Of a DNA stretch of 64,000 nucleotides, positions 1-64,000 are shown piece by piece. How positions within the stretch are numbered: the stretch's first letter is position 1; every line of letters starts with the position of its first letter. The notes under the pieces are model-generated. The model did no database searches. It was given only the letters and a program-made list of their open reading frames with translations, and had not been told where the DNA came from. The position numbers were made by a program, and so were the translations under genes. The stretch lies in assembly GCF_056712565.1 (NCBI RefSeq), contig NZ_CM160072.1; one strand, 5' to 3'.

Positions 1-564
1 ATGACTTTCCCGCAGCTCCGCATCCGGATAGAGTTGGAGCATTAACGAATCTTTGCTCACCACTTTGCCATTATTGCGTATCAACGTTTCCATAATGGTG
101 TATTCGAACGCGGTCAGTTTGATCACTTCGTCATTAATAGATAATTCACGGCGGGAGAGATCAACCTGAAACGGTGGTAGCGAAATGACCTGTGAAGCCA
201 GACCACTATTACGCCGCATTAATGCCTGCATTCGCGCCATCACCTCTTCAATATGAAACGGTTTAGTCACGTAATCATCAGCACCGGCACTTAATACTTC
301 GACTTTGTCCTGCCAGCTCTCACGGGCGGTTAATACCAGAATCGGCAGTGAAACATCATTGCTACGCCAGCGGCGAATCAGTGACAGACCATCCTCGTCA
401 GGCAATCCGAGATCGACAATCGCAATATCAGGTAAATGTTCATTGAGATAATAATCGGCTTCTTTGGCATCTTCTGCGTCATCGACCTGATGACCAGCAT
501 CCTGTATCTGAACTTTAAGATGGTGACGTAACAACGCATTGTCTTCAACAACCAGTACGCGCAT
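1..564 (-). CDS. phoP: Response regulator PhoP, N-terminal ~188 codons (3' end lies outside the window)
   Basis: Reverse translation from ATG at 562-564 gives [36 protein letters not shown]..., which I recognise as PhoP; gene runs off the left edge. Confidence 0.9.
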
Positions 565-624
565 TTTTATTTCTCCCTGTCTTAATTATTAAAATAGTGT
601 AACGCGATTATGTGGTTATGGGGG

Positions 625-641
625 TAAACATTAAATAAACC
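625..641 (-). promoter_or_regulatory. PhoP box direct repeat (GGTTTA-n5-TGTTTA) upstream of phoP
   Basis: Minus-strand sequence GGTTTATTTAATGTTTA lies about 60 bp upstream of the phoP start; matches the PhoP box consensus. Confidence 0.7.
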
Positions 642-732
642 AGCGGGGAGGGGAGGTAAAGTGAAAAAACAAAAAGTGGATAATCTTAATAAGCAGGCCG
701 GACAGCATCGCCATCCGGCACTGTTTTGAGGC

Positions 733-2106
<1,374 letters not shown>

Positions 2107-2748
2107 TCACAACTCCGGGGTTAAATGAGCAAGAATTTGTTTTGCCTGAGTGGTCAGGCGATTACGAGAAAACATCAGTTGCAGACGACCGCCGCCGACC
2201 TGGTGCCAGAGCACGGCGGCGCGAATGCCTGCCAGCAGGGTTGCGCGAACTTTCGCCTGCACCTGTGGGCTTTGCAGTACAGCAGGGGAACCAGTGACCT
2301 GAATGCGCGGGCCAAGCGGGCTGATAACATCAACATAGATGGCAGCCATCGCGCTCATCAGCGTTTCGGACTGTAAATCGAAGTGTTCGAGCTGGCGTTG
2401 CAGGCCGTTGATCCGGTTGCCCAGAGTGTCGAGCGCACCTTTCGCTGAGGAGAGTTTGCGCTCAAGCACCATCAGACTGAGTGTGTAGCGGGTTAATTCG
2501 GCGTTTAAGCCCTGGCGACTGCTGGCATTGAGTACGCCGAGCAAGGTTTCCAGCCCGACGCGCAGGTTGGCTTCGCTACCGCCAAAAACCGCCAGCGTTG
2601 AGCTGGGGTTCATATCGATAATACTGTTGAGTGAGACGTGTAGCGCATCGCCATCACAATGCCCCTGGTGAGCGAGTTGTTGCACCAGGCGTGCCGACTG
2701 ACAAATACCGGCAAGGGCGAGGGTGATGTCATAGTAATTCTTTGCCAC
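2107..2748 (-). CDS. hflD: High-frequency lysogenization protein HflD
   Basis: ORF (MNV)[31 protein letters not shown]...; start probably the GTG two codons inside the tracked ORF. Confidence 0.85.
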
Positions 2749-2783
2749 GTTCACTGCTTCCTTGTTTTAAGTAAAGATAATAA

Positions 2784-4405
<1,622 letters not shown>

Positions 4406-4414
4406 TTTGCATCC

Positions 4415-5068
4415 TTAATCTGTCGCGTCTCGCCATTCGCCATTGGCAAGATTATCCAAAGAGTAATCCCCCATCGCATAGCGAATCAGTCGCAGCGTGG
4501 GGAAACCAACATGGGCGGTCATGCGGCGCACCTGGCGATTACGTCCCTCATATAAGGTGATCTTCAGCCAGCTGGTGGGAATACTTTTGCGCTCACGAAT
4601 TGGTGGATTCCGCGGCCATAACCACGCGGGTTCTTCAACCAGCTCCGCGCCTGCGGGCAGGGTAGGGCCATCATTTAAGGTTACGCCATTGCGCAAGGCT
4701 TCAAGTGCGTCTTGTGTGGGAATACCTTCCACCTGCACATAATAGATTTTTCCGGTGCGTTTACCCGGCTGGGTTAAACGCGCCTGCAACGCGCCGTTAT
4801 TGGTCAGCACCAGTAACCCTTCGCTGTCGCGGTCGAGACGACCTGCCGCATACACCCCCTGAACCGGGATGAATTCTTTTAATGTTTTGCGTCCGGCTTC
4901 ATCGGTGAACTGCGGAAGAACATCGTAGGGTTTATTGAACAGGATCACACGCGTGGGCTGGTTTTCAGGTTTACGCCTGGTAGAACGTTGCGAGCTGAAT
5001 CGCTTAACCTGGTGATTTCTAAAAGAAGTTTTTTGCATGGTATTTTCAGAGATTATGAATTGCCGCAT
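4415..5068 (-). CDS. rluE: 23S rRNA pseudouridine synthase RluE
   Basis: 217 aa ORF; RsuA/RluE family motifs ([17 protein letters not shown]); conserved position upstream of icd. Confidence 0.88.
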
Positions 5069-5239
5069 TATAGCCTAATAACGCGCATCTTTCATGACGG
5101 CAAACAATAGGGTAGTATTGACAAGCCAATTACAAATCATTAACAAAAAATTGCTCTAAAGCATCCGTATCGCAGGACGCAAACGCATATGCAACGTGGT
5201 GGTAGACGAGCAAACCAGTAGCGCTCGAAGGAGAGGTGA

Positions 5240-6490
5240 ATGGAAAGTAAAGTAGTTGTTCCGGCACAAGGCAAGAAGATCACCCTGCAAAACGGCAAAC
5301 TCAACGTTCCTGAAAATCCGATTATCCCTTACATTGAAGGTGATGGAATCGGTGTAGATGTAACCCCAGCCATGCTGAAAGTGGTCGACGCTGCAGTTGA
5401 GAAAGCCTATAAAGGCGAGCGTAAAATCTCCTGGATGGAAATTTACACCGGTGAAAAATCCACACAGGTTTATGGTCAGGACGTCTGGTTGCCTGCTGAA
5501 ACCCTTGATCTGATTCGTGAATATCGCGTTGCCATTAAAGGCCCGCTGACCACTCCGGTTGGTGGCGGTATTCGCTCTCTGAACGTTGCCCTGCGCCAGG
5601 AACTGGATCTCTACATCTGCCTGCGTCCGGTACGTTACTATCAGGGCACTCCAAGCCCGGTTAAACACCCTGAACTGACCGATATGGTTATCTTCCGTGA
5701 AAACTCGGAAGACATTTATGCGGGTATCGAATGGAAAGCAGACTCTGCCGACGCTGAGAAAGTGATTAAATTCCTGCGTGAAGAGATGGGCGTGAAGAAA
5801 ATTCGCTTCCCGGAACATTGCGGTATCGGTATTAAGCCGTGTTCGGAAGAAGGCACCAAACGTCTGGTTCGTGCAGCGATCGAATACGCAATTGCTAACG
5901 ATCGTGACTCTGTGACCCTGGTGCACAAAGGCAACATCATGAAGTTCACCGAAGGCGCGTTTAAAGACTGGGGCTACCAACTGGCGCGTGAAGAATTTGG
6001 CGGTGAACTGATCGACGGCGGCCCGTGGCTGAAAGTTAAAAACCCGAATACCGGCAAAGAGATCGTCATTAAAGACGTGATTGCTGATGCATTCCTGCAA
6101 CAGATCCTGCTGCGTCCGGCTGAATATGATGTTATCGCCTGTATGAACCTGAACGGTGACTACATTTCTGACGCCCTGGCAGCGCAGGTTGGTGGTATCG
6201 GTATCGCCCCTGGCGCAAACATCGGTGACGAATGCGCCCTGTTTGAAGCCACCCACGGTACTGCGCCGAAATATGCCGGACAGGACAAAGTAAACCCAGG
6301 CTCTATTATTCTCTCCGCTGAGATGATGCTGCGCCATATGGGTTGGACTGAAGCGGCTGACCTGATTGTTAAAGGTATGGAAGGCGCAATCAATGCCAAG
6401 ACCGTAACCTATGACTTCGAACGTCTGATGGAAGGCGCTAAACTGCTGAAATGTTCAGAGTTTGGTGACGCGATCATCAAGAATATGTAA
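5240..6490 (+). CDS. icd: Isocitrate dehydrogenase (NADP); 3' ~165 bp is the prophage-adjacent copy of the att duplication
   Basis: 416 aa [41 protein letters not shown]...; classic Icd. Confidence 0.95.
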
Positions 6491-6541
6491 TCACTACATG
6501 TGTTAAATATTGAAACGGGCGTATAACACGCCCGTTGTTTT
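6327..6541. repeat. Left copy of the icd 3'-end direct repeat (attL side of prophage)
   Basis: About 215 bp here are repeated with a few mismatches at 53750..53966, including the icd stop codon and terminator hairpin. Confidence 0.85.
6513..6541 (+). terminator. icd rho-independent terminator
   Basis: Hairpin AAACGGGCGTATAACACGCCCGTT followed by GTTTT, 22 bp after the icd stop. Confidence 0.75.
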
Positions 6542-6557
6542 ATGATGATGTAAAATC

Positions 6558-6593
6558 TTCCCCAAAACTTTCCCCAAAACCCTTCCCCAAAAC
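6558..6593. repeat. Three tandem TTCCCCAAAAC repeats, candidate integrase arm-type binding sites
   Basis: TTCCCCAAAAC occurs three times with ~12 bp period between icd terminator and int; one further copy at 53621..53631. Confidence 0.5.
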
Positions 6594-6603
6594 TGGCTAT
6601 TTT

Positions 6604-7746
6604 CTATGCTGTTTTGATATCTACGATAATCCAGTCTTTACCACGATCATCATTGTATCGGTCGGTCATTTTTCTGGATTTATGGCCTAACAACTTTTGC
6701 GTATCCAGACCCTGTTCCCGATATAACCGTTCTGACAGAGATCGCTGCTCATGAAATGTGGGCGCAGTTCCTTGCTCCCATTTTATGCCACATTTTTCCC
6801 GGGCCTTTTTAAAAGCCGTTGTCAGAGTATTCGCAGAAACCTGGTCTCCTCTGTTTGCTTGAGAGGTAGTGTGACGGTAATGGACCAGATATTTACTAAC
6901 AACAGCATCCCTGCACTGAGATATAACTTCACGAAGGGTAATATTCAGAGCATCGCATTTCAGGTTAAGCGGAATAGCAAGTTTTGAACCGGTTTTTTCC
7001 TGAGTAATGTGCAACATGTCGTCCCATATATCAGAGAATTTCAAATTGCAGATATCGCCTAAACGTTGTCCAGTAACAAGAGCAAGTAGCATGCCGCATT
7101 TTAAATAGGGCTGCCGTCTGCTTACGCTGTCAAATATTGCCTGCCATTCGGGCAGTGACAATCTTTGGCGGTTTACTCGATTTCGTGGTTGTTTTGTTGC
7201 CTGCGCTGGGTTAAATCCTGGCGGAACATGTCCTGCGTGTTGTGCTTCTTTGAAGACGTCGATCAACACCATTCTCACGACTTGCGCCATCCTGTTATGA
7301 CCTTCAGCCTTTACAGCATCAATTATTTCGGCAATATCAAGTGCGGTAATATCCTTGAGGTGTTGCATTCCACAATGCTCACGGAAAAGACGAATGGGTT
7401 TGCCTTTTTGCCGATAGGAGTTGGGTCTTAGTTCATTATGTTGCAGCCTGTCCTCTTGGATAGAAATATATTTATCAAGCCATTCTGTCACCGTAATGTC
7501 TGAGCGCCTGCCTTTCATTCTTTCCAGACGCTCATTGACGCTTAATATTTGTCTGGTACGTTGTTCAGCAATAATGGTATTTGCTTCAGTAGCAACTTGT
7601 TTTGCTTCATTCTCATCAGTTCCTAAGCTATGAAAACGACCGGATAGTGGATGTTTGTATTGCCAATATACCTTTCCGGTTCGCTTATCTAATTTGCAAT
7701 ATAAATTGGGTATAGAGATTTTGTGAGATCGGGGTCTAGCAGCCAT
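6604..7746 (-). CDS. int: Phage integrase (tyrosine recombinase)
   Basis: 380 aa ORF directly beside the att repeat; C-terminal R..HxxR..Y-type catalytic region (LGHKSRKMTDRY); lambda-like int-xis arrangement. Confidence 0.88.
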   Translation of the reverse strand: MAARPRSHKISIPNLYCKLDKRTGKVYWQYKHPLSGRFHSLGTDENEAKQVATEANTIIAEQRTRQILSVNERLERMKGRRSDITVTEWLDKYISIQEDRLQHNELRPNSYRQKGKPIRLFREHCGMQHLKDITALDIAEIIDAVKAEGHNRMAQVVRMVLIDVFKEAQHAGHVPPGFNPAQATKQPRNRVNRQRLSLPEWQAIFDSVSRRQPYLKCGMLLALVTGQRLGDICNLKFSDIWDDMLHITQEKTGSKLAIPLNLKCDALNITLREVISQCRDAVVSKYLVHYRHTTSQANRGDQVSANTLTTAFKKAREKCGIKWEQGTAPTFHEQRSLSERLYREQGLDTQKLLGHKSRKMTDRYNDDRGKDWIIVDIKTA

Positions 7747-7972
7747 CAGCGATTATCCTTTGGAGTTTTGGGTTTGCGTTTATTGGGAGTTGCGGTTCTG
7801 CAAGCGTTCCTACAAAACGGGAATTTCGGTCAATCATCCAGTAGCGACCAACTTTTATAGCGGGTGGGGCCATCATTTTCCCTTGCGCGTATTTTTTCAG
7901 AACTCGCTCACTTGGTGCTAAGTCCCCAAATTCTTCTTTAGCCCAGTCCTGTAAAGTGATTAGTCGAGACAT
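7736..7972 (-). CDS. xis: Excisionase
   Basis: 78 aa ORF overlapping int start; MSRLITLQDWAKEEFG... resembles lambda-family Xis. Confidence 0.75.
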   Translation of the reverse strand: MSRLITLQDWAKEEFGDLAPSERVLKKYAQGKMMAPPAIKVGRYWMIDRNSRFVGTLAEPQLPINANPKLQRIIADGC

Positions 7973-8111
7973 TTGTCCTCCTCTTAGCTGCTGAGGGAGT
8001 TTGTGACCGATATATCTGACATGATATTAAGCTCATGGCAGGTACATCTCTTGACTGGTCATAGAGATAAATTTAATGCTGAGAAATGCAGTATTGAATT
8101 TATCAATTTTT

Positions 8112-8351
8112 CTATTTCCTGCGCATGTCACGTAACTTCTTAATGTGTTCTGCCGTTTCGATCTCTTCTGCTATCCGATCTGCATCAGCTTTATTCACAG
8201 GTTCAAAGTCATGATTAAAGCGGAACATGCTGGCGATACATGTTCTGCCTTTTCGGATGTAGTGAACTTTGTTGTGGGTAGAACGCAGGATTTTGCAGGG
8301 AGTGCCGTGGTGGTCGACGTACCAGGTGTTAGGGTCAATCACTCTGAACAT
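8112..8351 (-). CDS. Hypothetical phage early protein
   Basis: 79 aa ORF in the leftward early operon; no recognised domain. Confidence 0.4.
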   Translation of the reverse strand: MFRVIDPNTWYVDHHGTPCKILRSTHNKVHYIRKGRTCIASMFRFNHDFEPVNKADADRIAEEIETAEHIKKLRDMRRK

Positions 8352-8664
8352 TCTTGACCTTGTGTTGTGCGGATTGATATTCAGTGCTGATATTCACCTT
8401 TATAGCGAACACCTTTACCGGTTTATCGCCAAAGTGCGGATGTGTGATTGTCTTCACTTCATATCCGTCATACGGAACATCAATTCTGCGACTGGAATCG
8501 TCGCGCTTCGGATATCCCTTTGTGATAATCAGGCGGTCATATTCCCGGAACATAATTCGCTTATTCCAGTAGTCATTACACAAGCGATACTCTTCCGTTT
8601 TCTCTCCGCGAATCATGGCATCGAAGTATTCACTTTTAACAGCAAGTTGCAGGTTAGCCATCAC
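8335..8664 (-). CDS. Hypothetical protein, possibly ASCH/PUA-like
   Basis: 109 aa ORF MMANLQLAVKSEYFDAMIRGEKTEEYR...; pattern resembles ASCH domain proteins; assignment tentative. Confidence 0.45.
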   Translation of the reverse strand: MMANLQLAVKSEYFDAMIRGEKTEEYRLCNDYWNKRIMFREYDRLIITKGYPKRDDSSRRIDVPYDGYEVKTITHPHFGDKPVKVFAIKVNISTEYQSAQHKVKNVQSD

Positions 8665-8882
8665 TTAATCCCCCTTTGTTTGCGGATAAGCTCCAGATCT
8701 TGCTGGCAACTGGCGCAAGTCCGACAACCCTGAACGGCCAGGCGTCTTCGTTCATCTATCGGATCGCCACACTCACAACAATGAGTGGCAGATACAGCCA
8801 GGTAGTTCAGGCGGCGCATTTTTATTGCTGTGTTGCGCTGTAATTCTTCTATTTCTGATGCTGAATCAATGATGTCTGCCAT
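8661..8882 (-). CDS. TraR/DksA-family C4 zinc-finger protein
   Basis: 73 aa ORF with CxxC-n17-CxxC (CCECGDPIDERRRLAVQGCRTCASC), typical of phage TraR-like proteins. Confidence 0.7.
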   Translation of the reverse strand: MADIIDSASEIEELQRNTAIKMRRLNYLAVSATHCCECGDPIDERRRLAVQGCRTCASCQQDLELIRKQRGIK

Positions 8883-9268
8883 CTTTCATTAATCCCTGAA
8901 CTGTTGGTTAATACGCTTGAGGGTGAATGCGAACAATAAAAAAGGAGCCTGTAGCTCCCTGATAATTTTGCTTTTCATGTTCATCGTTCCTTAAAGACGC
9001 CGTTTAACATGCCGATTGCCAGGCTTAAATGAGTCGGTGTGAATCCCTTCAGCGTTACCGTTTCGCGGTGCTTCTTCAGTACGCTACGGCAAATGTCATT
9101 GACGTTTTTGGAAACTGCTGTCTGACTTTTTTGATTTCAGAATTAGCCTGACGGGCAATGCTGCGAAGGGCGTTTTCTTGCTGAGGTGTCACTGAACAAG
9201 CCCCATGTCGGCAAGCATAAGCACACAGAATATGAAGCCCGCTGCCAGAAAAATGCATTCAGTGGTTG

Positions 9269-9460
9269 TCATACCTGGTCTCTCTCATCTGCTTCTGCTT
9301 TCGCCACCATCATTTCCAGCTTTTGTGAAAGGGATGTGGCTAACGTATGAAATTCTTCGTCTGTTTCTGCTGGTATTGGCACAAACCTGACTCCAATTTG
9401 AGCAAGGCTATGTGCCAAATCAATACTCGTTCTTAACTCAACAGGAGATGCTTTGTGCAT
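9269..9460 (-). CDS. Hypothetical small phage protein
   Basis: 63 aa ORF in early-left operon; no recognised domain. Confidence 0.3.
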   Translation of the reverse strand: MHKASPVELRTSIDLAHSLAQIGVRFVPIPAETDEEFHTLATSLSQKLEMMVAKAEADERDQV

Positions 9461-9621
9461 ACCGCCCCCCGTTTATTATTTATCTCCTCAGCCAGCCGCT
9501 GGGCTTTCAGCGGATTTCGGATAACAGAAAGACCGTGAAATACCCAGCCTCGCTTTGTAACGGAGTAGACGAAAGTGATCGCGCCTACCCGGATATTATC
9601 GTGAGGATGGGTCATCGCCAT
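9433..9621 (-). CDS. Hypothetical small phage protein
   Basis: 62 aa ORF immediately upstream of exo, overlapping its neighbour. Confidence 0.3.
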
Positions 9622-10292
9622 TGCTCTCCAAATACAAAACCAATTTCAGCCAGTGCTTCGTCCATTTTTTCGATGAACTCCGGCACCATCTCGTCAAAAC
9701 TCGCCATGTACTTTTCATCCCGCTCAACCACGACATAATGCAGGCCTTCACGCTTCATTCGTGGGTCATAGTTGGCAAAGTACCAGGCATCTTTTCGTGT
9801 CACCCACATGCTGTACTGCACCTGGGCCATGTAAGCCGACTTTATGGCCTCGAAACCACCGAGCCGGAACTTCATGAAATCCCGGGAGGTAAACGGGCAT
9901 TTCAGCTCAAGGCCATTGCCGTCACTGCATAAACCATCGGGAGAGCAGGCGGTGCGCATACTTTCGTCGCGATAGATGATCGGGGATTCAGTAACATTCA
10001 CGCCGGAAGTGAATTCAAACAGGGTTCTGGCGTCGTTCTCGTACTGTTTTCCCCACGCCAGCGCCTTAGCATTAACTTCCGGAGCCACACCGGTGCAAAC
10101 CTCAGCCAGCAGGGTGTGGAAGTAGGACATTTTCATGTCAGGCCACTTCTTTCCTGAGCGGGGCTTTGCTATCACGTTGTGAACTTCTGAAGCGGTGATG
10201 ACGCCGAGCCGTAATTTGTGCCATGCATCATCCCCCTGTTCGACAGCTCTCACGTCGATCCCGGTACGCTGCAGGATAATGTCCGGTGTCAT
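9612..10292 (-). CDS. exo: Lambda exonuclease (Red alpha)
   Basis: 226 aa; [54 protein letters not shown]... which I recognise as essentially identical to lambda Exo. Confidence 0.95.
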
Positions 10293-11074
10293 GCTGCCAC
10301 CTTCTGCTCAGTGGCTTTCTGTTTCAGGAATCCAAGAGCTTTCACTGCTTCGGCCTGTGTCAGTTCTGACGATGCGCGAATGTCGCGGCGAAATATCTGG
10401 GAACAGAGCGGCAATAAGTCGTCATCCCATGTTTTGTCCAGGGCAATCAGCAGAGTGTTAATCTCCTGCATGGTTTCATCGTTAACCGGAGTGATGTCGC
10501 GTTCCGGCTGACGTTCTGCAGTGTATGCGGTATTTTCGACAATGCGCTCGGCTTCATCCTTGTCATAGATACCAGCAAATCCGAAGGCCAGACGGGCACA
10601 CTGAATCATGGCTTTATGCCGTAACATCCGTTTGGGATGCGACTGCCACGGCCCCGTGATTTCTCTGCCTTCGCGGGTTTTGAATGGTTCGCGGCGGCAT
10701 TCATCCATCCACTCGGTAACGCAGATCGGATGATTGCGGTCTTTGCGGTAAATCCGGCATGTACATGATTCATTGTCCTGCTCAAAGTCCATACCATCAA
10801 ACTGCTGGTTTTCATTGATGATGCGGGACCAGCCATCAACGCCCACCACCGGAACAATGCCGTTCTGCTTATCAGGGAAGGCGTAAATTTCTTTCGTCCA
10901 CGGATTAAGGCCGTACTGGTTGGCGACGATCAACAATGCGATGAACTGCGCATCGCTGGCATCACCTTTAAATGCCGTCTGGCGAAGAGTGGTGATCAGT
11001 TCCTGTGGGTCGACAGAATCCATGCCGACACGTTCAGCCAGCTTCCCTGCCAGCGTTGCGAGTGCTGTACTCAT
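10289..11074 (-). CDS. bet: Recombinase Bet (Red beta)
   Basis: 261 aa; [89 protein letters not shown]... Confidence 0.95.
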
Positions 11075-11079
11075 CCGTT

Positions 11080-11376
11080 TTATACCTCTGAATCAATATC
11101 AGCCTGATGGTGAGCAATGGTTTCAACTATGTACCGGATGTGTTCTGCCATGCGCTCCTGAAACTCAACATCGTCATCAAACGCACGGGTAATGGCTTTT
11201 TTGCTGGCCCCGTGGCGTTGTAAATGATCGATGCATAGCGATTCAAACAGGTGCTGGGGCAGGCCTTTTTCCATGTCGTCTGCCAGTTCTGCCTCTTTCT
11301 CTTCACGGGCGATCTGCTGGTAGTGACGCGCCCAGCTCTGAGCCTCAAGACGATCCTGAATGTAATAAGCGTTCAT
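11080..11376 (-). CDS. gam: RecBCD inhibitor Gam (short form)
   Basis: 98 aa; [56 protein letters not shown]... Confidence 0.93.
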
Positions 11377-11451
11377 GGCTGAACTCCTGAAAATGGCTGT
11401 GAAAATATCGCCCGCGAAATGCCAGGCTGATTAGGAAAACAGGAAAGGGGG

Positions 11452-11595
11452 TTAGTGAATGCTTTTGCTTGATCTCAGTTTCAGTATTAATATCCATTTT
11501 TTATAAGCGTCGACGGCCTCACGAAACATCTTTTCATCGCCAATAAAAGTGGCGATAGTGAATTTAGTCTGGATAGCCATAATTGTTTGATCCAT
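11452..11595 (-). CDS. kil: Host-killing protein Kil
   Basis: 47 aa [47 protein letters not shown] within the 89 aa tracked ORF; overlaps cIII as in lambda. Confidence 0.85.
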
Positions 11596-11728
11596 TTTTT
11601 GGGACTCCTGGCTGATTAAGTATGTCGATAAGGCGTTTCCATCCGTCACGTAATTTACGGGTGATTCGTTCAAGTAAAGATTCGGAAGGGCAGCCAGCAA
11701 CAGGCCACCCTGCAATGGCATATTGCAT
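11564..11728 (-). CDS. cIII: Anti-FtsH regulator CIII
   Basis: Hand translation gives [54 protein letters not shown] (54 aa); below the 60 aa ORF-track cutoff. Confidence 0.85.
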   Translation of the reverse strand: MQYAIAGWPVAGCPSESLLERITRKLRDGWKRLIDILNQPGVPKNGSNNYGYPD

Positions 11729-11800
11729 GGTGTGCTCCTTATTTATACATAACGAAAAACGCCTCGAGTGAAGCGTAATTGGTATGCGGTAACGCCGCGC

Positions 11801-12169
11801 TCAGGCGGCCTTGATAGTCATATCATCTGAATCAAATATTCCTGATGTATCGATATCGGTAATTCTTATTCCTTCACTACCATCCATTGGAGGCCATCCT
11901 TCCTGACCATTTCCATCATTCCAGTCGAACTCACACACAACACCATATGCATTTAAGTCGCTTGAAATTGCTATAAGCAGAGCATGTTGCGCCAGCATGA
12001 TTAATACAGCATTTAATACAGAGCCGTGTTTATTGAGTCGGTATTCAGAGTCTGACCAGAAATTATTAATCTGGTGAAGTTTTTCCTCTGTCATTACGTC
12101 ATGGTCAATTTCAATTTCTATTGATGCTTTCCAGTCGTAATCAATGATGTATTTTTTGATGTTTGACAT
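11801..12169 (-). CDS. ea10: Lambda Ea10-like protein
   Basis: 122 aa ORF in the lambda ea10 position; I recall this sequence as lambda Ea10. Confidence 0.8.
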   Translation of the reverse strand: MSNIKKYIIDYDWKASIEIEIDHDVMTEEKLHQINNFWSDSEYRLNKHGSVLNAVLIMLAQHALLIAISSDLNAYGVVCEFDWNDGNGQEGWPPMDGSEGIRITDIDTSGIFDSDDMTIKAA

Positions 12170-12351
12170 CTATTCATATCCTCATAGATAAAAAATCGCC
12201 CTCACACTGGAGGGCAAAGAAGATTTCCAATAATCAGAACAAGTCGGCTCCTGTTTAGTTACGAGCGACATTGCTCCGTGTATTCACTCGTTGGAATGAA
12301 TACACAGTGCAGTGTTTATTCTGTTATTTATGCCAAAAATAAAGGCCACTA

Positions 12352-12552
12352 TCAGGCAGCTTTGTTGTTCTGTTTACCAAGTTCTCTGGCAATCATTGCC
12401 GTCGTTCGTATTGCCCATTTATCGACATATTTCCCATCTTCCATTACAGGAAACATTTCTTCAGGCTTAACCATGCATTCCGATTGCAGCTTGCATCCAT
12501 TGCATCGTTTGAATTGTCCACACCATTGATTTGTATCAATAGTCGTAGTCAT
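12352..12552 (-). CDS. ral: Restriction alleviation protein Ral
   Basis: 66 aa; MTTTIDTNQWCGQFKRCNGCKLQSECMVKPEEMFPVMEDGKYVDKWAIRTTAMIARELGKQNNKAA. Confidence 0.92.
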   Translation of the reverse strand: MTTTIDTNQWCGQFKRCNGCKLQSECMVKPEEMFPVMEDGKYVDKWAIRTTAMIARELGKQNNKAA

Positions 12553-12765
12553 ACGGATAGTCCTGGTATTGTTCCATCACATCTTGAGGATGCTCTTCGA
12601 ACTCTTCAAATTCTTCTTCCATATATCACCTTAAATAGTGGATTGCGGTAGTAAAGATTGTGCCTGTCTTTTAACCACATCAGGCTCGGTGGTTCTCGTG
12701 TACCCCTACAACGAGAAATCGGATAAACTCTATTCACCCCTACAGAGAGCAAAAGAGAAACGCCG

Positions 12766-13347
12766 ATGAACAACTCATGGTGGCAGGAACTAATGCATTT
12801 TTTCCTGCAAGGAATGACACTTAAACAGTTGATTCATATGCTAATCATCCTGATCATATTGATTATTGTTATGCCGGTAAGCGTAAAAGAATGGATAAAC
12901 CTGCATAATCCAGAAATCCTTCCTCATTACTGGATGTATTACATCCTGTTGTTTTGCGTTAGCTATGTGCTTAACGGCGTTGTTAATTCCGCTTATCACG
13001 CTGTGACTGAAAGAATTGAGGTATTCGCTGCTCAGAAGCGCAAATCTAAAGAAGAAAAATATGTGCAAGATTTGTTTGATTCGTTAACTCTTGGAGAAAG
13101 AGCGTATTTGGCATTCGCTGTAGCCGCTAATAACCAGCTACAAACGGAAAAGGGCGCTCATGAATCAATTTCATTGCTCAAAAAAGGACTCCTCGTTCGA
13201 AGGCCTCCTGCTGTTGGATATCCTGATACCGACCGTTTCGTTATCCCTGAAAGCTATAGACATGAGTGCTACATTAGGTTTGCCGGGAAGGCAGACAGCC
13301 TTATGGATGAACTTATCGCTCAGGATAAGCATGGCAAAAACAAGTAA
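12766..13347 (+). CDS. sieB: Superinfection exclusion protein B
   Basis: 193 aa membrane protein (LIHMLIILIILIIVMPV) in the lambda sieB position and orientation. Confidence 0.85.
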   Translation: MNNSWWQELMHFFLQGMTLKQLIHMLIILIILIIVMPVSVKEWINLHNPEILPHYWMYYILLFCVSYVLNGVVNSAYHAVTERIEVFAAQKRKSKEEKYVQDLFDSLTLGERAYLAFAVAANNQLQTEKGAHESISLLKKGLLVRRPPAVGYPDTDRFVIPESYRHECYIRFAGKADSLMDELIAQDKHGKNK

Positions 13348-13363
13348 TTAGCAAATGAATTTA

Positions 13364-13636
13364 TCATCTCGCCGTCAGTTGTTTTGATTTCCGGTAGCCT
13401 GCCGCGTAAAGAGCTACGTTCGGAAGACAAGTTGAACCTTCATATTTTCTGGTCAACGTTGTCAGAGTTATCACTTCTGCTCTCATTGCTGGTTTGAGCT
13501 TGCATTGCAAGACCACTCGTGAAGGGGTTGGCCTGTGTAGCTTGTCGGAGCTGATCGCCTCCTGACTTTGCAGATTTGCGCGACGAGCTCTACGGCGAGA
13601 AGCTGCGGTGCCTTTAAATTCTGTTTTTCTGGACAT
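13364..13636 (-). CDS. N: N-like transcription antiterminator
   Basis: Start chosen at MSRKTEFKGTAASRRRARRANLQSQEA (arginine-rich motif near N-terminus); lies just downstream of nutL on the leftward transcript. Confidence 0.7.
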   Translation of the reverse strand: MSRKTEFKGTAASRRRARRANLQSQEAISSDKLHRPTPSRVVLQCKLKPAMRAEVITLTTLTRKYEGSTCLPNVALYAAGYRKSKQLTAR

Positions 13637-13733
13637 GGATTCCTCCCGAATAAACTTTGGCGATGCAATCTCGAAGCTCCTCCTGAGACGGTTGCTTCGG
13701 CATTGCATCCCACAGCTTATGTGGTTGGGTGAT

Positions 13734-13779
13734 CTGGCTTTTCAGCCACGTAGTCGAGAGTCGACGTTGTTTAAAGAGC
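13734..13779 (-). promoter_or_regulatory. nutL (boxA GCUCUUUAAACAACG and boxB hairpin GGCUGAAAAGCC)
   Basis: Reverse complement of 13765..13779 matches boxA consensus; 13734..13745 forms a GAAA-loop hairpin resembling the nutR boxB of this phage. Confidence 0.6.
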
Positions 13780-14040
13780 CTGCCAGTCTGTTCCATTTGG
13801 CTTCCAGCGTCCTGCTGACGGTTAAATAGTACGATATGTACTTTACAAGATCAATACAATTTGTTGTAAGTTGGCGTGGTTTTTTATAACGCTTTGTATT
13901 TAATAGTGTTGTTTTTTAGCGTGGATGTATTGCCTCGGCGATGTAAGGAGAGATCAGAATTGCGTGGTTTAGTGGGTTGCATCTATTTATTTTTCAATAA
14001 ATATAATTGGTTATGTGTTTTTAGGTGGGCGAACGTGAGG

Positions 14041-14067
14041 CAAAGAAAACCCGGCGCTGAGGCCGGG
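14041..14067 (-). terminator. Rho-independent terminator after the two-gene operon
   Basis: Minus-strand hairpin CCCGGCCTCAGCGCCGGG followed by TTTTCTTT, 5 bp after the stop of the 250 aa gene. Confidence 0.7.
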
Positions 14068-14072
14068 TTGTA

Positions 14073-14825
14073 TTATGCTGCAAGTCTCTTAACCCAAGTC
14101 TCTCTTTTGGAGAATGGTAGAACTTGGCTTGATTCATGGAAGAGTAAGGAGAGTTGTTGCATTTGATCACCAATTGCTTCGCTGTCTATAACAACAAATC
14201 TGTTGTTATACTCCTCACTTGAAGCTTTAAGATCAATTAGTTTCCCAAGCAATGAGTAAGCACTATTCCAGCTTCCTCCGTGTTTCACGCTTGATGTAAA
14301 AACGTATTTAGGTATGTCGGTTTTTATTGTTACAGGGACGGTAATTTGATGTCCACTCAAGCCATATACGTTTTCACGAAGAGAAAGTGCGTCTCTAAGC
14401 TCTGTGTGATATAGATAATCAATAACCATACTTTCAAACTTTTCAGCTTGAACTGGCTGATACCAGTCTAACGACAAAGTTGATGCGAGTATACCAGCTC
14501 TAATTATGTTCGATGTAATCGCACCGACATCCTTTTCTGTTGCCCAAGCAATGATTTCTCCTCGAGCATTGAGTTCTGCGCCTTCTTTAAGCAGTAATTG
14601 TCGTATCTCATCAAGTCGTTTTTTGGTAAGCGAGATCCCTCTTGCCTCCATATTCATTAAGGCATCGCATCTGTCACTAACTAAATACCTACCATTGACT
14701 TCACGGATAAAGGCACCGACATGCTCTCCATCATCACAGTAAGTGAATGGACTGATAATTCTCAAGGTCTTGCCTATTGGATGGCATTCGAAACCTAGTT
14801 GTGAGATCACTGTTGAGCACATCAT
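14073..14825 (-). CDS. Unknown protein (250 aa), distal gene of immunity-region operon
   Basis: ORF MMCSTVISQLGFECHPIGKTLRIISPFTYCDDGEH...; AT-rich (~35% GC); start overlaps upstream gene stop by 4 bp; no motif I recognise. Confidence 0.65.
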   Translation of the reverse strand: MMCSTVISQLGFECHPIGKTLRIISPFTYCDDGEHVGAFIREVNGRYLVSDRCDALMNMEARGISLTKKRLDEIRQLLLKEGAELNARGEIIAWATEKDVGAITSNIIRAGILASTLSLDWYQPVQAEKFESMVIDYLYHTELRDALSLRENVYGLSGHQITVPVTIKTDIPKYVFTSSVKHGGSWNSAYSLLGKLIDLKASSEEYNNRFVVIDSEAIGDQMQQLSLLFHESSQVLPFSKRETWVKRLAA

Positions 14826-15379
14826 ATTCCAAACCCCATTTGCCCCGACTCATCTTCAAGCGGTAAAGGTATTCTCCCAGAGTAAGTTATGTTCAGATGT
14901 TTACAGAAGTAATTCCAATACCCTACCAGGTCATCTGGGTTTATGTCATCTTCGATTGGAAACGCTATTCTATCACTATAGTATCCAGCTTCTTCATAGT
15001 ATACATGGTAGTGAGCACCGTAAATGATATCTTGGTACTTCGGATGATCGACCTTGTAACTATTCGTGTGTTTGTCAAAGTGATAGGTATCTACCGCGAA
15101 AACCCTCTTGTTATGATAGAAAGCAATAATATTTATTTTAGGGTAAGAAATCGGGTCATCAGGTTCTGAATCCTGATCTGGTTTCCATTTCAGTTCAAAC
15201 TTTAGCCCTTGTATAGGTATACAATCCTCATCCAAGGGGATGATATGGGCTTGTAGCCACATATCAGAGCGACTTGGTTTCTGTTTCCATTTAACGCCAG
15301 AAAAGTTAACTATTTTTTTACAATAAAGTACTTTATCAACTTCTACTTGGCTTGGCTGATAATCATCTATTTTTGCCAA
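14822..15379 (-). CDS. Unknown protein (185 aa), proximal gene of immunity-region operon
   Basis: ORF MAKIDDYQPSQVEVDKVLYCKKIVNF...; begins 39 bp after the cI stop; AT-rich; no motif I recognise. Confidence 0.65.
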   Translation of the reverse strand: MAKIDDYQPSQVEVDKVLYCKKIVNFSGVKWKQKPSRSDMWLQAHIIPLDEDCIPIQGLKFELKWKPDQDSEPDDPISYPKINIIAFYHNKRVFAVDTYHFDKHTNSYKVDHPKYQDIIYGAHYHVYYEEAGYYSDRIAFPIEDDINPDDLVGYWNYFCKHLNITYSGRIPLPLEDESGQMGFGI

Positions 15380-15418
15380 TGTTTACCGCCCTGTAAATTG
15401 TAGATAAAAGTGGTTTCA

Positions 15419-16078
15419 TCACCCAAACGTCTCTTCAGGCCATTGGCTGGCGATAACTTTCCCCACAACGGAACAACTCTCATTGCATGGGATCATTGGG
15501 TATTGTGGGTTTAGTGGCTGTAGAAACACCTGACCGCTATCCCTGATCAGTTTCTTGAAGGTAAATTCATCACCACCAAGTCTGGCTATGCAGAAATCGC
15601 CGGGCTCAACAGCTTGCTCAGGGTCAACCAGAATTAACATCCCGTCAGGAAAGCTGGGTTTGGAACCTGTTGGTGCGGTCATTGAGTTACCTTCAACCTC
15701 AAGCCAGAATGCAGAGTCACTGGCTTTTTTGGTTGTGCTTACCAATCTCTCCGCATCGCCTTTGGTAAAGGTTCTGAGTTCTGGAGAGAACATCCCAGCC
15801 TGAACATGAGAAAAAACAGGGTACTCATATTGTTTTTTAACTGGGGCCGATGAGTATTCGCCAACAGGTGAAAATGTCCCGTCGTGGTTGAATGATATGT
15901 TATCAATACCAAGGTATTTAAACACCACACCAATATCACTAAGAGATGGATGACGAGATCCGCGCAACCAGTGTCCAATCCCACCCTGCGTCATACCTAG
16001 CTCTTCGGCTAACTTCTCTTGAGTTATGCCGAGCTCTTTCATTCTGGATCTAGCCAGTTCATACCATTTCATTTTCAT
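15419..16078 (-). CDS. cI: CI-like prophage repressor (HTH plus S24 LexA-like peptidase domain)
   Basis: [40 protein letters not shown]... and C-terminal autocleavage-type domain; start chosen at ATG with AAGGA RBS (tracked ORF extends to 16120). Confidence 0.85.
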
Positions 16079-16189
16079 GTCCTTATTATTACGCTCTGTA
16101 CTGGAACCATCCATGCACAATGTGTATTTTTACTTGTATTCGCAAAGTACATATTGTATTTTTTTATTCGTGTTTACTATGGAGGGCAT
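16079..16189. promoter_or_regulatory. Divergent pRM/pR region with OR operators
   Basis: 111 bp AT-rich intergenic region between divergent cI and cro, containing short inverted repeats (e.g. GTACTT...AAGTAC). Confidence 0.55.
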
Positions 16190-16405
16190 ATGAGCAACCT
16201 ACGAAAATATCGAGAGTCACTGAATATCTCTCAAACAACACTTGCTAAGGCAGTTGGATGCACACAGGGAGCTATCGGACATTGGGAATCTGGTCGTCGC
16301 TTCCCAGACCTTAAAACATGCCGTGCTCTTGTTGCGTGCCTAAACAAGTTAGGCGCAAAAGTCAGTCTTGATGACGTGTTCCCGCCGGAACACAAAGCCG
16401 CTTAA
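16190..16405 (+). CDS. cro: Cro-like HTH repressor
   Basis: 71 aa MSNLRKYRESLNISQTTLAKAVGCTQGAIGHWESGRR...; GGAGG RBS; divergent from cI. Confidence 0.8.
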   Translation: MSNLRKYRESLNISQTTLAKAVGCTQGAIGHWESGRRFPDLKTCRALVACLNKLGAKVSLDDVFPPEHKAA

Positions 16406-16415
16406 TAAGCGGATC

Positions 16416-16461
16416 CGCTCTTTGTAACAACGGACATTCGTCCTACGTCGCTGAAAAGCGA
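16416..16461 (+). promoter_or_regulatory. nutR (boxA CGCTCTTTGTAACAA and boxB hairpin TCGCTGAAAAGCGA)
   Basis: boxA-like sequence then GAAA-loop hairpin just downstream of cro, same geometry as nutL. Confidence 0.6.
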
Positions 16462-16546
16462 GTTCCAAGATATCTGACCAACTAAGGCCATATGCGTTTC
16501 CACGCATACCTTTCAACTAACTATTCACTATTGGAAATCTTAAGAA

Positions 16547-16843
16547 ATGGAAAGAACAAGTTACAGCAAACTATCACAGCGTGACGTTGATCGCGCAGAA
16601 ACAGATTTACTTATCAATCTGTCAGCTATTACCCAGCGCGGTCTGGCAAAGATGATTGGCTGTCATGAATCGAAGATAAGCAGAACGGACTGGAGATTTA
16701 TTGCTTCGGTCTTGTGTGCTTTCGGAATGGCATCAGACATCAGTCCGATTAGCAGGGCTTTTAAGTATGCGCTTGATGGACTCACCAATAAAAAACGCCC
16801 GGCGGCAACCGAGCGTTCTGAACAAATCCAGATGGAATTCTGA
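16547..16843 (+). CDS. cII: Transcriptional activator CII
   Basis: 98 aa; C-terminus ...ILTNKKRPAATERSEQIQMEF matches what I recall of lambda CII. Confidence 0.85.
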   Translation: MERTSYSKLSQRDVDRAETDLLINLSAITQRGLAKMIGCHESKISRTDWRFIASVLCAFGMASDISPISRAFKYALDGLTNKKRPAATERSEQIQMEF

Positions 16844-16862
16844 GGTCATTACTGGATCAATC
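16787..16862 (-). ncRNA. oop: oop antisense RNA
   Basis: Reverse complement GATTGATCCAGTAATGACCTCAGAATTCCATCTGGATTTGTTCAGAACGCTCGGTTGCCGCCGGGCGTTTTTTATT closely matches lambda oop including its terminator. Confidence 0.8.
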
Positions 16863-16875
16863 CACAGGAGTCATT

Positions 16876-17775
16876 ATGACAAATACAGCAAAAATACTCA
16901 ACTTCTGCAGAGGTAACTTTGCCAAACAGGAGCGTAATGTGGCAGATCTCGATGATGGTTACGCCAGACTATCAAATATGCTGCTTGAGGCTTATTCAGG
17001 CGCAGATCTGACCAAGCGACAGTTTAAAGTGCTGCTTGCCATTCTGCGTAAAACCTATGGATGGAATAAACCAATGGACAGAATCACCGATTCTCAACTT
17101 AGCGAGATTACAAAGTTACCCGTCAAACGGTGCAATGAAGCCAAGTTAGAACTCGTCAGAATGAATATTATCAAGCAGCAAGGCGGCATGTTTGGACCAA
17201 ATAAAAACATCTCAGAATGGTGTATCCCTCAAAACGAGGGAAAATCCCCTAAAACGAGGGATAAAACATCCCTCAAATTGGGGGATTGCTATCCCTCAAA
17301 ACAGGGGGACACAAAAGACACTATTACAAAAGAAAAAAGAAAAGATTATTCGTCAGAGAATTCTGGCGAATCCTCTGACCAGCCAGAAAACGACCTTTCT
17401 GTGGTGAAACCGGATGCTGCAATTCAGAGCGGCAGCAAGTGGGGGACAGCAGAAGACCTGACCGCCGCAGAATGGATGTTTGACATGGTGAAGACCATCG
17501 CGCCATCAGCCAGAAAACCGAATTTTGCAGGGTGGGCTAACGATATCCGCCTGATGCGTGAACGTGACGGACGTAACCATCGCGACATGTGTGTACTGTT
17601 CCGCTGGGCATGCCAGGACAACTTCTGGTCCGGTAACGTGCTGAGCCCGGCCAAACTCCGCGACAAGTGGACCCAGCTCGAAATCAACCGTAACAAGCAA
17701 CAGGCAGGTGTGACAGCCTGCAAACCAAAACTCGACCTGACAAACACTGACTGGATTTACGGGGTGGATTTATGA
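16876..17775 (+). CDS. O: Replication initiator O
   Basis: 299 aa; MTNTAKILNFCRGNFAKQERNVADLDDGYARLSNMLLEAYSGADL...; contains ori iterons. Confidence 0.95.
   Translation: MTNTAKILNFCRGNFAKQERNVADLDDGYARLSNMLLEAYSGADLTKRQFKVLLAILRKTYGWNKPMDRITDSQLSEITKLPVKRCNEAKLELVRMNIIKQQGGMFGPNKNISEWCIPQNEGKSPKTRDKTSLKLGDCYPSKQGDTKDTITKEKRKDYSSENSGESSDQPENDLSVVKPDAAIQSGSKWGTAEDLTAAEWMFDMVKTIAPSARKPNFAGWANDIRLMRERDGRNHRDMCVLFRWACQDNFWSGNVLSPAKLRDKWTQLEINRNKQQAGVTACKPKLDLTNTDWIYGVDL
17224..17350. repeat. ori-lambda: four iterons plus AT-rich region inside O
   Basis: Four ~19 bp ATCCCTCAAAACGAGGGA-type repeats then AAAGAAAAAAGAAAAGATTATT. Confidence 0.9.
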
Positions 17776-18473
17776 AAAACATCGCCGCACAGATGGTTAA
17801 TTTTGACCGTGAGCAGATGCGTCGGATCGCCAACAACATGCCGGAACAGTACGACGAAAAGCCGCAGGTACAGCAGGTAGCGCAGATCATCAACGGTGTG
17901 TTCAGCCAGTTACTGGCAACTTTCCCGGCGAGTCTGGCTAACCGTGACCAGAACGAACTGAACGAAATCCGCCGCCAGTGGGTTCTGGCTTTCCGGGAAA
18001 ACGGGATCACCACAATGGAACAGGTTAACGCAGGAATGCGCGTAGCCCGTCGGCAGAATCGACCATTTCTGCCATCACCCGGGCAGTTTGTTGCATGGTG
18101 CCGGGAAGAAGCATCCGTTATCGCCGGACTGCCAAACGTCAGCGAGCTGGTTGATATGGTTTACGAGTATTGCCGGAAGCGAGGCCTGTATCCGGATGCA
18201 GAGTCTTATCCGTGGAAATCGAACGCGCACTACTGGCTGGTTACCAACCTGTACCAGAACATGCGGGCCAATGCGCTGACTGACGCGGAATTACGACGCA
18301 AGGCTGCCGATGAACTGACCTGTATGACAGCGCGAATTAACCGTGGTGAGACGATACCTGAACCAGTAAAACAACTTCCTGTCATGGGCGGCAGACCTCT
18401 AAATCGTGTTCAGGCGCTGGCGAAGATCGTAGAAATTAAAGCTAAGTTAGGACTGAAAGGAGCAAGTGTATGA
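17772..18473 (+). CDS. P: Replication protein P (helicase loader)
   Basis: 233 aa; MKNIAAQMVNFDREQMRRIANNMPEQYDEKPQVQQVAQIINGV... Confidence 0.95.
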   Translation: MKNIAAQMVNFDREQMRRIANNMPEQYDEKPQVQQVAQIINGVFSQLLATFPASLANRDQNELNEIRRQWVLAFRENGITTMEQVNAGMRVARRQNRPFLPSPGQFVAWCREEASVIAGLPNVSELVDMVYEYCRKRGLYPDAESYPWKSNAHYWLVTNLYQNMRANALTDAELRRKAADELTCMTARINRGETIPEPVKQLPVMGGRPLNRVQALAKIVEIKAKLGLKGASV

Positions 18474-18760
18474 CGGGCAAAGAGGCAATTATTCATTACC
18501 TGGGGACGCATAATAGCTTCTGTGCGCCGGACGTTGCCGCGCTAACAGGCGCAACAGTAACCAGCATAAATCAGGCCGCGGCTAAAATGGCACGGGCAGG
18601 TCTTCTGGTTATCGAAGGTAAGGTCTGGCGAACGGTGTATTACCGGTTTGCTACCAAGGAAGAACGGGAAGGAAAGATGAGCACGAACCTGATTTTTAAG
18701 GAGTGTCGCCAGAGTGCCACGATGAAACGGATATTGGCGGTATATGGAGTTAAAAGATGA
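18470..18760 (+). CDS. ren: Ren (Rex exclusion relief protein)
   Basis: 96 aa; MTGKEAIIHYLGTHNSFCAPDVAALTGATVTSINQAAAKMARAGLLVIEGKVWRTVYYRF... Confidence 0.9.
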   Translation: MTGKEAIIHYLGTHNSFCAPDVAALTGATVTSINQAAAKMARAGLLVIEGKVWRTVYYRFATKEEREGKMSTNLIFKECRQSATMKRILAVYGVKR

Positions 18761-18833
18761 CCATCTACATCACTGAGCTAATAACAGGCCTGCAGGTAAT
18801 CGCAGGCCTTTTTATTTGGGGGAGAGGGAAGTC

Positions 18834-19274
18834 ATGAAAAAACTAACCTTTGAAATTCGATCTCCGGCACATCAGCAAAACGCTATTCACGCAGTACAGC
18901 AAATCCTTCCAGACCCAACCAAACCAATCGTAGTAACCATTCAGGAACGCAACCGCAGCTTAGACCAAAACAGGAAGCTATGGGCCTGCTTAGGTGACGT
19001 CTCTCGTCAGGTTGAATGGCATGGTCGCTGGCTGGATGCAGAAAGCTGGAAGTGTGTGTTTACCGCAGCATTAAAGCAGCAGGATGTTGTTCCTAACCTT
19101 GCCGGGAATGGCTTTGTGGTAATAGGCCAGTCAACCAGCAGGATGCGTGTAAGCGAATTTGCGGAGCTATTAGAGCTTATACAGGCATTCGGTACAGAGC
19201 GTGGCGTTAAGTGGTCAGACGAAGCGCGACTGGCTCTCGAATGGAAAGCGCGATGGGGAGATCGGGCTGCATGA
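18834..19274 (+). CDS. ninB: NinB recombination protein
   Basis: 146 aa from MKKLTFEIRSPAHQQNAIHAVQQILPDPTKPIVVTIQERNRSLDQNRKLWA... Confidence 0.88.
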   Translation: MKKLTFEIRSPAHQQNAIHAVQQILPDPTKPIVVTIQERNRSLDQNRKLWACLGDVSRQVEWHGRWLDAESWKCVFTAALKQQDVVPNLAGNGFVVIGQSTSRMRVSEFAELLELIQAFGTERGVKWSDEARLALEWKARWGDRAA

Positions 19275-19798
19275 CTATCAAATCAAATACGCCAGCACAC
19301 GACAAGGACTGCTGGCAAACGCCGCTTTGGCTTTTTGATGCACTGGATATTGAGTTTGGATTCTGGCTGGATTCGGCAGCGAGCGACAAAAATGCTCTGT
19401 GCGCTCACTGGCTAACTGAGGACGACGACGCGCTCAATTCTGAGTGGGTAAGCCACGGTGCAATCTGGAATAACCCACCGTACAGCAATATCAGGCCGTG
19501 GGTGGAAAAAGCCGCTGAGCAGTGTATACAACAGCGACAGACGGTAGTGATGCTTGTGCCAGAGGATATGTCTGTCGGATGGTTCAGCAAGGCTCTGGAG
19601 AGTGTTGACGAAGTTCGTATTATCACTGATGGACGGATTAATTTTATCGAACCATCGACAGGGCTGGAGAAGAAGGGAAACAGCAAAGGCTCCATGCTGC
19701 TGATTTGGCGACCGTTCATCAGTCCTCGACGGATGTTTACTACCGTATCCAAAGCGGCATTGATGGCGATCGGGCAGGGCGTCAGGAGGGCTGCATGA
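19271..19798 (+). CDS. Phage orphan DNA N6-adenine methyltransferase
   Basis: 175 aa from [25 protein letters not shown]...; contains the NPPY catalytic motif (IWNNPPYSN); start overlaps ninB stop (ATGA); occupies the lambda ninC slot. Confidence 0.8.
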
Positions 19799-19971
19799 GA
19801 CGACAGCGACGAAGCATCACCGACATAATCTGCGAAAACTGCAAATACCTTCCAACGAAACGCTCCAGAAATAAACGCAAGCTAATCCCAAAAGAATCTG
19901 ACGTAAAAACCTTCAATTACACAGCCCACCTGTGGGATATCCGGTGGCTAAGATATCGTGCGAGGAAATGA
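19795..19971 (+). CDS. ninE: NinE
   Basis: 58 aa [58 protein letters not shown]. Confidence 0.85.
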
Positions 19972-20315
19972 CAATGGATTATTCACAGTTAAGTGATTTT
20001 GAAATTAACAGAATGGTAGGAGACATAATTTTTAAAGGCCTTTGGGCAAGTAAACCGGAAACATCAGGGAATAACACCAACAAATGGTATTACGGAAATG
20101 CTGATACAACTTTTGAGCCATTAAATCATTTGCCTGACTACTGCAATGATCCGAGCGCTTCATGGCCGATTATTGAGAAATACAGGATTTCTATCTTAGA
20201 CCAGTTAACTGAATGGTGTGTGGATGCAAAAGGCGTAAGCCCAATATTTGATACCAGACCTCTCCGCGCCGCCATGATTGTCTTTCTCCTGATGCAGGAG
20301 GCCAATAATGCTTAG
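19968..20315 (+). CDS. Hypothetical nin-region protein
   Basis: 115 aa from [24 protein letters not shown]...; start overlaps ninE stop (ATGA); no recognised domain. Confidence 0.5.
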
Positions 20316-20525
20316 CCCATCTCAATCCCTTCAATACCTGAAAGAAAGCATAGAGCGGGCTTCAATGTGCACAGAGTGGATTCTATCTAGGTTTAGCGCA
20401 TACAGAAGATTGCCGGTAAAGGGCATGCCAAGCAAGTCGATGCTGCATATGCAAAAGAATGCGCGCTGGAAGGTATGGCGAGAACACAGGTTATGTGGCT
20501 GAAAGAGGGGGTTATTAAGGCGTGA
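20308..20525 (+). pseudogene. Mosaic remnant: NinF-like N-terminus joined to YbcO-like C-terminus in another frame
   Basis: Frame 1 starts [18 protein letters not shown] (NinF-like) then diverges; a second frame ends ...[29 protein letters not shown] which matches the C-terminus I recall for DLP12 YbcO. Confidence 0.5.
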
Positions 20526-20884
20526 ATACCTACAGCATCACATTACCCTGGCCTCCGAGCAATAATCGCTATTACCGCCATAATCGCGGGCGCACGCACG
20601 TCAGCGCAGAGGGGCAGGCATACCGCGATAACGTCGCCCGAATCATTAAAAACGCAATGCTGGATATCGGCCTGGCTATGCCTGTGAAAATCCGCATTGA
20701 GTGCCACATGCCGGATCGCCGTCGCCGTGACCTGGATAATCTGCAAAAAGCCGCTTTTGACGCACTCACTAAAGCAGGTTTCTGGCTGGATGATGCTCAG
20801 GTCGTTGATTACCGCGTTGTGAAGATGCCTGTTACCAAAGGTGGGAGGCTGGAACTGACCATCACCGAAATGGGGAATGAATGA
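20522..20884 (+). CDS. rusA: Holliday junction resolvase RusA
   Basis: 120 aa; [48 protein letters not shown]... Confidence 0.92.
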
Positions 20885-21021
20885 TGTTTGAGTTTAATAT
20901 GGCAGAACTTCTTCGCCACCGCTGGGGGCGTCTGCGCTTATATCGTTTCCTCGGTTCTGTTTTGACCGATTACCGAATACTGAAGAATTACGCCAAAACC
21001 CTGACAGGAACAGGAGTATGA
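20881..21021 (+). CDS. ylcG: YlcG-like small protein
   Basis: 46 aa [46 protein letters not shown]; below ORF-track cutoff; same position as ylcG after rusA in DLP12. Confidence 0.7.
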
Positions 21022-21106
21022 AGTCAGAGATAACAATCAACTAATACTGTTTTGTTGATTTTTGCTTGTAATTGGCGTTCTGGTCTGATTTTTGTGGAGT
21101 AAGTTG

Positions 21107-21490
21107 ATGCGTGATATTCAGATGGTTCTTGAGCGTTGGGGTGCGTGGGCGGCTAATAATCATGAAGATGTGACCTGGTCGTCCATTGCCGCCGGTTTTA
21201 AGGGATTAATTCCTTCAAAAGTAAAATCTCGCCCGCAATGTTGTGACGATGACGCGATGATCATTTGCGGGTGCATGGCCCGTCTGAAAAAGAACAACAG
21301 CGATTTACACGATTTATTAGTAGATTATTATGTATGTGGTATGACATTCATGTCACTGGCAAGTAAGCATTGCTGCTCGGATGGTTATATCGGGAAAAGG
21401 TTACAGAAGGCTGAGGGCATAATTGAAGGGATGTTAATGGCATTAGATATCCGGTTAGATATGGATATCGTTGCTAATAATTCTAATTGA
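21107..21490 (+). CDS. quuD: Late gene antiterminator Q (QuuD/phage 82-type)
   Basis: 127 aa from [60 protein letters not shown]...; GGAG RBS. Confidence 0.88.
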
Positions 21491-21626
21491 TATGCAATTG
21501 TTTACTAAAAGTTATTAAAAATGGGGCGTGGAAACGCCCCCAAAATAAAGGGTAATATATAACAGAAGGTTTATATAGTAAGAAGCAAGGTAGTGCTTCT
21601 AAAGGAAGTGGCTTGAGGGCTCCACT

Positions 21627-21669
21627 TATATGTTGCGGAGGCAAAGCCTCCCGCAACATATCTTTTTCG
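21627..21669. terminator. tR'-like terminator downstream of Q; also 10 bp past the porin stop
   Basis: Imperfect hairpin ATATGTTGCGGAGGCAAAGCCTCCCGCAACATAT followed by CTTTTTCG on the plus strand. Confidence 0.65.
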
Positions 21670-21678
21670 TAAGTCAGA

Positions 21679-22761
21679 TTAGAACTGATAAACCAGACCT
21701 ACAGCGACGATGTCGTCGGTATCAATACCAGCTGTTTTGGTAAACTTACTATCGTCAATTAAGTTGATTTTGTAATCAACAAAAGTGGACATGTTTTTAT
21801 TAAAGTAGTAAGTAGCACCGACATCGACATACTTGACTAAGTCTCGGTCACCATGAACACCAAGGTCTTTACCTTTTGACTGAAGGTAAGCAACAGATGG
21901 ACGCAGACCGAAGTCAAACTGATATTGTGCTACTGCTTCAAAGTTTTGTGCTTTGTTTGCAATATGGTTATTACCAAAAACGGTCATATTCTGAGTTTCA
22001 GAATATGTGGTAGCCAGATAGATATTGTTCGCATCATATTTCAGGCCTGCAGCCCATACTTCCGCATTTTTGCCGGAGGCATTGAATTTGCTCTTACCAT
22101 AGGCGACCTGACCGTCAGTGCGATCTGATTTAGCATAGGTTGCACCCACGCCGAATCCTTCATACTCATAAGTAGTGGAGAAACCGAAACCATCACCATT
22201 GGCTTCAGTTACGTCAGTGCGGTCATTTTTACCCTGATACTGAGCAGCAAAGTTCAGGCCATCGACCAGACCAAAGAAGTCGTTGTTACGATAAGTTGCA
22301 ACACCAGTAGTGCGACCAGTCATGAACACATCTGTTTGGGTCCAGGTATCACCACCGAATTCTGGCAGAACGTCAGTCCACGCACCGATGTCGTATGCTA
22401 CACCGTAGTTACGGCCGTAATCGATTGAGCCGTAATCACCAAATTTCAGGCCTGCAAATGCAAGACGGGTTTTGTCTTTGGAAGAACCTTGAGATTCAGC
22501 ACGGTTGCCTTTGAATTCATATTCCCACTGACCGAAACCAGTCAGTTGATCGTTGATTTGGGTTTCACCTTTGAAGCCAAGACGGGCATAAGTAGTATCA
22601 CCATCATCTGCATCATTAGAGGAGAAGTAGTGCTTGGCATTAACTTTCCCGTATAGATCCAGCTTGTTACTGTCTTTATTATAAATTTCAGCTGCCTGAG
22701 CAGACATCGCCATCAGTACTGATGCAGCTACAGCAGAAATTGCCACTGTTAATTTTTTCAT
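21679..22761 (-). CDS. nmpC: OmpC/NmpC-family outer membrane porin (prophage moron)
   Basis: Signal peptide [24 protein letters not shown]-terminal ...VGLVYQF beta-barrel terminus, porin-like body; inserted between Q and lysis genes on the opposite strand. Confidence 0.88.
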
Positions 22762-23187
22762 TGTACGCCCTTTTTTTGAACTATTATTAAAAAATGATGT
22801 CACTGCGCGATAAATATTCATCTAATCAATGTGATTATTTCAAGATGTAAGTTTTAGTTTCTCATTTAATTTGTGAAGTAGATCTCTATTTTTATCTGAA
22901 CCTTTTCTATCTAATCCTATTCATGGCTCTTGTCTGAACAAAAATAAATCTATTAGCTAATTTATATTAATGGCACTTATTTATAAGTGCTCTATAATTC
23001 TTTAGCTTAATTTAAACAAACTAAAAATAACATTGGAAATTATTAACTGGTTATTTGTTGAAGTTTTCTTATGCATTTGTGGTGGTGTTTTGAACACTCG
23101 GTGGCATTCTCACAAATATCATTTAGTAGTTTACGTACGTAAAAAATTGGTTATGCTGTTAAGAGTGGTTACTTCGTCACACAGCTT

Positions 23188-23220
23188 AAACCCGCCGTCG
23201 AGCGGGTTTTTCCATTTTTT
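23188..23220 (+). terminator. Orphan rho-independent terminator in porin-holin intergenic region
   Basis: AAACCCGCCGTCGAGCGGGTTTTTCCATTTTTT. Confidence 0.5.
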
Positions 23221-23349
23221 GAGTCTCGATATTAGCTGATAACCCAATACCTGAGTTATTCACTGACTCCGAATCTGTTACGTTTCTGCCTTTATTGCGA
23301 TACGTAGTATCCCCTTAATTTACACCCGCTTTGTCTGCGAGGTGGGGTT

Positions 23350-23565
23350 ATGAAATCCATGGATAAGTTAACAACGGGTGTCGCCTATGGTACCTCAGCA
23401 GGTAGTGCCGGGTACTGGTTTTTACAGTTGCTCGATAAAGTCACGCCCTCACAGTGGGCGGCAATAGGTGTGCTGGGTAGCCTGGTATTTGGCCTGCTGA
23501 CGTACCTGACAAACCTTTATTTCAAGATTAAAGAAGATAAGCGCAAGGCTGCGAGAGGTGAATAA
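23350..23565 (+). CDS. S: Class II pinholin (phage 21 S-type), dual-start
   Basis: 71 aa [71 protein letters not shown] with two TM segments. Confidence 0.9.
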
Positions 23566-24062
23566 TGCCTCCATCATTACGAAAAGCCGTTGCTGCTGCT
23601 ATTGGTGGCGGAGCAATTGCTATAGCATCAGTGTTAATCACTGGCCCAAGTGGTAACGATGGTCTGGAAGGTGTCAGCTACATACCATACAAAGATATTG
23701 TTGGTGTATGGACTGTATGTCACGGGCATACAGGAAAAGACATCATGCTCGGTAAAACGTATACCAAAGCAGAATGCAAAGCCCTCCTGAATAAAGACCT
23801 TGCCACGGTCGCCAGACAAATTAACCCGTACATCAAAGTCGATATACCGGAAACAATGCGCGGCGCTCTTTACTCATTCGTTTACAACGTGGGTGCTGGC
23901 AATTTCAGAACATCGACGCTTCTTCGCAAAATAAACCAGGGCGATATCAAAGGCGCATGTGATCAGCTACGTCGCTGGACATATGCTGGCGGTAAGCAAT
24001 GGAAAGGTCTCATGACTCGTCGTGAGATTGAGCGTGAAATCTGTTTGTGGGGTCAGCAATGA
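23565..24062 (+). CDS. R: SAR endolysin (T4 lysozyme-like, phage 21 R-type)
   Basis: 165 aa; N-terminal signal-anchor-release segment [20 protein letters not shown] followed by lysozyme fold. Confidence 0.88.
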
Positions 24063-24520
24063 ACAGAGTAACCGCGATTATCTCCGCTCTGGTTATCTGC
24101 ATCATCGTCTGCCTGTCATGGGCTGTTAATCATTACCGTGATAACGCCATTACCTACAAAGCCCAGCGCGACAAAAATGCCAGAGAACTGACGCTGGCGA
24201 ACGCGGTAATTACTGACATACAGATGCGTCAGCGTGATGTTGCTGCGCTCGATGCAAAATACACGAAGGAGTTAGCTGATGCGAAAGCTGAAAATGATGC
24301 TCTGCGTGATGATGTTGCCGCTGGTCGTCGTCGGTTGCACATCAAAGCAGTCTGTCAGTCAGTGCGTGAAGCCACCACCGCCTCCGGCGTGGATAATGCA
24401 GCCTCCCCCCGACTGGCAGACACCGCTGAACGGGATTATTTCACCCTCAGAGAGAGGCTGATCACTATGCAAAAACAACTGGAAGGAACCCAGAAGTATA
24501 TTAATGAGCAGTGCAGATAG
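24059..24520 (+). CDS. Rz: i-spanin Rz
   Basis: 153 aa from [19 protein letters not shown]... with N-terminal TM and coiled-coil region; overlaps endolysin stop. Confidence 0.85.
24279..24461 (+). CDS. Rz1: o-spanin Rz1 lipoprotein, embedded in Rz in the +1 frame
   Basis: 60 aa; lipobox LPLVVVGC and proline-rich stretch [15 protein letters not shown]. Confidence 0.85.
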
Positions 24521-24551
24521 AGCTGCCCATATCGATGGGCAACTCATGCAA

Positions 24552-24845
24552 TTATTGTGAGCAATACACACGCGCTTCCAGCGGAGTATAAATGCCTAAA
24601 GTAATAAAACCGAGCAATCCATTTACGAATGTTTGCTGGGTTTCTGTTTTAACAACATTTTCTGCACCACCACAAATTTTTGCTGCATCGACAGTTTTCT
24701 TCTGCCCAATTCCCGAAACGAAGAAATGATGGGTGATGGTTTCCTTTGGTGTTACTGCTGTAGGTTTGTTTCCAACAGTAAACGTCTGTTGAGCACATCC
24801 TGTAATAAGCATTGCCAGAGCGGCAGAAAACAACATTTTTTTCAT
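24552..24845 (-). CDS. bor: Bor lipoprotein (serum resistance, lysogenic conversion)
   Basis: 97 aa from MKKMLFSAALAMLITGCAQQTFTVGNKPTAVTPKETITHHFFVSGIGQKKTVDAAKICGG... Confidence 0.9.
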   Translation of the reverse strand: MKKMLFSAALAMLITGCAQQTFTVGNKPTAVTPKETITHHFFVSGIGQKKTVDAAKICGGAENVVKTETQQTFVNGLLGFITLGIYTPLEARVYCSQ

Positions 24846-25325
24846 CTTATTATCCTGCATTGTTAAAAACGGCAGAATCCTATGTGACAACAATTAAACG
24901 ATAGTTAAATGGATTGATGAAAATTAAAACTACACAGGTGGGCTCAGACTATTGGAGGAAGTTGGGGACACTCAGAATCCTGTGGAATGAAATAAACCGG
25001 TCTATCCGTCCATTACCCTTTTAGCTGCGCTGTATCGTCGCCGTATTCCCGCATTAACCATGACCGTAGCCCGACGGGGAATTCCTTCTGCGTGAGTGTG
25101 CGGGAATAATTAAAAACGATGCACACCGGGTTTTTACCGCGTTAATGATTCGCGGGTTTATCCCGGTGCGATGGTGGAAGAAACAGGAAGCTGTATTACA
25201 GAAAGTGCTACTACTGTATCCCGATGCGATGTATGTAATGTGAGTCAGATAATGGCACAGGATGTGGTGATGTGGCAGTCTGGAACACAGGATATATTGT
25301 CAGAATAAGACCCGTAGGAATAAAA

Positions 25326-25652
25326 ATGAAAAGACGCCTTTTACTACTTTTTCTGTTATCTGTCCTGGCAGTGGGATGCTCGCAGCAAAAAGCTGATGAG
25401 CCCCGGCAATTAGTGACGGTGTATCCACGATATCCGGAATATGCTGCAGCAAATTATATCAAGGGGCTGGTTGAGGTTAAGTTCGATATTGGTGCTGATG
25501 GGACTGTGACACGGATCGTTTTTCTCCGCTCAGAGCCTCATAATTTGTTTCGTGATGAAGTGGTGAAGGCCATGGCGAAATGGCGATTTGAAAAGAATCG
25601 CCCCTGTCAGGGAGTGAAGAGACAATTTATCTTTACGCCGTCACGTCCTTGA
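25326..25652 (+). CDS. Putative lipoprotein with TonB C-terminal-like domain
   Basis: 108 aa from MKRRLLLLFLLSVLAVGCSQ (lipobox); YPRYPEYAAANYIKGLVEVKFDIGADGTVTRIV resembles TonB C-terminal domain. Confidence 0.55.
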   Translation: MKRRLLLLFLLSVLAVGCSQQKADEPRQLVTVYPRYPEYAAANYIKGLVEVKFDIGADGTVTRIVFLRSEPHNLFRDEVVKAMAKWRFEKNRPCQGVKRQFIFTPSRP

Positions 25653-26015
25653 TGCTTCCAGGTAGAGAGGGGCTGGAAGCAGGAGAAAAATGAAAGAGCC
25701 AGCGGTTATATTTTTGTCATGGCTGACGAGGAATGATGGAAGAAGGCGTTGTATGCCACACAACGCCTCACTGTTCATTTCTTCTTTTTCTCTGGTGGAA
25801 CCCGATGAATAAGAGTTGCACTGGTTTCCGATGAGATGGCGATATACTCGGGCAAAGTATGCTGGCAGTTTTCCAACTGGTCAAAAATACCTGCTCTCGT
25901 CTGTTGCAATGCCTGCAGCATGCGGCGGCAATGCGCCTTGCTTTTACTAACCATCTTTCCTTCCTCTATCAGTCGCTGCGTGAACTCATCATGGAATACC
26001 AGGTAAATGCGGATG

Positions 26016-26267
26016 TTATCGGTTTTGGCTACGCAGCATAGTACAAAACGGACAGGTGCATCCCGGGACGGGGGAGGCGTCACATGTCCCTGTGATGGTT
26101 GTTCCGGGTAATGTACTGTGTGGGGCATAAAAATGTCCGATAATTTTACTTTCTACCGCAGTTAGTTGATTCGTTGGTCCTGGTAGCACATTGGGCGAGG
26201 ATTTAAATGCCAGGCAACTGAAGGATGATGTCGCAAGGGAGATAGCGAGAATATTTCTGATTTTCAT
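26016..26267 (-). CDS. Hypothetical small secreted cysteine-rich protein
   Basis: 83 aa from MKIRNILAISLATSSFSCLA (signal peptide); overlaps an alternative 117 aa ORF 25775..26128 in another frame. Confidence 0.3.
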   Translation of the reverse strand: MKIRNILAISLATSSFSCLAFKSSPNVLPGPTNQLTAVESKIIGHFYAPHSTLPGTTITGTCDASPVPGCTCPFCTMLRSQNR

Positions 26268-26415
26268 TTGATGATGCCTCTGTGTGAAATGACGGTAAAC
26301 GACGCACTTGTGCCGGCACATAATAGCAAGCACCATAATAGATCAGATTCGATTCTTGCTGTAAGTGATAATTATTCTCGTTTTCGGGTCCTTTCCGTCG
26401 ATCCAACAGGTTACG

Positions 26416-26427
26416 GGGCGGCGACCT
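26416..26427. other. cosN 12-nt cohesive end site GGGCGGCGACCT
   Basis: ACGGGGCGGCGACCTCGCGGTTTTTCACTATTTATGAAAATTTT matches the lambda cos left end; 188 bp upstream of nu1, as in lambda. Confidence 0.85.
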
Positions 26428-26603
26428 CGCGGTTTTTCACTATTTATGAAAATTTTTCAGGGAAAATCGTGTCGGTACTTCTCGAATATAACTTTTTGTT
26501 TTTTTTAATATTGCATCCGTAAAGGTCCGACATGAAAGTGTCCGAAAATGCCTTTTTCTGGCGTTTTCATGTCGGGCCTTGTATTTGATAATGGGTTGTT
26601 TTC

Positions 26604-27152
26604 ATGAAGGTTAATAAAAAGAGGCTTGCCGAAATTTTCAACGTGGACCCGCGGACGATTGAACGCTGGCAGTCTCAGGGACTCCCTTGCGTCTCCAAAG
26701 GCAGTAAGGGCATTGAATCTGTATTTGATACTGCCATGGCAATTCAGTGGTATGCGCAGAGGGAAACTGATATCGAAAACGAAAAGCTCCGCAAAGAACT
26801 GGCCGATTTGCGTGCGGCAGCGGAGTCAGATTTACAACCCGGCACCATTGACTATGAACGCTACCGGCTCACAAAAGCGCAGGCAGATGCGCAGGAACTG
26901 AAAAATGCCCGTGAAGACGGAGTAGTGCTGGAAACTGAACTGTTTACCTTCATTCTGCAACGTGTGGCACAGGAGATTTCGGGGATACTTGTGCGTGTGC
27001 CGTTGACATTACAGCGTAAATATCCGGACATTTCACCATCACACCTTGATGTGGTGAAAACTGAAATCGCGAAAGCCTCCAATGTTGCAGCTAAGGCCGG
27101 TGAAAACGTGGGCGGGTGGATCGATGATTTCAGACGCGCAGAAGGCAGCTAA
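26604..27152 (+). CDS. nu1: Terminase small subunit Nu1
   Basis: 182 aa; [28 protein letters not shown]... and AEIENEKLR...[26 protein letters not shown] match lambda Nu1. Confidence 0.92.
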
Positions 27153-29052
27153 TGCAGCCGGTGCGATAGCTACAGGGCTTTTATCTCTCATTATTCCTGT
27201 TCCACTGACGACAGTTCAGTGGGCCAATAAACATTATTACCTTCCTAAAGAGTCGTCTTATACCCCGGGGCGATGGGAAACACTGCCGTTTCAGGTTGGC
27301 ATCATGAACTGTATGGGCAACGATCTGATTCGCACGGTTAACCTGATTAAATCTGCCCGTGTTGGTTATACAAAGATGTTGCTGGGAGTGGAGGCTTATT
27401 TTATTGAGCATAAATCACGCAACAGCCTTCTTTTTCAGCCCACGGACTCAGCTGCTGAAGATTTTATGAAATCTCATGTTGAGCCAACGATAAGGGATGT
27501 TCCTGCATTGCTGGAGCTGGCTCCATGGTTCGGAAGAAAACACCGCGATAATACGCTCACCCTGAAGCGTTTTTCCTCCGGTGTGGGGTTCTGGTGTCTG
27601 GGTGGTGCGGCAGCAAAAAACTACCGTGAAAAATCCGTGGATGTGGTCTGTTATGACGAGCTTTCCTCGTTCGAACCGGATGTTGAAAAAGAGGGTTCGC
27701 CAACCCTGCTGGGGGATAAACGTATTGAGGGCTCTGTATGGCCAAAATCCATTCGCGGCTCGACGCCTAAAATCAAAGGCTCCTGCCAGATCGAAAAAGC
27801 CGCTAACGAGTCGGCACACTTCATGCGTTTTTATGTGCCCTGTCCGCACTGTGGGGAGGAGCAGTATCTGAAATTTGGCGATGATGCCTCGCCTTTCGGT
27901 CTTAAGTGGGAGAAGAATAAGCCAGAAAGTGTTTTCTACCTTTGTGAGCATCATGGCTGTGTGATCCATCAGTCTGAGCTTGACCAGAGTAACGGGCGGT
28001 GGATCTGTGAAAACACGGGCATGTGGACTCGTGACGGTCTGACATTTTTCAGCGCCGCGGATAATGAAATTCCGCCGCCGCGCTCCATCACTTTCCATAT
28101 CTGGACGGCGTACAGTCCGTTCACCACCTGGGTACAGATTGTCTATGACTGGCTGGATGCACTGAAAGATCCCAACGGCCTGAAAACCTTTGTGAACACC
28201 ACGCTGGGCGAGACCTGGGAAGAGGCTGTGGGCGAAAAACTCGATCACCAGGTGCTGATGGATAAGGTTGTGCGTTACACGGCGGCGGTGCCTGCCCGGG
28301 TGGTTTATCTGACGGCGGGCATTGACTCGCAGCGAAACCGTTTTGAGATGTATGTCTGGGGATGGGCTCCGGGAGAGGAAGCCTTTCTGGTGGATAAAAT
28401 CATCATTATGGGGCGTCCCGATGAGGAAGAGACGCTGTTACGTGTGGATGCGGCGATCAACAAAAAATACCGCCATGCAGACGGAACCGAAATGACCATT
28501 TCCCGTGTCTGCTGGGACATCGGGGGGATCGATGGCGAAATCGTTTATCAGAGGTCAAAAAAACACGGTGTTTTCCGGGTGCTGCCGGTAAAAGGCGCAT
28601 CTGTCTATGGCAAGCCGGTGATCACCATGCCAAAAACCCGCAATCAGCGGGGCGTGTATCTGTGTGAAGTGGGGACGGACACCGCAAAAGAAATTCTCTA
28701 TGCCCGTATGAAAGCCGATCCCACGCCTGTGGATGAAGCCACGTCGTATGCTATCCGTTTTCCTGATGATCCGGAGATTTTTTCGCAGACAGAGGCGCAG
28801 CAACTGGTCGCGGAAGAGCTTGTGGAGAAGTGGGAAAAAGGAAAGATGCGTCTGCTGTGGGATAACAAAAAGCGGCGTAACGAAGCGCTGGACTGCCTGG
28901 TGTATGCCTACGCGGCATTACGTGTGTCCGTGCAACGCTGGCAGCTTGATCTGGCTGTACTGGCAAAATCCCGGGAAGAAGAGACGACCCGGCCAACCCT
29001 TAAAGAACTGGCAGCGAAGCTGTCCGGAGGAGTGAATGGTTACAGTCGCTGA
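27124..29052 (+). CDS. A: Terminase large subunit A
   Basis: 642 aa from [10 protein letters not shown]...; long lambda gpA-like stretches ([41 protein letters not shown]). Confidence 0.93.
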
Positions 29053-29242
29053 ACTGCAGGCGCTGCGTCAGGCGCGCCTTGATTTATTAACCGGTAAACG
29101 GGTGGTGTCTGTCCAGAAAGATGGTCGCAGAATTGAATATACGGCGGCTTCTCTGGATGAGCTTAACCGGGCGATCAATGATGCGGAGTCGGTACTGGGG
29201 ACAACCCGGTGTCGCCGTCGTCCGCTGGGAGTGAGGTTATGA
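29036..29242 (+). CDS. W: Head-tail joining protein W
   Basis: 68 aa; ...LLTGKRVVSVQKDGRRIEYTAASLDEL... matches lambda gpW. Confidence 0.88.
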   Translation: MVTVAELQALRQARLDLLTGKRVVSVQKDGRRIEYTAASLDELNRAINDAESVLGTTRCRRRPLGVRL

Positions 29243-30831
29243 AACGAACGCCTGTCCTGATTGATGTGAACGGCGTTCCGCTTCGTGAGAGTCTCAGCTA
29301 CAACGGGGGCGGTGCAGGATTTGGCGGGCAAATGGCTGAGTGGTTGCCACCGGCGCAGAGTGCCGATGCGGCCCTGCTGCCCGCGTTGCGTCTGGGGAAT
29401 GCCCGGGCAGATGATCTGGTGCGCAATAACGGAATAGCGGCTAATGCGGTGGCTCTGCATAAGGATCACATTGTCGGGCATATGTTTCTGATTAGCTACC
29501 GTCCGAACTGGCGCTGGCTGGGGATGCGGGAGACCGCAGCAAAAAGCTTTGTCGATGAGGTGGAGGCGGCCTGGTCGGAATACGCCGAAGGGATGTTTGG
29601 CGAGATCGACGTGGAAGGAAAACGCACGTTCACGGAATTTATCCGTGAAGGTGTGGGCGTTCATGCGTTTAACGGCGAAATCTTTGTGCAGCCGGTCTGG
29701 GATACGGAGAGTACGCAACTGTTTCGTACGCGTTTTAAAGCCGTGAGTCCGAAACGGGTGGACACGCCAGGACACGGTATCGGGAACCGTTTTCTGCGGG
29801 CCGGTGTGGAGGTTGATCGATATGGCCGTGCCGTCGCGTACCATATCTGTGAGGATGATTTTCCGTTCTCTGGTAGTGGACGATGGGAACGGATCCCGCG
29901 TGAACTTCCCACCGGGCGTCCGGCCATGCTGCATATTTTCGAGCCGGTGGAGGACGGGCAGACCCGTGGGGCTAATCAGTTTTACAGCGTTATGGAACGG
30001 CTGAAGATGCTCGATTCCCTGCAGGCAACACAGCTTCAGTCGGCCATAGTGAAGGCGATGTATGCAGCGACGATTGAAAGTGAACTTGATACCGAAAAGG
30101 CCTTTGAATATATCGCCGGCGCGCCACAGGAGCAGAAGGATAATCCGCTTATTAATATTCTGGAGAAGTTTTCCAGCTGGTATGACACGAATAGCGTGAC
30201 GCTGGGCGGTGTCAAAATTCCGCACCTTTTCCCTGGTGATGATCTGAAACTACAGACTGCGCAGGATTCAGACAATGGATTTTCTGCGCTTGAACAGGCG
30301 CTGCTGCGGTATATCGCCGCCGGTCTTGGCGTTTCCTACGAACAGTTGTCCCGTGATTACTCGAAGGTCAGTTACTCAAGTGCCCGCGCCTCCGCCAATG
30401 AGTCGTGGCGCTATTTTATGGGGCGGCGAAAATTTATTGCGGCCCGGCTGGCCACGCAGATGTTTTCCTGCTGGCTGGAAGAGGCACTTCTTCGGGGGAT
30501 TATTCGTCCGCCACGGGCACGTTTTGATTTTTATCAGGCGCGATCAGCCTGGTCACGGGCAGAGTGGATTGGTGCCGGAAGAATGGCCATTGACGGGCTC
30601 AAGGAAGTCCAGGAATCAGTGATGCGCATTGAGGCCGGACTGAGCACGTATGAGAAAGAGCTGGCGCTGATGGGCGAGGATTATCAGGACATTTTCCGCC
30701 AGCAGGTCAGGGAATCTGCTGAGCGGCAAAAAGCCGGACTCTCACGTCCGGTGTGGATAGAGCAGGCGTATCAGCAGCAGATAGCGGAGAGTCGCAGGCC
30801 GGAAGAGGAGACAACACCACGTGAGACGTAA
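29239..30831 (+). CDS. B: Portal protein B
   Basis: 530 aa from MKRTPVLIDVNGVPLRESLSYNGGGAGFGGQMAEW (lambda gpB-like). Confidence 0.92.
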   Translation: MKRTPVLIDVNGVPLRESLSYNGGGAGFGGQMAEWLPPAQSADAALLPALRLGNARADDLVRNNGIAANAVALHKDHIVGHMFLISYRPNWRWLGMRETAAKSFVDEVEAAWSEYAEGMFGEIDVEGKRTFTEFIREGVGVHAFNGEIFVQPVWDTESTQLFRTRFKAVSPKRVDTPGHGIGNRFLRAGVEVDRYGRAVAYHICEDDFPFSGSGRWERIPRELPTGRPAMLHIFEPVEDGQTRGANQFYSVMERLKMLDSLQATQLQSAIVKAMYAATIESELDTEKAFEYIAGAPQEQKDNPLINILEKFSSWYDTNSVTLGGVKIPHLFPGDDLKLQTAQDSDNGFSALEQALLRYIAAGLGVSYEQLSRDYSKVSYSSARASANESWRYFMGRRKFIAARLATQMFSCWLEEALLRGIIRPPRARFDFYQARSAWSRAEWIGAGRMAIDGLKEVQESVMRIEAGLSTYEKELALMGEDYQDIFRQQVRESAERQKAGLSRPVWIEQAYQQQIAESRRPEEETTPRET

Positions 30832-32326
30832 TCTTTCACACATTATTGCCGCAGCATTCAATGAACCGCTGCTTCTGGAGCCCGCCTATGCGCGGGTTTT
30901 CTTTTGCGCGCTCGGGCGCGAGATGGGGGCAGCAAGTCTTTCGGTACCACAACAGCAGGTACAGTTTGATGCTCCCGGAATGCTGGCTGAAACGGACGAG
31001 TACATGGCCGGAGGTAAACGACCGGCCCGTGTTTACCGGGTGGTGAACGGTATTGCTGTACTGCCGGTGACCGGCACGCTGGTGCACCGGCTGGGTGGTA
31101 TGCGGCCATTTTCCGGAATGACAGGCTATGACGGCATTGTCGCCTGTCTTCAGCAGGCAATGGCGGATAGCCAGGTGCGGGGCGTACTGCTGGACATTGA
31201 CAGTCCGGGCGGGCAGGCCGCCGGCGCGTTTGACTGCGCTGACATGATTTACCGCCTCCGTCAGCAGAAGCCGGTCTGGGCACTGTGCAATGACACGGCC
31301 TGTTCTGCAGCCATGCTGCTGGCGTCGGCCTGCTCCCGACGGCTGGTTACCCAGACATCCCGTATCGGCTCCATTGGCGTGATGATGAGCCATGTCAGCT
31401 ATGCCGGTCATCTGGCGCAGGCCGGTGTGGATATCACGCTGATTTACTCAGGGGCGCACAAGGTGGATGGCAATCAGTTTGAAGCGTTGCCGGCAGAGGT
31501 TCGCCAGGACATGCAGCAGCGGATTGATGCGGCGCGCCGGATGTTTGCCGAAAAAGTGGCGATGTATACCGGTCTGTCTGTTGATGCCGTCACGGGAACA
31601 GAGGCTGCCGTTTTTGAAGGTCAGTCCGGCATTGAGGCCGGGCTGGCGGATGAATTAATCAATGCGTCGGATGCCATCAGTGTGATGGCCACGGCGCTGA
31701 ACAGTAATGTCAGAGGAGGCACTATGCCGCAATTAACTGCAACGGAAGCCGCCGCGCAGGAGAACCAGCGAGTGATGGGGATCCTGACATGCCAGGAAGC
31801 GAAAGGACGTGAACAGCTTGCCACGATGCTGGCAGGACAACAGGGCATGAGCGTTGAACAGGCCCGGGCGATTCTGGCCGCGGCGGCACCGCAGCAGCCG
31901 GTGGCATCCACGCAGAGTGAAGCCGATCGCATTATGGTGTGTGAAGAAGCGAACGGTCGTGAACAACTGGCGGCAACGCTGGCGGCGATGCCGGAGATGA
32001 CGGTGGAAAAAGCCCGCCCGATCCTGGCGGCTGCACCACTGGCGGATGCCGGACCATCACTCCGTGATCAGATCATGGCCCTGGATGAGGCAAAAGGGGC
32101 TGAGGCGCAGGCTGAACAGCTGGCTGCCTGCCCGGGAATGACAGTGGAGAGCGCCCGGGCTGTGCTGGCTGCGGGATCAGGTAAGGCAGAACCGGTCTCT
32201 GCATCCACAACCGCCATGTTTGAACATTTCATGGCGAACCATTCACCGGCAGCGGTACAGGGTGGCGTGGCACAGACGTCAGCAGACGGTGATGCGGACG
32301 TGAAAATGCTCATGGCCATGCCATGA
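30821..32326 (+). CDS. C: Capsid assembly protease C (S49 family) with in-frame scaffold (Nu3) region
   Basis: 501 aa; N-terminus AAFNEPLLLEPAYARVFFCAL and S49 core match lambda gpC; C-terminal part carries three tandem ~45 aa repeats. Confidence 0.88.
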   Translation: MRRNLSHIIAAAFNEPLLLEPAYARVFFCALGREMGAASLSVPQQQVQFDAPGMLAETDEYMAGGKRPARVYRVVNGIAVLPVTGTLVHRLGGMRPFSGMTGYDGIVACLQQAMADSQVRGVLLDIDSPGGQAAGAFDCADMIYRLRQQKPVWALCNDTACSAAMLLASACSRRLVTQTSRIGSIGVMMSHVSYAGHLAQAGVDITLIYSGAHKVDGNQFEALPAEVRQDMQQRIDAARRMFAEKVAMYTGLSVDAVTGTEAAVFEGQSGIEAGLADELINASDAISVMATALNSNVRGGTMPQLTATEAAAQENQRVMGILTCQEAKGREQLATMLAGQQGMSVEQARAILAAAAPQQPVASTQSEADRIMVCEEANGREQLAATLAAMPEMTVEKARPILAAAPLADAGPSLRDQIMALDEAKGAEAQAEQLAACPGMTVESARAVLAAGSGKAEPVSASTTAMFEHFMANHSPAAVQGGVAQTSADGDADVKMLMAMP

Positions 32327-32362
32327 AGTCAGTGCTGACCATCAATAGGAGGTTTTTACAAT

Positions 32363-32710
32363 ATGGTGACGAAAACCATCACTGAACAGCGTGCGGAAGT
32401 ACGTATTTTTGCCGGTAATGATCCGGCTCATACCGCCACAGGCAGCAGCGGGATTTCCTCGCCAACACCGGCACTGACGCCCCTGATGCTGGATGAAGCC
32501 ACCGGGAAACTGGTGGTCTGGGACGGACAGAAAGCCGGTAGTGCGGTTGGCATACTGGTACTGCCGCTTGAAGGCACAGAGACGGCGCTGACGTATTACA
32601 AGTCGGGAACCTTTGCGACGGAGGCAATCCACTGGCCTGAAAGTGTGGATGAACACAAAAAGGCCAACGCCTTTGCTGGCAGTGCCCTGAGTCACGCGGC
32701 GCTGCCGTAA
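32363..32710 (+). CDS. D: Head decoration protein D
   Basis: 115 aa; GNDPAHTATGSSG...TPLMLDEATGKLVVWDG...AVGILV...YYKSGTF matches lambda gpD. Confidence 0.92.
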   Translation: MVTKTITEQRAEVRIFAGNDPAHTATGSSGISSPTPALTPLMLDEATGKLVVWDGQKAGSAVGILVLPLEGTETALTYYKSGTFATEAIHWPESVDEHKKANAFAGSALSHAALP

Positions 32711-32767
32711 CACGTTATCAGGCCACCGCGGTGGCCTGACTGATTTCTGAATGAAAGGAACTGATTT

Positions 32768-33796
32768 ATGGGATTGTTTACGACCCGCCAGTTACTCGGT
32801 TATACCGAACAAAAAGTTAAATTTCGTGCGCTGTTTCTGGAGCTGTTTTTCCGCCGTACGGTGAATTTCCATACCGAAGAGGTGATGCTGGACAAAATTA
32901 CCGGAAAAACGCCGGTGGCGGCCTATGTCTCCCCGGTTGTTGAAGGAAAAGTGCTGCGTCATCGTGGTGGTGAAACCCGCGTGTTGCGTCCGGGCTACGT
33001 CAAGCCGAAACACGAATTTAATTACCAGCAGGCGGTTGAGCGCCTTCCTGGTGAAGATCCATCTCAACTGAATGATCCGGCTTACCGCCGTCTGCGTATC
33101 ATTACCGATAACCTCAAACAGGAAGAGCACGCGATTGTCCAGGTGGAAGAAATGCAGGCGGTAAATGCTGTGTTGTATGGCAAATACACCATGGAAGGAG
33201 ACCAGTTCGAGAAAATTGAGGTCGATTTTGGCAGGTCGACGAAGAATAACATCACTCAGGGTAGTGGTAAGGAGTGGTCAAAACAGGATCGTGACACGTT
33301 CGATCCTACACATGATATTGACCTCTACTGCGACCTGGCCAGCGGTCTTGTGAATATTGCCATTATGGACGGTACCGTCTGGCGTCTTCTGAATGGCTTT
33401 AAGCTGTTCCGCGAAAAACTGGATACCCGTCGCGGTTCAAATTCTCAACTCGAAACGGCAGTGAAAGATCTGGGCGCAGTGGTGTCCTTCAAGGGGTATT
33501 ACGGCGATCTGGCCATTGTGGTGGCGAAAACGTCTTATATAGCAGAAGACGGTACCGAAAAACGTTATCTTCCAGATGGCATGCTGGTTCTGGGGAATAC
33601 TGCTGCAGATGGGATCCGTTGTTACGGTGCCATTCAGGATGCTCAGGCGTTGTCCGAAGGTGTGGTGGCCTCTTCCCGTTATCCGAAACACTGGCTGACG
33701 GTAGGGGATCCCGCCCGTGAATTTACCATGACGCAGTCCGCGCCGCTGATGGTGTTGCCGGACCCGGATGAGTTTGTGGTGGTACAGGTGAAATAA
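32768..33796 (+). CDS. E: Major capsid protein E
   Basis: 342 aa; closely matches lambda gpE (PGYVKPKHE, QVEEMQAVNAVLYGKYTMEGD, TGDPAREFTMTQSAPLM). Confidence 0.95.
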   Translation: MGLFTTRQLLGYTEQKVKFRALFLELFFRRTVNFHTEEVMLDKITGKTPVAAYVSPVVEGKVLRHRGGETRVLRPGYVKPKHEFNYQQAVERLPGEDPSQLNDPAYRRLRIITDNLKQEEHAIVQVEEMQAVNAVLYGKYTMEGDQFEKIEVDFGRSTKNNITQGSGKEWSKQDRDTFDPTHDIDLYCDLASGLVNIAIMDGTVWRLLNGFKLFREKLDTRRGSNSQLETAVKDLGAVVSFKGYYGDLAIVVAKTSYIAEDGTEKRYLPDGMLVLGNTAADGIRCYGAIQDAQALSEGVVASSRYPKHWLTVGDPAREFTMTQSAPLMVLPDPDEFVVVQVK

Positions 33797-33847
33797 TCCG
33801 TGAGCGGGGGCGAAATGCCCCCGTGTCTTTTTTCACAGGGGGCTGAT

Positions 33848-34222
33848 ATGGCAACGAAAGAGCAAAATCTGAAACGGCTTGATGAACTGGCCCTGATTCT
33901 GGGGCGTGAGCCGGATATATCCGGGAGTGCCGCAGAGATAGCGCAGCGGGTGGCAGAATGGGAAGAGGAAATGCAGTCATCCGGCGATGATGTACAGGTT
34001 ATGAATATGGATATCCGGGAGCGGGAAACCGCGGCTCATGATGTTCGTGAGGAAACATCCGGCGCGTTAACGCGCATCAGAGTTCTGACCTGCCTCCATC
34101 TCTGTGGCGTTGATGGTGAAACGGGGGAATCCGTTGAGCTTGCGGATGTTGGTCGGGTGATTCTGATTATGTCCTCAGATGCAAAAACACACGTTGATGG
34201 TGGAATGGCTGTTTATGCGTGA
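33848..34222 (+). CDS. FI: DNA packaging protein FI
   Basis: 124 aa from MATKEQNLKRLDELALILGREPD...; lambda FI position. Confidence 0.75.
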   Translation: MATKEQNLKRLDELALILGREPDISGSAAEIAQRVAEWEEEMQSSGDDVQVMNMDIRERETAAHDVREETSGALTRIRVLTCLHLCGVDGETGESVELADVGRVILIMSSDAKTHVDGGMAVYA

Positions 34223-34568
34223 TTTTCAGAATGCCTTTGATGCCGCCCTTGCCGGGGTGGACAGTACGATTGTTGAAGTGATGGGCATCAGTGCGCAGTT
34301 CACCTCCGGTGCACAGCGTGGCGGCGAGGTTCATGGCGTTTTTGACGATCCGGAGTCGCTGGGTTTTGCCAGTAGTGGGATCCGTATTGAAGGAAGTAAC
34401 CCGTCATTATTTGTGCTTACGGATACGGTTTGTGCTGTACGGCGTGGTGACACGCTGACCATTAACGGCGAGATGTTCTGGGTGGACCGTGTTTCTCCGG
34501 ATGACGGAGGGAGTTGTTATCTCTGGCTCAACCGGGGGCAACCACCTGCCGCCAGCCGTCGCCGCTGA
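34215..34568 (+). CDS. FII: Head-tail connector FII
   Basis: 117 aa from MRDFQNAFDAALAG...; C-terminus WVDRVSPDDGGSCYLWL matches lambda FII. Confidence 0.88.
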   Translation: MRDFQNAFDAALAGVDSTIVEVMGISAQFTSGAQRGGEVHGVFDDPESLGFASSGIRIEGSNPSLFVLTDTVCAVRRGDTLTINGEMFWVDRVSPDDGGSCYLWLNRGQPPAASRRR

Positions 34569-34579
34569 AAGGGGGATGT

Positions 34580-35158
34580 ATGGCCATAAAAGGTCTTGAG
34601 CAGGCCGTTGAAAACCTCAGCCGTATCAGCAAAACGGCAGTGCCTGGTGCCGCCGCAATGGCCATTAACCGCGTTGCTTCATCCGCGATATCGCAGTCGG
34701 CGTCACTGGTTGCCCGTGAGACAAAGGTACGCCGGAAACTGGTAAAGGAAAGGGCCAGGCTGAAAAGGGCCACGGTCAAAAATCCGCAGGCCAGAATCAA
34801 AGTTAACCGGGGGGATTTGCCCGTAATCAGGCTGGGTAACGCGCGGGTTGTCCTGTCCCGACGCAGGCGTCGTAAAAAGGGGCAGCGTTCATCCCTGAAA
34901 GGTGGCGGCAGCGTGCTTGTGGTGGGAAACCGTCGTATTCCCGGCGCGTTTATTCAGCAACTGAAAAATGGCCGGTGGCATGTCATGCAGCGTGTGGCCG
35001 GGAAAAACCGTTACCCCATTGATGTGGTGAAAATCCCGATGGCGGTGCCGCTGACCACGGCGTTTAAACAGAATATTGAGCGGATACGGCGTGAGCGTCT
35101 TCCGAAAGAGCTGGGCTATGCGCTGCAGCATCAACTGAGAATGGTAATAAAGCGATGA
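34580..35158 (+). CDS. Z: Tail completion protein Z
   Basis: 192 aa from MAIKGLEQAVENLSRISKTAVPGAAAMAINRVASSAIS...; near-identical to lambda Z. Confidence 0.92.
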   Translation: MAIKGLEQAVENLSRISKTAVPGAAAMAINRVASSAISQSASLVARETKVRRKLVKERARLKRATVKNPQARIKVNRGDLPVIRLGNARVVLSRRRRRKKGQRSSLKGGGSVLVVGNRRIPGAFIQQLKNGRWHVMQRVAGKNRYPIDVVKIPMAVPLTTAFKQNIERIRRERLPKELGYALQHQLRMVIKR

Positions 35159-35550
35159 AACATACTGAACTCCGTGCAGCCGTACTGGATGCACTGGAGA
35201 AGCATGACACCGGGGCGACGCTTTTTGATGGTCGCCCTGCTGTTTTTGATGAGGAAGATTTTCCGGCAATTGCCGTTTATCTCACCGGCGCTGAATACAC
35301 GGGCGAAGAGCTGGACAGCGATACCTGGCAGGCGGAGCTGCATATTGAAGTTTTCCTGCCTGCTCAGGTGCCGGATTCAGAGCTGGATTCGTGGATGGAG
35401 TCCCGGATTTATCCGGTGATGAGCGATATCCCGGCACTGTCAGATTTGATCACCAGTATGGTGGCCAGTGGCTATGACTACCGGCGCGACGATGATGCGG
35501 GCCTGTGGAGTTCAGCCGATCTGACTTATGTCATTACCTATGAAATGTGA
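35155..35550 (+). CDS. U: Tail terminator U
   Basis: 131 aa [48 protein letters not shown]... Confidence 0.9.
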
Positions 35551-35557
35551 GGACGAT

Positions 35558-36298
35558 ATGCCAACACCAAATCCTCGGGCACCGGTGAAAGGGGCCGGGA
35601 CCACACTGTGGGTTTATAACGGGAGCGGCGACCCTTATGCAAACCCGCTTTCAGACAATGACTGGTCGCGTCTGGCAAAAATTAAAGACCTGACGCCCGG
35701 CGAACTGACCGCTGAGTCCTATGACGACAGTTATCTCGATGATGAAGATGCGGACTGGACCGCGACCGGGCAGGGGCAGAAATCCGCCGGAGATACCAGC
35801 TTCACGCTGGCGTGGATGCCCGGAGAGCAGGGGCAGCAGGCGCTGCTGGCGTGGTTTAATGAAGGTGATACCCGTGCCTATAAAATCCGCTTCCCGAACG
35901 GCACGGTCGATGTGTTCCGTGGCTGGGTCAGCAGTATCGGTAAGGCGGTGACGGCGAAGGAAGTGATCACCCGTACGGTGAAGGTCACCAATGTGGGCCG
36001 TCCGTCAATGGCAGAAGATCGCAGTACGGTGACGGCGGCAACCGGTATGACCGTGACGCCTGCCAGCTCCTCGGTGGTGAAAGGGCAGAGCACCACGCTG
36101 ACCGTGGCCTTCCAGCCGGAGGGCGCAACTGACAAGAGCTTCCGTGCGGTGTCAGCGGATAAAACAAAAGCCACCGTGTCGGTCAGTGGTATGACCATCA
36201 CCGTGAACGGCGTTGCTGCAGGCAAGGTCAACATTCCGGTTGTATCCGGTAATGGTGAACTTGCTGCGGTTGCAGAAATCACTGTCACCGACAGTTAA
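35558..36298 (+). CDS. V: Major tail tube protein V (with C-terminal Ig-like domain)
   Basis: 246 aa from [45 protein letters not shown]... Confidence 0.93.
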
Positions 36299-36313
36299 TC
36301 CGGAGAGTCAGCG

Positions 36314-36736
36314 ATGTTCCTGAAAACCGAATCATTTGAACATAACGGCGTGACCGTCACGCTTTCTGAACTGTCAGCCCTGCAGCGTATTGAGCATCTC
36401 GCCCTGATGAAACAGCAGGCAGAACAGGCGGAGTCAGACAGCAACCGGCAGGTTACTGTGGAAGACGCCATCAGAACCGGTGCTTTTGTGGTGGCGATGT
36501 CCCTGTGGCATAACCATCCGCAGAAGACAAAGCAGCCTTCCATGAATGAAGCCGTTAAACAGATTGAGCAGGAAGTGCTTACCACCTGGCCCGCGGAGGC
36601 AATTTCTCATGCTGAAAACGTGGTGTACCGGCTGTCCGGTATGTATGGGTTTGTGGTGAATGATGCCCCTGACCAGGCAGAGGACTCCGGGCCTGCAGAG
36701 CCTGTTTCTGCGGGAAAGTGTTCGACGGTGAGCTGA
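36314..36736 (+). CDS. G: Tail assembly chaperone G
   Basis: 140 aa MFLKTESFEHNGVTVTLSELSALQRIEHLALMK... ending ...VSAGKCSTVS. Confidence 0.92.
   Translation: MFLKTESFEHNGVTVTLSELSALQRIEHLALMKQQAEQAESDSNRQVTVEDAIRTGAFVVAMSLWHNHPQKTKQPSMNEAVKQIEQEVLTTWPAEAISHAENVVYRLSGMYGFVVNDAPDQAEDSGPAEPVSAGKCSTVS
36712..36718 (+). promoter_or_regulatory. Slippery heptamer G GGA AAG for -1 programmed frameshift producing G-T fusion
   Basis: GGGAAAG in the G zero frame (codons GCG GGA AAG), 6 codons before the G stop; T ORF opens in the -1 frame here. Confidence 0.85.
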
Positions 36737-37152
36737 GTTTTGCCCTGAAACTGGCGCGAGAGATGGGGCGACCTGACTGGCGCGCCATGCTTGCCGGGAT
36801 GTCATCCACGGAGTATGCCGACTGGCACCGCTTTTACAGTACCCATTATTTTCATGATGTTCTGCTGAATATGCACTTTTCCGGGCTGACGTACACTGTG
36901 CTCAGCCTGTTTTTCAGCGATCCGGATATGCATCCGCTGGATTTCAGTTTGCTGAACCGGCGTGAGGATGACGAAGAGCCTGAAGATGATGTGCTGATGC
37001 AGAAAGCGGCAGGGCTTACCGGAGGCGTCCGCTTTGACCCGGACGGAAATGAAGTTATCCCCGCTTCCCCGGATATGGCGGGCATGACGGAGGATGACGT
37101 AATGCTGATGACAGTATCAGAAGGGATCGCAGGAGGAGTCCGGTATGGCTGA
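36718..37152 (+). CDS. T: T-frame segment of tail assembly chaperone GT (expressed only by -1 frameshift from G)
   Basis: 144 aa ORF in -1 frame overlapping the G 3' end and running to the H start. Confidence 0.85.
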   Translation: MFDGELSFALKLAREMGRPDWRAMLAGMSSTEYADWHRFYSTHYFHDVLLNMHFSGLTYTVLSLFFSDPDMHPLDFSLLNRREDDEEPEDDVLMQKAAGLTGGVRFDPDGNEVIPASPDMAGMTEDDVMLMTVSEGIAGGVRYG

Positions 37153-39706
37153 ACCGGTAGGCGATCTGGTCGTTGATTTAAGTCTGGATGCGGCCAGATT
37201 TGACGAGCAGATGGCCAGAGTCAGGCGTCATTTTTCCGGTACGGAAAGTGATGCGAAAAAAACAGCGGCAGTCGTTGAACAGTCGCTGAGCCGACAGGCG
37301 CTGGCTGCACAGAAAGCGGGGATTTCCGTCGGGCAGTATAAAGCCGCCATGCGTATGCTGCCTGCACAGTTCACCGACGTGGCCACGCAGCTTGCAGGCG
37401 GGCAAAGCCCGTGGCTGATCCTGCTGCAACAGGGTGGTCAGGTTAAGGACTCCTTCGGCGGGATGATCCCCATGTTCCGGGGGCTTGCCGGTGCGATCAC
37501 CCTGCCGATGGTCGGGGCCACCTCGCTGGCGGTGGCGACCGGTGCGCTGGCGTATGCCTGGTATCAGGGTAACTCAACCCTGTCCGATTTCAACAAAACG
37601 CTGGTCCTTTCCGGCAATCAGTCGGGTCTGACGGCAGATCGTATGCTGGTCCTGTCCAGAGCCGGGCAGGCGGCAGGGCTGACGTTTAACCAGACCAGCG
37701 AGTCACTCAGCGCACTGGTTAAGGCGGGAGTAAGCGGTGAGGCTCAGATTGCATCCATCAGCCAGAGTGTGGCGCGTTTCTCCTCTGCATCCGGCGTGGA
37801 GGTGGACAAGGTCGCTGAAGCCTTCGGGAAGCTGACCACTGACCCGACGTCGGGGCTGACGGCGATGGCGCGCCAGTTCCATAACGTAACGGCGGAGCAG
37901 ATTGCGTATGTTGCTCAGTTGCAGCGTTCCGGCGATGAATCCGGGGCATTGCAGGCGGCGAACGAGGCCGCAACGAAAGGGTTTGATGACCAGACCCGAC
38001 GCCTGAAAGAGAACATGGGCACGCTGGAAACCTGGGCAGACAGGACAGCACGGGCATTCAAATCCATGTGGGATGCGGTGCTGGATATTGGTCGTCCTGA
38101 TACCGCTCAGGAGATGCTGATTAAGGCAGAGGCTGCGTTTAAGAAAGCGGACGACATCTGGAATCTGCGCAAGGATGATTATTTTGTTAACGATGAAGCG
38201 CGGGCGCGTTACTGGGATGATCGTGAAAAGGCCCGTCTTGCGCTTGAAGCCGCCCGAAAGAAGGCTGAACAGCAGAGTCAACAGGACAAAAATGCGCAGC
38301 AGCAGAGCGATACCGAAGCATCACGGCTGAAATATACCGAAGAGGCGCAGAAGGCTTACGAACGGCTGCAGACACCGCTGGAGAAATATACCGCCCGTCA
38401 GGAAGAACTGAACAAGGCACTGAAAGACGGGAAAATCCTGCAGGCAGATTACAACACGCTGATGGCGGCGGCGAAAAAGGATTATGAAGCGACGCTGAAA
38501 AAGCCGAAACAGTCCGGCGTGAAGGTGTCTGCGGGCGATCGTCAGGAAGACAGTGCTCATGCTGCCCTGCTGACGCTTCAGGCTGAACTCCGGACGCTGG
38601 AGAAGCATGCCGGAGCAAATGAGAAAATCAGCCAGCAGCGCCGGGATTTGTGGAAGGCGGAGAGTCAGTTCGCGGTACTGGAGGAGGCGGCGCAACGTCG
38701 CCAGCTGTCTGCACAGGAGAAATCCCTGCTGGCGCATAAAGATGAGACGCTGGAGTACAAACGCCAGCTGGCTGCACTTGGCGACAAGGTTACGTATCAG
38801 GAGCGCCTGAACGCGCTGGCGCAGCAGGCGGATAAATTCGCACAGCAGCAACGGGCAAAACGGGCCGCTATTGATGCGAAAAGCCGGGGGCTGACTGACC
38901 GGCAGGCAGAACGGGAAGCCACGGAACAGCGCCTGAAGGAACAGTATGGCGATAATCCTCTGGCGCTGAATAACGTCATGTCAGAGCAGAAAAAGACCTG
39001 GGCGGCTGAAGACCTGCTTCGCGGGAACTGGATGGCAGGCCTGAAGTCCGGCTGGAGTGAGTGGGAAGAGAGTGCCACGGACAGTATGTCGCAGGTTAAA
39101 AGTGCTGCCACGCAGACCTTTGATGGTATTGCGCAGAATATGGCGGCGATGCTGACCGGCAGTGAACAGAACTGGCGCAGCTTCACCCGTTCCGTGCTGT
39201 CCATGATGACAGAAATTCTGCTTAAGCAGGCAATGGTGGGGATTGTCGGGAGTATCGGCAGCGCTATTGGCGGGGCTGTTGGTGGCGGCGCATCCGCGTC
39301 AGGCGGTACAGCCATTCAGGCCGCTGCGGCGAAACTCCATTTTGCAACCGGAGGATTTACGGGAACCGGCGGCAAATATGAGCCAGCGGGGATTGTTCAC
39401 CGTGGTGAATTTGTCTTCACGAAGGAGGCAACCAGCCGGATTGGCGTGGGAAATCTCTACCGGCTGATGCGCGGCTATGCCACCGGCGGTTATGTCGGTG
39501 GCACCGGAAGTCCGGCGCAAATGCGGCGTTCAGAGGGTATCAGGTTTGAGCAGAACAACAACGTGGTGATTCAGAACGACGGTACGAATGGTCTGCCAGG
39601 TCCACAGATGATGAAGGCGGTGTATGACATGGCCCGCAAGGGTGCCCGTGATGAAATCCAGGCACAGATGCGCGATGGTGGTCTGTTCTCCGGAGGTGGA
39701 CGATGA
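37145..39706 (+). CDS. H: Tail tape measure protein H
   Basis: 853 aa (same length as lambda gpH); MAEPVGDLVVDLSLDAARFDEQMARVRRHF... Confidence 0.93.
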   Translation: MAEPVGDLVVDLSLDAARFDEQMARVRRHFSGTESDAKKTAAVVEQSLSRQALAAQKAGISVGQYKAAMRMLPAQFTDVATQLAGGQSPWLILLQQGGQVKDSFGGMIPMFRGLAGAITLPMVGATSLAVATGALAYAWYQGNSTLSDFNKTLVLSGNQSGLTADRMLVLSRAGQAAGLTFNQTSESLSALVKAGVSGEAQIASISQSVARFSSASGVEVDKVAEAFGKLTTDPTSGLTAMARQFHNVTAEQIAYVAQLQRSGDESGALQAANEAATKGFDDQTRRLKENMGTLETWADRTARAFKSMWDAVLDIGRPDTAQEMLIKAEAAFKKADDIWNLRKDDYFVNDEARARYWDDREKARLALEAARKKAEQQSQQDKNAQQQSDTEASRLKYTEEAQKAYERLQTPLEKYTARQEELNKALKDGKILQADYNTLMAAAKKDYEATLKKPKQSGVKVSAGDRQEDSAHAALLTLQAELRTLEKHAGANEKISQQRRDLWKAESQFAVLEEAAQRRQLSAQEKSLLAHKDETLEYKRQLAALGDKVTYQERLNALAQQADKFAQQQRAKRAAIDAKSRGLTDRQAEREATEQRLKEQYGDNPLALNNVMSEQKKTWAAEDLLRGNWMAGLKSGWSEWEESATDSMSQVKSAATQTFDGIAQNMAAMLTGSEQNWRSFTRSVLSMMTEILLKQAMVGIVGSIGSAIGGAVGGGASASGGTAIQAAAAKLHFATGGFTGTGGKYEPAGIVHRGEFVFTKEATSRIGVGNLYRLMRGYATGGYVGGTGSPAQMRRSEGIRFEQNNNVVIQNDGTNGLPGPQMMKAVYDMARKGARDEIQAQMRDGGLFSGGGR

Positions 39707-40032
39707 AAACCTTCCGCTGGAAAGTGAAACCCGGGATGGATGTGACATCGGCTCCTTCCGTCAGGGAGGTGCGCTTTGGTGATGGCTATTCCCAGCGTGC
39801 GCCTGCCGGGCTGAACGCTGACCTGAAAACGTACAGCGTGACGCTGTCTGTCTCCCGTGAGGAGGCCACGGCGCTGGAGTCGTTTCTGGCTGAGCACGGG
39901 GGCTGGAAGGCCTTTCTGTGGACGCCGCCTTATGGTTACAGGCAGATAAAGGTGACCTGCGCAAAATGGTCGTCGCGGGTCAGTATGCTGCGTGTTGAGT
40001 TCAGCGCAGAGTTTGAACAGGTGGTGAACTGA
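39703..40032 (+). CDS. M: Tail tip protein M
   Basis: 109 aa; MKTFRWKVKPGMDVTSAPSVREVRFGDGYSQRAPAGLNADLKTYSVTLSV... Confidence 0.9.
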   Translation: MKTFRWKVKPGMDVTSAPSVREVRFGDGYSQRAPAGLNADLKTYSVTLSVSREEATALESFLAEHGGWKAFLWTPPYGYRQIKVTCAKWSSRVSMLRVEFSAEFEQVVN

Positions 40033-40730
40033 TGCAGGATATCCGGCAGGAAACATTGAATGAATGCACCCGTGCGGAGCAGTCGGCCAGCGTGGTGCTC
40101 TGGGAAATCGATCTGACAGAGGTCGGTGGAGAACGTTATTTTTTCTGTAATGAGCAGAACGAAAAAGGTGAGCCGGTCACCTGGCAGGGGCGACAGTATC
40201 AGCCGTATCCCATTCAGGGGAGTAGTTTTGAACTGAATGGCAAAGGCACCAGTACGCGCCCCACGCTGACGGTTTCTAACCTGTACGGTATGGTCACCGG
40301 GATGGTGGAAGATCTGCAGAGTCTGGTCGGCGGAACGGTGGTCAGGCGTAAGGTTTACGCCCGTTTTCTGGATGCGGTGAACTTCGTCAACGGAAACAGC
40401 GACGCCGATCCGGAGCAGGAGGTGATCAGCCGCTGGCGCATCGAGCAGTGCAGCGAACTGAGTGCGGTCAGTGCCTCCTTTGTACTGTCCACACCGACGG
40501 AAACGGATGGTGCCGTTTTTCCGGGGCGCATCATGCTGGCTAATACCTGCACCTGGACCTATCGCGGTGATGAGTGCGGTTATCACGGTCCGGCGGTCGC
40601 GGATGAATATGATCAGCCGACTTCCGATATCACGAAGGATAAATGCAGCAAATGCCTGAGCGGCTGTAAGTTTCGCAATAACGTCGGCAACTTTGGCGGC
40701 TTCCTTTCCATTAACAAACTTTCGCAGTAA
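40032..40730 (+). CDS. L: Tail tip protein L
   Basis: 232 aa; MQDIRQETLNECTRAEQSASVVLWEIDLTEVGGERYFFCNEQNEKGEPVTWQG... Confidence 0.9.
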   Translation: MQDIRQETLNECTRAEQSASVVLWEIDLTEVGGERYFFCNEQNEKGEPVTWQGRQYQPYPIQGSSFELNGKGTSTRPTLTVSNLYGMVTGMVEDLQSLVGGTVVRRKVYARFLDAVNFVNGNSDADPEQEVISRWRIEQCSELSAVSASFVLSTPTETDGAVFPGRIMLANTCTWTYRGDECGYHGPAVADEYDQPTSDITKDKCSKCLSGCKFRNNVGNFGGFLSINKLSQ

Positions 40731-40735
40731 ATCCC

Positions 40736-41479
40736 ATGACAGAGACAGAATCAGCGATTCTGGCGCATGCCCGGCGATGTGCGCCAGCGGAGTCGTGCGG
40801 CTTCGTGGTGAGAGCGCCGGAGGGGGAAAGATATTTTCCCTGCGTGAATATCTCCGGTGAGCCGGAGGCGTATTTCCGGATGGCTCCGGAGGACTGGCTG
40901 CAGGCAGAGATGCAGGGTGAGATTGTGGCGCTGGTCCACAGTCATCCCGGTGGTCTGCCCTGGCTGAGTGAGGCCGACCGGCGGCTGCAGGTGCAGAGTG
41001 ATTTGCCGTGGTGGCTGGTCTGCCGGGGGGCGATTCATAAGTTCCGCTGTGTGCCGCATCTCACCGGGCGGCGCTTTGAGCACGGGGTGACGGACTGTTA
41101 CACGCTGTTCCGGGACGCTTACCATCTGGCGGGGATTGAGATGCCGGACTTTCATCGTGAGGATGACTGGTGGCGTAACGGCCAGAATCTCTATCTTGAT
41201 AATCTGGAGGCCACAGGGCTGTATCAGGTGCCGTTGTCAGCGGCGCAGCCGGGCGATGTGCTGCTGTGCTGCTTTGGTTCATCGGTGCCGAATCATGCCG
41301 CTATTTACTGTGGTGACGGCGAGCTGCTGCACCATATTCCTGAACAACTGAGTAAACGAGAGAGGTATACCGACAAATGGCAGCGACGCACACACTCCCT
41401 CTGGCGTCACCGGGCATGGCGCGCATCTGCCTTTACGGGGATTTACAACGATTTGGCCGCCGCATCGACCTTCGTGTGA
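40736..41479 (+). CDS. K: Tail tip assembly protein K (JAB/MPN plus NlpC/P60-like); start uncertain
   Basis: 247 aa ORF with HSHPGG motif and C...H peptidase-like region; an internal start MAPEDW at 40880 would give 199 aa. Confidence 0.85.
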   Translation: MTETESAILAHARRCAPAESCGFVVRAPEGERYFPCVNISGEPEAYFRMAPEDWLQAEMQGEIVALVHSHPGGLPWLSEADRRLQVQSDLPWWLVCRGAIHKFRCVPHLTGRRFEHGVTDCYTLFRDAYHLAGIEMPDFHREDDWWRNGQNLYLDNLEATGLYQVPLSAAQPGDVLLCCFGSSVPNHAAIYCGDGELLHHIPEQLSKRERYTDKWQRRTHSLWRHRAWRASAFTGIYNDLAAASTFV

Positions 41480-42048
41480 AAACGGGGGCTGAAGCCATCC
41501 GCGCACTGGCCACACAGCTCCCGGTGTTTCGTCAGAAACTGAGCGACGGCTGGTATCAGGTACGGATTGCCGGGCGGGACGTCAGCACGTCCGGGTTAAC
41601 GGCGCAGTTACATGAGACTCTGCCTGATGGCGCTGTGATTCATATTGTTCCCAGAGTCGCCGGGGCCAAGTCAGGTGGCGTATTCCAGATTGTCCTGGGG
41701 GCTGCCGCCATTGCCGGATCATTCTTTACCGCCGGAGCCACCCTTGCAGCATGGGGGGCAGCCATTGGGGCCGGTGGTATGACCGGCATCCTGTTTTCTC
41801 TCGGTGCCAGTATGGTGCTCGGTGGTGTGGCGCAGATGCTGGCACCGAAAGCCAGAACTCCCCGTACACAGACAACGGATAACGGCAAACAGAACACCTA
41901 TTTCTCCTCACTGGATAACATGGTTGCCCAGGGCAATGTTCTGCCGGTTCTGTACGGTGAAATGCGCGTGGGGTCACGCGTGGTTTCTCAGGAGATCAGC
42001 ACGGCAGACGAAGGGGATGGTGGTCAGGTTGTGGTGATTGGTCGCTGA
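41377..42048 (+). CDS. I: Tail tip assembly protein I
   Basis: 223 aa; MAATHTLPLASPGMARICLYGDLQRFGRRIDLRVKTGAEAIRALATQLPVF... Confidence 0.9.
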   Translation: MAATHTLPLASPGMARICLYGDLQRFGRRIDLRVKTGAEAIRALATQLPVFRQKLSDGWYQVRIAGRDVSTSGLTAQLHETLPDGAVIHIVPRVAGAKSGGVFQIVLGAAAIAGSFFTAGATLAAWGAAIGAGGMTGILFSLGASMVLGGVAQMLAPKARTPRTQTTDNGKQNTYFSSLDNMVAQGNVLPVLYGEMRVGSRVVSQEISTADEGDGGQVVVIGR

Positions 42049-42108
42049 TGCAAAATGTTTTATGTGAAACCGCCTCCGGGCGGTTTTATCGTTTATGGAG
42101 CATGAGGA

Positions 42109-45100
42109 ATGGGTAAAGGCAGCAGTAAGGGGCATACCCCGCGCGAAGCGAAGGACAACCTGAAATCATCCCAGATGCTGAGCGTGATAGACGCCATCAG
42201 CGAAGGGCCGGTTGAAGGTCCGGTGGATGGATTAAAAAGCGTGCTGCTGAACAGTACGCCGGTGCTGGACAGTGAGGGGAATACCAATATATTCGGCGTC
42301 ACGGTGGTGTTCCGGGCCGGTGAGCAGGAGCAGACTCCGCCGGAGGGATTTGAATCCTCCGGCTCCGAGACGGTGCTCGGTACGGAAGTGAAATATGACA
42401 CGCCGATCACCCGGACCATCACGTCGGCAAACATTGACCGTCTGCGTTTTACTTTCGGCGTGCAGGCACTGGTGGAAACCACCTCAAAGGGGGACAGGAA
42501 TCCATCGGAAGTCCGCCTGCTGGTTCAGATTCAACGTAACGGTGGCTGGGTGACGGAAAAAGACATCACCATTAAGGGCAAAACCACCTCGCAGTATCTG
42601 GCCTCGGTGGTGGTGGATAACCTGCCGCCGCGCCCGTTTAATATCCGGATGCGCAGGATGACGCCGGACAGCACCACAGACCAGTTGCAGAACAAAACGC
42701 TCTGGTCGTCATACACCGAAATCATCGATGTGAAACAGTGCTACCCGAACACGGCACTGGTCGGCGTACAGGTGGACTCGGAGCAGTTCGGCAGCCAGCA
42801 GGTGAGCCGTAATTATCATCTTCGCGGGCGCATTCTGCAGGTGCCGTCGAACTATAACCCGCAGACGCGGCAATACAGCGGTATCTGGGACGGAACGTTT
42901 AAGCCAGCATACAGCAACAACATGGCCTGGTGTCTGTGGGATATGCTGACCCATCCGCGCTACGGCATGGGGAAACGTCTTGGTGCGGCAGATGTGGATA
43001 AATGGGCGCTGTATGTCATCGGCCAGAATTGCGACCAGTCAGTGCCGGACGGCTTTGGCGGCACGGAGCCGCGCATCACCTGTAATGCGTACCTGACCAC
43101 ACAGCGCAAGGCGTGGGATGTGCTCAGTGATTTCTGCTCGGCGATGCGCTGTATGCCGGTATGGAACGGGCAGACGCTGACGTTCGTGCAGGACCGACCG
43201 TCGGATAAGGTGTGGACCTATAACCGCAGTAATGTGGTGATGCCGGATGATGGTGCGCCGTTCCGCTACAGCTTCAGCGCCCTGAAAGACCGCCATAATG
43301 CTGTTGAGGTGAACTGGATTGACCCGGATAACGGCTGGGAGACGGCGACAGAGCTTGTGGAGGACACGCAGGCCATTGCCCGTTACGGTCGTAACGTCAC
43401 GAAGATGGATGCCTTTGGCTGTACCAGCCGGGGGCAGGCACACCGCGCCGGGCTGTGGCTGATTAAAACGGAACTGCTGGAGACGCAGACCGTGGATTTC
43501 AGCGTCGGCGCAGAAGGGCTTCGCCATGTACCGGGTGATGTTATTGAAATCTGCGATGATGACTATGCGGGGATCAGCATTGGCGGGCGCGTGCTGGCGG
43601 TGAACAGCCAGACCCGGACGCTGACGCTCGACCGTGAAATCACGCTGCCATCCTCCGGTACCACGCTGATAAGCCTGGTTGACGGTCAGGGTAATCCGGT
43701 CAGCGTGGAGGTCCAGTCCGTCACCGACGGCGTGAAGGTGAAAGTGAGCCGTGTTCCTGACGGCGTTGCAGAATACAGCGTGTGGGGGCTGAAGCTGCCG
43801 ACGCTGCGCCAGCGCCTGTTCCGCTGCGTGAGTATCCGTGAGAACGATGACGGCACGTATGCCATCACCGCCGTGCAGCATGTACCGGAGAAAGAAGCCA
43901 TCGTGGATAACGGGGCGCACTTTGACGGTGACCAGAGCGGCACGGTGAATGGTGTCACGCCGCCAGCAGTGCAGCACCTGACCGCCGAAGTCACTGCAGA
44001 CAGCGGGGAATATCAGGTGCTGGCGCGATGGGACACACCGAAGGTGGTGAAGGGCGTGAGCTTCCTGCTCCGTCTGACCGTAACAGCGGACGACGGCAGT
44101 GAGCGACTGGTCAGCACGGCCCGGACGACGGAAACCACATACCGCTTCACGCAACTGGCGCTGGGGAACTACAGGCTGACAGTCCGGGCGGTAAATGCCC
44201 GGGGGCAGCAGGGCGATCCGGCGTCGGTATCGTTCCGGATTGCCGCACCGGCAGCACCGTCGAGGATTGAGCTGACGCCGGGCTATTTTCAGATAACCGC
44301 CACGCCGCATCTTGCGGTTTATGATCCGACGGTACAGTTTGAGTTCTGGTTCTCGGAAAAGCGGATTACCGATATCAGGCAGGTTGAAACCACAGCCCGC
44401 TATCTTGGTACGGCGCTGTACTGGATAGCCGCCAGTATCAATATCAAACCGGGCCATGATTATTATTTTTACGTTCGCAGTGTGAACACCGTTGGCAAAT
44501 CGGCATTCGTGGAGGCTGTCGGTCGGGCGAGCGATGATGCGGAAGGTTACCTGGATTTTTTCAAAGGAGAAATCGGGAAAACACATCTGGCCCAGGAGTT
44601 GTGGACGCAGATTGATAACGGTCAGCTTGCGCCGGACCTGGCTGAAATCAGGACGTCCATTACGAATGTCAGCAATGAAATCACGCAGACCGTCAATAAA
44701 AAACTGGAAGACCAGAGTGCGGCAATCCAGCAGATACAGAAAGTTCAGGTTGATACAAATAATAACCTGAACAGCATGTGGGCCGTGAAACTGCAGCAGA
44801 TGAAGGACGGACGCCTTTATATTGCGGGTATTGGTGCCGGTGTTGAGAATACTCCTGACGGTATGCAGAGTCAGGTGCTGCTGGCGGCGGACAGGATTGC
44901 GATGATTAATCCTGCGAATGGCAACACAAAGCCGATGTTTGTTGGGCAGGGCGATCAGATATTCATGAACGAAGTGTTCCTGAAATATCTGACGGCTCCC
45001 ACCATTACCAGCGGTGGCAATCCCCCAACGTTTTCACTGACACCTGATGGTCGACTTTCTGCGAAAAATGCGGATATCAGCGGTAACGTGAACGCGAACT

Positions 45101-45591
45101 CCGGGACGCTCAACAACGTCACGATTAATCAGAACTGTCGGATTCTGGGAAAACTGTCAGCTAACCAGATTGAAGGTGATATTGTCAAAACGGTGGGAAA
45201 AGCCTTTCCGAGAAATGGCAGTTATGCCAGCGGTACAATAACGGTCACTGTGTACGATGACCAGGCTTTTGACCGTCAGATAGTAGTCCCCCCCGTTCTG
45301 TTTCGTGGGGGTAAGCATGAAAACTTCAACAGCAACAACCAACAGTCATACTGGTATTCAACCTGTAAGCTGCAGGTACTGAAGAACGGACAGGAAATCT
45401 TTCAGCAACCCGCGACGGATGTCAGCAGGGTATTTTCATCAGTCATTGATATGCCTGCCGGACACGGCCATGTCACCCTGACTTTCAATGTTTCTTCATA
45501 TGGTGCTAATAACTGGACGCCAACGACCAGTATCAGCGACCTTCTTGTTGTTGTGATGAAGAAATCTACAGCCGGTATCAGTATCAGTTGA
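42109..45591 (+). CDS. J: Central tail fibre / host specificity protein J
   Basis: 1160 aa; lambda J-like throughout, with fibronectin-III-like repeats and a C-terminal receptor-binding region that looks diverged from lambda. Confidence 0.93.
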
Positions 45592-45643
45592 ATTTTATAA
45601 CCCAGATACGGGCGCCAGAAATGGCGCCTTTTTTATTTGTGGA

Positions 45644-47710
45644 GTGAATATGGCAGTACAGATTTCAGGCGTGCTGAAAGACGGTGCAGGAAAACCGATA
45701 CAGAACTGCACCATTCAGCTCAAAGCAAAACGTAACAGCACCACGGTTGTGGTGAACACGGTGGCCTCAGAAAATCCGGATGAAGCCGGACGTTACAGCA
45801 TGGATGTCGAGTATGGCCAGTACAGCGTTATCCTGCTGGTTGAAGGTTTTCCGCCTTCACATGCCGGGGCCATCACCGTGTATGAGGATTCTAAGCCGGG
45901 GACATTGAATGATTTTCTGGGCGCTGCAACAGAAGATGATGTTCGTCCGGAGGCACTGTATCGTTTTGAAAAGATGGTGGAAGAGGTGGCACGCAACGCT
46001 GAAGCCGCCTCTCAGAGCGCAGCGGCAGCAAAGAAATCAGAAACAGCAGCGGCATCGTCCAGGAATGCGGCGAAAACATCAGAGACGAATGCAGGTAACA
46101 GCGCGAAAGCGGCAGCTTCTTCAAAAACAGCCGCACAAAACGCAGCAACAGCGGCAGAACGTTCAGAGACAAATGCCCGTGCGTCAGAAGAAGCCTCCGC
46201 AGACAGTGAAGAGGCTTCCCGCCGTAATGCAGAGTCAGCCGCTGAAAATGCCGGAGTCGCCACCACAAAAGCGCGGGAGGCCGCAGCAGACGCAACAAAG
46301 GCCGGGCAGAAAAAGGATGAGGCTCTGTCGGCAGCGACACGGGCTGAAAAGGCGGCAGACCGCGCAGAAGTCGCAGCGGAAGTGACTGCAGAGCCCTATG
46401 CGAATATAGTGCCGCCGCTGCCTGATGTGTGGATACCGTTTAACGATTCACTGGATATGATTGCGGGTTTTTCTCCGGGCTATAAAAAAATAGCTATTGG
46501 TGACGATGTGGTTCAGGTCGCCAGTGATAAACAGGTTAATTTCAGTCGCGCATCAACGGCAACATATATCAACAAATCTGGCGAACTGAAAACGGCGGAA
46601 ATTAATGAGCCGCGATTTGAGTGTGATGGCCTGCTTATTGAGGGACAAAGAACGAACTACATGCTCAATTCGGAAAGTCCAGCCAGCTGGGGGAAGTCAT
46701 CAAACATGGATGTGCCCGAAACCGGGACAGATAGTTTTGGTTTTACTTATGGAAAGTTTGTCTGCAACGATTCTCTGGTTGGGCAAACTTCGGCTATTAA
46801 TATGGCATCAATTGCTGCAACAAAGTCAGTTGATGTCTCAGGCGATAACAAGTACGTGACAACCTCATGCCGTTTTAAAACAGAACGACAGGTAAGGTTA
46901 CGTATACGGTTTGATAAGTATGATGGTAGTGCAACAACTTTTCTTGGCGATGCGTACATTGATACGCAAACGCTTGAAATTAATATGACAGGTGGGGCTG
47001 CCGGCAGAATTACGGCACGAGTCAGGAAGGATAAGACCACAGGCTGGATTTTTGCAGAGGCAACGATTCAGGCAATTGATGGTGAGTTAAAAATAGGCTC
47101 TCAGATACAGTATTCTCCTGAGCGGGGTGGGGCAACAGTATCTGGTGACTATATTTATCTTGCCACCCCACAAGTAGAGAATGGGCCGTGTGTATCATCA
47201 TTTATTATTTCAGGAGGCAGCGCAACGACAAGAGCCAGTGATTTGGTTAGTATCCCCACCAGAAATAATCTTTATAAGTTACCATTTACTTTTTTACTTG
47301 AGATTCATAAAAACTGGGATATTGCACCAAACGCCGCACCCCGCGTGTGGGATATAGCAGCAGCCAATACCGGGCAATCAGCAATTGCAGCAATCAACAG
47401 AGGTAGTGGTAAGTTATATATGAGTCTGTCAAACCCTTCAGGCTTGTATGTTAATAGCGCAGCGACAGATGTATTTGCAGAGAAAACCACATTTGGATGT
47501 ATTGCAAAAGCTGATGGTCACTTTCATGTGGTGACAAATGGTAAAGCGGTTAATGAAGTTTATTGTGAATATAATGGTGTGACCGCTGATAAAAATATCC
47601 GATTTGGAGGGCAGACGAATACTGGAGAACGACATCTGTTTGGCCATATTCGCAATTTCCGCATATGGCATAAAGAATTAAATGACAGGCAATTAAAAGA
47701 GGTCGTATGA
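45644..47710 (+). CDS. stf: Side tail fibre protein, chimeric: lambda Stf-like N-terminus, Ala-rich linker, novel AT-rich C-terminal domain
   Basis: N-terminal ~110 aa (M)AVQISGVLKDGAGKPIQNCTIQLKAKRNSTTVVVNTVASENPDEAGRYSMDVEYGQYSVIL match lambda Stf; C-terminal ~400 aa unrelated to lambda. Confidence 0.85.
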   Translation: MNMAVQISGVLKDGAGKPIQNCTIQLKAKRNSTTVVVNTVASENPDEAGRYSMDVEYGQYSVILLVEGFPPSHAGAITVYEDSKPGTLNDFLGAATEDDVRPEALYRFEKMVEEVARNAEAASQSAAAAKKSETAAASSRNAAKTSETNAGNSAKAAASSKTAAQNAATAAERSETNARASEEASADSEEASRRNAESAAENAGVATTKAREAAADATKAGQKKDEALSAATRAEKAADRAEVAAEVTAEPYANIVPPLPDVWIPFNDSLDMIAGFSPGYKKIAIGDDVVQVASDKQVNFSRASTATYINKSGELKTAEINEPRFECDGLLIEGQRTNYMLNSESPASWGKSSNMDVPETGTDSFGFTYGKFVCNDSLVGQTSAINMASIAATKSVDVSGDNKYVTTSCRFKTERQVRLRIRFDKYDGSATTFLGDAYIDTQTLEINMTGGAAGRITARVRKDKTTGWIFAEATIQAIDGELKIGSQIQYSPERGGATVSGDYIYLATPQVENGPCVSSFIISGGSATTRASDLVSIPTRNNLYKLPFTFLLEIHKNWDIAPNAAPRVWDIAAANTGQSAIAAINRGSGKLYMSLSNPSGLYVNSAATDVFAEKTTFGCIAKADGHFHVVTNGKAVNEVYCEYNGVTADKNIRFGGQTNTGERHLFGHIRNFRIWHKELNDRQLKEVV

Positions 47711-47985
47711 AAGATTTAACTTTGAAGTTTCATGACAAACTGCAGTTTAAGGCCTTCCTGTCATCTCTTGACTGGGAGGAGGATGAAGACTTCCAGAATA
47801 AACTGTTAGTCGATGAAATTGGTTTCACCTACACAGAAACAGGGGTAACAGAAGAGGGAGAACCTGTCTGTGTCCGGAATGACGGTTATTTTGTCAACAT
47901 TCGCATTCTTGATGACTTGTTTGATGTTTCTGTATTCTCTGATTATGTCGTGGAGCTGGAAACACCGCTTCGGGAATGGAGCTGA
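47707..47985 (+). CDS. Hypothetical acidic protein following the tail fibre
   Basis: 92 aa; start overlaps stf stop; not recognisable as a Tfa-type fibre chaperone. Confidence 0.45.
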   Translation: MKDLTLKFHDKLQFKAFLSSLDWEEDEDFQNKLLVDEIGFTYTETGVTEEGEPVCVRNDGYFVNIRILDDLFDVSVFSDYVVELETPLREWS

Positions 47986-47997
47986 AAGGAGGAAATA

Positions 47998-48291
47998 ATG
48001 GATATAAGCCCCTTACTTCATGCGCTTTGTGCTGTGGCTGCGCAGATACTGGTTGGTCTTTTTACCGGAAACTGGGCTTACGGAGCGATAGCCGGTTGTA
48101 CGTTCTTCATTGCGCGTGAACATACCCAGGCAGAATATCGCTGGATTGAAATGTTCGGGCATGGCAAGCGAATGAATATGCCGTGGTGGGGCGGTTTTGA
48201 TCCGCGAGCTTGGGATGTGGCAAGCCTGATGGATTTTGCTGTGCCGGTGGTGGCGTGTCTGCTGGTCTGGCTGTTGGTTAATCGTGGGTGA
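47998..48291 (+). CDS. Hypothetical small membrane protein
   Basis: 97 aa with hydrophobic segments at both ends (LLHALCAVAAQILVGLF...AVPVVACLLVWLLV). Confidence 0.45.
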   Translation: MDISPLLHALCAVAAQILVGLFTGNWAYGAIAGCTFFIAREHTQAEYRWIEMFGHGKRMNMPWWGGFDPRAWDVASLMDFAVPVVACLLVWLLVNRG

Positions 48292-48382
48292 AAAAAGGTG
48301 AGCTGTATATGCAACGGAGGAAGAAACCCCGTTGCTGGAAGCCAGGAAAAAGTATCGGGTGTTGCTGTCCTCGGATGTTGTG

Positions 48383-49240
48383 CTAATTGGGTGATAACAG
48401 ATCCTGTGTATGGGAGTTTCCCTTTTTGCGTGCGTTGATGCTGGTAACGGCAAACGTCATGATGAACAAAACCGCGAATAAGACGACAATCGTCGGAGCT
48501 GGTGCGCTGTCGATAAAAAAGGACAACCAGACACCAGTCATTGACACTATTACCGATATGCCAGTCGCCAGTAGGAGCGCAATATGAAAGCGTTGTGTCA
48601 GGAGTACCGCAATGGCGCCAGGCGCAATGAGCAGAGAAATGGAGAGAATGATACCTACCGCTTTCAGCGTCGCCACAATGGTCAGAGAGACCATGCACAG
48701 CAGCCCATAATGCAGCCATCTCGTATGCAAACCGCTTACCTGCGCCTGTTGATAATCAAAGCTGAACAGCAAAAAATCCCGCCATTTTACGCTAATAACA
48801 AGTGTAACCAGCCCGGCAATAATCATCGTCTGGATTATATCGCCGATGGTTATCCCGAGCATGTCGCCGAAAAGAATATGGTCAAGATGTACGTCTGGTT
48901 TGACTGCAATATACAAGATCAGACCTGCGGCAAACATGCCAGAAAAAACAATCCCCATCACTGTATCTTGCTTGATTCGGCTGTTGTCTTTCAGGTATCC
49001 CGTCGCCACCGCGCAGAATACTCCGGCGACGAATGCCCCTGTAGCCAAAGGTAACCCCAGAATCCAGGCAAGCACGATTCCAGGAAAAACCGCATGACTC
49101 ATCGCGTCACCCATCAGTGCCCAACCTTTCAGGACCAGAAAGACCGACAGCAGCGCACAGGGTATGGAAACTACCAGTGAAATCAGCAGTGCGTGACTCA
49201 TAAAGGTGAACTGCAGTGGCTCCAGTAATAATGCCATCAT
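48383..49240 (-). CDS. sitD: Mn/Fe ABC transporter permease SitD
   Basis: 285 aa polytopic membrane protein of the ABC-3 permease family, last gene of a four-gene operon. Confidence 0.85.
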   Translation of the reverse strand: MMALLLEPLQFTFMSHALLISLVVSIPCALLSVFLVLKGWALMGDAMSHAVFPGIVLAWILGLPLATGAFVAGVFCAVATGYLKDNSRIKQDTVMGIVFSGMFAAGLILYIAVKPDVHLDHILFGDMLGITIGDIIQTMIIAGLVTLVISVKWRDFLLFSFDYQQAQVSGLHTRWLHYGLLCMVSLTIVATLKAVGIILSISLLIAPGAIAVLLTQRFHIALLLATGISVIVSMTGVWLSFFIDSAPAPTIVVLFAVLFIMTFAVTSINARKKGNSHTQDLLSPN

Positions 49241-50094
49241 GAGCGATCCTCCAGCGCCTTATGCGCACGCCGACGATTTGCCAAAAGCCCATGGGTGGGC
49301 GCAAAGACAAATGCTAAAAGAAACAGCAGTGTCTGCGCCACCACGATGATTCCACCTGTCGCGCCGTCCAGAAAGTAACTGACCCACGCGCCGAGGAAAC
49401 TAGTTACACTGCCAATAGTTACAGCAATCATGAGCAGGCGGGGAAAACGATCGGTTAACAACCATGCTGTTGCACCGGGAGTCACCACCAGACAGATCAC
49501 CAGAAAGGCACCAACCGTTTGCAGCGCCGCAACGGTCGAAACCGACAGCAGGGTGAAGAAGATGAGTTTTAATCTGCCCGGATGCAATCCAATAGCACGG
49601 GCGTGATTCTCGTCGAAAAAGGTCACCATAAGATCTTTCCATTTGAAAAAAAGCACGATGATCGAGAGAATGCCAATGATAGTGAGTTGCAGGATATCCG
49701 CCGGATCGATTGCCAGAATATTGCCCAGGACGATGGTCTGAATGTTCACAGATGTCGGGTTCAATGACACCATAAACAGCCCCAGGCCAAAAAAGGACGA
49801 GAAGATCAGACCGATGATGGCATCTTCTTTTAAGCGGGTGCGTTGGTTAAGAAACAGCATGCTGCCCGCAGCCAGTCCGCCGGAAAAGAAGGCTCCCAGA
49901 GAAAACGGAAGCCCCAGCATATATGCCCCCGCAACACCCGGGACAATAGAGTGCGACAACGCATCGCCAATCAGCGACCAGCCTTTTAGCATCAGATAGC
50001 ATGACAGGAAAGCGCAGAGACCGCCGACCATCGCCGAGACCCACATCGCATTGAGCATATATTCATAGCTGAAGGGTTCCAGTAGCACGTTCAT
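49237..50094 (-). CDS. sitC: Mn/Fe ABC transporter permease SitC
   Basis: 285 aa ABC-3 family permease, paralogous to SitD. Confidence 0.85.
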
Positions 50095-50918
50095 CTTTCT
50101 TCCCTCTGCACCGCTGACGGTCGATGAGCCACAAAAGGGCGTTCATCGTCAGTAATAATGCTTTCTTCCGAGCCGTTAAGTGTGACATGGCGCAGTACGC
50201 CGCTAAAAGCCAGCTCCAGGTTCTCGGCTGTAAAAGTGGTGTCTGTCGGCCCGCTTGCCAGGACGGTGCCTTTGACCATGACCGTATAATCGCAAAATGT
50301 CGTGACGGATCCGAGATTGTGTGTTGAGACAAGCATCGTTTTGCCTTCCGCGCGTAACTCCCTCAACAGGCTGATGATTTTGGCTTCGGTTTTCACATCA
50401 ACGCCGGTAAAAGGTTCATCCAGCAGGATCACATCACCCTGCTGTGCAATCGCTCTCGCCAGAAAGACGCGTTTCTTTTGTCCACCGGAAAGCTCGCCGA
50501 TTTGTCGATGGCGAAAATTCACCATATCGACACGTTCCAGCGCATCGGTGACAATCTGACGATCCCTCTTTTTGGCGATACGCAACATACCCATATGCCC
50601 ATAGCGGCCCATCATCACCACATCTTCCACCAGTACAGGAAATGACCAGTCAACATCTTCTGACTGAGGGACGTAGGCAACCAGGTTTTTCTGTAACGCC
50701 TGTCGCGTGGGAATACCCAGAACAGATATCTTTCCGCTGGTCAGACGCACAAATCCCATAATCGCTTTAAACAACGTCGATTTTCCGGAACCGTTTACCC
50801 CAACCAGAGCGGCAATAGATCCGCCTGGTACTGTGAAGGATGCATCGCGCAGTGCTGTGTGCCCGTTACGCCAGGTGACAGTAACATCATTAACGACAAT
50901 GCCTGCAGATTGCATCAT
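50091..50918 (-). CDS. sitB: Mn/Fe ABC transporter ATP-binding protein SitB
   Basis: 275 aa; Walker [13 protein letters not shown] signature LSGGQKKR, Walker B ILLDEP. Confidence 0.9.
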
Positions 50919-51832
50919 TATTTCTCCCTTTTCCCAGCTTTAATTCCCTGTACCAGCGTACTGGTAGTAACCTTAAGAAGGTCGATATACGTCGGTACCG
51001 GGCCGTTTTCTGTGCTCAGGGAATCGACATAGAGCACACCGCCGTAGTGTGCGCCGGTTTCACGCGCAACCTGACGCGCTGGTTTATCGGAAATCGTACT
51101 CTCGCTAAAGACTGCCGGGATATGATTTTTCTTAACTATATCAACAACCTTACGTACCTGCTGCGGTGTTCCTTGTTGATCGGCATTAATCGGCCACAGA
51201 TAAAGCTCTTTTAGCCCCAAATCGCGTGCGAGATAAGAAAAAGCCCCTTCACTGGTGACCATCCATCGCTGATTCTCAGGGAGTTCCGTAATCTGCTTAC
51301 GCAGGGGGGCAAGGGTTTGGGTAATCTTGGCTTTATAAGTATCGGCATTGCGTTGGTAGGTTTGTGCATTTGCCGGATCGTATTTTATCAACGCATCACG
51401 AATATTATCGACGTAAATCAGAGCATTATCTGGCGACATCCATGCATGGGGGTTAGGTTTGCCCTCATAGGGTCCTTCGGTGATCCCTACAGGCGTCACA
51501 CCCGAAGAGACAATTACTTCTGGAACCCCATTGAGATGCTGGTAAAAGCGTTGGAACCACAATTCCAGATTCATACCATTGGCGAGAATCAGTTGTGCCC
51601 CCTGCGCACGTTTAATATCGCCAGGGGTAGGCTGATACTCATGAATTTCTGCACCAGGCTTGGTTATGGATGAGACTTCTGCAGCATCTCCCGCCACGTT
51701 TTTGGCCATATCCGCGATGATGGTAAATGTTGTAATGACCTTGAATTTTTCAGTTGCACTTGCCTGAAATGCGATCGAGCAGGTGAGTGCGAGGCCCCCC
51801 AAGAGCATGGTTACTTTTTTTATCGAGTGCAT
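50918..51832 (-). CDS. sitA: Periplasmic Mn/Fe-binding protein SitA
   Basis: 304 aa with signal peptide; cluster 9 (TroA/ZnuA-like) solute-binding protein. Confidence 0.88.
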
Positions 51833-51864
51833 AATTTAGTACCTATAGTGAGCAAAATTAGAAC

Positions 51865-51886
51865 AAACATAGCAACGGCTATGTTT
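51865..51886. promoter_or_regulatory. MntR operator: perfect inverted repeat AAACATAGC-n4-GCTATGTTT
   Basis: Palindrome about 35 bp upstream of the sitA start. Confidence 0.75.
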
Positions 51887-51908
51887 TATAGCACAACCTA
51901 TACAAAAT

Positions 51909-51927
51909 GAAAATGATTATCATTAGC
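51909..51927. promoter_or_regulatory. Fur box
   Basis: GAAAATGATTATCATTAGC matches 16 of 19 positions of GATAATGATAATCATTATC, in the sitA promoter region. Confidence 0.7.
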
Positions 51928-52239
51928 GGTTTTGAGGCCCAAAACAGGGATTAGGTTGTTTCCGGCTGGCGACGCGTTATTGAGGAAAAAAGTAAGGCAG
52001 CTAGTAGGCTTTGAAATAACGTTTTGCGGTTGGCTGATGCAATTTCGAGAGTGCATGTATTGAATGATTTCTAGCCGTTACTGATTTTCGTATTTTTTGT
52101 ATGGGAGGATTTGCACCTCTCCCCACCGAGCCTCCATGACTTTACTCCACTGTCTCTAGGGCTGCTGTGTGCCAGGAGCGGAAGCAGGGGGGCCAGAGAC
52201 TCCTTAAAAGTTGATAGCTCGTTTTGCAGGGAGACTTAC

Positions 52240-52330
52240 ACGGTAAGCGTTATTCCGAAGAGCTTAAAATTGAAGCAGTCAAACGGGTTGTTGAGCGTGT
52301 TTATGCGCTGCCATCTGATTAATCGACGGA
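52240..52330 (+). mobile_element. Short remnant of an IS3-family transposase orfA N-terminus
   Basis: Frame translating HGKRYSEELKIEAVKRVVER resembles the SGKRYPEEFKIEAVKQVVDRG motif of IS150/IS3-group OrfA; only ~25 codons then a stop. Confidence 0.4.
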
Positions 52331-52518
52331 AGCAGTTCCGTTTGGTCTATGATGCAGTTGTCCGGCAGGCGCTCTGTGACGCAAAAGAACGATAGGAGTA
52401 GCATTGAAGTGAACGAGGTTATGCTTGTCTTATATTATCCTCTATTTTAAAAACATCAGCTGGTTGTGTAAGAGTTTTTATTGTTTTATCTTGTTGACTT
52501 TGCTTTTATGAAAACAGA

Positions 52519-53289
52519 GTGATTGATACAATGAAAACCTTAAGTGGGAAAGAGTTTAGGAAATTATTTAATCGTTATGAGACAGGATTCTATCTAAGTG
52601 AGTTTGAATACTTAAAGGACTTTGATCCTTTGTTTCCTGAATGCGTAGGGAAAGAATTAAAGTTGGGTTATAAACGAAAAGTTGATGTATGGTGCGAAGA
52701 GGATGCTGCGCTATATGCAGAATTTATAGCTACAAAAGAAAGGCTGAAAAGAGGCCGGTTAATCCTAAAAATAAACCAAGTGTGGTCGCGTGTATATCCT
52801 GCTTATATTTATGCAATTGAAGAAAGAATAAATGTCAGGGCAAAGGGGAGAGAGTCATTTAAGTATGAAACTGTGCAAGAAAAACAATGTAAACTTTCCA
52901 TAATGTTAGATGGTCTGAAAGACCTTGAATGTGAAATAGCTATGATTTCAAGTGAGTTTGAAATTGAAAAACACTCTATGCACTATTTTTATATGATTTT
53001 TGATATTGAACGCTATATAAATGACTGCAGTTACTTTGTTTTTTCTGCTGCTAAAGTTGTTAAAGGCGTGATTCAATGCATTGGTTACATTGACAAAAAT
53101 AACAAAGCAAGTTGCGATGAATTTTATTCAGGCAGCTATGAATGCTTGGATGATGATCAGGAAACACTGAACTATTTAAATGAATCATGCGCAGAGGGTA
53201 TAGACGCTGATAAAGATCTCATCAGGAAGAATGAGTTATTAGCCTTATCCCTGAAGGAATTGTATCAACTTCTCGTTTCAAAAAAATAA
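52519..53289 (+). CDS. Hypothetical protein (256 aa), AT-rich orphan cargo gene
   Basis: Long ORF in ~33% GC DNA between sit operon and attR; no recognisable domain; start could be Met1 or Met5. Confidence 0.6.
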   Translation: MIDTMKTLSGKEFRKLFNRYETGFYLSEFEYLKDFDPLFPECVGKELKLGYKRKVDVWCEEDAALYAEFIATKERLKRGRLILKINQVWSRVYPAYIYAIEERINVRAKGRESFKYETVQEKQCKLSIMLDGLKDLECEIAMISSEFEIEKHSMHYFYMIFDIERYINDCSYFVFSAAKVVKGVIQCIGYIDKNNKASCDEFYSGSYECLDDDQETLNYLNESCAEGIDADKDLIRKNELLALSLKELYQLLVSKK

Positions 53290-53749
53290 CAAGTAATACG
53301 GCGAGCGATATGACGTGCCATGGGATATCCGCACCCAGCAGCATGTTGTCTCCACGATGTCCGCAGTTCGCTCATAATAGACATTCACTACAGTTATAGT
53401 AGAAGGTATGCATGCTGCTGAGTGGGGAAAGTGTGAAAGAAAAGAAGACAGCTGCTTTGTTTGTCGTCACGTTTATCTTCATTGGCTATGCAAGTCGTAA
53501 TACAAGGCGGGACAAAACTGAGACACATAAGGCCTCGCAATGGCTTGCAAGGCCACACATGTATTGAGATGTTAATAAAATGTAGACTTGTAATTTTGAT
53601 ATAAATGGTAGAGAAAATCTTTCCCCAAAATAAAAACGAACGTCAATGAAATCAAACGGTTGAATAAAGTTGATTTTGGCTAATACAAAGACAAGAAAAT
53701 AATATTTATGATTAAATATCAGCGAGTTGAATACATAATTTTTATATAC

Positions 53750-53913
53750 TGCTGCGCCATATGGGCTGGACTGAAGCCGCAGACCTGATTGTTAAAGGTA
53801 TGGAAGGTGCAATCAACGCGAAGACCGTAACCTATGACTTCGAACGTCTGATGGAAGGCGCTAAACTGCTGAAATGTTCAGAGTTTGGTGACGCGATCAT
53901 CAAGAACATGTAA
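53750..53913 (+). pseudogene. icdC: Displaced icd 3' fragment (icdC-like) = right copy of att duplication
   Basis: Encodes ...[53 protein letters not shown] with no upstream icd body; repeat of 6327..6490. Confidence 0.88.
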
Positions 53914-53966
53914 TCTCTACATGTGTTAAATATTGAAACGGGCGTATAACACGCCCGTTGTTTTTA
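53750..53966. repeat. Right copy of icd 3'-end direct repeat (attR side)
   Basis: See 6327..6541; includes a copy of the icd terminator hairpin. Confidence 0.85.
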
Positions 53967-54174
53967 TAAATATGTTAACCGTTATAAAATAACGTATCAA
54001 AAGTCAAGTGAACACATTTCAAATATCAATTTGATCGTATTGGTCTGGTGATTATTTATGGGGAGCAATAAAAAGACAGTATTAATCATCCATAGGGATA
54101 GTCTCTGCACTTTTATTTCCATTATGCTAATGCCTTACTGAATTATGAAGCATTTTTTAAGCTCCCAACTTTAG

Positions 54175-54579
54175 CTAGATTAATGGTTTATTATTTTCTA
54201 CATCTTCAATATATAAAAGCGTATTATCAATGGCGTAGTAACTGCGTTTGTTATGATTAACATCAGTAACCCACCGGAAAACGCCAGCGCCTGCCAGTGT
54301 TGAACAGTATTCCCGAAATGTAGATTTTCCGCGAATATGAAGCAATGCGGCCTCTTTTATTTTAGCTGGGTTCTTGGTCGTACTAACTTTTAACAGGTTC
54401 CTGGTTCCTCTTAATAACAAAACCGTGTCATCGTGAGTAATAATTCTGATGTTATCCGTAGCCAGATAATAAATGTAATGTGCAATACGGTGATGTTTTA
54501 ATTCTGAATAAAACCAGGAGAAGTTTTGCTCTTTTCTCACTTGCTCAAACATCTTTTGAAAAACAACGACCTGATCCAT
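54175..54579 (-). CDS. ycgX: YcgX (DUF1398 family)
   Basis: 134 aa MDQVVVFQKMFEQVRKEQNFSWFYSELKHHRIAHYIYYL... Confidence 0.8.
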   Translation of the reverse strand: MDQVVVFQKMFEQVRKEQNFSWFYSELKHHRIAHYIYYLATDNIRIITHDDTVLLLRGTRNLLKVSTTKNPAKIKEAALLHIRGKSTFREYCSTLAGAGVFRWVTDVNHNKRSYYAIDNTLLYIEDVENNKPLI

Positions 54580-54799
54580 CAGGATAATAACCTCTTGTTA
54601 GGTGTGAGACTGCGTAGTGTGCACGATCGGTTTTACCACTTCAATCTGGTCTGTCCTTTGGCTGTGATATGTACAAAGTGTGAAAGGGGGATTACCTGAA
54701 TTCTCCCGGTGGGCATTTTGCAACGGACCAGCTCCGCTACAAACGCTGGTGTGGGTTCAGATTATAACATTCTGTCTAAGGGGCGGGATAAAGGTGAAT

Positions 54800-55531
54800 T
54801 TAGGGGGCATGAAAGATGACTTTATAACCTTGCTCACCCCAGTGTTGTAAAAGTTCGTTTTGCCTTCTCGTTGGTGCCATGCCTGTCCAGACAATCAATG
54901 TTTGCGTTGGGAACAGTTCCGGGCGCGGCGATTCAATGGGATCAGCAAGAACAGAAATGTGCCATCCTGACAATGATAAACGCCATGCTTCCAGCCACAA
55001 TCGTGCTCTCTCTTCAACATTCCACGCCATCAGAATGGCCTCTTTACCGGGCTTACGGCGCATTTCGAAAAGTGAGGCCGCTGCGTATTCAATTAATGCG
55101 CCGTCAAACATACTGCTCATAATGCGGGAGGTGTTGTGATCAAGCACGAGACGCTGGCGAACAGGAAGGTAAACATGATTAATCAATTGATCTACTGGGT
55201 ACTCTCGACCCAGTGAAATAATTCGCGCGCGTAGTTTGGCTGGATTAGCCATACGAAGAATTGACATCATCTCTTCTTGCAGGCGGTTCCAGTCATCTTG
55301 CGTATCCTGGCTGGTAGTTTCCAGTAATGCTTTAACTTTGCCTACAGGAACGCCATTACTTATCCAACGCTTAATCTCTTCGATGCGTTGTATGTCTTCT
55401 TCATCAAAGAGTCGGTGTCCGCCTTCACTGCGTTGTGGTTTTAACAAACCGTAGCGGCGTTGCCAGGCCCGGAGAGTGACAGGATTAATCCCGCAACGTT
55501 CAGCAACATCACCAATGCTGTAATAAGCCAC
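54800..55531 (-). CDS. bluR: MerR-family repressor BluR (YcgE)
   Basis: 243 aa; N-terminal Mer[60 protein letters not shown]. Confidence 0.88.
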
Positions 55532-55735
55532 AATTCCTCCTTGCGATCATAAATCTCCGTCGCCTCTACACGACCCAATAATACTTTGTACAATATATGC
55601 TAAAATTGTACAAAGTATAAATAAGATTTCAGCTAAATTGGATGAAACATTATTTTTAATGTGGATTAAATTAAAACATAACGTATTCATTTTCACGATG
55701 ATTTCCAGAAATCATGCGAAATAATGTGCTGAAAA

Positions 55736-56947
55736 TTATTTTTTCTCCGGCCACGCAACTGAAGGGATACCATTCAATTTAGCTTTGGAAAACAGATCTC
55801 CCTGAAACATCTCAATTCCTGCAGATTCAAGCCACATCCACTCTTCTGGTGTTGCCACGCCCATAGCAGAGACTTGAATTTCAAGTGATGTACAGCATTT
55901 CATGATCGCCTGAATAATTGCCTGCCGTGGTCCGCTTTTATGAACATTGGTAATCAATTCCTGACTGATTTTAATTCTGTCAGGCTGGAAGCGTGACAGG
56001 AGTAACAAACCAGCAAAACCTGCGCCAAAATGATCAATTGCTACACTGATACCGGCCGCCTTTAGCGATTTAACCGCTTCGGCAAACTCATCAAACCGAG
56101 ATATGACTTCACTTTCAGTAAATTCAACGATGATTTGTTCAGGTACCAGAGCATTGGCCTTTATTTCATCAAGTAAAAAAGAGACTGCGTCAGGTTTGTT
56201 AACCAGGGTCATAGGTAATAGATTGATTGAAATCATTTTATCACCGAGCTTAAGTGCGTGTGCCATCGCAAATGCAAGCGCCTTACTTTTGAGATCCGCT
56301 GTGTAGATTTCCTCGTCTTTACGCTGCCCAACCGCTATAGCTGACGGGCTGTCTTCATTTTTTTGCACAATGGCTTCAAAAGCGATTATCCGCCGCGATA
56401 AAGGGTCGACAATAGGATGAAAGGCAAAGTGGTCGTTTATATTTGATGAAAGGGTACAAGAATCAAGTTCTTTATCAGATCCGTCAGCGATAAAAAGCCA
56501 GGAGTCTTCAGCAGGAATCTCGAAATAGGTTGATTGTTCAGTTGCAAGGACAAAAGTACGAAAAAATTGTAGCGCTCTGTCATCATAAGTTAGCTGAAAT
56601 TTTGATGTGCCTTTGTCGAATACGGCCTGTAAAACGTCATCTCGCTCGTGCAGGCGTAAATCAAATAATTCCATTCCTGCTTTGCCAAAACGGCGAGCAG
56701 GCGCGTAATCGCACAACAGTTCAACAATATTATAGTGCCGTGGATCCTGGCATATGGCCCGATATATCATTTGAACCTGTTCTTCCGGACCTTCCAGAAG
56801 CTGGAAAAAATGAGAACCATTAAACAGTAAGATCCCTGTTACGTCAGACCGCATGTTCCTGCGATTTGCTATCGAAACCATTTCTTCAATTTTTTTGACA
56901 GGTTCGTCGCCACGTATATGGCTACGATAAATAAGGGTGGTAAGCAT
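55736..56947 (-). CDS. bluF: Blue-light sensor BluF (BLUF-EAL, YcgF)
   Basis: 403 aa from MLTTLIYRSHIRGDEPVKKIEEMVSIANRRNMRSDVTGILLFNGSHFFQLLEG (BLUF domain) plus degenerate EAL domain. Confidence 0.88.
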   Translation of the reverse strand: MLTTLIYRSHIRGDEPVKKIEEMVSIANRRNMRSDVTGILLFNGSHFFQLLEGPEEQVQMIYRAICQDPRHYNIVELLCDYAPARRFGKAGMELFDLRLHERDDVLQAVFDKGTSKFQLTYDDRALQFFRTFVLATEQSTYFEIPAEDSWLFIADGSDKELDSCTLSSNINDHFAFHPIVDPLSRRIIAFEAIVQKNEDSPSAIAVGQRKDEEIYTADLKSKALAFAMAHALKLGDKMISINLLPMTLVNKPDAVSFLLDEIKANALVPEQIIVEFTESEVISRFDEFAEAVKSLKAAGISVAIDHFGAGFAGLLLLSRFQPDRIKISQELITNVHKSGPRQAIIQAIMKCCTSLEIQVSAMGVATPEEWMWLESAGIEMFQGDLFSKAKLNGIPSVAWPEKK

Positions 56948-57260
56948 TAACAATCCAGGGTAATGGGCGAGGCGAGAGTAAGACGGTAACAGACATATCT
57001 TCTTGTGTCTTTCTTTTAATACCAAAACATAACCGTTTCTTTACATTGATAAAAAGTGGAAAAGGTTGAAGACGGTTTGGCGAAAAAACCTGTATAGGTT
57101 GTCATTTAAATGATGCAATATGTTTTATCGTAATGCATTGTTTTATATGAATTAGCACTAATTGCGAAAAATTAATTTATCATTCTGTACACATATTTCG
57201 TACAAGTTTGCTATTGTTACCTCACTTAACATTGATTAACATTTTTAACAGAGGCGTAGC

Positions 57261-57497
57261 ATGCATCAAAATTCAGTGACTTCAGATTCTGCAGGAGCAA
57301 TCACTCGTTACTTTGCAAAAGCTAACTTGCCTACTCAGCAGGAAACTCTCGGAGAAATTGTGACTGAGATTTTGAAAGATGGACGTAATCTGAGTCGAAA
57401 GTCGCTTTGTGCCAAACTTCTTTGCCGGCTGGAACAAGCGACAGGGGAAGAGGAACAGAAACATTATAATGCACTAATTGGGTTGCTTTTTGAATAA
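57261..57497 (+). CDS. ycgZ: YcgZ connector protein
   Basis: 78 aa MHQNSVTSDSAGAITRYFAKANLPTQQETLGEIVTEILKDGRNLSRKSL... Confidence 0.85.
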   Translation: MHQNSVTSDSAGAITRYFAKANLPTQQETLGEIVTEILKDGRNLSRKSLCAKLLCRLEQATGEEEQKHYNALIGLLFE

Positions 57498-57539
57498 TGC
57501 AACAGCCTGATTATTTAACAGGTTAGCTATGAAGTCGTT

Positions 57540-57812
57540 ATGAAGACATCTGATAATGAAAGTATAAAATATGAAATTACTGGCCAGGCGGTGCTCCAGA
57601 TACTGCGCATGAAGATAAATTTTTCGTTGCAGACTCTTATTAAGCAATTACTCGTAATGAAATCGGCTGAGGAAAATACTTTCCGACGAGATTTAATTGA
57701 CAGCATAATTCGTGATTTTAGCAACAGTGATACAGGAGGGCCAAACCGAAGAACAGCGATAGCTGACAATAAAAGTATGTTCACTGGTAAGAAAATAAAC
57801 AGAATACATTAA
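57540..57812 (+). CDS. ymgA: YmgA connector protein
   Basis: 90 aa MKTSDNESIKYEITGQAVLQILRMKINFSLQTLIKQLLVMKSAEEN... Confidence 0.85.
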   Translation: MKTSDNESIKYEITGQAVLQILRMKINFSLQTLIKQLLVMKSAEENTFRRDLIDSIIRDFSNSDTGGPNRRTAIADNKSMFTGKKINRIH

Positions 57813-57840
57813 AATTTCATAAGTAAGATGAGAGGTTACC

Positions 57841-58107
57841 ATGCTTGAAGATACTACTATTCATAATGCAATATCTGATAAAGCGTTATCAAGTTACTTT
57901 CGTAGTTCAGGTAATTTGTTAGAAGAAGAGTCTGCTGTGTTAGGGCAGGCTGTGACCAATTTAATGCTTTCAGGCGATAATGTTAATAATAAAAATATTA
58001 TCTTAAGTCTGATACACTCCCTGGAAACAACAAGTGATATTCTCAAAGCTGATGTGATTAGAAAAACACTGGAAATCGTGTTGCGATACACAGCTGATGA
58101 TATGTAA
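57841..58107 (+). CDS. ariR: AriR (YmgB) acid-resistance/biofilm regulator
   Basis: 88 aa [49 protein letters not shown]... Confidence 0.85.
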
Positions 58108-58219
58108 CTTTTAATTATAAAGTATAAGTTTATAGAAAACTCATTCATCTTATTTTTGTCTGTCGCTTTAGACTATACACAGCATAATTTTATTGGATCA
58201 CTATTCCTGCGAGGCTGAC

Positions 58220-58468
58220 ATGAATAATTCAATCCCAGAGAGATTTATTTTTCAATGTGCTTTGTTTAAAAATCTCGAGAGGGAGGTGTTCATGACACAT
58301 GGATATGTTGATAGTCATATTATTGCTCAGGCTTTACGCTTGCGTTTAAAAGATGAGACCAGTGTTATTCTTTCTGATCTCTATCTGCAAATCTTGCAGT
58401 ACATTGAAATGCATAAGACTACACTAACGGATATCATTATTAATGACAGGGAATCTGTGCTCTCTTAA
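58220..58468 (+). CDS. ymgC: YmgC
   Basis: 82 aa from MNNSIPERFIFQCALFKNLEREVFMTHGYVDSHIIAQALRLRLKDE... Confidence 0.75.
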   Translation: MNNSIPERFIFQCALFKNLEREVFMTHGYVDSHIIAQALRLRLKDETSVILSDLYLQILQYIEMHKTTLTDIIINDRESVLS

Positions 58469-58807
58469 AACTTGAGTAAGGTTTTTGAATAAACATCAGC
58501 TGTATCACTATGCTGATGCAAAGTGAGCATTTCAGGCGTTATGCTTTCTTAATATATCCGCAATATCAGAGGGCAAACAGGAATGGAGAGCGCTCGTTTT
58601 CCATTCTTGACGCCTGATATCCCGCCTAATTTGTTTAATTCTGCCTACATTGTGCTAAAAAATTAATAGGCTAGATGAAGTTGGAGAAAATTTTATCTTC
58701 GGCGTGGATATTTGTGATGCTCTCTACCATGCTCTCTGTAGACCCCAGCGCGAGCGAATGAACGTCTCTTTAGCTTCTACAGACTTATCGATAAAGGCTT
58801 TGGGATT

Positions 58808-59659
58808 TTGATATTTATTCTGTTAATCGCCTGCGCCGCTGCCTTCCTGCTTGATAGGTATTTCAATAAAAGCGCAACGCCTGAAGAGATCCTGCGACGG
58901 GCTATAAATAATGGGGAGATCGTCCCTTTTTACCAACCTGTGGTAAATGGTCGGGAAGGGACATTGCGGGGAGTTGAGGTGTTAGCCCGCTGGAAACAAC
59001 CTCACGGTGGATATATATCACCCGCGGCATTTATTCCACTTGCTGAAAAATGCGGATTAATCGTTCCGCTTACGCAAAGCCTGATGAATCAGGTTGCCAG
59101 ACAGATGAACGCTATCGCGAGTAAACTGCCGGAAGGTTTTCATATTGGGATTAATTTTAGCGCCTCGCATATTATTTCGCCGACGTTTGTCGACGAGTGC
59201 TTAAATTACCGTGACAGTTTTACCCGCCGCGATTTAAACCTTGTTCTGGAAGTCACCGAGCGTGAGCCATTAAATGTTGATGAAAGTCTGGTTCAGCGGT
59301 TGAACATTCTGCATGAAAATGGTTTTGTCATCGCGCTGGATGATTTCGGTACTGGTTACTCAGGGCTTTCTTATCTGCATGACTTGCATATTGATTATAT
59401 CAAAATTGATCATAGTTTCGTTGGCCGCGTCAACGCAGACCCAGCATCAACCCGAATTCTGGATTGTGTATTGGATCTGGCGCGTAAACTTTCGATCAGT
59501 ATCGTCGCTGAAGATGTCGAAACGAAAGAACAATTTGACTATCTGAACCAAAATAATATCACATTTCAGCAGGGTTATTATTTCTATAAACCTGTTACAT
59601 ACATCGACCTGGTCAAGATTATCCTTTCTAAACCGAAGGTGAAGATTGTGGTTGAGTGA
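58808..59659 (+). CDS. pdeG: EAL-domain c-di-GMP phosphodiesterase (PdeG/YcgG-like), apparently lacking the N-terminal sensor region
   Basis: 283 aa ORF with one N-terminal TM helix and EAL domain (EVLARW...LEVTEREPL...DDFGTGYSGLSYL...KIDHSFV); only ~340 bp of non-coding DNA upstream. Confidence 0.7.
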   Translation: MIFILLIACAAAFLLDRYFNKSATPEEILRRAINNGEIVPFYQPVVNGREGTLRGVEVLARWKQPHGGYISPAAFIPLAEKCGLIVPLTQSLMNQVARQMNAIASKLPEGFHIGINFSASHIISPTFVDECLNYRDSFTRRDLNLVLEVTEREPLNVDESLVQRLNILHENGFVIALDDFGTGYSGLSYLHDLHIDYIKIDHSFVGRVNADPASTRILDCVLDLARKLSISIVAEDVETKEQFDYLNQNNITFQQGYYFYKPVTYIDLVKIILSKPKVKIVVE

Positions 59660-59790
59660 AAATTGATCAGCAAGGCCATGGTGCGGTGTAATTATAGACA
59701 GCTAATTAGCTCGTTGCCTCTTGTTACTATTGTTCATTCTTTTGTTTGCTATAATTGTGTGAAAGTTTTGACTGGATTGCCATTAGTAGC

Positions 59791-60009
59791 ATGAACAATA
59801 GTAATAATCTGGATTATTTCACTCTCTATATCATCTTTTCCATTGCATTTATGCTGATCACTCTCCTGGTCATCCTTATTGCAAAACCCAGCACCGGGCT
59901 GGGAGAAGTGCTTGTGACGATAAATTTGCTTAATGCCCTGGTTTGGCTGGCGATCAATCTGGTTAATCGATTAAGGGAAAGACTCGTCAGCCACAGGGAT
60001 CAGCACTAA
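59791..60009 (+). CDS. ymgF: YmgF inner-membrane protein
   Basis: 72 aa from MNNSNNLDYFTLYIIFSIAFMLITLLVILIAKPSTGLGEVLVTINLLNALVWLAINLVNRL... Confidence 0.8.
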   Translation: MNNSNNLDYFTLYIIFSIAFMLITLLVILIAKPSTGLGEVLVTINLLNALVWLAINLVNRLRERLVSHRDQH

Positions 60010-60406
60010 TCTTTCAGTTTCTCACTGCCAGTATGCGGCTGAATGGGTTGCTGGCAGTGAACCCCTGGATCATTGAAGGAAAGGAATTATTGCACAAATA
60101 GTTGTCAACCCTGGTGTTATCACAGTTGTTTTATATATCAGTGAAATAATTTCCATGGCAACTGTTGATAATTTTGATGTCGAAGAGTTATTTGTTAAAC
60201 AAAATAGTTACCCCAAAGTGATCAATGTCATGAAAATAAGCTAAAAATGATAATGCTGGCTTATTTATCATTTAAATATTGTCGCTGTTTATCTATTTAA
60301 ATTTCTTGTGCTTTTGTTTTTATCTTTGCCTTCCGTTTTGGTAATCTGAACTCATAGGTTATTTGACCAGGAATGTTTGTTAATCCAATGAATGGATGGT
60401 TAATCT

Positions 60407-61926
60407 ATGAAACTGAAAAAACTCCCCGGATTTAGTTTAGGACTTATTGCTCTGGCGGTGGGTAATGCATATGTAACGCAATTGTTGGATATTTATAGTA
60501 TAATTTCCTATATAACCGATGAAGAATCACCGATTGAAATCAAAAATAATACTTCTACAAGTAATGGGGAGTATCTAATCACTTAAGACGAAAGCCATGC
60601 TGTGAAAGTGGATGACGGTGTAACTGGATATATACATAATGCCAGTGTGATGACTAGTGGTGATGGATCTTATGGTATTTCTGTTGATAGCCAAAACAAA
60701 GTATTATATATAAGCGATAGCAATATTAAGACGCTCTGAAAGCGTATCTGACAAAGAAAATGGAGGGATAACAGCCAGCGCAGTAGTCAGTGAATTTGGT
60801 GGCACCATCGTTATGAATGGTGATAATTCAGTCGAGACGAGGGGGCATATTCAGCGGGACTTTTAAGTCAGATTAATGATTCTGGGACTGTGGAAAATAA
60901 CACCCGTCTTGAAACCACAGATAAAACGAACATTGTTACCTATGGGGAAAAATGCAGTAGGAGTTCTTGCATGTTCAAGTCCTGGAGAGTCTCGAACATG
61001 TGTCGATGCTGTAGATGATGAAGTTTGTGATTCTAACAGTTACGAAGTTATTAGCCGTGCTGATTTAAAAATGAATGGTGGTTCCATAACAACTAATGGT
61101 ATTAATAGCTATGGTGCTTATGCTAATGGGAAAAAAGCATATATTAATTTAGATTATGTGGTACTTGAAACTGTGGCTGATGGAAGTTATGCAGTTGCTA
61201 TTCGACAAGGTAACATTGATATAAAAAAGTTCTATTACAACAAATGGCACTAAAGCCCCCATTGCAAAAATATACAATGGTAGAGAGTTATTTTTTTCCA
61301 ATGTCACTTCAGAATCAACAGAAACGCCTACCCCCGTCCTGCGACCCGAAGCTGGCAGTTACGTCGCCAACCTGGCAGCCGCTAACACTCTTTTTGTTAT
61401 GCGTCTGAACGATCGTGCAGATGAAACGCGCTATATCGATCCTGTAACTGAACAGGAGCGTTCAAGCCGATTTTGGCTACGTCAAATTGGCGGGCATAAT
61501 GCCTGGCGTGACAGCAACGGACAGTTGAGAACGACCTCGGCACAGGCCATCTGGATGGGCGTCGATCATAATGTGCACACGGAAGCCAATGGCTCACGTA
61601 TTGAGAATGACGCAAATAACAATATCCAGACCCGACTTGGTTTCCACACCTTTATTCGTACTCAGGAGAAAAACAGCGGTCCGCACGGTGACGACTTTGA
61701 ACCTTTTGTTGAAATGAACGGGATCCATAACAGTAAAGATTTTGCTGTCTCAATAAACGGTGTGAAAGTTGAACAAGCCGGGGCGCGTAATCTGGGGGAA
61801 ATTAAACATGGCGTAAATGGCAATCTGAATCCTGCGGCCAGCGTCTGGGGTAATGTGGGCGTGCAGCTGGGTGATAATGGCTACAATGACAACGCAATGA
61901 TGGTGGGCCTGAAATATAAGTTCTGA
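60407..61926 (+). pseudogene. ycgH: Disrupted autotransporter gene (ycgH-like), multiple frameshifts and stops
   Basis: Signal-peptide-like start MKLKKLPGFSLGLIALAVGNA then several in-frame stops; later fragments 60876..61253 and 61399..61926 end in an autotransporter beta-barrel terminus (...MMVGLKYKF). Confidence 0.65.
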
Positions 61927-61983
61927 TCCCGCCATTAGCTAAAAAACCGCGTCGAATTCATCGACGCGGTAACATATGAAATA

Positions 61984-62310
61984 TTATTTTTTGCCGATAG
62001 CACGCATGGTGTCATCAATTGCCGTGATCAACAGCATTTGCGGATCTTTAGCGCAAACCTGATTCAGTTTTTCTACCACTTTGGCGCTCAGTTCCGGAGA
62101 TTGCTCAATTTTTAAATCACGGCTGGCAACGCTGGCATTACCCATTACCGCAACAATTTCTGCAACCTGTGCGCTGTCAGTTTTTGCCATTTCGTTGGCT
62201 TCTGCGCAAGTAATATAGGTTTCTGATGGCAAACCGTTCTTAATATTGTAGTCCTGCGCCCAGGTCATTGGTGCGAAAACAAACAGACCCGCCAGTAAAG
62301 CAAATTTTTT
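61984..62310 (-). CDS. ymgD: YmgD periplasmic protein
   Basis: Signal peptide MKKFALLAGLFVFAPMTWAQ then conserved YmgD body. Confidence 0.8.
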   Translation of the reverse strand, partial: KKFALLAGLFVFAPMTWAQDYNIKNGLPSETYITCAEANEMAKTDSAQVAEIVAVMGNASVASRDLKIEQSPELSAKVVEKLNQVCAKDPQMLLITAIDDTMRAIGKK

Positions 62311-62322
62311 CATCATCATTCC

Positions 62323-62667
62323 TTATTTCATTTTACCCAGAATTGCACCACCCGTACCGCCAATCACGGCACCTTTAATCGCCCCTTCGAGGCCATTGCC
62401 GGTCAGAACGCCAGTGACAGCACCAACGGCGGCACCCACTTTTGCACCTTTACGCGCATTTTTACCGTCGCGGCCTTTTTCTGTTACTGCACCAACACCA
62501 GCGCCAACAGCTGCACCTTTCAGTACGCCATTAACACCATTGCCAGTAAGTAAACCAACGCCTGCGCCTAGCAATGCACCTTTCGTGGTGCGATTCATAT
62601 CCGCCATCGCTGGCGTGGAGCAGAACAATGCTGAGATAAGCCCGAAGGCAAGTATTTTTTTCTTCAA
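62323..62667 (-). CDS. ymgG: YmgG glycine-rich protein
   Basis: 114 aa; signal peptide plus GxxxG-rich repeats ([32 protein letters not shown]). Confidence 0.8.
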
Positions 62668-63259
62668 CTTAGTTGTCCGGTATTAAGTAAGTTGCACACA
62701 CAATAATTTCGTCTTCAATTAAGATCTGCTTAACTAAAGAACGCTCGCTATTATTCAGATAATTCAAAATGAGCGTGACTGTGATGATAGGAATTATGTT
62801 TTTTACGGGAATGAGAATAATCTCAAATGAGAAATAACTCATTGATTGACAATATTTTTATTCAAGAAGTGTCATTGACTGTTAACGCAATGTTGTAAAG
62901 GTAAGATAATCTGATTTATCAATATTATTGTGTGATTGTTATGTGAGCAGAAGATATTCATTAGCAACGATTACATTAGTCATTTTATTTTGTGGACGGC
63001 CTCATTGTCGAAAAATAAGCGTACGACAGTATTATCAGAAAAGAGTGATTTTTTATCCAACAACACTTCAGCGCACTGCGTTTAAAAAATACCTCTTTCT
63101 TATACGGGATATCATCATTTCATCATGATGTCTTTGATGAGCGGTGAACACAATACATTTGCGCTGTCTCTTCAGGATGAATCCCCTGGTCTGGTTCCTG
63201 CGGGCTGATGTTGCAGCAGAGCTAAGGTCACTTAGACGCTACTATCATTTATCCAATGC

Positions 63260-63586
63260 ATGGAATCGAAATCAGTCGATACCCGCAGTATATATCGTGA
63301 ACTGGGCGCAACGCTGAGTTACAACATGCGTCTGGGGAACGGTATGGAAATTGAACCCTGGCTGAAGGCGGCTGTGCGCAAAGAATTTGTCGATGATAAT
63401 CGAGTGAAAGTGAATAGTGACGGTAATTTTATCAATGATTTGTCGGGTAGACGTGGAATATACCAGGCAGGTATTAAAGCCTCATTCAGCAGTACGTTAA
63501 GCGGGCATCTCGGGGTGGGGTATAGCCGTGGTGCCGGTGTGGAGTCCCCGTGGAATGCGGTGGTCGGTGTGAACTGGTCGTTCTGA
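63260..63586 (+). pseudogene. ycgI: Autotransporter C-terminal fragment (ycgI-like)
   Basis: 108 aa ORF ending ...VGVNWSF, a beta-barrel terminus without passenger domain or signal peptide. Confidence 0.55.
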
Positions 63587-63960
63587 CCATCAACGATTAA
63601 ACTGCGTTTCGGCGCTGTTTTTGTTTACCGGGTGCTAAAAGGGAAAATTCTGGGGCAAAAAAAAGCCCGTCAGTTACGGCGGGAAACCTCATCCTATGGG
63701 AGAACAATGAATAATGAAATTGCGGGGTTATCATCTCCCAGGATATCCACGCTAACAATAAGGTTATTTACTCAACCAGGCGTAAACATTTTGTTCTGTG
63801 CGTGGGAACAGCCTTAAGGTGTAAAGGGGGAGGGGGAAATAGCAATGAATAGTATCAGCAAGAATACTCGCCGCTTTACCACAACGTGGATGAGAGGGAT
63901 GAAAAACTCAAGGCAGAGATGACTCTGCCTTGAAGATAAATGCGCTTTTACAGGGGGCTT

Positions 63961-64000
63961 ATTTCAGCTCTTCTGCTTCCGGTAAGGTCACGTTCAGCTC
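63961..64000 (-). CDS. minE: Cell division topological specificity factor MinE, 3' end only
   Basis: Reverse translation gives ...ELNVTLPEAEELK*; gene continues beyond the right edge. Confidence 0.75.

Follow-up and report, generated by a model that had tools for sequence, protein, structure and literature searches.

The DNA at positions 45644–48300 of the window (the whole 64,000-nucleotide stretch that was analysed) carries the side tail fibre gene, stf, of a phage 21-type lambdoid prophage in an E. coli chromosome, followed by genes for two small proteins of 92 and 97 aa, called p92 and p97 here. We consider it probable, at roughly 0.7, that Stf combines a lambda-type anchor and a coiled-coil shaft with a lectin-fold tip borne on a swapped cassette, that reversible glycan binding aids adsorption, and that p92 is a dedicated accessory and p97 a moron. 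The stf gene has already been sequenced and annotated (PMC9119081), and as a common phage 21-type fibre it is nothing new at this locus.

For placement of the locus among known phages, the segment 45644–48300, which spans stf, p92 and p97, was compared with phage genomes. It is 100% identical at the nucleotide level to Escherichia phage 21 (OL657228.1), in which stf (CPT_21_22) bears the annotation "side tail fiber", and 100% identical to ev017, with 98.6–99.9% identity to PhiR63_2, PhiR57_1 and Perceval. The longer segment 26000–50900 is 99.2% identical to phage 21, starting at the left end of that phage, and the entire morphogenesis arm shares at least 99.2% identity with phage 21 and with two inducible phages, ev017 and PhiR57_1. 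Of 5,426 complete genomes of E. coli, 449 (~8%) contain at least 80% of the 45644–48300 query, many at 100%; carriers include the E. coli type strain ATCC 11775 and NU14.

An uninterrupted open reading frame on the + strand spans 45644..47710 and encodes 688 aa if counted from GTG 45644, the count by which residues are numbered below. This GTG overlaps the Shine-Dalgarno sequence GGAG (45641–45644), and the letters upstream of the stf start read tGGAGtgaatATG. Because GTG 45644 sits within the Shine-Dalgarno sequence, stf is likely to start at ATG 45650, two codons further on, and its coding sequence would then be 45650..47710 (+ strand; 686 aa, MAVQISG..., 100% identical to phage 21 CPT_21_22). 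The same start is found in the phage 21 annotation, in lambda Stf (MAVKISG...) and in the dominant 686-aa protein cluster, which has 2,232 member sequences. As in lambda, stf comes after the tail genes M, L, K, I and J, which are themselves lambda-like; in a difference from lambda, lom is missing from the window. Between J and stf, a pattern scan located a terminator-like hairpin with a T-run (45610..45638, + strand), and a terminator is present in the phage 21 record. GC content changes along the reading frame, from 0.51 in residues 1–110 (anchor) to 0.59 in residues 111–260 (shaft) and 0.43 in residues 261–688 (tip).

The N-terminal ~95 residues make up a collar domain of the lambda type, by which the fibre is attached to the tail (residues 3–96; 45650..45931, + strand). 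By phmmer, these residues matched chain Ta of PDB entry 9E7M with an E value of 1.4e-49, 83 of 94 residues being identical (88%); the matching 94-residue chain is titled "tail fiber protein" in 9E7M and 9MGH. This chain is gpStfN of Ur-lambda, 12 copies of which form a dodecameric collar at the gpV/gpM junction, and the collar bears four trimeric fibres (PMC12617516). The Pfam family PF08400 spans residues 3–133 (E 9.8e-69), and the DNA at 45633–45999 is 85% identical to lambda. The original prediction had the first ~110 residues matching the lambda Stf anchor; the match is real and extends even further, residues 3–160 being 74% identical to residues 1–158 of lambda orf-401 (E 1.6e-75).

Residues ~105–255 (45956..46408, + strand) are predicted from their periodicity and their similarity to lambda to form a heptad coiled-coil shaft, as in lambda. 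Core-type residues gave a spectral peak at a period of 3.51, a peak reached in none of 500 shuffles, and autocorrelation maxima fell at 7, 14 and 21 residues; the segment contains 1 Pro and 3 Gly in 152 aa and shows 53% local similarity to the equivalent segment of lambda Stf. In Ur-lambda Stf, residues 102–393 make up the proximal coiled coil (PMC12617516), and the heptad periodicity seen here is that of the trimeric coiled-coil shaft of a lambda-type Stf, as judged from sequence. This region had been taken for an Ala/Ser/Glu-rich low-complexity linker. The composition was correctly read (Ala 34%, Glu 13% and Ser 11% over residues 111–260), but the periodicity and the lambda coiled-coil counterpart speak against a disordered linker.

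Beyond the shaft, residues ~256–688 consist of a conserved neck and two ConA-like (lectin-fold) β-sandwiches and are homologous to the capsule-binding fibre of the RcGTA. The neck (PLPDVWIPFNDSL) and the first sandwich, D1, occupy residues ~256–535 (46409..47248, + strand), and the second, LamG/ConA-like sandwich, D2, in which the fibre varies most, occupies residues ~536–688 (47249..47707, + strand). An AlphaFold2 model of the tip, built from a 53-sequence alignment, had a pLDDT of 94.2 and a pTM of 0.90 and was nearly all β, with the β-sandwich jelly-roll fold of the ConA-like lectin/LamG superfamily. For D1, residues 331–531 matched the NCBIfam model NF048003 "GTA_spike_fiber" with 55.3 bits, above its curated cut-off of 36 bits, and residues 299–545 aligned by phmmer to the RcGTA head spike fibre Rcc01080 (6TB9_F3; E 1.4e-9). 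In the cryo-EM structure of that fibre, residues 2–10 alone were resolved and the lectin part was not, and Rcc01080 binds Rhodobacter cells in a capsule-dependent manner; it is the one protein with this NF048003 domain for which polysaccharide binding is known (PMC10218006). The 6TB9 structure was absent from the fold-search matches of the tip, so the link to RcGTA is one of sequence alone. Top matches in that search include CBM40 sialic-acid-binding modules and domain 4 of the arabinanase AbnA. Together with a Pfam Laminin_G_3 match at residues 562–683 (E 1.4e-4), the fold search bears out the lectin-like character that had been anticipated for the C-terminal domain. The domain had also been called AT-rich and unrelated to lambda, in keeping with its GC content and with the finding of no similarity between tip residues 256–688 and lambda orf-314.

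Across the 53 homologues, conservation is concentrated in the neck (256–270), the start of D1 (301–345), the D1/D2 junction (511–540) and the C-terminal strand (661–688), while residues 346–510 and 571–660 are highly variable. A conserved framework carrying hypervariable stretches is what one would expect of a domain that sets specificity. In related phages, the conserved segments are also the places where recombination junctions fall: in 2G7b and L019, D1 is ~90% identical to that of the window and D2 only 42%, and in Lambda_2E9 both D1 and D2 have been exchanged.

The tip belongs to PHROG 1419 and is widespread. It matched 2,597 protein clusters at 90% identity (E ≤ 1e-5) and 2,894 clusters at 50% identity (E ≤ 1e-3), 72 of the latter with E ≤ 1e-30, and among the full-length matches listed it is C-terminal in proteins of ~420–1,480 aa. 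It was found in 228 phage records, in 209 of them near full length. Coliphages that bear it comprise lambdoid, T1-like, Dhillonvirus, Queuovirinae, T5-like and rV5-like phages, with weak matches in Aeromonas, Synechococcus and Rhodobacter phages, and other N-termini bearing the same tip are of the P2 type (PF12571) and the PF03406 type. The proximal lateral fibre Gp22 of the T5-like phage IrisVonRoten (Bas32) is 46% identical to Stf over 589 aa; the C-terminus of Gp22 is regarded as galectin-like and as a candidate for an additional receptor-binding domain (PMC11990801). Novelty, which had been claimed for the receptor-binding domain, is contradicted by these 228 records, by the existing NCBIfam and PHROG families, by the complete identity with phage 21 and by the 449 E. 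coli genomes.

Evidence that the tip travels as a unit came from a P2-like prophage, L006. Positions 4487–6371 of L006 match window positions 46409–48293 (+ strand) without gaps over 1,885 bp at 87.6% nucleotide identity, and the matched span is exactly the tip plus the 92-aa and 97-aa reading frames. The L006 fibre has a P2-type PF12571 N-terminus, and its cassette is followed by a 74-aa Caudo_TAP remnant. In the window, the cassette is followed by a relic of the 3' end of tfa, 20 codons without a start (48311..48370, + strand), which is 93% identical over 58 bp to lambda 22437–22494 by blastn and 80% identical over aa 156–175 of lambda Tfa by tblastn. Since Tfa remnants follow the cassette in both the window and L006, a gp37-like tip and its tfa gene have been displaced in both lineages. 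Tip, p92 and p97 therefore make up a cassette that lambdoid and P2-like phages have exchanged at conserved junctions, and the fibre is a chimera of lambda-type anchor and non-lambda tip, as the original prediction had proposed.

A recent swap of specificity, also proposed there, found support for the swap and none for its recency, because dS between the lambdoid and P2-like tip copies is ~0.39 and the stf allele was already present in phage 21, isolated in the 1950s. Between the same copies, dN/dS was 0.18 for the tip, 0.32 for p92 and 0.17 for p97 (0.17–0.32 across the three genes).

The further observation that no Tfa chaperone follows stf holds for an intact gene: a tblastn search of the whole 64-kb window with lambda Tfa returned the relic at 48311–48370 alone, and the two reading frames downstream of stf showed no Pfam or Tfa similarity. 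It has to be qualified by the presence, in the gene-order place of Tfa, of a conserved and coupled 92-aa protein. The gene for this acidic protein, p92 (47707..47985, + strand; PHROG 1361), begins with an ATG that overlaps the stf stop codon (ATGA) and is preceded by an AAGAGG-like Shine-Dalgarno sequence, an arrangement of translational coupling to stf. Searches of p92 gave no match in Pfam (PF02413, Caudo_TAP, included), NCBIfam or PADLOC, no similarity to lambda Tfa and no fold relative in the PDB; its database homologues are all annotated "hypothetical".

In all 14 loci examined, p92 follows the tip, with tip identity running from 100% down to 36%. Homologues were found by tblastn in 145 phage records, and the 40 p92 matches listed overlap a fibre gene or lie in an unannotated record, save for one weak (29%) match. 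Profile comparison widened the family to rV5-like EmilHeitz (probability 98.6%) and SP15 (98.5%), the rV5-type variant adding ~35 records. A tight co-variation of p92 with D2, as for an allele-specific chaperone, was considered and rejected: L019 and 2G7b seemed to fit it (D2 42%, p92 53%), but the p92 of Lambda_2E9 is 92% identical while its D1/D2 is only 40%, which argues against a tight allele-specific fit of chaperone and client.

The gene for p97 (47998..48291, + strand; PHROG 1443) has a strong AGGAGG Shine-Dalgarno sequence and encodes 97 aa with two transmembrane segments, as predicted in the phage 21 record; no family was assigned to the protein in Pfam, NCBIfam or PADLOC searches. 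It occurs only in temperate phages among the loci examined, and it remains 93–100% identical among lambdoid phages (79% for the P2-like copy) while the tip falls to 40–57%. It is probably a moron and not a component of the fibre or virion.

On the reading we favour, the fibre would speed adsorption by binding reversibly to a variable surface glycan (O-antigen, capsule or other polysaccharide), a step that would precede the irreversible binding of J to LamB; the terminal receptor of phage 21 is LamB, bound via J (PMC11336670). Fast reversible adsorption is the most likely role by analogy with lambda Stf, with the L-shaped fibres of T5 and with the general view, for the most part untested, of lateral fibres in siphoviruses (PMC12617516, PMC8594841). 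Lambda Stf is an accessory fibre that speeds adsorption, and its tip binds OmpC (PMC12617516). Like lambda Stf, the present fibre would be dispensable on rough laboratory hosts, and a dispensable accessory role fits the occurrence of stf alleles interrupted by insertion sequences in the phage genome records 1W, 3W and 4A7 and in E. coli genomes. Because of the lectin fold and the RcGTA homology, the candidate ligand is a variable surface polysaccharide; it is from the fold and one distant homologue, Rcc01080, that we infer glycan binding. ConA-like folds are able to bind proteins too, which counts against the glycan reading. In the literature, we found no determined receptor for this fibre type in any phage and no work on the phage 21 side fibre. 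GSP004 ORF208, considered as a parallel, is a P22-type tailspike and was set aside as irrelevant.

A lectin-fold tip on a coiled coil would need no Tfa-type chaperone, and the coupled p92 would be the dedicated accessory of the tip, acting in assembly or as a small structural partner; p97 would be a membrane moron expressed in the lysogen. These roles are suggested by gene position and conservation only. More tentatively, and somewhat short of an even chance, p92 may represent a new class of fibre accessory dedicated to double-lectin tips, either an assembly factor that replaces Tfa or an adaptor or cap that helps to mount an exchangeable distal receptor-binding protein in many phages. On that view, the stf–p92–p97 set of phage 21 would represent this system pared down to a minimum. 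In addition, p97 may be a membrane protein expressed in the lysogen, with a possible role in superinfection exclusion.

In an alternative reading, the lectin-tipped protein would supply just the proximal half of a fibre that branches, and its tip, alone or together with p92, would dock a separate distal receptor-binding protein, the gene for which would have been lost in phage 21 and in the prophage, leaving the fibre with little or no specificity of its own. Branched fibres are established in DT57C, with LtfA and LtfB (PMC4728585), and a fibre gene follows p92 in IrisVonRoten, EC100, SP15, JenP1, tonn, KarlJaspers and the lambdoid 2G7b. Such a second, distal fibre gene after p92 is found in most non-temperate relatives, so the tip could be mainly a docking platform, and the distal genes share the N-terminal motif M-[AVT]-T-x-T-x-IP-x-DI-x-x-LK. 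The T-shaped fibre Gp24 of IrisVonRoten is predicted to attach to the proximal fibre (PMC11990801). In 2G7b, p97 comes after the distal fibre, and the order stf–p92–distal fibre–p97 is that of phage 21 plus one gene. Against this, no copy of the docking motif was detected in six frames of the 64-kb window, and stf–p92–p97 occurs without a distal fibre in four lineages (phage 21, ev243, Lambda_2E9 and P2-like), and each of the three genes is under purifying selection. Hypervariability within D1 and D2 is easier to square with direct ligand recognition than with constant docking, and the distal fibre of DT57C is thought to dock on the shaft and not on the tip (PMC4728585). We regard this alternative as unlikely.

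Quite unlikely, in our judgement, is that the tip binds an outer-membrane protein instead of a glycan, in the manner of lambda Stf and OmpC. Among homologues with data, the one nearest in sequence binds capsular polysaccharide (PMC10218006), the CBM40 modules and AbnA domain 4 among the top fold matches point the same way, and alleles of the tip are extremely diverse among coliphages, in parallel with the diversity of O-antigen and capsule (PMC8594841). An enzymatic role for the C-terminal module, which would then break down surface polysaccharide as a ConA-fold glycoside hydrolase or lyase, was considered and rejected as highly improbable.

The locus is an ordinary, textbook case of tail-fibre mosaicism in an already sequenced phage, and little rests on the locus itself. 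It is also a clean natural example of the sites at which fibres recombine, namely the neck motif, the D1/D2 linker and the C-terminal motif adjoining the p92 start, and of what travels with the tip, namely p92. Knowledge of these junctions and of the p92 companion is useful when particles based on lambda or P2 are to be engineered for new host ranges.

Among known systems, DT57C LtfA/LtfB (PMC4728585) shares the concept of a proximal fibre that bears a second receptor-binding protein via a conserved N-terminal peptide, and occupies the same locus in T5-like phages. The DT57C proteins end in self-cleaving S74 chaperone domains and not in lectin sandwiches, no p92-type gene is described for them, and the stf locus of the window, unlike theirs, is without a distal fibre. 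RcGTA Rcc01080 (6TB9 chain F3; NF048003) is homologous over Stf residues 299–545, with low identity, and the alignment stops before D2; it is mounted on capsid vertices via a 10-residue N-terminal peptide and is without a collar or coiled coil. IrisVonRoten Gp22 shares the end of the shaft, the neck, D1 and D2, as well as a p92 homologue coupled downstream, but has a T5-type N-terminal anchor, a T-shaped distal fibre gene after p92 and no p97.

Ur-lambda Stf with Tfa (PDB 9E7M/9MGH; PMC12617516) has the same position after J, a collar 88% identical over 94 aa and a coiled-coil shaft of the same composition, although the lambda shaft is longer and has a hinge. The two part at the distal end, where Ur-lambda Stf has a gp37-like tip that binds OmpC and needs Tfa; the window stf has a double ConA-like sandwich in place of this Tfa-assembled (Caudo_TAP) gp37-like tip of lambda-type Stf. 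Closest of all is phage 21 CPT_21_22 (UMO75437.1; OL657228.1; PMC9119081), with 100% nucleotide identity over stf, p92 and p97 and with like flanks, J upstream and sitDCBA downstream. Between the two there is no difference at the sequence level, and the window copy is that of a prophage in an E. coli chromosome.

The right-hand edge of the fibre module replacement is marked by a relic of the fibre assembly gene tfa. This relic (48311-48370) spans 20 codons, lacks a start codon and has 80% identity to residues 156-175 of lambda Tfa; it is the right-hand scar of the replacement. Equivalent tfa remnants, also downstream, were found in the P2-like prophage that carries the same cassette (L006), in ev243 and in the lambdoid phage 2G7b. 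The fibre cassette is directly adjoined, still within the prophage, by the sitDCBA operon for an iron/manganese ABC transporter (48383-51832, minus strand), which is also included in the phage 21 genome and is known as a common moron among intestinal lambdoid phages (PMC6969025).

Within the cassette, p97 (47998-48291; PHROG 1443) encodes a 97-residue predicted membrane protein with two transmembrane segments, for which no Pfam family was matched. Its conservation greatly exceeds that of the adjoining fibre and, among the loci examined, it is carried by temperate phages only; p97 could have a role in lysogenic conversion or in exclusion. In some other phages, p92, which encodes the 92-residue protein after Stf, is followed by a distal fibre or spike gene, and the products of these genes have in common the N-terminal motif M-[AVT]-T-x-T-x-IP-x-DI-x-x-LK (genes starting at L020 5289, L022 3289, L023 3292, L024 3292, L026 3289, L028 4565 and L029 4087). 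The motif is probably a docking peptide of branched fibres, and no copy was found in the window.

At L002 5007-7067 (NZ_CP031256.1), stf is intact and identical in DNA sequence to that of the window, and its RefSeq/PGAP division into an N-terminal "pseudogene" and a 417-residue "phage head spike fiber domain-containing protein" is an annotation artefact with no real frameshift. An IS element lies near stf codon 645 in 1W (L004 4431-6931), 3W, 4A7 and Lambda_4C10, and IS3/ISEc52 lies inside the matched stf region of two E. coli chromosomes (H1 and H2). Because of these insertions, the Stf fibre appears to be dispensable for plaque formation.

The mechanical ORF start of stf, GTG 45644, overlaps the Shine-Dalgarno sequence GGAG; translation probably begins at ATG 45650. 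A lom gene separates J from stf in lambda, ev243 and 2G7b, whereas it is absent from this gap in the window (45592-45649), where the sole element is a terminator-like hairpin at 45610-45638.

Follow-up and report, generated by a model that had tools for sequence, protein, structure and literature searches.

Several described phage systems resemble the small genes that can be found beside a phage receptor-binding gene. P22 SieA, T4 Imm and HK97 gp15 are inner-membrane superinfection-exclusion proteins, Cor (phi80/N15/HK022) and Llp (T5) are receptor-blocking outer-membrane lipoproteins specific to one receptor, FhuA, and the slot between tailspike and int carries serotype-conversion modules, as in the case of P22 gtrABC and Sf6 oac. 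Fibre assembly factors of the Tfa type are likewise encoded directly downstream of fibre genes. Herein we compare with these systems two small genes, orf92 and orf97, in a 64,000-nucleotide stretch of contig NZ_CM160072.1 (assembly GCF_056712565.1), hereafter the window. The source prophage is of the phage 21-type lambdoid kind, and the stretch carrying orf92 and orf97 is 100% identical to Escherichia phage 21. Both genes are annotated merely as “hypothetical”, although 2,099 of 5,426 complete E. coli genomes, some four in ten, contain a match to it, usually at more than one place. The features of the locus are:

45610..45629, + strand: terminator-like hairpin (GGGCGCCAGAAATGGCGCCT, then a T run) located after J and ahead of the fibre gene; upstream boundary of the fibre module
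45644..47710, + strand: stf, encoding the side tail fibre Stf, 688 aa (Pfam, NCBIfam, PHROG 1419)
46959..46986, + strand: candidate internal sigma-70-like promoter inside stf, TTGATA-16-TAATAT (a lead only; such sites occur at chance frequency)
47707..47985, + strand: orf92, encoding an acidic 92 aa soluble alpha/beta protein (predicted structure, pLDDT 91)
47986..47992, + strand: Shine-Dalgarno sequence of orf97, AAGGAGG, with a 5-nt spacing to the ATG (read from the sequence)
47998..48291, + strand: orf97, encoding a 97 aa predicted integral membrane protein (structure prediction, hydropathy)
48383-51832, minus strand: sitDCBA, the downstream neighbour of orf97

A first-pass annotation had described two unassigned small genes between the tail fibre and the sit operon, and this description stands, with coordinates (both ORFs were found on the + strand, at 47707-47985 and 47998-48291), PHROG matches, conservation and RNA-seq in agreement. 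orf92 matches phrog_1361 (E = 3e-41) and orf97 matches phrog_1443 (E = 2.4e-58), both of unknown function; homologue clusters number 321 for orf92 and more than 577 for orf97, dN/dS is 0.31 and 0.14, respectively, and transcripts of both genes are detected in published LF82 RNA-seq (Misson et al. 2023, PMC9928086). Because of these four lines of evidence, orf92 and orf97 are to be regarded as real genes under purifying selection and not as chance ORFs. Neither has a family in Pfam, NCBIfam or PADLOC (for orf97, PADLOC returned none at E<=1), PDB sequence and profile searches with both proteins were empty or at noise level, and fold searches gave no specific match. Literature searches on the phage 21 fibre/sit region, Jouyvirus, the svsR sRNA and Gifsy-1 Stf yielded nothing on either gene, and scans for promoters and terminators flanking the pair within the window returned none above chance.

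The positional reading, in which both genes are members of the fibre module with no assigned family, likewise held. In a lambdoid prophage of the phage 21 type, orf92 and orf97 would be the conserved genes that close the side-tail-fibre module, whose probable order is stf, orf92, an optional second short fibre and orf97; this second fibre has a conserved N-terminus (MATSTVIPDDIKTLK...). The hairpin at the upstream edge of the module is also present in Tritos, and the phage 21 record annotates the same hairpin as a terminator. Stf itself combines a lambda-type N-terminus (Pfam phage_tail_N, 9.8e-69), a central GTA head-spike-fibre-like domain (NCBIfam GTA_spike_fiber, 1.2e-14) and, at the C-terminus, a lectin-like domain of the LamG type whose core is variable and for which the Laminin_G_3 match was sub-threshold. 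Its C-terminus is mosaic across the compared loci.

The acidic 92 aa protein whose start overlaps the fibre stop was borne out by the sequence, with a pI of 4.1 (22 acidic and 8 basic residues) and an orf92 ATG that overlaps the stf stop codon as GTATGA (ATGA overlap). Members of the orf92 family were found only in Escherichia/Shigella. In 82 of the 84 loci examined the orf92 start codon coincides with the end of a long ORF, and every upstream C-terminus inspected was that of a LamG-type Stf; the stf and orf92 pair is also found in an SSU5-like phage-plasmid. Such a position, directly downstream of a fibre gene with which orf92 is co-induced in RNA-seq, is that of a Tfa-type assembly factor, and it invites the explanation that both small genes serve fibre assembly, with orf92 as a dedicated Stf chaperone in the style of lambda Tfa or P2 G and orf97 as a membrane-bound helper of fibre/spike maturation. 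The translational coupling of orf92 to Stf and the invariant stf-orf92-orf97 arrangement favour this explanation, as does the co-transcription of stf, orf92 and the second fibre in the LF82 data (PMC9928086). Against it, orf92 has no sequence, profile or fold similarity to the known Tfa-type families in Pfam, PHROG, NCBIfam and PDB searches, and the receptor-binding domains that accompany near-identical orf92 copies differ widely: copies 90-95% identical to the orf92 of the window follow Stf proteins whose last 140 aa are only 36-45% identical. Co-variation with the C-terminal receptor-binding end of the fibre was weak (Pearson correlation only 0.47) and driven by linkage of the last ~12 residues, and the three orf92 subtypes track the presence or absence of the second fibre together with these last ~12 Stf residues, and not the variable domain. 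The earlier suggestion of a fibre chaperone in this slot is weakened accordingly, and we rejected a fibre-specific chaperone role for orf92. Since orf92 does not co-vary with the variable receptor-binding part of the fibre, we read it as a general fibre-module accessory and not as a classic specific chaperone. It would be a cytoplasmic, acidic alpha/beta protein, produced via translational coupling with Stf, that may act as an assembly helper or adaptor of the lectin-ended fibre by recognising the conserved Stf framework or C-terminal tail instead of the variable receptor-binding loops.

Published transcription data allow the module to be viewed in lysogens, where in LB orf92 and orf97 reach ~2.3x and ~1.8x the prophage background, respectively, and none of the three LF82 copies was called a moron (PMC9928086). 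In MB6 macrophage versus LB, the Perceval genes stf, orf92 and orf97 are induced with log2FC of 4.85, 3.73 and 3.0 while the upstream tail genes stay flat, and the orf97 homologue of Gally rises from ~4 to ~8.5 log2 units (PMC9928086). The Perceval profile shows that macrophage induction of stf-orf92-orf97 is independent of the late operon; the induction of the fibre-module genes could simply be derepression of AT-rich DNA. The Tritos copy is not induced (log2FC 0.21; PMC9928086), because a hairpin terminator precedes orf97 there. The candidate promoter inside stf is conserved in the stf of Tritos, and we infer that a promoter at this site would be in keeping with RNA-seq data that show more reads for orf92 than for stf.

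For orf97, which had been called a two-helix membrane protein, the membrane assignment stands and the helix count differs between predictions: the AlphaFold2 model (pLDDT 93) has three helices (4-23, 26-52 and 74-96), hydropathy gives two strong peaks and a weaker middle one, and the GenBank note for phage 21 gives 2 TMDs (TMHMM). The three hydrophobic helices and the hydropathy profile place the protein in the envelope by prediction, and orf97 is predicted to be an inner-membrane protein. It carries a conserved motif, AREHTQAEYRWI..G.GKR.NMPWWGGFD.R.WD, and an invariant polar site (His8, Arg40-Glu41, Gln44-Ala45-Glu46, Trp72 and Pro83), and its conserved loop is cytoplasmic by the positive-inside rule, whereas the GenBank TMHMM note implies the periplasm. 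A lipoprotein identity of the Cor/Llp kind was considered and rejected, as the protein lacks a lipobox and Cys11 varies among homologues. That orf97 is a holin, an antiholin or another lysis-timing accessory would suit a small protein with several predicted membrane spans, and in Comamonas prophages orf97 lies just upstream of a cassette with holin-like, endolysin-like and Rz-like spanin genes; Phage_lysozyme is also found downstream of an orf97 homologue in two genome loci. However, it is only in Comamonas prophages that orf97 adjoins a lysis cassette, which has a holin candidate of its own, and in E. coli phages orf97 is far from the lysis genes, its neighbours in the window being orf92 and sitD. 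The protein has no charged C-terminal tail (the tail averages 2.7 residues and a charge of +0.5), its long invariant polar loop is unlike holins, and the family is present in non-phage kps operons. We therefore rejected a holin identity on these grounds, and regard any role in lysis timing as highly improbable.

The orf97 family is far broader than that of orf92, comprising 451 clusters at 50% identity, all of them small proteins with no domain fusions, and identity remains ~60% between E. coli, Comamonas and Aeromonas; a scan of IMG/VR with the orf97 alignment returned near-identical E. coli loci only. orf97 lies downstream of orf92 in every locus that extends far enough, and is about 78-100% identical (mostly 88-100%) across loci where orf92 and Stf diverge. 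Its homologues adjoin receptor-binding genes in at least four phage architectures (lambda-like, P22-like, P2-like and SSU5-like): after gpJ in a Comamonas prophage, after the fibre in P2/HP1-like prophages, after Tfa in phiHAP-1, and in the P22-like phages between tailspike and int, either alone (Gally) or behind an OafA-type O-acetylase (611R6, in the order tailspike - O-acetylase - orf97 homologue - int). On these comparisons orf97 behaves as a putative autonomous mobile cassette, separate from orf92 and Stf. In P2-like phages the orf97 start overlaps the stop codon of the fibre or Tfa gene, as might be expected of a fibre helper; however, orf97 also follows fibres that have their own S74 intramolecular chaperone, a terminator separates it from the spike or fibre gene in Gally and Tritos, and there are bacterial chromosomes that carry it without a fibre gene in the vicinity. 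Together with the orf92 results, these contexts make a joint role of both genes in fibre assembly distinctly unlikely.

The bacterial relatives of orf97 lie in part within polysaccharide biosynthesis loci, with kps/Kdo genes within 5 kb of the homologue in 18 of 80 species-representative genome loci; these 18 represent at least three gene arrangements and two orders of bacteria. In Alphaproteobacteria the homologues stand in operon-like arrays with KpsS/KpsD and Kdo-synthesis genes, and a position directly downstream of KpsS (seven loci) or KpsD (four loci) recurs; these copies are chromosomal, with phage genes absent nearby. The association rests on distant homologues (44-55% identity), partly from related genomes, and many other chromosomal contexts of orf97 are uninformative (e.g., pirin/RIO1 in Aeromonas). 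Phage 21 grows on K-12-type hosts, which lack a kps capsule, and any target of orf97 must therefore be more general.

From the placement beside phage receptor-binding genes and the alphaproteobacterial kps/Kdo arrays, we infer that orf97 acts on the assembly of a surface glycoconjugate. Our tentative reading, which we favour while holding it somewhat short of an even chance, is that orf97 acts on envelope-glycan assembly and thereby changes or masks the receptor. Probably encoded by a separate mobile cassette, this small predicted inner-membrane protein, with its invariant polar site, would work at the inner membrane on the assembly of a capsule or LPS-type glycoconjugate, so that on the carrier cell the glycan bound by such fibres would be reduced in amount or changed in form; such altered display would amount to receptor-changing lysogenic conversion or exclusion. 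The genomic context points to an effect of this kind rather than to a simple plug against incoming phage, and hints that the orf97 family alters the cell surface bound by the fibre. The receptor-masking or superinfection-immunity role suggested in the first-pass annotation is thus supported indirectly for orf97. The plug alternative, that orf97 is an inner-membrane superinfection-exclusion protein which blocks entry of incoming phage DNA in the manner of SieA, Imm or gp15 and has no glycan role, is in keeping with a small predicted integral membrane protein that adjoins receptor-binding genes, sits in known anti-phage hot spots (e.g., the P2 Z/fun slot), is moron-like in Gally, where a strong terminator and an AT-rich spacer precede it, and is induced from the Perceval and Gally prophages in macrophages. 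However, orf97 matches no exclusion family in PADLOC, Pfam or PHROG, the breadth and conservation of its family would be unusual in an exclusion factor, its homologues are kept as chromosomal genes in kps/Kdo operons, and its expression is near background in LB lysogens; on balance we consider this alternative unlikely. Within the reading of orf97 as an envelope-glycan factor, a more specific proposal is a long shot: the family might be a hitherto undescribed part, at the inner membrane, of the machinery that assembles ABC-transporter-dependent (kps-type) capsules or Kdo-glycolipids, captured by several temperate phage lineages and parked beside receptor-binding genes to rewire the host glycan that these recognise. 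One way would be for orf97 to provide, bind or process the lipid primer that KpsS/KpsC extend. To our knowledge, no small three-helix protein has been described as a component of the kps pathway.

Should orf97 indeed influence how surface glycans are assembled, pathogenic E. coli would carry in it a lysogenic-conversion or exclusion factor that is both very common and overlooked, with a bearing on phage-therapy host range and with macrophage-induced copies in Perceval and Gally. Its conserved association with KpsS/KpsD would in that case supply a candidate protein for a capsule-biogenesis step to which none has been assigned. As orf92 does not co-vary with the receptor-binding domain, it follows that the lectin-type ends of the fibre are exchangeable while the accessory stays the same, an independence that is useful in fibre engineering.

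Compared with the described systems, orf92 resembles lambda Tfa, P2 gpG, Mu U' and T4 gp38/gp57A in being small and in immediately following the fibre gene, with which it shares an operon and is translationally coupled, but it is about half the size of Tfa, with neither sequence or fold similarity to this group nor co-variation with the receptor-binding end of the fibre. orf97 shares with SieA, Imm and gp15 the character of a small predicted inner-membrane protein of a temperate phage and, to judge from Perceval and Gally, may be expressed at least conditionally from the prophage, whereas it has no homology to them in Pfam, PHROG and PADLOC searches and is far wider in taxonomic spread, more strongly conserved and retained in non-phage operons. 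Like Cor and Llp, it is a small envelope protein encoded right after a receptor-binding gene, with the expected effect of keeping phage off the carrier cell; in contrast to these lipoproteins it has no lipobox, is predicted to reside in the inner membrane and is conserved across classes of Proteobacteria. With P22 gtrABC and Sf6 oac, the homologues in Gally and 611R6 share the tailspike-int slot, and the bacterial relatives lie among polysaccharide genes; however, orf97 has no homology to the Gtr (GtrA/B/C) or Oac proteins (Pfam, NCBIfam) and, at 97 aa, stands alone: the phage encodes no recognisable transferase to go with it. Lastly, in relation to the kps capsule loci (KpsS/KpsC, KpsD, KpsF, KpsU, KdsA), orf97 of the E. 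coli phages has no kps neighbours, whereas its alphaproteobacterial homologues lie directly after KpsS or KpsD and beside Kdo-synthesis genes.

The plus-strand open reading frames orf92 and orf97 (92 and 97 aa) were confirmed as lying in tandem between the side tail fibre gene stf and the sit operon, where the first-pass annotation had placed them, and both are real genes. They match phage protein families of unknown function (orf92 phrog_1361, 3e-41; orf97 phrog_1443, 2.4e-58), with 321 (orf92) and more than 577 (orf97) homologue clusters, dN/dS values among E. coli phage alleles of 0.31 (8 alleles) and 0.14 (50 alleles), and confident AlphaFold2 models (pLDDT 91 and 93), respectively. Searches of Pfam, NCBIfam, PADLOC and PDB sequences gave no match for either protein. 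Positions 45644-48400 match Escherichia phage 21 (OL657228) at 100% identity; there, orf92 is labelled 'hypothetical protein' and orf97 'putative membrane protein'. Among the 5,426 complete E. coli genomes, 2,099 contain a match to 47600-48400, at a per-genome median of two sites.

42109-45591, J, upstream of orf92 and orf97
45610-45629, hairpin terminator between J and stf
45644-47710, stf, encoding the 688 aa side tail fibre Stf, upstream of orf92
47707-47985, plus strand, orf92, its ATG overlapping the stf stop codon as GTATGA
47998-48291, plus strand, orf97, 12 nt past orf92 and with AAGGAGG in front
48383-51832, minus strand, sitDCBA, downstream of and convergent with orf97

The sitABCD iron/manganese transporter operon is prophage cargo, its position being taken in related phages by dinI-int (mEp460) or pinR (the LF82 prophage Tritos), and no terminator was detected in the 91-nt gap between orf97 and sit. 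Near the left end of the window (5240-7746), a 416 aa ORF (plus strand) and a 380 aa ORF (minus strand) look like icd and an integrase gene, an arrangement that would be compatible with prophage insertion into the attachment site that phage 21 uses within icd. Two minus-strand antisense ORFs, of 515 aa over J (43039-44586) and of 213 aa over orf97/sitD (48078-48719), are unsupported and probably spurious.

Strain LF82 has the module three times, in its prophages Perceval, Tritos and Gally, with Perceval gene lengths equal to those of the window, and its RNA-seq data compare macrophages with LB (Misson et al. 2023, PMC9928086). In LB none of the module genes passes the 5-fold moron cut-off, orf92 standing at ~2.3 times and orf97 at ~1.8 times the prophage background (PMC9928086). 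In macrophages, stf, orf92 and orf97 of Perceval rise (log2FC 4.85, 3.73 and 3.0), whereas the upstream tail genes are flat, J gains just 2.05 and lom shows no increase (−2.07, not significant) (PMC9928086). Under host-cell conditions, then, prophage transcription of the fibre module does not depend on the late operon. Tritos responds with stf at 5.37, orf93 (the orf92 counterpart in second-fibre loci) at 7.85 and the second fibre at 6.21, with orf97 at only 0.21 (PMC9928086), which fits the hairpin GGGGCCGAGCGCCCC and T run that separate second fibre and orf97 in Tritos-type phages; the Gally orf97 copy goes from ~4 to ~8.5 log2 units (PMC9928086). Reads on orf92 exceed those on stf (PMC9928086), which suggests a promoter inside stf, where the candidate TTGATA-16-TAATAT (46959-46986) is a conserved site and scores no better than chance. 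Macrophage induction could be regulated, or AT-rich DNA could simply be derepressed.

In 82 of 84 loci the start codon of orf92 coincides with the end of a long ORF, and all upstream C-termini inspected belong to Stf proteins with a lectin-like (LamG-type) end bearing RHLFGH.RN.RIWHKEL. Three architectures recur: stf - orf92 - orf97 (phage 21 type), stf - orf93 - 346 aa second fibre - orf97 (Tritos type), and stf - orf93 - 237 aa second fibre - orf97. The second fibres begin alike (MATSTVIPDDIKTLK...) and have S74-like self-chaperone ends. Many E. coli lambdoid prophages carry such a short fibre between orf93 and orf97 (in locus coordinates, 6670-7710 in Tritos, L002, and 6289-6996 in L021), with 20-30 N-terminal residues in common and differing S74-type ends, a pattern suggestive of fibres that are branched or dual.

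The first-pass annotation had expected a fibre chaperone or a receptor-masking/superinfection-immunity factor in this slot. The main expectation for a dedicated chaperone does not hold for orf92, as near-identical copies follow divergent Stf ends: the last 140 Stf residues are only 36-45% identical behind orf92 copies 90-95% identical to that of the window. The orf92 subtype goes with two features: whether a second fibre is there, and which ~12 residues end Stf (NDRQLKEVV vs TDAQMGESIK). Either function or mere linkage could account for this. An SSU5-like phage-plasmid has the same gene pair after Stf. Together these observations lead us to read orf92 as a putative general accessory of the LamG-ended fibre class, perhaps an assembly helper or adaptor. 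In Stf itself, the middle region (residues 331-531) is a hit to NCBIfam 'GTA head spike fiber', and the lectin-like C-terminal domain is a mosaic in which a conserved frame and last strand surround a highly variable core, exchanged among prophages without regard to orf92. Weak matches to the middle region come from tail proteins encoded upstream of orf97 homologues in Comamonas, Pantoea and Chelativorans.

The orf97 model has three helices (4-23, 26-52 and 74-96), and a fold search with it retrieved generic helical bundles only. The family comprises 451 clusters at 50% identity, all of 63-146 aa and without any domain fusion, with ~60% identity across E. coli phages, Comamonas and Aeromonas. 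Residues invariant or nearly so in distant members (His8, Gly29, Arg40, Glu41, Gln44, Ala45, Glu46, Trp72, Pro83) lie, in the model, at the ends of helices and in the loop joining helices 2 and 3, which suggests one interfacial site. The positive-inside rule predicts this loop to be cytoplasmic (Lys+Arg 5.3 vs ~0 in the first loop), opposite to the topology implied by the GenBank TMHMM note.

Scanning species-representative genomes recovered family members from Aeromonas, Leclercia, Silvania, Pantoea, Comamonas, Acidovorax and some 55 Alphaproteobacteria. Neighbour clustering gave recurrent polysaccharide-type neighbours common to 29 of 80 loci, and bona fide kps/Kdo genes lie within 5 kb in 18 of the 80, the independent observations being fewer than this count because several genomes are related. 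KpsS is the upstream gene in 7 loci (best NCBIfam E 4e-82), and 4 others have a KpsD/Wza-type exporter there. With the orf97 homologue written orf97h, at least three gene orders occur: sulfatase(-) KpsS orf97h epimerase Ugd PhyH; GT2(-) KpsD orf97h PhyH(-) KdsA(-) KpsF KpsU; and, in Aureimonas, KpsD orf97h KdsA KpsU KpsF, to which the Devosia order is related, with differing orientation. That the orders differ, across two bacterial orders, argues for a functional tie, and these relatives point to a link between the family and surface polysaccharide. The commonest neighbour (19 loci) is a PhyH-like dioxygenase. This ~350 aa protein, which in Sphingomonadales is the family's most frequent neighbour (loci L188, L212, L228, L239 and 15 others), adjoins KdsA, KpsF and KpsU; its role may be to modify Kdo. 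Uninformative contexts include pirin/RIO1 in Aeromonas.

The classic chaperone reading of orf92 is weakened. Receptor masking by orf97 gains indirect support from receptor-binding and polysaccharide neighbours. Instead of a simple block, the evidence points to orf97 acting at the inner membrane on the assembly of glycans. Three rival readings carry lower weight: exclusion of incoming DNA at entry, assembly factors (both genes) and a lysis accessory. The overall reading of putative orf92 and orf97 functions is tentative, somewhat short of an even chance.

In its distribution orf97 behaves as a mobile cassette, settling next to genes for receptor binding. It is found in every locus long enough to reveal it and is ~78-100% identical (mostly 88-100%) among E. 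coli lambdoids, where orf92 falls to 54% and Stf to ~60%. In Aeromonas and Leclercia prophages of P2/HP1-like type, the start codon of its homologue overlaps the stop of the fibre gene in front, and in Halomonas phage phiHAP-1 the homologue stands behind Tfa, the equivalent of the P2 Z/fun slot. In a Comamonas prophage it lies behind a gpJ-like tip protein and directly before the lysis cassette. In the P22-like Gally and vB_EcoP-611R6 (611R6), it sits between tailspike and integrase, and 611R6 keeps ~190 bp of a Tritos-type second-fibre 3' end beside it, a transfer scar and direct evidence that recombination moved the cassette between phage types. This fragment and its terminator hairpin are just upstream of 611R6 orf97 (4700-5000 in L246, 611R6, vs 7520-7750 in Tritos). 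The tailspike-integrase position is that of gtrABC in P22 and oac in Sf6, and the 611R6 homologue adjoins an OafA-type O-acetylase. Upstream of the Gally homologue come a strong terminator and then a 190-bp AT-rich spacer, an arrangement likewise found in front of morons.

Follow-up and report, generated by a model that had tools for sequence, protein, structure and literature searches.

A sitABCD metal-uptake operon with predicted MntR and Fur operators carried as a moron by a phage 21-type prophage at icd in Escherichia coli

The window (the whole 64-kb stretch of E. coli SF-468 DNA analysed here) contains an intact sitDCBA operon at 48383-51832 on the minus strand, made up of four ORFs that each end in a single stop codon. 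The stop and start codons of neighbouring ORFs overlap, the genes follow one another in the order A-B-C-D within one operon, and RefSeq names them SitA, SitB, SitC and SitD in an identical record, NZ_CP012625.1. The sitA ORF (50918..51832) encodes a periplasmic Mn/Fe-binding protein of 304 aa with an N-terminal signal peptide; it matches Mn/Fe substrate-binding families of NCBIfam over its full length (E = 5e-62), all of these matches being under the family cut-offs. The ATPase encoded by sitB (50091..50918, 275 aa) is an equivalog-level match to NF011630, the manganese/iron ABC transporter ATP-binding protein, scoring 592.9 bits against a cut-off of 393 and covering positions 1-274 of 274. 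The two permeases, SitC (49237..50094) and SitD (48383..49240), are each 285 aa long and give full-length matches to metal (Mn/Zn) ABC permease families, also under the cut-offs of those families. The four genes together are predicted to specify an ABC importer of the SitABCD/YfeABCD type for Mn2+ and Fe2+, the two ions carried by the Sit orthologues of Salmonella, Shigella and APEC (PMC3852070). The operon had been called complete in a preliminary description of this DNA, and it is. Downstream of sitD no canonical intrinsic terminator was found, only a modest hairpin (z = -2.1).

Upstream of sitA, a sigma-70 promoter was read from the sequence at 51885..51913 on the minus strand, with a -35 element TTTTCA (51913-51908), a 17-nt spacer and an extended -10 element TGcTATAAA (51893-51885). 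A stricter consensus scan did not call this promoter because its -10 ends in A. Two putative operators lie on it. The predicted MntR operator at 51865..51886 is an exact 9-4-9 palindrome, AAACATAGC-AACG-GCTATGTTT, in which 18 of the 18 half-site positions match; it lies 33-54 nt upstream of the sitA ATG and overlaps the 3' end of the predicted -10. It is the sole match in the 64 kb even when three mismatches are allowed, where 0.06 would be expected by chance. The predicted Fur box, GCTAATGATAATCATTTTC, is on the minus strand at 51909..51927 and overlaps the predicted -35. Compared with the 19-bp consensus GATAATGATAATCATTATC, its coding strand agrees at 17 of 19 positions and its plus strand at 16 of 19, and a scan with the consensus returned this box alone in the window (0.01 expected). 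The perfect palindrome and the Fur-box-like site of the preliminary description were recovered at the same positions, the latter agreeing with the consensus at 16/19 in the plus-strand form originally quoted and better on the coding strand. A putative IS3 relic 5' of sitA amounts to a 19-aa resemblance; blastn and tblastn against the ISEc52 copy beside another sit locus and against the plasmid flanks gave no significant match, and NCBIfam gave nothing.

The two boxes are conserved in other promoters. The MntR half-sites are identical to those found 13-34 nt upstream of K-12 mntH, and the sit promoter of Salmonella SPI-1 retains 15 of their 18 positions; the Fur box is conserved there at 15 of 19 positions and the DNA between the boxes at 18 of 23. 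Over both boxes and the DNA between them, taken together, the Salmonella promoter is identical at 48 of 64 positions, against 58 of 138 in the flanks. A chance palindrome or a chance Fur match is ruled out by shuffles together with this conservation. With up to three mismatches there was no copy of the palindrome at the K-12 mntS/mntR locus and no match to the Fur consensus near K-12 mntH, so the MntR site of mntH alone serves as a comparator. Of 5426 E. coli genomes, 5421 have mntR, the gene for the regulator itself. Ikeda and co-workers reportedly identified the palindrome of the Salmonella sit operon as an MntR site in 2005, and the MntR and Fur operators are said to have been worked on by Patzer and Hantke (in 2001) and by Runyen-Janecky (in 2006) as well. 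From the operator sequences and the orthologous promoters we infer that MntR and Fur would bind this promoter DNA. It had been proposed that the operon is wired into host metal regulation, and the mntH-identical half-sites, the block of boxes conserved in Salmonella and the near-universal mntR all favour that proposal. Repression of SitABCD by Mn-MntR is known from work in Salmonella and Shigella (reviewed in PMC3852070), and PMC6969025 describes a fur box ahead of the sit genes carried by phages.

It is very improbable that the 22-nt palindrome works chiefly at the RNA level, as a hairpin (an attenuator or terminator in the sitA leader), and not as a protein operator. A consensus scanner does rate it as terminator-like, with a stem of 9 bp and a T-rich tail after it, but only three of the stem pairs are G-C, and the half-sites recur unchanged upstream of mntH despite a different spacer. 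In the Salmonella copy uncompensated changes (C4 opposite A19 and T1 opposite C22) would weaken such a hairpin, and yet Salmonella sit is still repressed by Mn-MntR. Furthermore, since the predicted -10 overlaps the palindrome, much of the palindrome would be located at the transcription start or upstream of it.

The DNA around the operon is a 47.4-kb lambdoid prophage with icd as its insertion site. Within 5000-54500 there is only one pair of long direct repeats, two plus-strand copies of 215 nt with 96% identity at 6327-6541 and 53750-53964, spaced 47,423 bp apart. The left copy is the attL region, assigned from the repeat, from alignment with phage 21 attP and from the icd and int annotation; here the 3' end of icd is partly supplied by the phage and is followed by phage arm-type repeats (CTTCCCCAAAAC, three times) and then by int. 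The icd gene is intact (416 aa, 5240-6490), consistent with a phage 21-type attP that brings its own copy of the icd 3' end. The right copy is the attR region, assigned from the annotation, the repeat, the attP alignment and the matches of empty-site genomes, with phage DNA on its left, host DNA on its right and a displaced 3' fragment, the icd' pseudogene, at 53746-53913. In alignment, both att junctions are the recombinants expected from phage 21 attP and icd. The tyrosine integrase (380 aa, 6604..7746, minus strand), annotated as phage 21-type, adjoins an excisionase gene, and the integrase region has 97.5% DNA identity to phage 21. The prophage has every gene required for integration, excision, immunity, replication, antitermination, lysis, packaging, head and tail. 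By these sequence features the element is classed as a phage 21-type lambdoid temperate phage (genus Jouyvirus) integrated at the 3' end of icd.

The side-tail-fibre module lies to the left of the sit genes and attR to their right, with 1.8 kb of prophage DNA separating sit from the right-hand att copy. The module (45644..48291, plus strand; identified from its ORFs, the phage 21 annotation and PHROG 1361 and 1443) comprises a side tail fibre of 688 aa and two small conserved genes 3' of it, one encoding 92 aa and the other a membrane protein of 97 aa, and these are the final backbone genes ahead of the cargo slot. On the other side of sit, the rest of the phage b region (52026..53749, plus strand) is 99% identical to phage 21 and ev017; it encodes a 256-aa protein (52519-53289) of phrog_20520, a PHROG of unknown function, for which there was no Pfam, NCBIfam or significant PADLOC match. 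Sister phages without sit also have the tail-fibre module, and junction alignments show that they part from this prophage at 48367/48368. In the same slot they carry OmpT, a hydrolase with a methyltransferase, or Pin with DinI; PhiR63_1, 2G7b and ev243 are examples that share the module and hold other genes in place of sit, indicating that the cargo is dispensable for phage growth. We class sitABCD, on its arrangement and predicted promoter, as a moron (an accessory gene set that has a promoter of its own); it is lodged in the b region, with the tail-fibre genes on one side and attP on the other.

The boundaries of the cargo can be drawn from its other copies. Plasmid and other chromosomal copies match this stretch only from 48356 to 52025 (minus strand), a cassette of 3.66 kb consisting of the operon and about 190 bp of promoter/operator DNA. 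It is common to ColV-type plasmids and to another chromosomal site, near uspF, where IS elements adjoin it. Of the extent given originally, 48383-51930, the operon stands, while the sit-specific DNA is slightly longer, running from about 48356 to about 52025. By this comparison sit is a discrete cassette that brings its own predicted promoter and operators with it. A modest reading is that the cassette may travel as one piece among ColV plasmids, the b region of phages and other prophage remnants, and microhomology-mediated capture could have left its trace in the 12 nt shared at the left junction (48356-48367).

The same arrangement is found in deposited phage genomes. A sit operon at least 99% identical to this one is present in 26 of the 28 phage-collection records with matches, namely in phage 21 and in 25 further deposited genomes of E. 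coli phages. In both phage 21 (OL657228) and ev017 (LR597643) the order is side tail fibre, two small genes, sitDCBA, a hypothetical gene, icd', attP and int. The prophage is collinear with ev017 over 47,602 of 47,638 nt at 97.6-99.6% identity, and phage 21 covers 39,890 of the 47,638 nt, with 99.2% identity over the 27.5 kb from cos through sit to att. These records support the original placement of sit inside the prophage, between the tail genes and attR, and its mobilisation by a temperate phage. The latter is also supported by Perceval, an active close relative in strain LF82 that makes particles and whose sitA-D transcripts in the lysogen stand 4-13-fold over the prophage background (Misson et al. 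2023, PMC9928086). Mathieu et al. 2020 (PMC6969025) found sitABCD on 70% of the lambda phages from the infant gut, in each case together with a fur box, 30% being without sit.

Older work places a "PAI sit", variable and rich in IS elements, at several sites in the chromosome (PMC7545054), and the same cassette does occur on plasmids and near uspF beside IS elements, as would fit a sit operon that belongs to a host genomic island abutting the prophage, the att duplication not being the true boundary. The probability that we attach to such an island is negligible, and it is refuted on several grounds: the phage records place sit between the tail fibres and attP, in the alignment to the attP of phage 21 sit has phage DNA to its left and to its right, the match of empty-site genomes to the window begins only at 53750/53755, and the collinearity with ev017 spans the whole 47.6 kb. 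A position outside the true prophage boundary, which the preliminary description had named as the finding that would overturn it, is thus contradicted by the phage records, the att recombinants and the empty sites. The idea that the SF-468 prophage is grounded and non-inducible, making sit in effect a fixed chromosomal operon that this genome no longer mobilises, has some points in its favour: RefSeq flags a frameshift in a zapA-like gene and the truncation of a DUF1364 gene, 2.5 kb of ev017 are missing and Perceval is the least-produced virion in LF82 (PMC9928086). Against it, the prophage has the full phage gene set, is 97.6-99.6% identical to a sequenced phage, approaches in its 47.4 kb the 42.9-50.1 kb of its sequenced relatives and has both att sites intact, and we regard grounding as unlikely. 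The reading that accounts for the locus with high probability is that sitABCD is a moron of a phage 21-type prophage under predicted control by the host Fur and MntR.

Several known systems can be set beside this one. Phage 21 itself (OL657228, genus Jouyvirus) was isolated in the late 1950s from sewage in Paris, and icd-integrating relatives of it are known. The prophage resembles it in integration site, in an attP with a copy of the icd 3' end, in the terminator, in the CTTCCCCAAAAC arm repeats, in int, xis and the b-region genes, and in a sitDCBA of 99.7% identity, but has an immunity region (12647-16514) and a Q/porin region (19981-23348) that phage 21 does not share, and it also encodes an NmpC-like porin. 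With ev017 and the relatives ev207, 1H12 and Perceval it shares the morons sit, bor/iss, an NmpC porin and a TonB fragment; the 2.5-kb block that ev017 has in addition is in the early-left region. The available portions of Mathieu et al. 2020 and Misson et al. 2023 make no mention of an MntR box.

The sitABCD operons of Salmonella SPI-1 and Shigella flexneri encode the same four-gene importer. Salmonella sit DNA has about 73% identity to this copy and conserves the block of Fur box, -10 and MntR box, whereas outside the operator block its promoter does not align (41 of 103 positions identical); it sits in SPI-1 and not in a phage, and the Shigella copies are in decayed, IS-rich islands. The 3.66-kb cassette, ending at the same points, is also found on the ColV/ColBM plasmids of ExPEC and APEC, where it has 96.8% identity and both boxes and is flanked by a Tn3 remnant and IS1 with aerobactin genes adjoining; one base of an MntR half-site (AGC to AGT) and two bases of the Fur box are changed. 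The E. coli mntH promoter, which is under dual Fur/MntR control, has the identical 9-nt half-sites, and both promoters serve Mn2+ importers. The sit promoter differs from it in the 4-nt spacer and in having a 17/19 Fur box, mntH having none at up to three mismatches.

We propose that in a lysogen sit would be read from its own sigma-70 promoter, in the direction opposite to the late operon. Host Fe2+-Fur would occupy the box over the -35 and host Mn2+-MntR the palindrome that overlaps the -10 and the start site, so that sit would be off when iron and manganese are plentiful and on when they are scarce. The SitA binding protein, the SitB ATPase and the SitC and SitD permeases would then form a periplasmic-binding-protein-dependent ABC importer of Mn2+ and Fe2+ that supplements MntH and Feo and aids the lysogen under metal limitation and oxidative stress, and the phage would benefit through a better-performing host. 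That sit, through the host Fur and MntR sensors, stabilises lysogeny under Fe/Mn scarcity is a far-fetched extension of this scheme; the chain would run from more Mn import through less oxidative DNA damage to less SOS-dependent spontaneous induction.

The feature is already known, since the cargo, the fur box, the prevalence among gut lambdoid phages and the expression in lysogens are all published. Collections of E. coli genomes, phage genomes and literature were enough to settle this. The locus is a clean case of lysogenic conversion, in which a temperate phage spreads a metal-uptake operon of virulence or fitness type under the predicted control of host metal sensors, and phage-borne sit opens no new question here. 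The preliminary description contained neither the link to a phage of textbook age, phage 21, nor the fact that this arrangement has been published and is very common. Of 5426 complete E. coli genomes, 1187 have the phage|sitD junction; about one in five thus carries the exact junction, which is useful context for annotation and for how sit spreads. The carriers include the species type strain and many ExPEC strains.

The sitABCD operon (sitDCBA on the minus strand, 48383-51832) lies within a lambdoid prophage at icd. The only long direct repeat in 5000-54500 is a 215-nt pair (6327-6541 and 53750-53964, 96% identical and 47,423 bp apart) that takes in the final 164 nt of icd and 51 nt downstream. 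When both copies were aligned to the annotated attP of phage 21, the int-side copy was found to have host icd at its left and phage CTTCCCCAAAAC arm repeats at its right, while the far copy had phage DNA at its left, matching exactly what lies left of attP in phage 21, and host DNA at its right. As read from this alignment, both junctions fit the pattern expected of a phage 21-type attP integrating site-specifically into icd. In E. coli genomes with an empty icd site, the far flank was matched only from window position 53750/53755 on. Among E. coli phage genome records, 26 carry the operon at 99% identity or more, phage 21 (source line 'paris sewer late 1950s') being one of them, along with ev017, ev207, 1H12, Perceval and the PhiR series. 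The window's gene order recurs in phage 21 and ev017: J, then the side tail fibre, a pair of small genes, sitDCBA, one hypothetical gene, the icd' fragment, attP and int. By direct blastn the prophage is collinear with ev017 across 47,602 of 47,638 nt (97.6-99.6% identity), and with phage 21 at 99.2% over 27.5 kb from cos (26415/26416, assigned by homology to the phage 21 genome ends) through sit to att. The att junctions, empty-site genomes, phage records, gene order and collinearity together therefore show, on sequence comparison, that sitABCD is cargo of a packaged temperate-phage genome. The preliminary description had placed sit inside the prophage, between the tail genes and attR, and the att alignment, the empty sites and the 26 phage records bear this out. 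The alternative that it named, that sit lies beyond the true prophage boundary, does not hold, since phage 21 and ev017 carry sit ahead of attP.

That first reading is correct, and a phage-borne sitABCD is already known. The operon was reported on 70% of lambda-type temperate phages from infant-gut E. coli (Mathieu et al. 2020, PMC6969025), and the phage 21 GenBank record annotates SitA-D. Among 5426 complete E. coli genomes, sit sequence was found in 2770, the exact phage/sitD junction in 1187, and the junction between the sit promoter and the b region (the stretch between the tail-fibre genes and attP) in 780, one of them ATCC 11775, the type strain of the species. Within the literature excerpts consulted, the MntR box was the only element for which no statement on phage sit copies was found.

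Sister lambdoid phages have the tail-fibre module in common, up to and including a 97-aa membrane-protein gene, and diverge at 48367/48368. The slot holds methyltransferase, alpha/beta hydrolase and OmpT genes in 2G7b and ev243, and Pin recombinase and DinI genes in PhiR63_1. In ColV-type plasmids and at a second chromosomal site near uspF/ompN, only 48356 to about 52025 was matched, and sit therefore moves as a 3.66-kb unit, comprising the four genes and about 190 bp upstream bearing both operator sites. The plasmid copy has a Tn3 remnant on one side and IS1 on the other, with aerobactin genes adjoining; the uspF-site copy adjoins an IS3-family element. At the left junction (48356-48367) a 12-nt stretch, CGGGTGTTGCTG, is common to phage backbone and cassette, and it marks the switch from homology with sit-less phages to homology with the sit cassettes of plasmids and the other site. 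The shared stretch may be coincidental, or may represent microhomology where the cassette was captured. A short peptide, GKRYSEELKIEAVKRVVER (about 52240-52320, plus strand), is similar to the N-terminus of IS3-family OrfA proteins and might be left over from the acquisition of sit. Blast checks of this resemblance gave no significant match, and the phage 21 annotators labelled a similar match unconvincing.

The operon had been described as complete, and this is confirmed by four intact ORFs, whose only stops are terminal and whose stop and start codons overlap from gene to gene, and by a SitB score of 592.9 bits against the NCBI curated equivalog model for the manganese/iron ABC ATPase (cut-off 393). 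SitA, SitC and SitD matched families of metal-binding proteins and permeases over their full length. No clear terminator was found downstream of sitD.

Both predicted operators were also recovered. The perfect MntR palindrome, AAACATAGC-AACG-GCTATGTTT, lies exactly at 51865-51886 and is the sole match in the 64 kb even at three mismatches (0.06 expected). The Fur-like site at 51909-51927 agrees with the 19-bp consensus at 16/19 positions as first quoted and 17/19 on the coding strand, with no other consensus match in the window (0.01 expected). At the level of sequence, then, the complete operon in this temperate-phage genome brings its own upstream region with Fur and MntR consensus matches. 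On the coding strand, the Fur box GCTAATGATAATCATTTTC (51927-51909) is overlapped at its end by a possible -35, TTTTCA (51913-51908), followed by a 17-nt spacer, a putative extended -10, TGcTATAAA (51893-51885), the MntR palindrome (51886-51865), which overlaps the -10 by two bases, and a weak Shine-Dalgarno sequence before the sitA ATG at 51832. These candidate hexamers were not listed by a stricter consensus promoter scan because the -10 ends in A.

Upstream of K-12 mntH, AAACATAGC-CTTT-GCTATGTTT stands 13-34 nt ahead of the start codon, with half-sites identical to those of the prophage but a different spacer. mntH was the first gene described with dual Fur/MntR repression (Patzer & Hantke 2001, via PMC8264917). 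The sit promoter of this prophage was also aligned with its counterparts in phage 21, at the uspF site, on a ColV plasmid and in Salmonella SPI-1. Identity to the Salmonella promoter was 15/19 in the Fur box, 18/23 between the boxes, 15/18 in the MntR half-sites and 0/4 in the MntR spacer, but only 41/103 upstream and 17/35 downstream of the boxes. The predicted operators are thus supported by the mntH half-site identity and by their conservation relative to the Salmonella sit promoter. mntR is present in 5421 of the 5426 complete genomes, and a review (PMC3852070) describes Mn-MntR as a repressor of MntH and SitABCD, citing work in Salmonella (Ikeda 2005) and in Shigella (Runyen-Janecky 2006). 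In a lysogen, sit would be transcribed from its own predicted promoter, convergently with a late operon that is silent. It would be repressed by Fe-Fur and Mn-MntR and derepressed when metals are scarce, giving the host an added high-affinity Mn2+/Fe2+ ABC importer. The phage Perceval (strain LF82) is near-identical, with sit genes 99.7% identical to those of the window; Perceval makes particles, and its sitA, sitB, sitC and sitD transcription was 13-, 10-, 4- and 5-fold over prophage background (PMC9928086). The mntH palindrome falls within an annotated small ORF, ypeD (3688-3777 of the K-12 mntH upstream DNA, L010).

Window positions 48000-52500 match the chromosome of E. coli SF-468 (NZ_CP012625.1, a human blood isolate) at 100% identity in reverse complement, and the gene order follows the RefSeq annotation of that record. 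The host genes phoP-purB-hflD-mnmA-nudJ-rluE precede icd (5240-6490, plus), which stands directly before the full prophage: int (6604-7746, minus) with xis alongside; exo, bet, gam, kil, cIII, ral and sieB; a cI-type repressor gene, cro and cII; and O, P, ren, nin genes, rusA and Q. After Q come an NmpC/OmpC-like porin gene (21679-22761, minus), then holin, endolysin and Rz. Next are iss/bor and a TonB C-terminal fragment, and terminase, portal, head and tail genes then lead to J (42109-45591), the side tail fibre gene (45644-47710, plus), two small genes and sitD-sitC-sitB-sitA. The porin gene, iss/bor for a serum-survival lipoprotein (24552-24845, minus) and the TonB C-terminal-domain fragment (25326-25652, plus) are likely three further morons of the same prophage; their Perceval equivalents are expressed in lysogens (PMC9928086). 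RefSeq annotates the side tail fibre as two pieces, a pseudogene and a separate gene, probably an annotation artefact; the 688-aa ORF is unbroken and runs collinear with its 2061-bp counterpart gene in phage 21. Between sit and attR, a hypothetical gene (52519-53289, plus; GC about 39%) encodes a 256-aa protein conserved in phage 21 and ev017 that matches phrog_20520 (function unknown), with no Pfam, NCBIfam or meaningful PADLOC match. RefSeq flags two small accessory genes of the SF-468 prophage as defective. Unlike this prophage, ev017 has an extra 2.5-kb early-left accessory block (EaA-like and others; 29750-32268 in ev017, corresponding to window point 8660-8671). Beyond the hypothetical gene lies the icd 3' fragment (53746-53913), followed by ycgX, bluR, bluF and ordinary host genes onward to minE. 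iraM, which in many E. coli genomes sits between icd' and ycgX, is missing at 53914-54175, and in genomes with iraM this flank was matched as two pieces.

Follow-up and report, generated by a model that had tools for sequence, protein, structure and literature searches.

An IS3-family orfA fragment near the sitABCD genes of a phage-21-like prophage is probably a passenger of a separate cargo cassette

A phage-21-like prophage and its sit cassette

The window, by which we mean the whole 64-kb stretch of DNA that was analyzed, holds essentially the whole of a phage-21-like prophage at icd, since the int-proximal DNA of a related phage matches its positions 6327-6727. According to the annotation of CFT073 and phage 21, the prophage runs from tail-fibre genes through two small ORFs, the minus-strand genes sitDCBA, approximately 690 bp without a convincing gene, and a gene for a 256-amino-acid protein, to a duplicate of the icd 3' end that marks attR. 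The part of this region that concerns us (51850-52520) is ExPEC-type E. coli DNA, 100% identical to that of CFT073, Nissle 1917, UTI89, and many others. Isolated lambdoid phages also carry it, including phage 21 (98.5%) and ev017 (100%).

The sit genes occupy a foreign block with well-defined limits. Phage lambda matches the window at 48310-48367 (the 3' end of tfa) and again at 52018-52182, and the block between these matches is common to the ColV plasmid p1ColV5155 (L010). As lambda homology stops at 48367 and resumes at 52018, and as the ColV plasmid shares 48356-52017, we place the sit cassette at 48356-52017 on the minus strand. It is 96.7% identical to the plasmid copy over 3667 nt, a copy that serves as a comparator rather than as a proven donor; the flanks of the true donor could differ. 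Within the cassette lie the sitDCBA ORFs (48383-51832, minus strand; gene names follow the CFT073 and phage 21 annotation) and the sit promoter region (51833-52017). The window sitA (50918-51832) is intact and encodes 304 amino acids, whereas that of CFT073 (L001 5047-5983) is marked as frameshifted by RefSeq. Either the window belongs to a near relation of CFT073 and not to that strain, or the reference sequence may be in error.

Phage backbone resumes directly beyond the sit promoter region. The segment at 52018-52182 is homologous to the lambdoid b region, namely to lambda 24184-24348, between ea47 and ea31. It is 79.5% identical to lambda imm434 and 85% identical to an e14-like prophage (L005), with partial matches in HK97 and Stx phages. 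Its last 14-23 nt or so overlap the start of an 81-nt block that is described below. The sit cassette thus qualifies as a lambdoid phage moron: a foreign block amid backbone genes, with abrupt junctions to lambda-like DNA.

Both sit junctions carry short stretches of shared sequence. At the left junction (48356-48367), GGRTGTTGCTG is common to lambda tfa and the ColV plasmid, and at the right junction (52013-52020), AACGT is common to lambda and the same plasmid. An IS end is absent from both. These joins look most likely to be products of microhomology-mediated illegitimate recombination, a mechanism that we infer from the bases shared at the junctions.

Identity and anatomy of the IS3-family fragment

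Beyond the right sit junction lies a short piece of an insertion sequence (IS). The original prediction drew attention to a peptide here that resembles IS150/IS3-group OrfA, and it described the reading frame correctly: the 32-codon ORF at 52224-52322 on the plus strand translates as MQGDLHGKRYSEELKIEAVKRVVERVYALPSD and stops early, at a TAA at 52320-52322. This ORF is mechanical, opening on a TTG, and is not a gene. The homologous segment within it, 52241-52313 (plus strand), corresponds to nt 69-142 (codons 3-26) of an element whose OrfA depositors have named ISEc14 or ISEhe3. As the intact comparator, we used a 1230-bp copy on a plasmid (NZ_CP157326.2 162586-163815; locus L004). The fragment and the comparator are identical at 65 of 74 positions (88%), with one gap, by blastn, and pairwise E-values against the intact IS3-family element were 9e-19 and 8e-20.

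Searches of larger collections return the same family. With 52100-52420 as the query, a search of 28 Gb of E. coli genomes matches these 73 bases, at 85-88% identity (E ~1e-14), to genes annotated as "transposase" or "IS3 family transposase", and thousands of plasmids likewise carry transposase matches to 52241-52313. The intact element's OrfA, searched by tblastn against the whole window, shares 17 of 27 residues with its hit (E = 8e-7). The peptide residues GKRYSEELKIEAVKRVVE align with positions 5-22 of the 75-position Pfam profile HTH_Tnp_1 (E = 0.005), with a score below the gathering threshold, as would be expected for a match of 18 residues; beyond them, the remainder of the helix-turn-helix is undetectable, both with Pfam and in a similarity test against the IS orfA. 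The brevity of the fragment and its low Pfam score might suggest that the resemblance to OrfA is fortuitous. Nevertheless, 88% nucleotide identity over 74 positions to bona fide IS copies, at E-values of 1e-14 in 28 Gb and 8e-20 pairwise, rules out a chance match for practical purposes, and we give that reading a negligible probability.

The fragment has lost both ends of the element. The original prediction placed it at the N-terminus of OrfA. This holds for codons 3-26, but homology begins only at codon 3 and the start codon is missing: the window reads TTA CAC where the IS reads ATG AGC, and the bases at 52236-52240 are part of the separate 81-nt block rather than of the IS. Near codon 26, one nucleotide of the IS is missing between 52306 and 52307, and the resulting frameshift leads into the premature stop. 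Neither nt 1-68 of the IS nor its right end finds a match, and the left inverted repeat (IRL) is absent from the fragment. As had been predicted, IS-like inverted repeats are lacking; none occurs in 47500-53600, so that neither the fragment nor sit is flanked by them. A second piece of an ISEc14/ISEhe3-like element was not found elsewhere in the 64-kb window. OrfB, which in IS3-family elements is the transposase with the DDE (rve) catalytic domain, is not represented: that of the intact relative finds nothing by tblastn in 52000-52600, nor anything above chance window-wide. The part of the IS that would contain the programmed -1 frameshift site, an A-run, is missing from the window.

Two proposals for a longer transposase remnant were rejected. 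The GenBank record of phage 21 mentions, in another reading frame (52270-52395), a similarity to the OrfB "M domain" of IS3, which the record itself calls "unconvincing"; it is unsupported by Pfam, NCBIfam, or tblastn. A decayed orfA of approximately 60 codons (52241-52421), obtained by conceptual correction of the frameshift, did not lengthen the Pfam match. We conclude that 52241-52313 is a non-functional internal piece of an ISEc14/ISEhe3-like IS3-family orfA: an inert, old, and ordinary relic.

A cargo cassette and its 81-nt junction block

The fragment sits within a stretch of approximately 1.2 kb (about 52160-53364) that comprises the 81-nt block, the IS fragment, a spacer, and the gene for the 256-amino-acid protein. 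We refer to this stretch as the cargo cassette. Its gene (52519-53289, plus strand) is the cargo with which the IS fragment travels. The protein has no Pfam or NCBIfam family match and falls in phrog_20520 (E 1e-177), a PHROG of unknown function. Homologues with 63-88% identity occur in Citrobacter, Klebsiella, Mangrovibacter, and metagenomic contigs, some of them beside conjugation-type genes. The conjugation-type neighbours include TraG/TrwB-like, RAQPRD, DUF3262, and topoisomerase III genes. Conserved at 63-92% identity across phage, chromosomal islands, and conjugation-type loci, the gene looks like mobile cargo under purifying selection.

The DNA directly upstream of this gene (52422-52518, plus strand) is kept in all relatives and aligns in Citrobacter, Klebsiella, and Mangrovibacter. 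It includes a CII-binding site predicted by the annotators of phage 21 (52481-52494), which is also conserved in non-lambdoid contexts. This putative site may be just part of the gene's own promoter.

The spacer (52314-52421) separates the IS fragment from this conserved region. Its first part, 52314-52409, resembles neither IS orfA considered here more than expected by chance (z about 0) and yields no Pfam extension. The alignment with Mangrovibacter plantisponsor (L023) begins at 52410; of the spacer, the last 12 nt or so (up to about 24 as judged by eye) are homologous to the terminus of another orfA fragment of the IS3 family in that genome (...GGMELNEV). This suggests that 52398-52421 might also derive from an IS3-family orfA, a suggestion that does not extend to 52314-52397. 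In Mangrovibacter (4650-4900), this other IS3-family left end abuts the DNA upstream of the homologue of the 256-amino-acid gene, and the junction coincides with that of the window. An IRL-like terminus (TGACCTGTCCCC...) is present, together with an OrfA that starts MKKRFSVEQ..., contains a single frameshift, and breaks off near codon 56, at ...GGMELNEV; this OrfA fragment matches HTH_Tnp_1 with an E-value of 6e-11. IS3-family debris upstream of the gene is therefore known in two distinct forms, that of the window and that of Mangrovibacter.

At its right end, the cassette stops at ATGTCCGCAGTTCGCTCA (53357-53374): from here on, the window is again homologous to the e14-like prophage and no longer to the Citrobacter and Klebsiella cassettes. 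The boundary motif ATGTCCGCWnnTCGCTCA is common to the Citrobacter, Klebsiella, and e14-like loci (L005, L021, L022, L030, and L031). The GTCCGC core of this motif has a counterpart at the left boundary, in the GTCYGCT ahead of the 81-nt block. The repeated core could be a recombination core or a coincidence.

At the left end, the IS fragment is directly abutted by the 81-nt block, a conserved non-coding sequence that we call A2 (52160-52240). It has a sharp 3' end, reading ...GGGAGACTTACA in the window and ...GGGATACTTACA in the consensus. The full consensus is GTCYGCTnTGTGCCAGRAGCGGAAGTTGGAGTGCCAGAGACTCYCTAAAAGTTGATGGTTCGTTTTGCAGGGATACTTACA, with a mean column identity of 77% across the 17 copies aligned. 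The block is present in many plasmids, phages, and chromosomal islands of Enterobacterales; copies with 76-86% identity were found in 17 or more contexts, and the DNA past ...TTACA is unrelated in all of them. Its hosts are plasmids of Klebsiella, Mixta, and Citrobacter and chromosomes of Citrobacter, Yersinia, Erwinia, and Tatumella (besides the window, loci L007, L008, L021, L024-L026, L030, L041, L057, L071, L095, L112-L114, L116, and L131). The query 52018-52240 is matched by 365 plasmid records. A degenerate pattern scan of genome contigs gave 100 matches, of which about nine Enterobacterales loci were real and most others were chance matches in unrelated phyla. Lambda and the e14-like prophage share just the first 14-23 nt or so of the block. 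Single genes found beside it encode an HNH endonuclease, a DUF6602 protein, a caspase-like protein, and the 256-amino-acid protein.

Several candidate roles for the block were rejected. It is not the missing left end of the IS, as it shows no similarity to the left end of either the ISEc14-like or the Mangrovibacter IS. It has no Rfam match, fold z-scores near 0, and a covariation term of 0, against a structured RNA or a single-strand promoter hairpin. A scan of 51800-52600 for sigma-70 promoters and terminators gave nothing beyond chance, and the genes downstream do not have a consistent orientation.

Might the block itself be the end of a mobile or recombining unit, one that terminates in ...TTACA and became fused with, or entered, an ISEc14-like orfA at nt 68/69, so that the IS fragment is target DNA rather than what is left of an IS insertion at this site? 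The ends of DDE transposons often finish in CA, with short direct repeats. In the 17-copy alignment, the block can be seen to end in CA and to contain two GTGCCAGA-like direct repeats approximately 22 nt apart. Such a unit would also fit the constancy of the terminal nucleotide across 17 contexts or more, each continuing into unrelated DNA, and the start of the IS fragment immediately after the block in the window. Yet no transposase or other common gene accompanies the block, and the block is unlike IS3-family left ends. A second or inverted copy of the block core occurs neither at the other cassette end nor elsewhere in the window. Furthermore, the window and two Citrobacter-type loci (L021 and L030) share the block together with its right flank, while the left flank varies; an element situated on the left would give the reverse pattern. 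We therefore regard this origin as unlikely.

A somewhat broader proposal, still doubtful, is that the block works as a DNA site of some undescribed type, such as a recombination or junction site that serves the exchange of single-gene cargo cassettes among phages, plasmids, and integrative elements of Enterobacterales. If this were true, the IS fragment would merely record what one cassette was once joined to. The block may be only a recurrent junction sequence in modular exchange. We found no published mention of its sequence in the literature searched.

A 200-amino-acid tyrosine recombinase that consists of the catalytic domain only is encoded immediately upstream of the block in K. variicola (L022 4235-4837). 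The same type of recombinase occurs in Citrobacter telavivensis (L021 385-987), 3.6 kb upstream of the block and with three cargo genes in between.

Descent of the fragment and acquisition of sit

Within E. coli, the fragment and sit are inseparable. The cassette is monomorphic in this species: it is present in 761 of 5426 complete E. coli genomes, and identity is 99% or more in 761 of the 762 records that match. Every context that we read for the exact 256-amino-acid protein is this type of sit prophage, and in the phage collection the protein occurs only in 20 sit phages of the same type. In all E. coli genomes and phages examined, the fragment is linked to sit, approximately 0.4 kb from where sitA begins (in the window, 409 bp ahead of the start codon).

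Citrobacter carries the cassette without sit. An unbroken alignment at 89% identity joins 52154-53364 to a Citrobacter telavivensis chromosome (L021), and a second contig (L030), whose homologue of the 256-amino-acid protein (P0005) is named by NCBI as Citrobacter werkmanii, aligns with 52169-53364 at 88.5%. No sit genes occur in the flank examined at either locus (~4-5 kb); the neighbours in C. telavivensis are recombinase, DUF1963, T5orf172, and SDR genes. The fragment has identical breakpoints in all three loci. Each copy starts at IS nt 69, ends near nt 142, and has the same 1-nt deletion. The copies also carry substitutions of their own, and that of L030 is nearer to the intact IS than that of the window (local-alignment score of 59 versus 55; about 67 of 74 positions identical by count). 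As the upstream DNA of the Citrobacter homologues shares the fragment in loci that lack sit, these alignments indicate that the fragment is linked by descent to the cassette of the 256-amino-acid gene, not to sit. Transfer between phage and Citrobacter could have run in either direction, and the cassette could in principle have left a sit-carrying phage.

The fragment appears to be decaying as its surroundings are. Across the cassette, the Citrobacter copies are 85-89% identical to the window: 85% in the fragment, 83-90% in the flanking non-coding DNA, and 90-92% in the 256-amino-acid gene. Decay at the rate of the adjoining non-coding DNA is the pattern expected of neutral DNA that hitch-hikes with a selected gene. 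The fragment has been kept across approximately 15% divergence in several hosts, and it is flanked by the junction block on one side and by the conserved DNA ahead of the 256-amino-acid gene on the other, so that retention for a function, whether as a small helix-turn-helix peptide or as regulatory sequence for that gene, might be considered. However, its divergence equals that of the neighbouring non-coding DNA, there is no ATG or ribosome-binding site, and an extra T breaks the frame of the 52224-52322 ORF in C. telavivensis. Moreover, one locus (L028) lacks 52210-52282, and with it the first 42 nt of the fragment, and K. variicola (L022) and C. sedlakii (L031) lack 52197-52419, and with it the whole fragment, yet all three keep the 256-amino-acid gene, intact. 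Retention for function is thus highly improbable.

According to the original prediction, the fragment is likely a scar left when sit came into the prophage. Such a scar could stem from an IS3-family-mediated event that delivered sitABCD, for instance through a composite transposon or IS-driven recombination. Some observations invite this interpretation. The fragment lies close to the sitA start and is always sit-linked in E. coli, and on ColV plasmids an IS1A bounds the shared sit DNA approximately 110 bp past the same, sitA-upstream, end. In addition, according to PMC7545054, which refers to Fisher et al. (2009), IS-associated rearrangements abound in sit islands.

Nonetheless, the scar interpretation is largely refuted and has little remaining probability. 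The fragment is not at the edge of the sit cargo, as had been thought, but begins 223 bp beyond the right sit junction, and the intervening DNA is lambda-like and other non-sit sequence. The sit junctions themselves display microhomology in place of IS ends. A composite transposon would be represented here by a single internal fragment outside the sit boundary, with nothing comparable at the left boundary. The cassette occurs in Citrobacter without sit and with the same IS breakpoints inside it. Finally, phages of the Lambda_4C10 type have the same sit insertion without the fragment: they share 47570-51969 with the window at 99.25% identity and lack 51970-53468.

In Lambda_4C10 itself (L006), which represents a second type of icd phage with sit, a different 498-bp segment (5121-5618), which contains a gene fragment with a HEPN-like RNKLAH motif, replaces 51970-53468. 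The sit cassette of this phage ends 48 bp earlier than that of the window, at the equivalent of 51969.

The best explanation, to which we assign a probability of approximately 80%, is that the fragment is a passenger of the 1.2-kb cassette and that sit was acquired separately. In our reconstruction of the order of events, the IS would have been truncated once only, before the copies of the cassette in E. coli phages and in Citrobacter diverged by approximately 15%, and the fragment would afterwards have decayed at the pace of the surrounding non-coding DNA. The 73-base orfA piece, now functionless, rides inside the cassette in the b region of the phage-21-like icd prophage. The sitABCD genes would have entered the backbone as a 3.66-kb block, via illegitimate recombination at short microhomologies, and would have replaced the ea47-equivalent part of the b region. 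The IS fragment has no visible part in this entry. What the alignments show directly is the identity and breakpoints of the fragment, the limits of the cassette, its inheritance together with the 256-amino-acid gene, and the sequences at the sit junctions; the succession of events and the mode of recombination are deduced from these. This explanation leaves the origin of the sharp left breakpoint, where the block gives way to IS nt 69, unaccounted for.

On its own, the IS3 fragment matters little, as a dead piece of a common insertion sequence. What it draws attention to is of wider use. The limits of the sitABCD moron in a widespread phage-21-like icd prophage can be fixed at 48356-52017, with junctions that are typical of illegitimate recombination and not of transposition. 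The DNA between sit and attR probably represents a second, independent cargo cassette that is common to other Enterobacterales. This corrects a tempting but apparently wrong account of how the virulence-associated sit transporter, which acts on iron and manganese, became phage-borne. It is also a warning that nearby IS debris should not be taken as the vehicle of a neighbouring gene.

The arrangement at this locus agrees with what is known of phage-borne sit genes. According to Mathieu et al. (2020, PMC6969025), lambda-type coliphages of the intestine often carry sitABCD as a moron, and a Fur box is found upstream of the genes. The arrangement here is the same: sitABCD takes the place of lambda ea47, bounded by the tail-fibre genes and att, joins the backbone DNA abruptly, and has a promoter region of its own that is presumably of the Fur-regulated type. 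The IS fragment is unmentioned in the published account.

The fragment differs from intact and remnant relatives in how little of the IS is left. An intact ISEc14/ISEhe3-like element has terminal repeats (TGAATCGCCACGG...), a 92-amino-acid OrfA, and an OrfB; PGAP annotates the two frames as a single "IS3 family transposase, programmed frameshift", and the A-run of the frameshift site (AAAAAAA) is at L004 2733-2741. In the intact element, nt 69-142 encode OrfA residues 3-26, GKRYPEEFKIEAVKQVVDRGYSVA, the counterpart of the window fragment, whereas the window keeps just 73 internal bases with a frameshifting deletion. A parallel is found in CP4-6, a prophage of E. coli K-12, where an N-terminal piece of an element of this type survives beside yagB and is annotated as a transposase pseudogene. 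Both remnants are dead, both lie within a prophage, and both were apparently left by later rearrangement. However, the CP4-6 remnant retains the left terminal repeat, the ATG, and approximately 250 nt of orfA before it is ended by IS30/IS1 debris, while the fragment studied here has lost both ends.

Follow-up and report, generated by a model that had tools for sequence, protein, structure and literature searches.

The sensor-less ycgG2 allele of pdeG in B2-type Escherichia coli: a truncated EAL phosphodiesterase gene that has probably kept its function

When a signalling enzyme is found without its sensor, it must be asked whether the remaining part is a decaying remnant or a working protein that no longer responds to its signal. 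This question is raised by a short pdeG (ycgG) gene in the window, by which we refer to the whole 64,000-nucleotide stretch of DNA that was analyzed. The gene is the published ycgG2 allele, also known as c1610 and YcgG(B-11870), and has already been described and studied experimentally. It agrees with the definition of ycgG2 given in PMC6385356, as it has a 283-aa product, a TTG start and no sensor, and is carried by B2 ExPEC strains. Our preferred reading, which we hold with a probability of about 0.8, is that the allele arose through one old deletion and encodes a TTG-started, signal-blind TM2+EAL enzyme whose function was kept.

The truncated gene and its product

In the window, the neighbourhood follows the E. 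coli order bluR-bluF, ycgZ-ymgA-ariR-ymgC, pdeG, ymgF and ycgH. Positions 58100-59800 are 100% identical to the B2-type strains 536, S88, IHE3034 and APEC O1 and to the type strain ATCC 11775. The position between ymgC and ymgF, together with the high identity to K-12, identifies the gene as the pdeG (ycgG) ortholog. The features considered are:

58220..58468, + strand: ymgC, the final gene of the upstream ycgZ-ymgA-ariR-ymgC cluster (coordinates from the strain 536 RefSeq annotation, 100% identical here)
58469..58762, + strand: the portion of the ymgC-pdeG spacer that was kept, homologous to positions 4998-5287 of the K-12 locus (L002)
58758..58811, + strand: 17-codon upstream ORF (uORF; MNVSLASTDLSIKALGF, then stop) across the junction, with a TGA that overlaps the TTG start (TTGA)
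58763..58765, + strand: deletion junction, CGT standing for 671 bp of K-12 (from the alignment)
58766..58807, + strand: former pdeG codons 211-224 (LFSFYRLIDKGFGI), now untranslated leader (from the K-12 alignment)
58808..59659, + strand: ycgG2 ORF (truncated pdeG), 283 codons from a TTG start, then the stop codon
58808..58852, + strand: residues 1-15, the distal TM2 helix without its first three residues, FGI (by hydropathy)
58886..59593, + strand: EAL domain, residues 27-262 (by Pfam)
59513..59515, + strand: codon 236, GAT (Asp), within the EGVE motif; GGT in other alleles (Gly, K-12 G460)

The window was compared to the K-12 locus by BLAST and by global alignment. Two collinear blocks were obtained, one joining window positions 58000-58762 to L002 4529-5287 and the other joining 58766-60100 to L002 5959-7293. 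The 671 bp at L002 5288-5958 are missing from the window, where they are replaced by the 3 bp CGT, the breakpoint position being ambiguous by up to 3 bp. The missing segment comprises 41 bp of the 5' leader before the pdeG ATG and exactly codons 1-210. K-12 PdeG is a 507-aa protein with a CSS-motif domain at residues 31-217 and an EAL domain at residues 251-486 (Pfam), and the parts lost from the product are TM1, virtually the entire periplasmic CSS sensor and, at the start of TM2, three residues. Residues 1-224 of this full-length protein, of which the window protein is the ortholog by synteny (ymgC on the 5' side, ymgF on the 3' side), have no counterpart in the window product; in the part that was kept, 894 bp long, the nucleotide identity is 97.4% and 7 residues differ. 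The original prediction had assumed a K-12 protein of around 500 aa with a periplasmic sensor and had proposed that this sensor was deleted here; the alignment bears out both points, the two proteins being 507 and 283 aa long and codons 1-210 being gone. The block at 58100-58762 is 93% identical to K-12 and, in the comparison of B2 with K-12, the ymgC-pdeG spacer is less conserved (93%) than the coding remnant (97.4%).

The ymgC stop (58468) and the TTG are separated by 339 bp. The original prediction of about 340 bp of non-coding upstream DNA was thus right as to length, although only about 297 bp are intergenic or junction sequence, while 42 bp are the former pdeG codons 211-224. No + strand ORF of at least 40 aa appears for this gap in the program-made ORF list. 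The spacer also holds an inverted repeat at 58581-58606. In K-12, its arms (GAATGGAGAG/CTCTCCATTC) pair perfectly in a stem of 10 bp, whereas the window copy has decayed, and there is no T-run after it.

That the ORF encodes a 283-aa EAL protein, as had been predicted, was confirmed by the ORF itself and by Pfam, and hydropathy agrees with the single TM helix of that prediction. The product matches the Pfam EAL profile (PF00563) with E=1.5e-65 and 221 bits (cut-off 31.3) over profile positions 2-236 of 236. No match to the CSS-motif domain (PF12792) was found by Pfam in the window protein, which lacks the TM1 and the periplasmic CSS domain, with its two conserved cysteines, that mark CSS-type phosphodiesterases (PDEs) such as PdeB, PdeC, PdeD, PdeG and PdeN. 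Residues 1-15 (MIFILLIACAAAFLL) are its sole strongly hydrophobic segment, scoring 3.06 (15 aa) and 2.07 (19 aa) on the Kyte-Doolittle scale, as compared to a best value of 1.39 elsewhere in the protein. With 15 of about 18 hydrophobic TM2 residues left at the extreme N-terminus, this segment is probably an N-terminal membrane anchor, as predicted by hydropathy and by comparison with the TM2+EAL fragment of PdeC (PMC5897775).

The EVLAR, DDFGTGYSG, KID and QQGY motifs are present in the product, and the EGVE motif reads EDVE, with the Glu kept and the Gly replaced by Asp. The nearest solved structure is the PA3825 EAL domain of Pseudomonas aeruginosa (PDB 4y9o and 4y8e; for 4y9o, E=8e-66 over residues 22-269), with which the catalytic motifs align, PA3825 having AEGVE where the window has AEDVE. 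Public contigs that encode exactly this 283-aa protein number at least 1,000, those of 536 and IHE3034 among them, and the protein corresponds to ADE89339 (from the IHE3034 record) and ABG69216.

Several observations concern the surroundings. Downstream of ymgF, at 60407-61926, the ycgH autotransporter is split into several short ORFs; B2 annotation lists hypothetical proteins and a frameshifted beta-barrel fragment here, and ycgH is a pseudogene in K-12, too. Far upstream, icd lies at about 5240-6490. A displaced piece of its 3' part, found some 47 kb further downstream at 53750-53964, shares 94% identity with the end of icd. Alignment to the annotated 536 record places between icd and this fragment the sitABCD iron/manganese transporter and a lambdoid prophage with an ompC-like porin, iss and an integrase that in 536 is disrupted by IS100, and the region from icd to the fragment looks like an icd-integrated element. 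The prophages of the window and of 536 are not the same. The window's only gathering-level Rfam match lies within the window prophage, at 11683-11741 on the - strand (Lambda_thermo, the phage CIII thermoregulator, 88.5 bits).

Spread of the deletion and origin of the start codon

The 81-bp junction query was fully matched in 919 of 5,426 complete E. coli genomes (17%), including 536, IHE3034, S88, CFT073 and ST131, while the 671-bp segment was present in 3,992 of the 5,426. With one and the same junction in 919 complete genomes, the deletion is real and not an assembly artefact. As to its direction, a full-length 507-aa gene is carried by E. whittamii, by Escherichia sp. E1V33 and by a divergent genome labelled E. 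coli SCPM-O-B-8794, and Kluyvera gave a full-length match (query residues 1-507). As the outgroup Escherichia carry the full-length gene, the short form is a derived deletion. One could argue, from nothing but the length difference, that the short form is ancestral and that K-12 gained the sensor, or that the window was misassembled. Such a reading is barely credible, however, as CSS and EAL are joined in the full-length genes of the three outgroup Escherichia genomes and Kluyvera, as so many E. coli genomes hold the 671-bp segment, as former codons 211-224 can still be read in frame in the 42 bp before the TTG, and as the assemblies that share the junction are independent.

The carriers fall into two haplotypes, one window-like (at least 99.5% identity, about 467 genomes) and the other 1.7% different, including ST131 strain MNCRE44. 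Given this distance, the deletion is either old or was spread by recombination. In the E. coli collection, 10-12 of the locus matches fall on plasmid-labelled records; these may be elements of the F-prime type, or their labels may be wrong.

A role of IS1 in the B2 deletion was considered, as pdeG is truncated in SL124 and BS15R-A by deletions next to IS1 that arose independently, one ending 7 bp and the other 49 bp from the right breakpoint of B2. At the B2 junction itself, no IS1 remnant was found, only CGT. The surroundings of pdeG, over about 2 kb, have received IS1 repeatedly and look like a hot spot: IS1 lies between ariR and ymgC in ST131 strain MNCRE44 and between the remnant and ymgF in SF-173, and in two further genomes IS1 is annotated under the pdeG match.

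The TTG start corresponds to the K-12 Leu225 codon (TTA in K-12), inside TM2. It has been ascribed to a point mutation that followed the deletion (PMC6385356), an origin that our allele comparison does not support. A chimeric query, in which the full-length left flank is joined to the TTG, gave 100% matches in the annotated full-length pdeG of 7/2, 118UI, 2017C-4173W12 and 104. Subtracting the 919 deletion carriers from the 1,487 records that matched at 99% identity or more leaves about 570 genomes with full-length TTG alleles, and all three Escherichia outgroups have TTG at the Leu225 codon. As TTG is found both in the outgroups and in full-length alleles, the K-12 TTA is the derived state. 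The deletion uncovered a TTG that was already there, and a later mutation was not required. The full-length pdeG genes of 118UI and 2017C-4173W12 are themselves annotated with an internal stop; such stops in full-length alleles indicate that lineages without the B2 deletion have also lost pdeG function, in other ways.

The signals that could serve expression from this TTG are modest. An SD-like AAGG lies at 58794-58797, 10 nt 5' of the start. The promoter scan found no consensus sigma-70 promoter on the + strand of the interval between ymgC and the ORF, a terminator scan and MFE folding of the intergenic region revealed no intrinsic terminator there, and the Rfam scan of the whole window gave no match in or near the pdeG locus. 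Transcription by read-through from ycgZ-ymgABC is possible. The uORF begins at an ATG that is shared by K-12, where, however, it has only 7 codons; the overlap of its stop with the TTG would be compatible with translational coupling.

Function of the remnant and the weighing of alternatives

Reportedly, the earliest comparative description of the allele is that of Povolotsky and Hengge in 2016 (PMC4686209, cited here through PMC6385356). Zlatkov and Uhlin (2019, PMC6385356) named ycgG2 in the NMEC strain IHE3034 and described a 283-aa, 32-kDa, TTG-initiated product. In that study, ycgG2 was translated from the TTG in vitro, native YcgG2 was seen by western blot in wild-type IHE3034 and was gone in the knockout, and the knockout displayed S-fimbria and ferric-citrate phenotypes. 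Overexpressed YcgG2 reduced c-di-GMP-dependent rugosity in V. cholerae, although less than did full-length YcgG, and this assay of PDE activity is indirect (PMC6385356). The IHE3034 gene is the same allele as that of the window, with identical DNA over 58100-59800 and an identical protein.

In UPEC strain CFT073, deletion of c1610 raised FimA and adherence (Spurbeck et al. 2012, PMC3484386), and the knockout was complemented by an active, but not by an inactive, heterologous PDE (PMC3484386). CFT073 c1610 shares the junction, length and D236 with the window allele and differs from it by S124L and two synonymous changes.

Truncated YcgG variants from B-11870 and Tob1 were characterised by the Römling laboratory in 2023 (PMC10459773), where every ST131 was reported to carry a YcgG CSS-domain deletion. 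YcgG(B-11870) reached high levels and repressed the rdar biofilm to a greater extent than full-length YcgG (PMC10459773). This variant is likewise truncated and TTG-initiated, and has S306C, F358Y, E437A, L467F, Y474N and V504I in common with the window, while G460D is missing from its listed substitutions (PMC10459773). In the Tob1 type, represented by strain FAH, another 218 bp are gone, the start codon is ATG, and the product begins with 22 novel residues (MESARFPFLTPDIPPNLFNSAY in FAH) and has no TM segment. FAH lacks window positions 58648-58865, so that the TTG and the TM segment are lost along with the B2 junction. The 985 matches to a Tob1/FAH junction query were discarded as nonspecific, as the 218-bp gap lets BLAST join ordinary B2 pieces, and a 285-aa protein (P0154) was rejected as a Tob1-type candidate, being a contig-edge fragment of a full-length allele.

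How such a protein could work is suggested by other CSS-type PDEs, in which a periplasmic disulfide formed by DsbA/DsbB keeps a low-activity state, and in which the reduced form is active and is cut by DegP/DegQ to a membrane-bound TM2+EAL fragment. For PdeC, this fragment was reported in 2018 to insert in the membrane, to form dimers by way of TM2 and to have high activity, while the isolated EAL domain had none (PMC5897775). The window product has the same layout, namely one TM segment and the EAL domain of a CSS-type PDE. The PdeC fragment is, however, derived from a paralog, is made post-translationally and begins before TM2, whereas the window form is encoded directly and begins three residues inside TM2.

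In the preferred reading, a single old 671-bp deletion, common to B2-type E. coli, took the last 41 bp of the 5' leader, TM1 and nearly all of the CSS redox sensor. The remaining frame is read from the ancestral Leu225 TTG, and the 32-kDa product keeps the EAL domain complete behind a short hydrophobic N-terminus. With the CSS domain gone, disulfide control by DsbA/DsbB and processing by DegP/DegQ could presumably not act and, because CSS-based control could not act, the product would resemble, by analogy to PdeC, a genetically fixed TM2+EAL fragment of CSS-type PDEs. Its activity would then be governed by expression level and turnover only. As a tentative extension, which we consider doubtful, the deletion may hard-wire the always-on TM2+EAL state, with G236D as a later, compensatory attenuation and with termination-reinitiation at the uORF aiding translation from the TTG.

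The substitution G236D (G460D in K-12 numbering) adjoins the catalytic Glu, is derived and is specific to the window's haplotype. At this site, Gly is found in 146 of 149 cluster representatives (50% identity clusters) and Asp in none of the 149, and Gly is also present in PA3825-EAL and the Escherichia outgroups. The Asp codon occurs in 312 genomes, every one of those inspected having the deletion; D236 is present in 536, IHE3034, S88 and CFT073, and absent from ST131 and FAH. No mention of G236D was found in the literature searched. The substitution would weaken, without abolishing, the activity of the product of the window haplotype, and it may explain why the IHE3034 protein was weaker, and the B-11870 protein stronger, than full-length YcgG. 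The differing hosts and expression levels explain this contrast equally well.

The frame is uninterrupted over the 283 codons of ycgG2, unlike the disrupted frame of a pseudogene, and is likewise open in the MNCRE44, UPEC 26-1 and CFT073 alleles. We do not use this openness as evidence of selection, as, by a rough estimate, about 20 substitutions are likely to leave a frame stop-free by luck. Instead, we counted changes among the deletion alleles, polarised with full-length alleles. The ratio of 8 nonsynonymous to 10 synonymous changes, as compared to the 77% nonsynonymous expected under neutrality (654 nonsynonymous and 195 synonymous sites), gives p=0.003 and a dN/dS of about 0.24, although the sample is small and recombination may have imported some changes. 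Subject to these reservations, the remnant departs from the neutral evolution of a pseudogene, and the counts suggest that purifying selection still acts on it after the deletion. In full-length alleles, the ratio is 7:26 and dN/dS about 0.08, some threefold below that of the deletion alleles, a difference that is not significant (Fisher p=0.11). The window lineage by itself, with 4 nonsynonymous and 3 synonymous changes (p=0.20), is indistinguishable from neutral.

Several of these points weigh against the preferred reading: the gene is labelled by RefSeq/PGAP as a pseudogene ("incomplete; missing N-terminus"), with a feature that begins at the equivalent of window position 58766, no + strand promoter was found, the TTG is weak and its SD modest, Asp replaces a near-invariant Gly, the published PDE activity is below that of the full-length protein, and dN/dS is about threefold higher, though not significantly. 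One could thus see a decaying pseudogene, in which the RBS, the start and the membrane-targeting region were deleted and an ORF that is not yet broken has no significant role. The label, the weak start signals with no promoter found, the change within the catalytic motif and the 4:3 ratio of the window lineage would fit this view, as would the frequent IS1 insertions at the locus and the further losses seen in FAH (TTG and TM segment gone) and SCU-485 (internal stop). We nonetheless consider a pseudogene unlikely. A western blot showed native protein in IHE3034, which carries the identical allele, PDE activity was observed in trans, the CFT073 knockout phenotype was complemented by a heterologous PDE, nonsynonymous changes pooled after the deletion are depleted (p=0.003), and the ORF is open in both haplotypes despite their 1.7% divergence. 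The SCU-485 stop may, moreover, be a sequencing error, as ymgA and ariR are frameshifted in the same assembly. As ycgG2 is expressed and active and gives knockout phenotypes, the RefSeq label "pseudogene" understates it.

A different view would hold that the protein is a non-catalytic trigger that binds c-di-GMP or another protein, as do degenerate EAL proteins, its hydrolysis having been disabled by G236D. The proximity of this residue to the catalytic Glu and the reduced PDE readout in the published assay point in this direction, and E. coli has precedents for non-enzymatic EAL proteins in YdiV and in BluF, which is encoded next door. We regard this as very improbable, given that all other catalytic and metal-binding residues are conserved (c1610 table in PMC3484386), that D236 alleles still gave a PDE-type phenotype in V. 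cholerae, and that only an active heterologous PDE, and not an inactive one, complemented the CFT073 knockout. The original prediction had left it open whether sensor loss would uncouple the activity from its signal or inactivate the gene; the published work on the identical IHE3034 allele favours uncoupling with retained function over inactivation.

Implications for c-di-GMP signalling in pathogenic E. coli

The significance of the sensor loss has been recognised since 2012-2019, and what is added here beyond the published literature is modest, namely the ancestral TTG, the G236D haplotype and the probable purifying selection after the deletion. In about 900 complete genomes, a gene that is expressed has been given the wrong label, that of a pseudogene, by automated annotation. 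The extra G-to-D change is carried by IHE3034, CFT073 and 536, which served as model strains in functional studies, and is missing from ST131 and B-11870. More generally, the allele represents a redox-gated PDE that would have been turned signal-blind in a large pathogenic lineage, which bears on c-di-GMP signalling in extraintestinal pathogenic E. coli.
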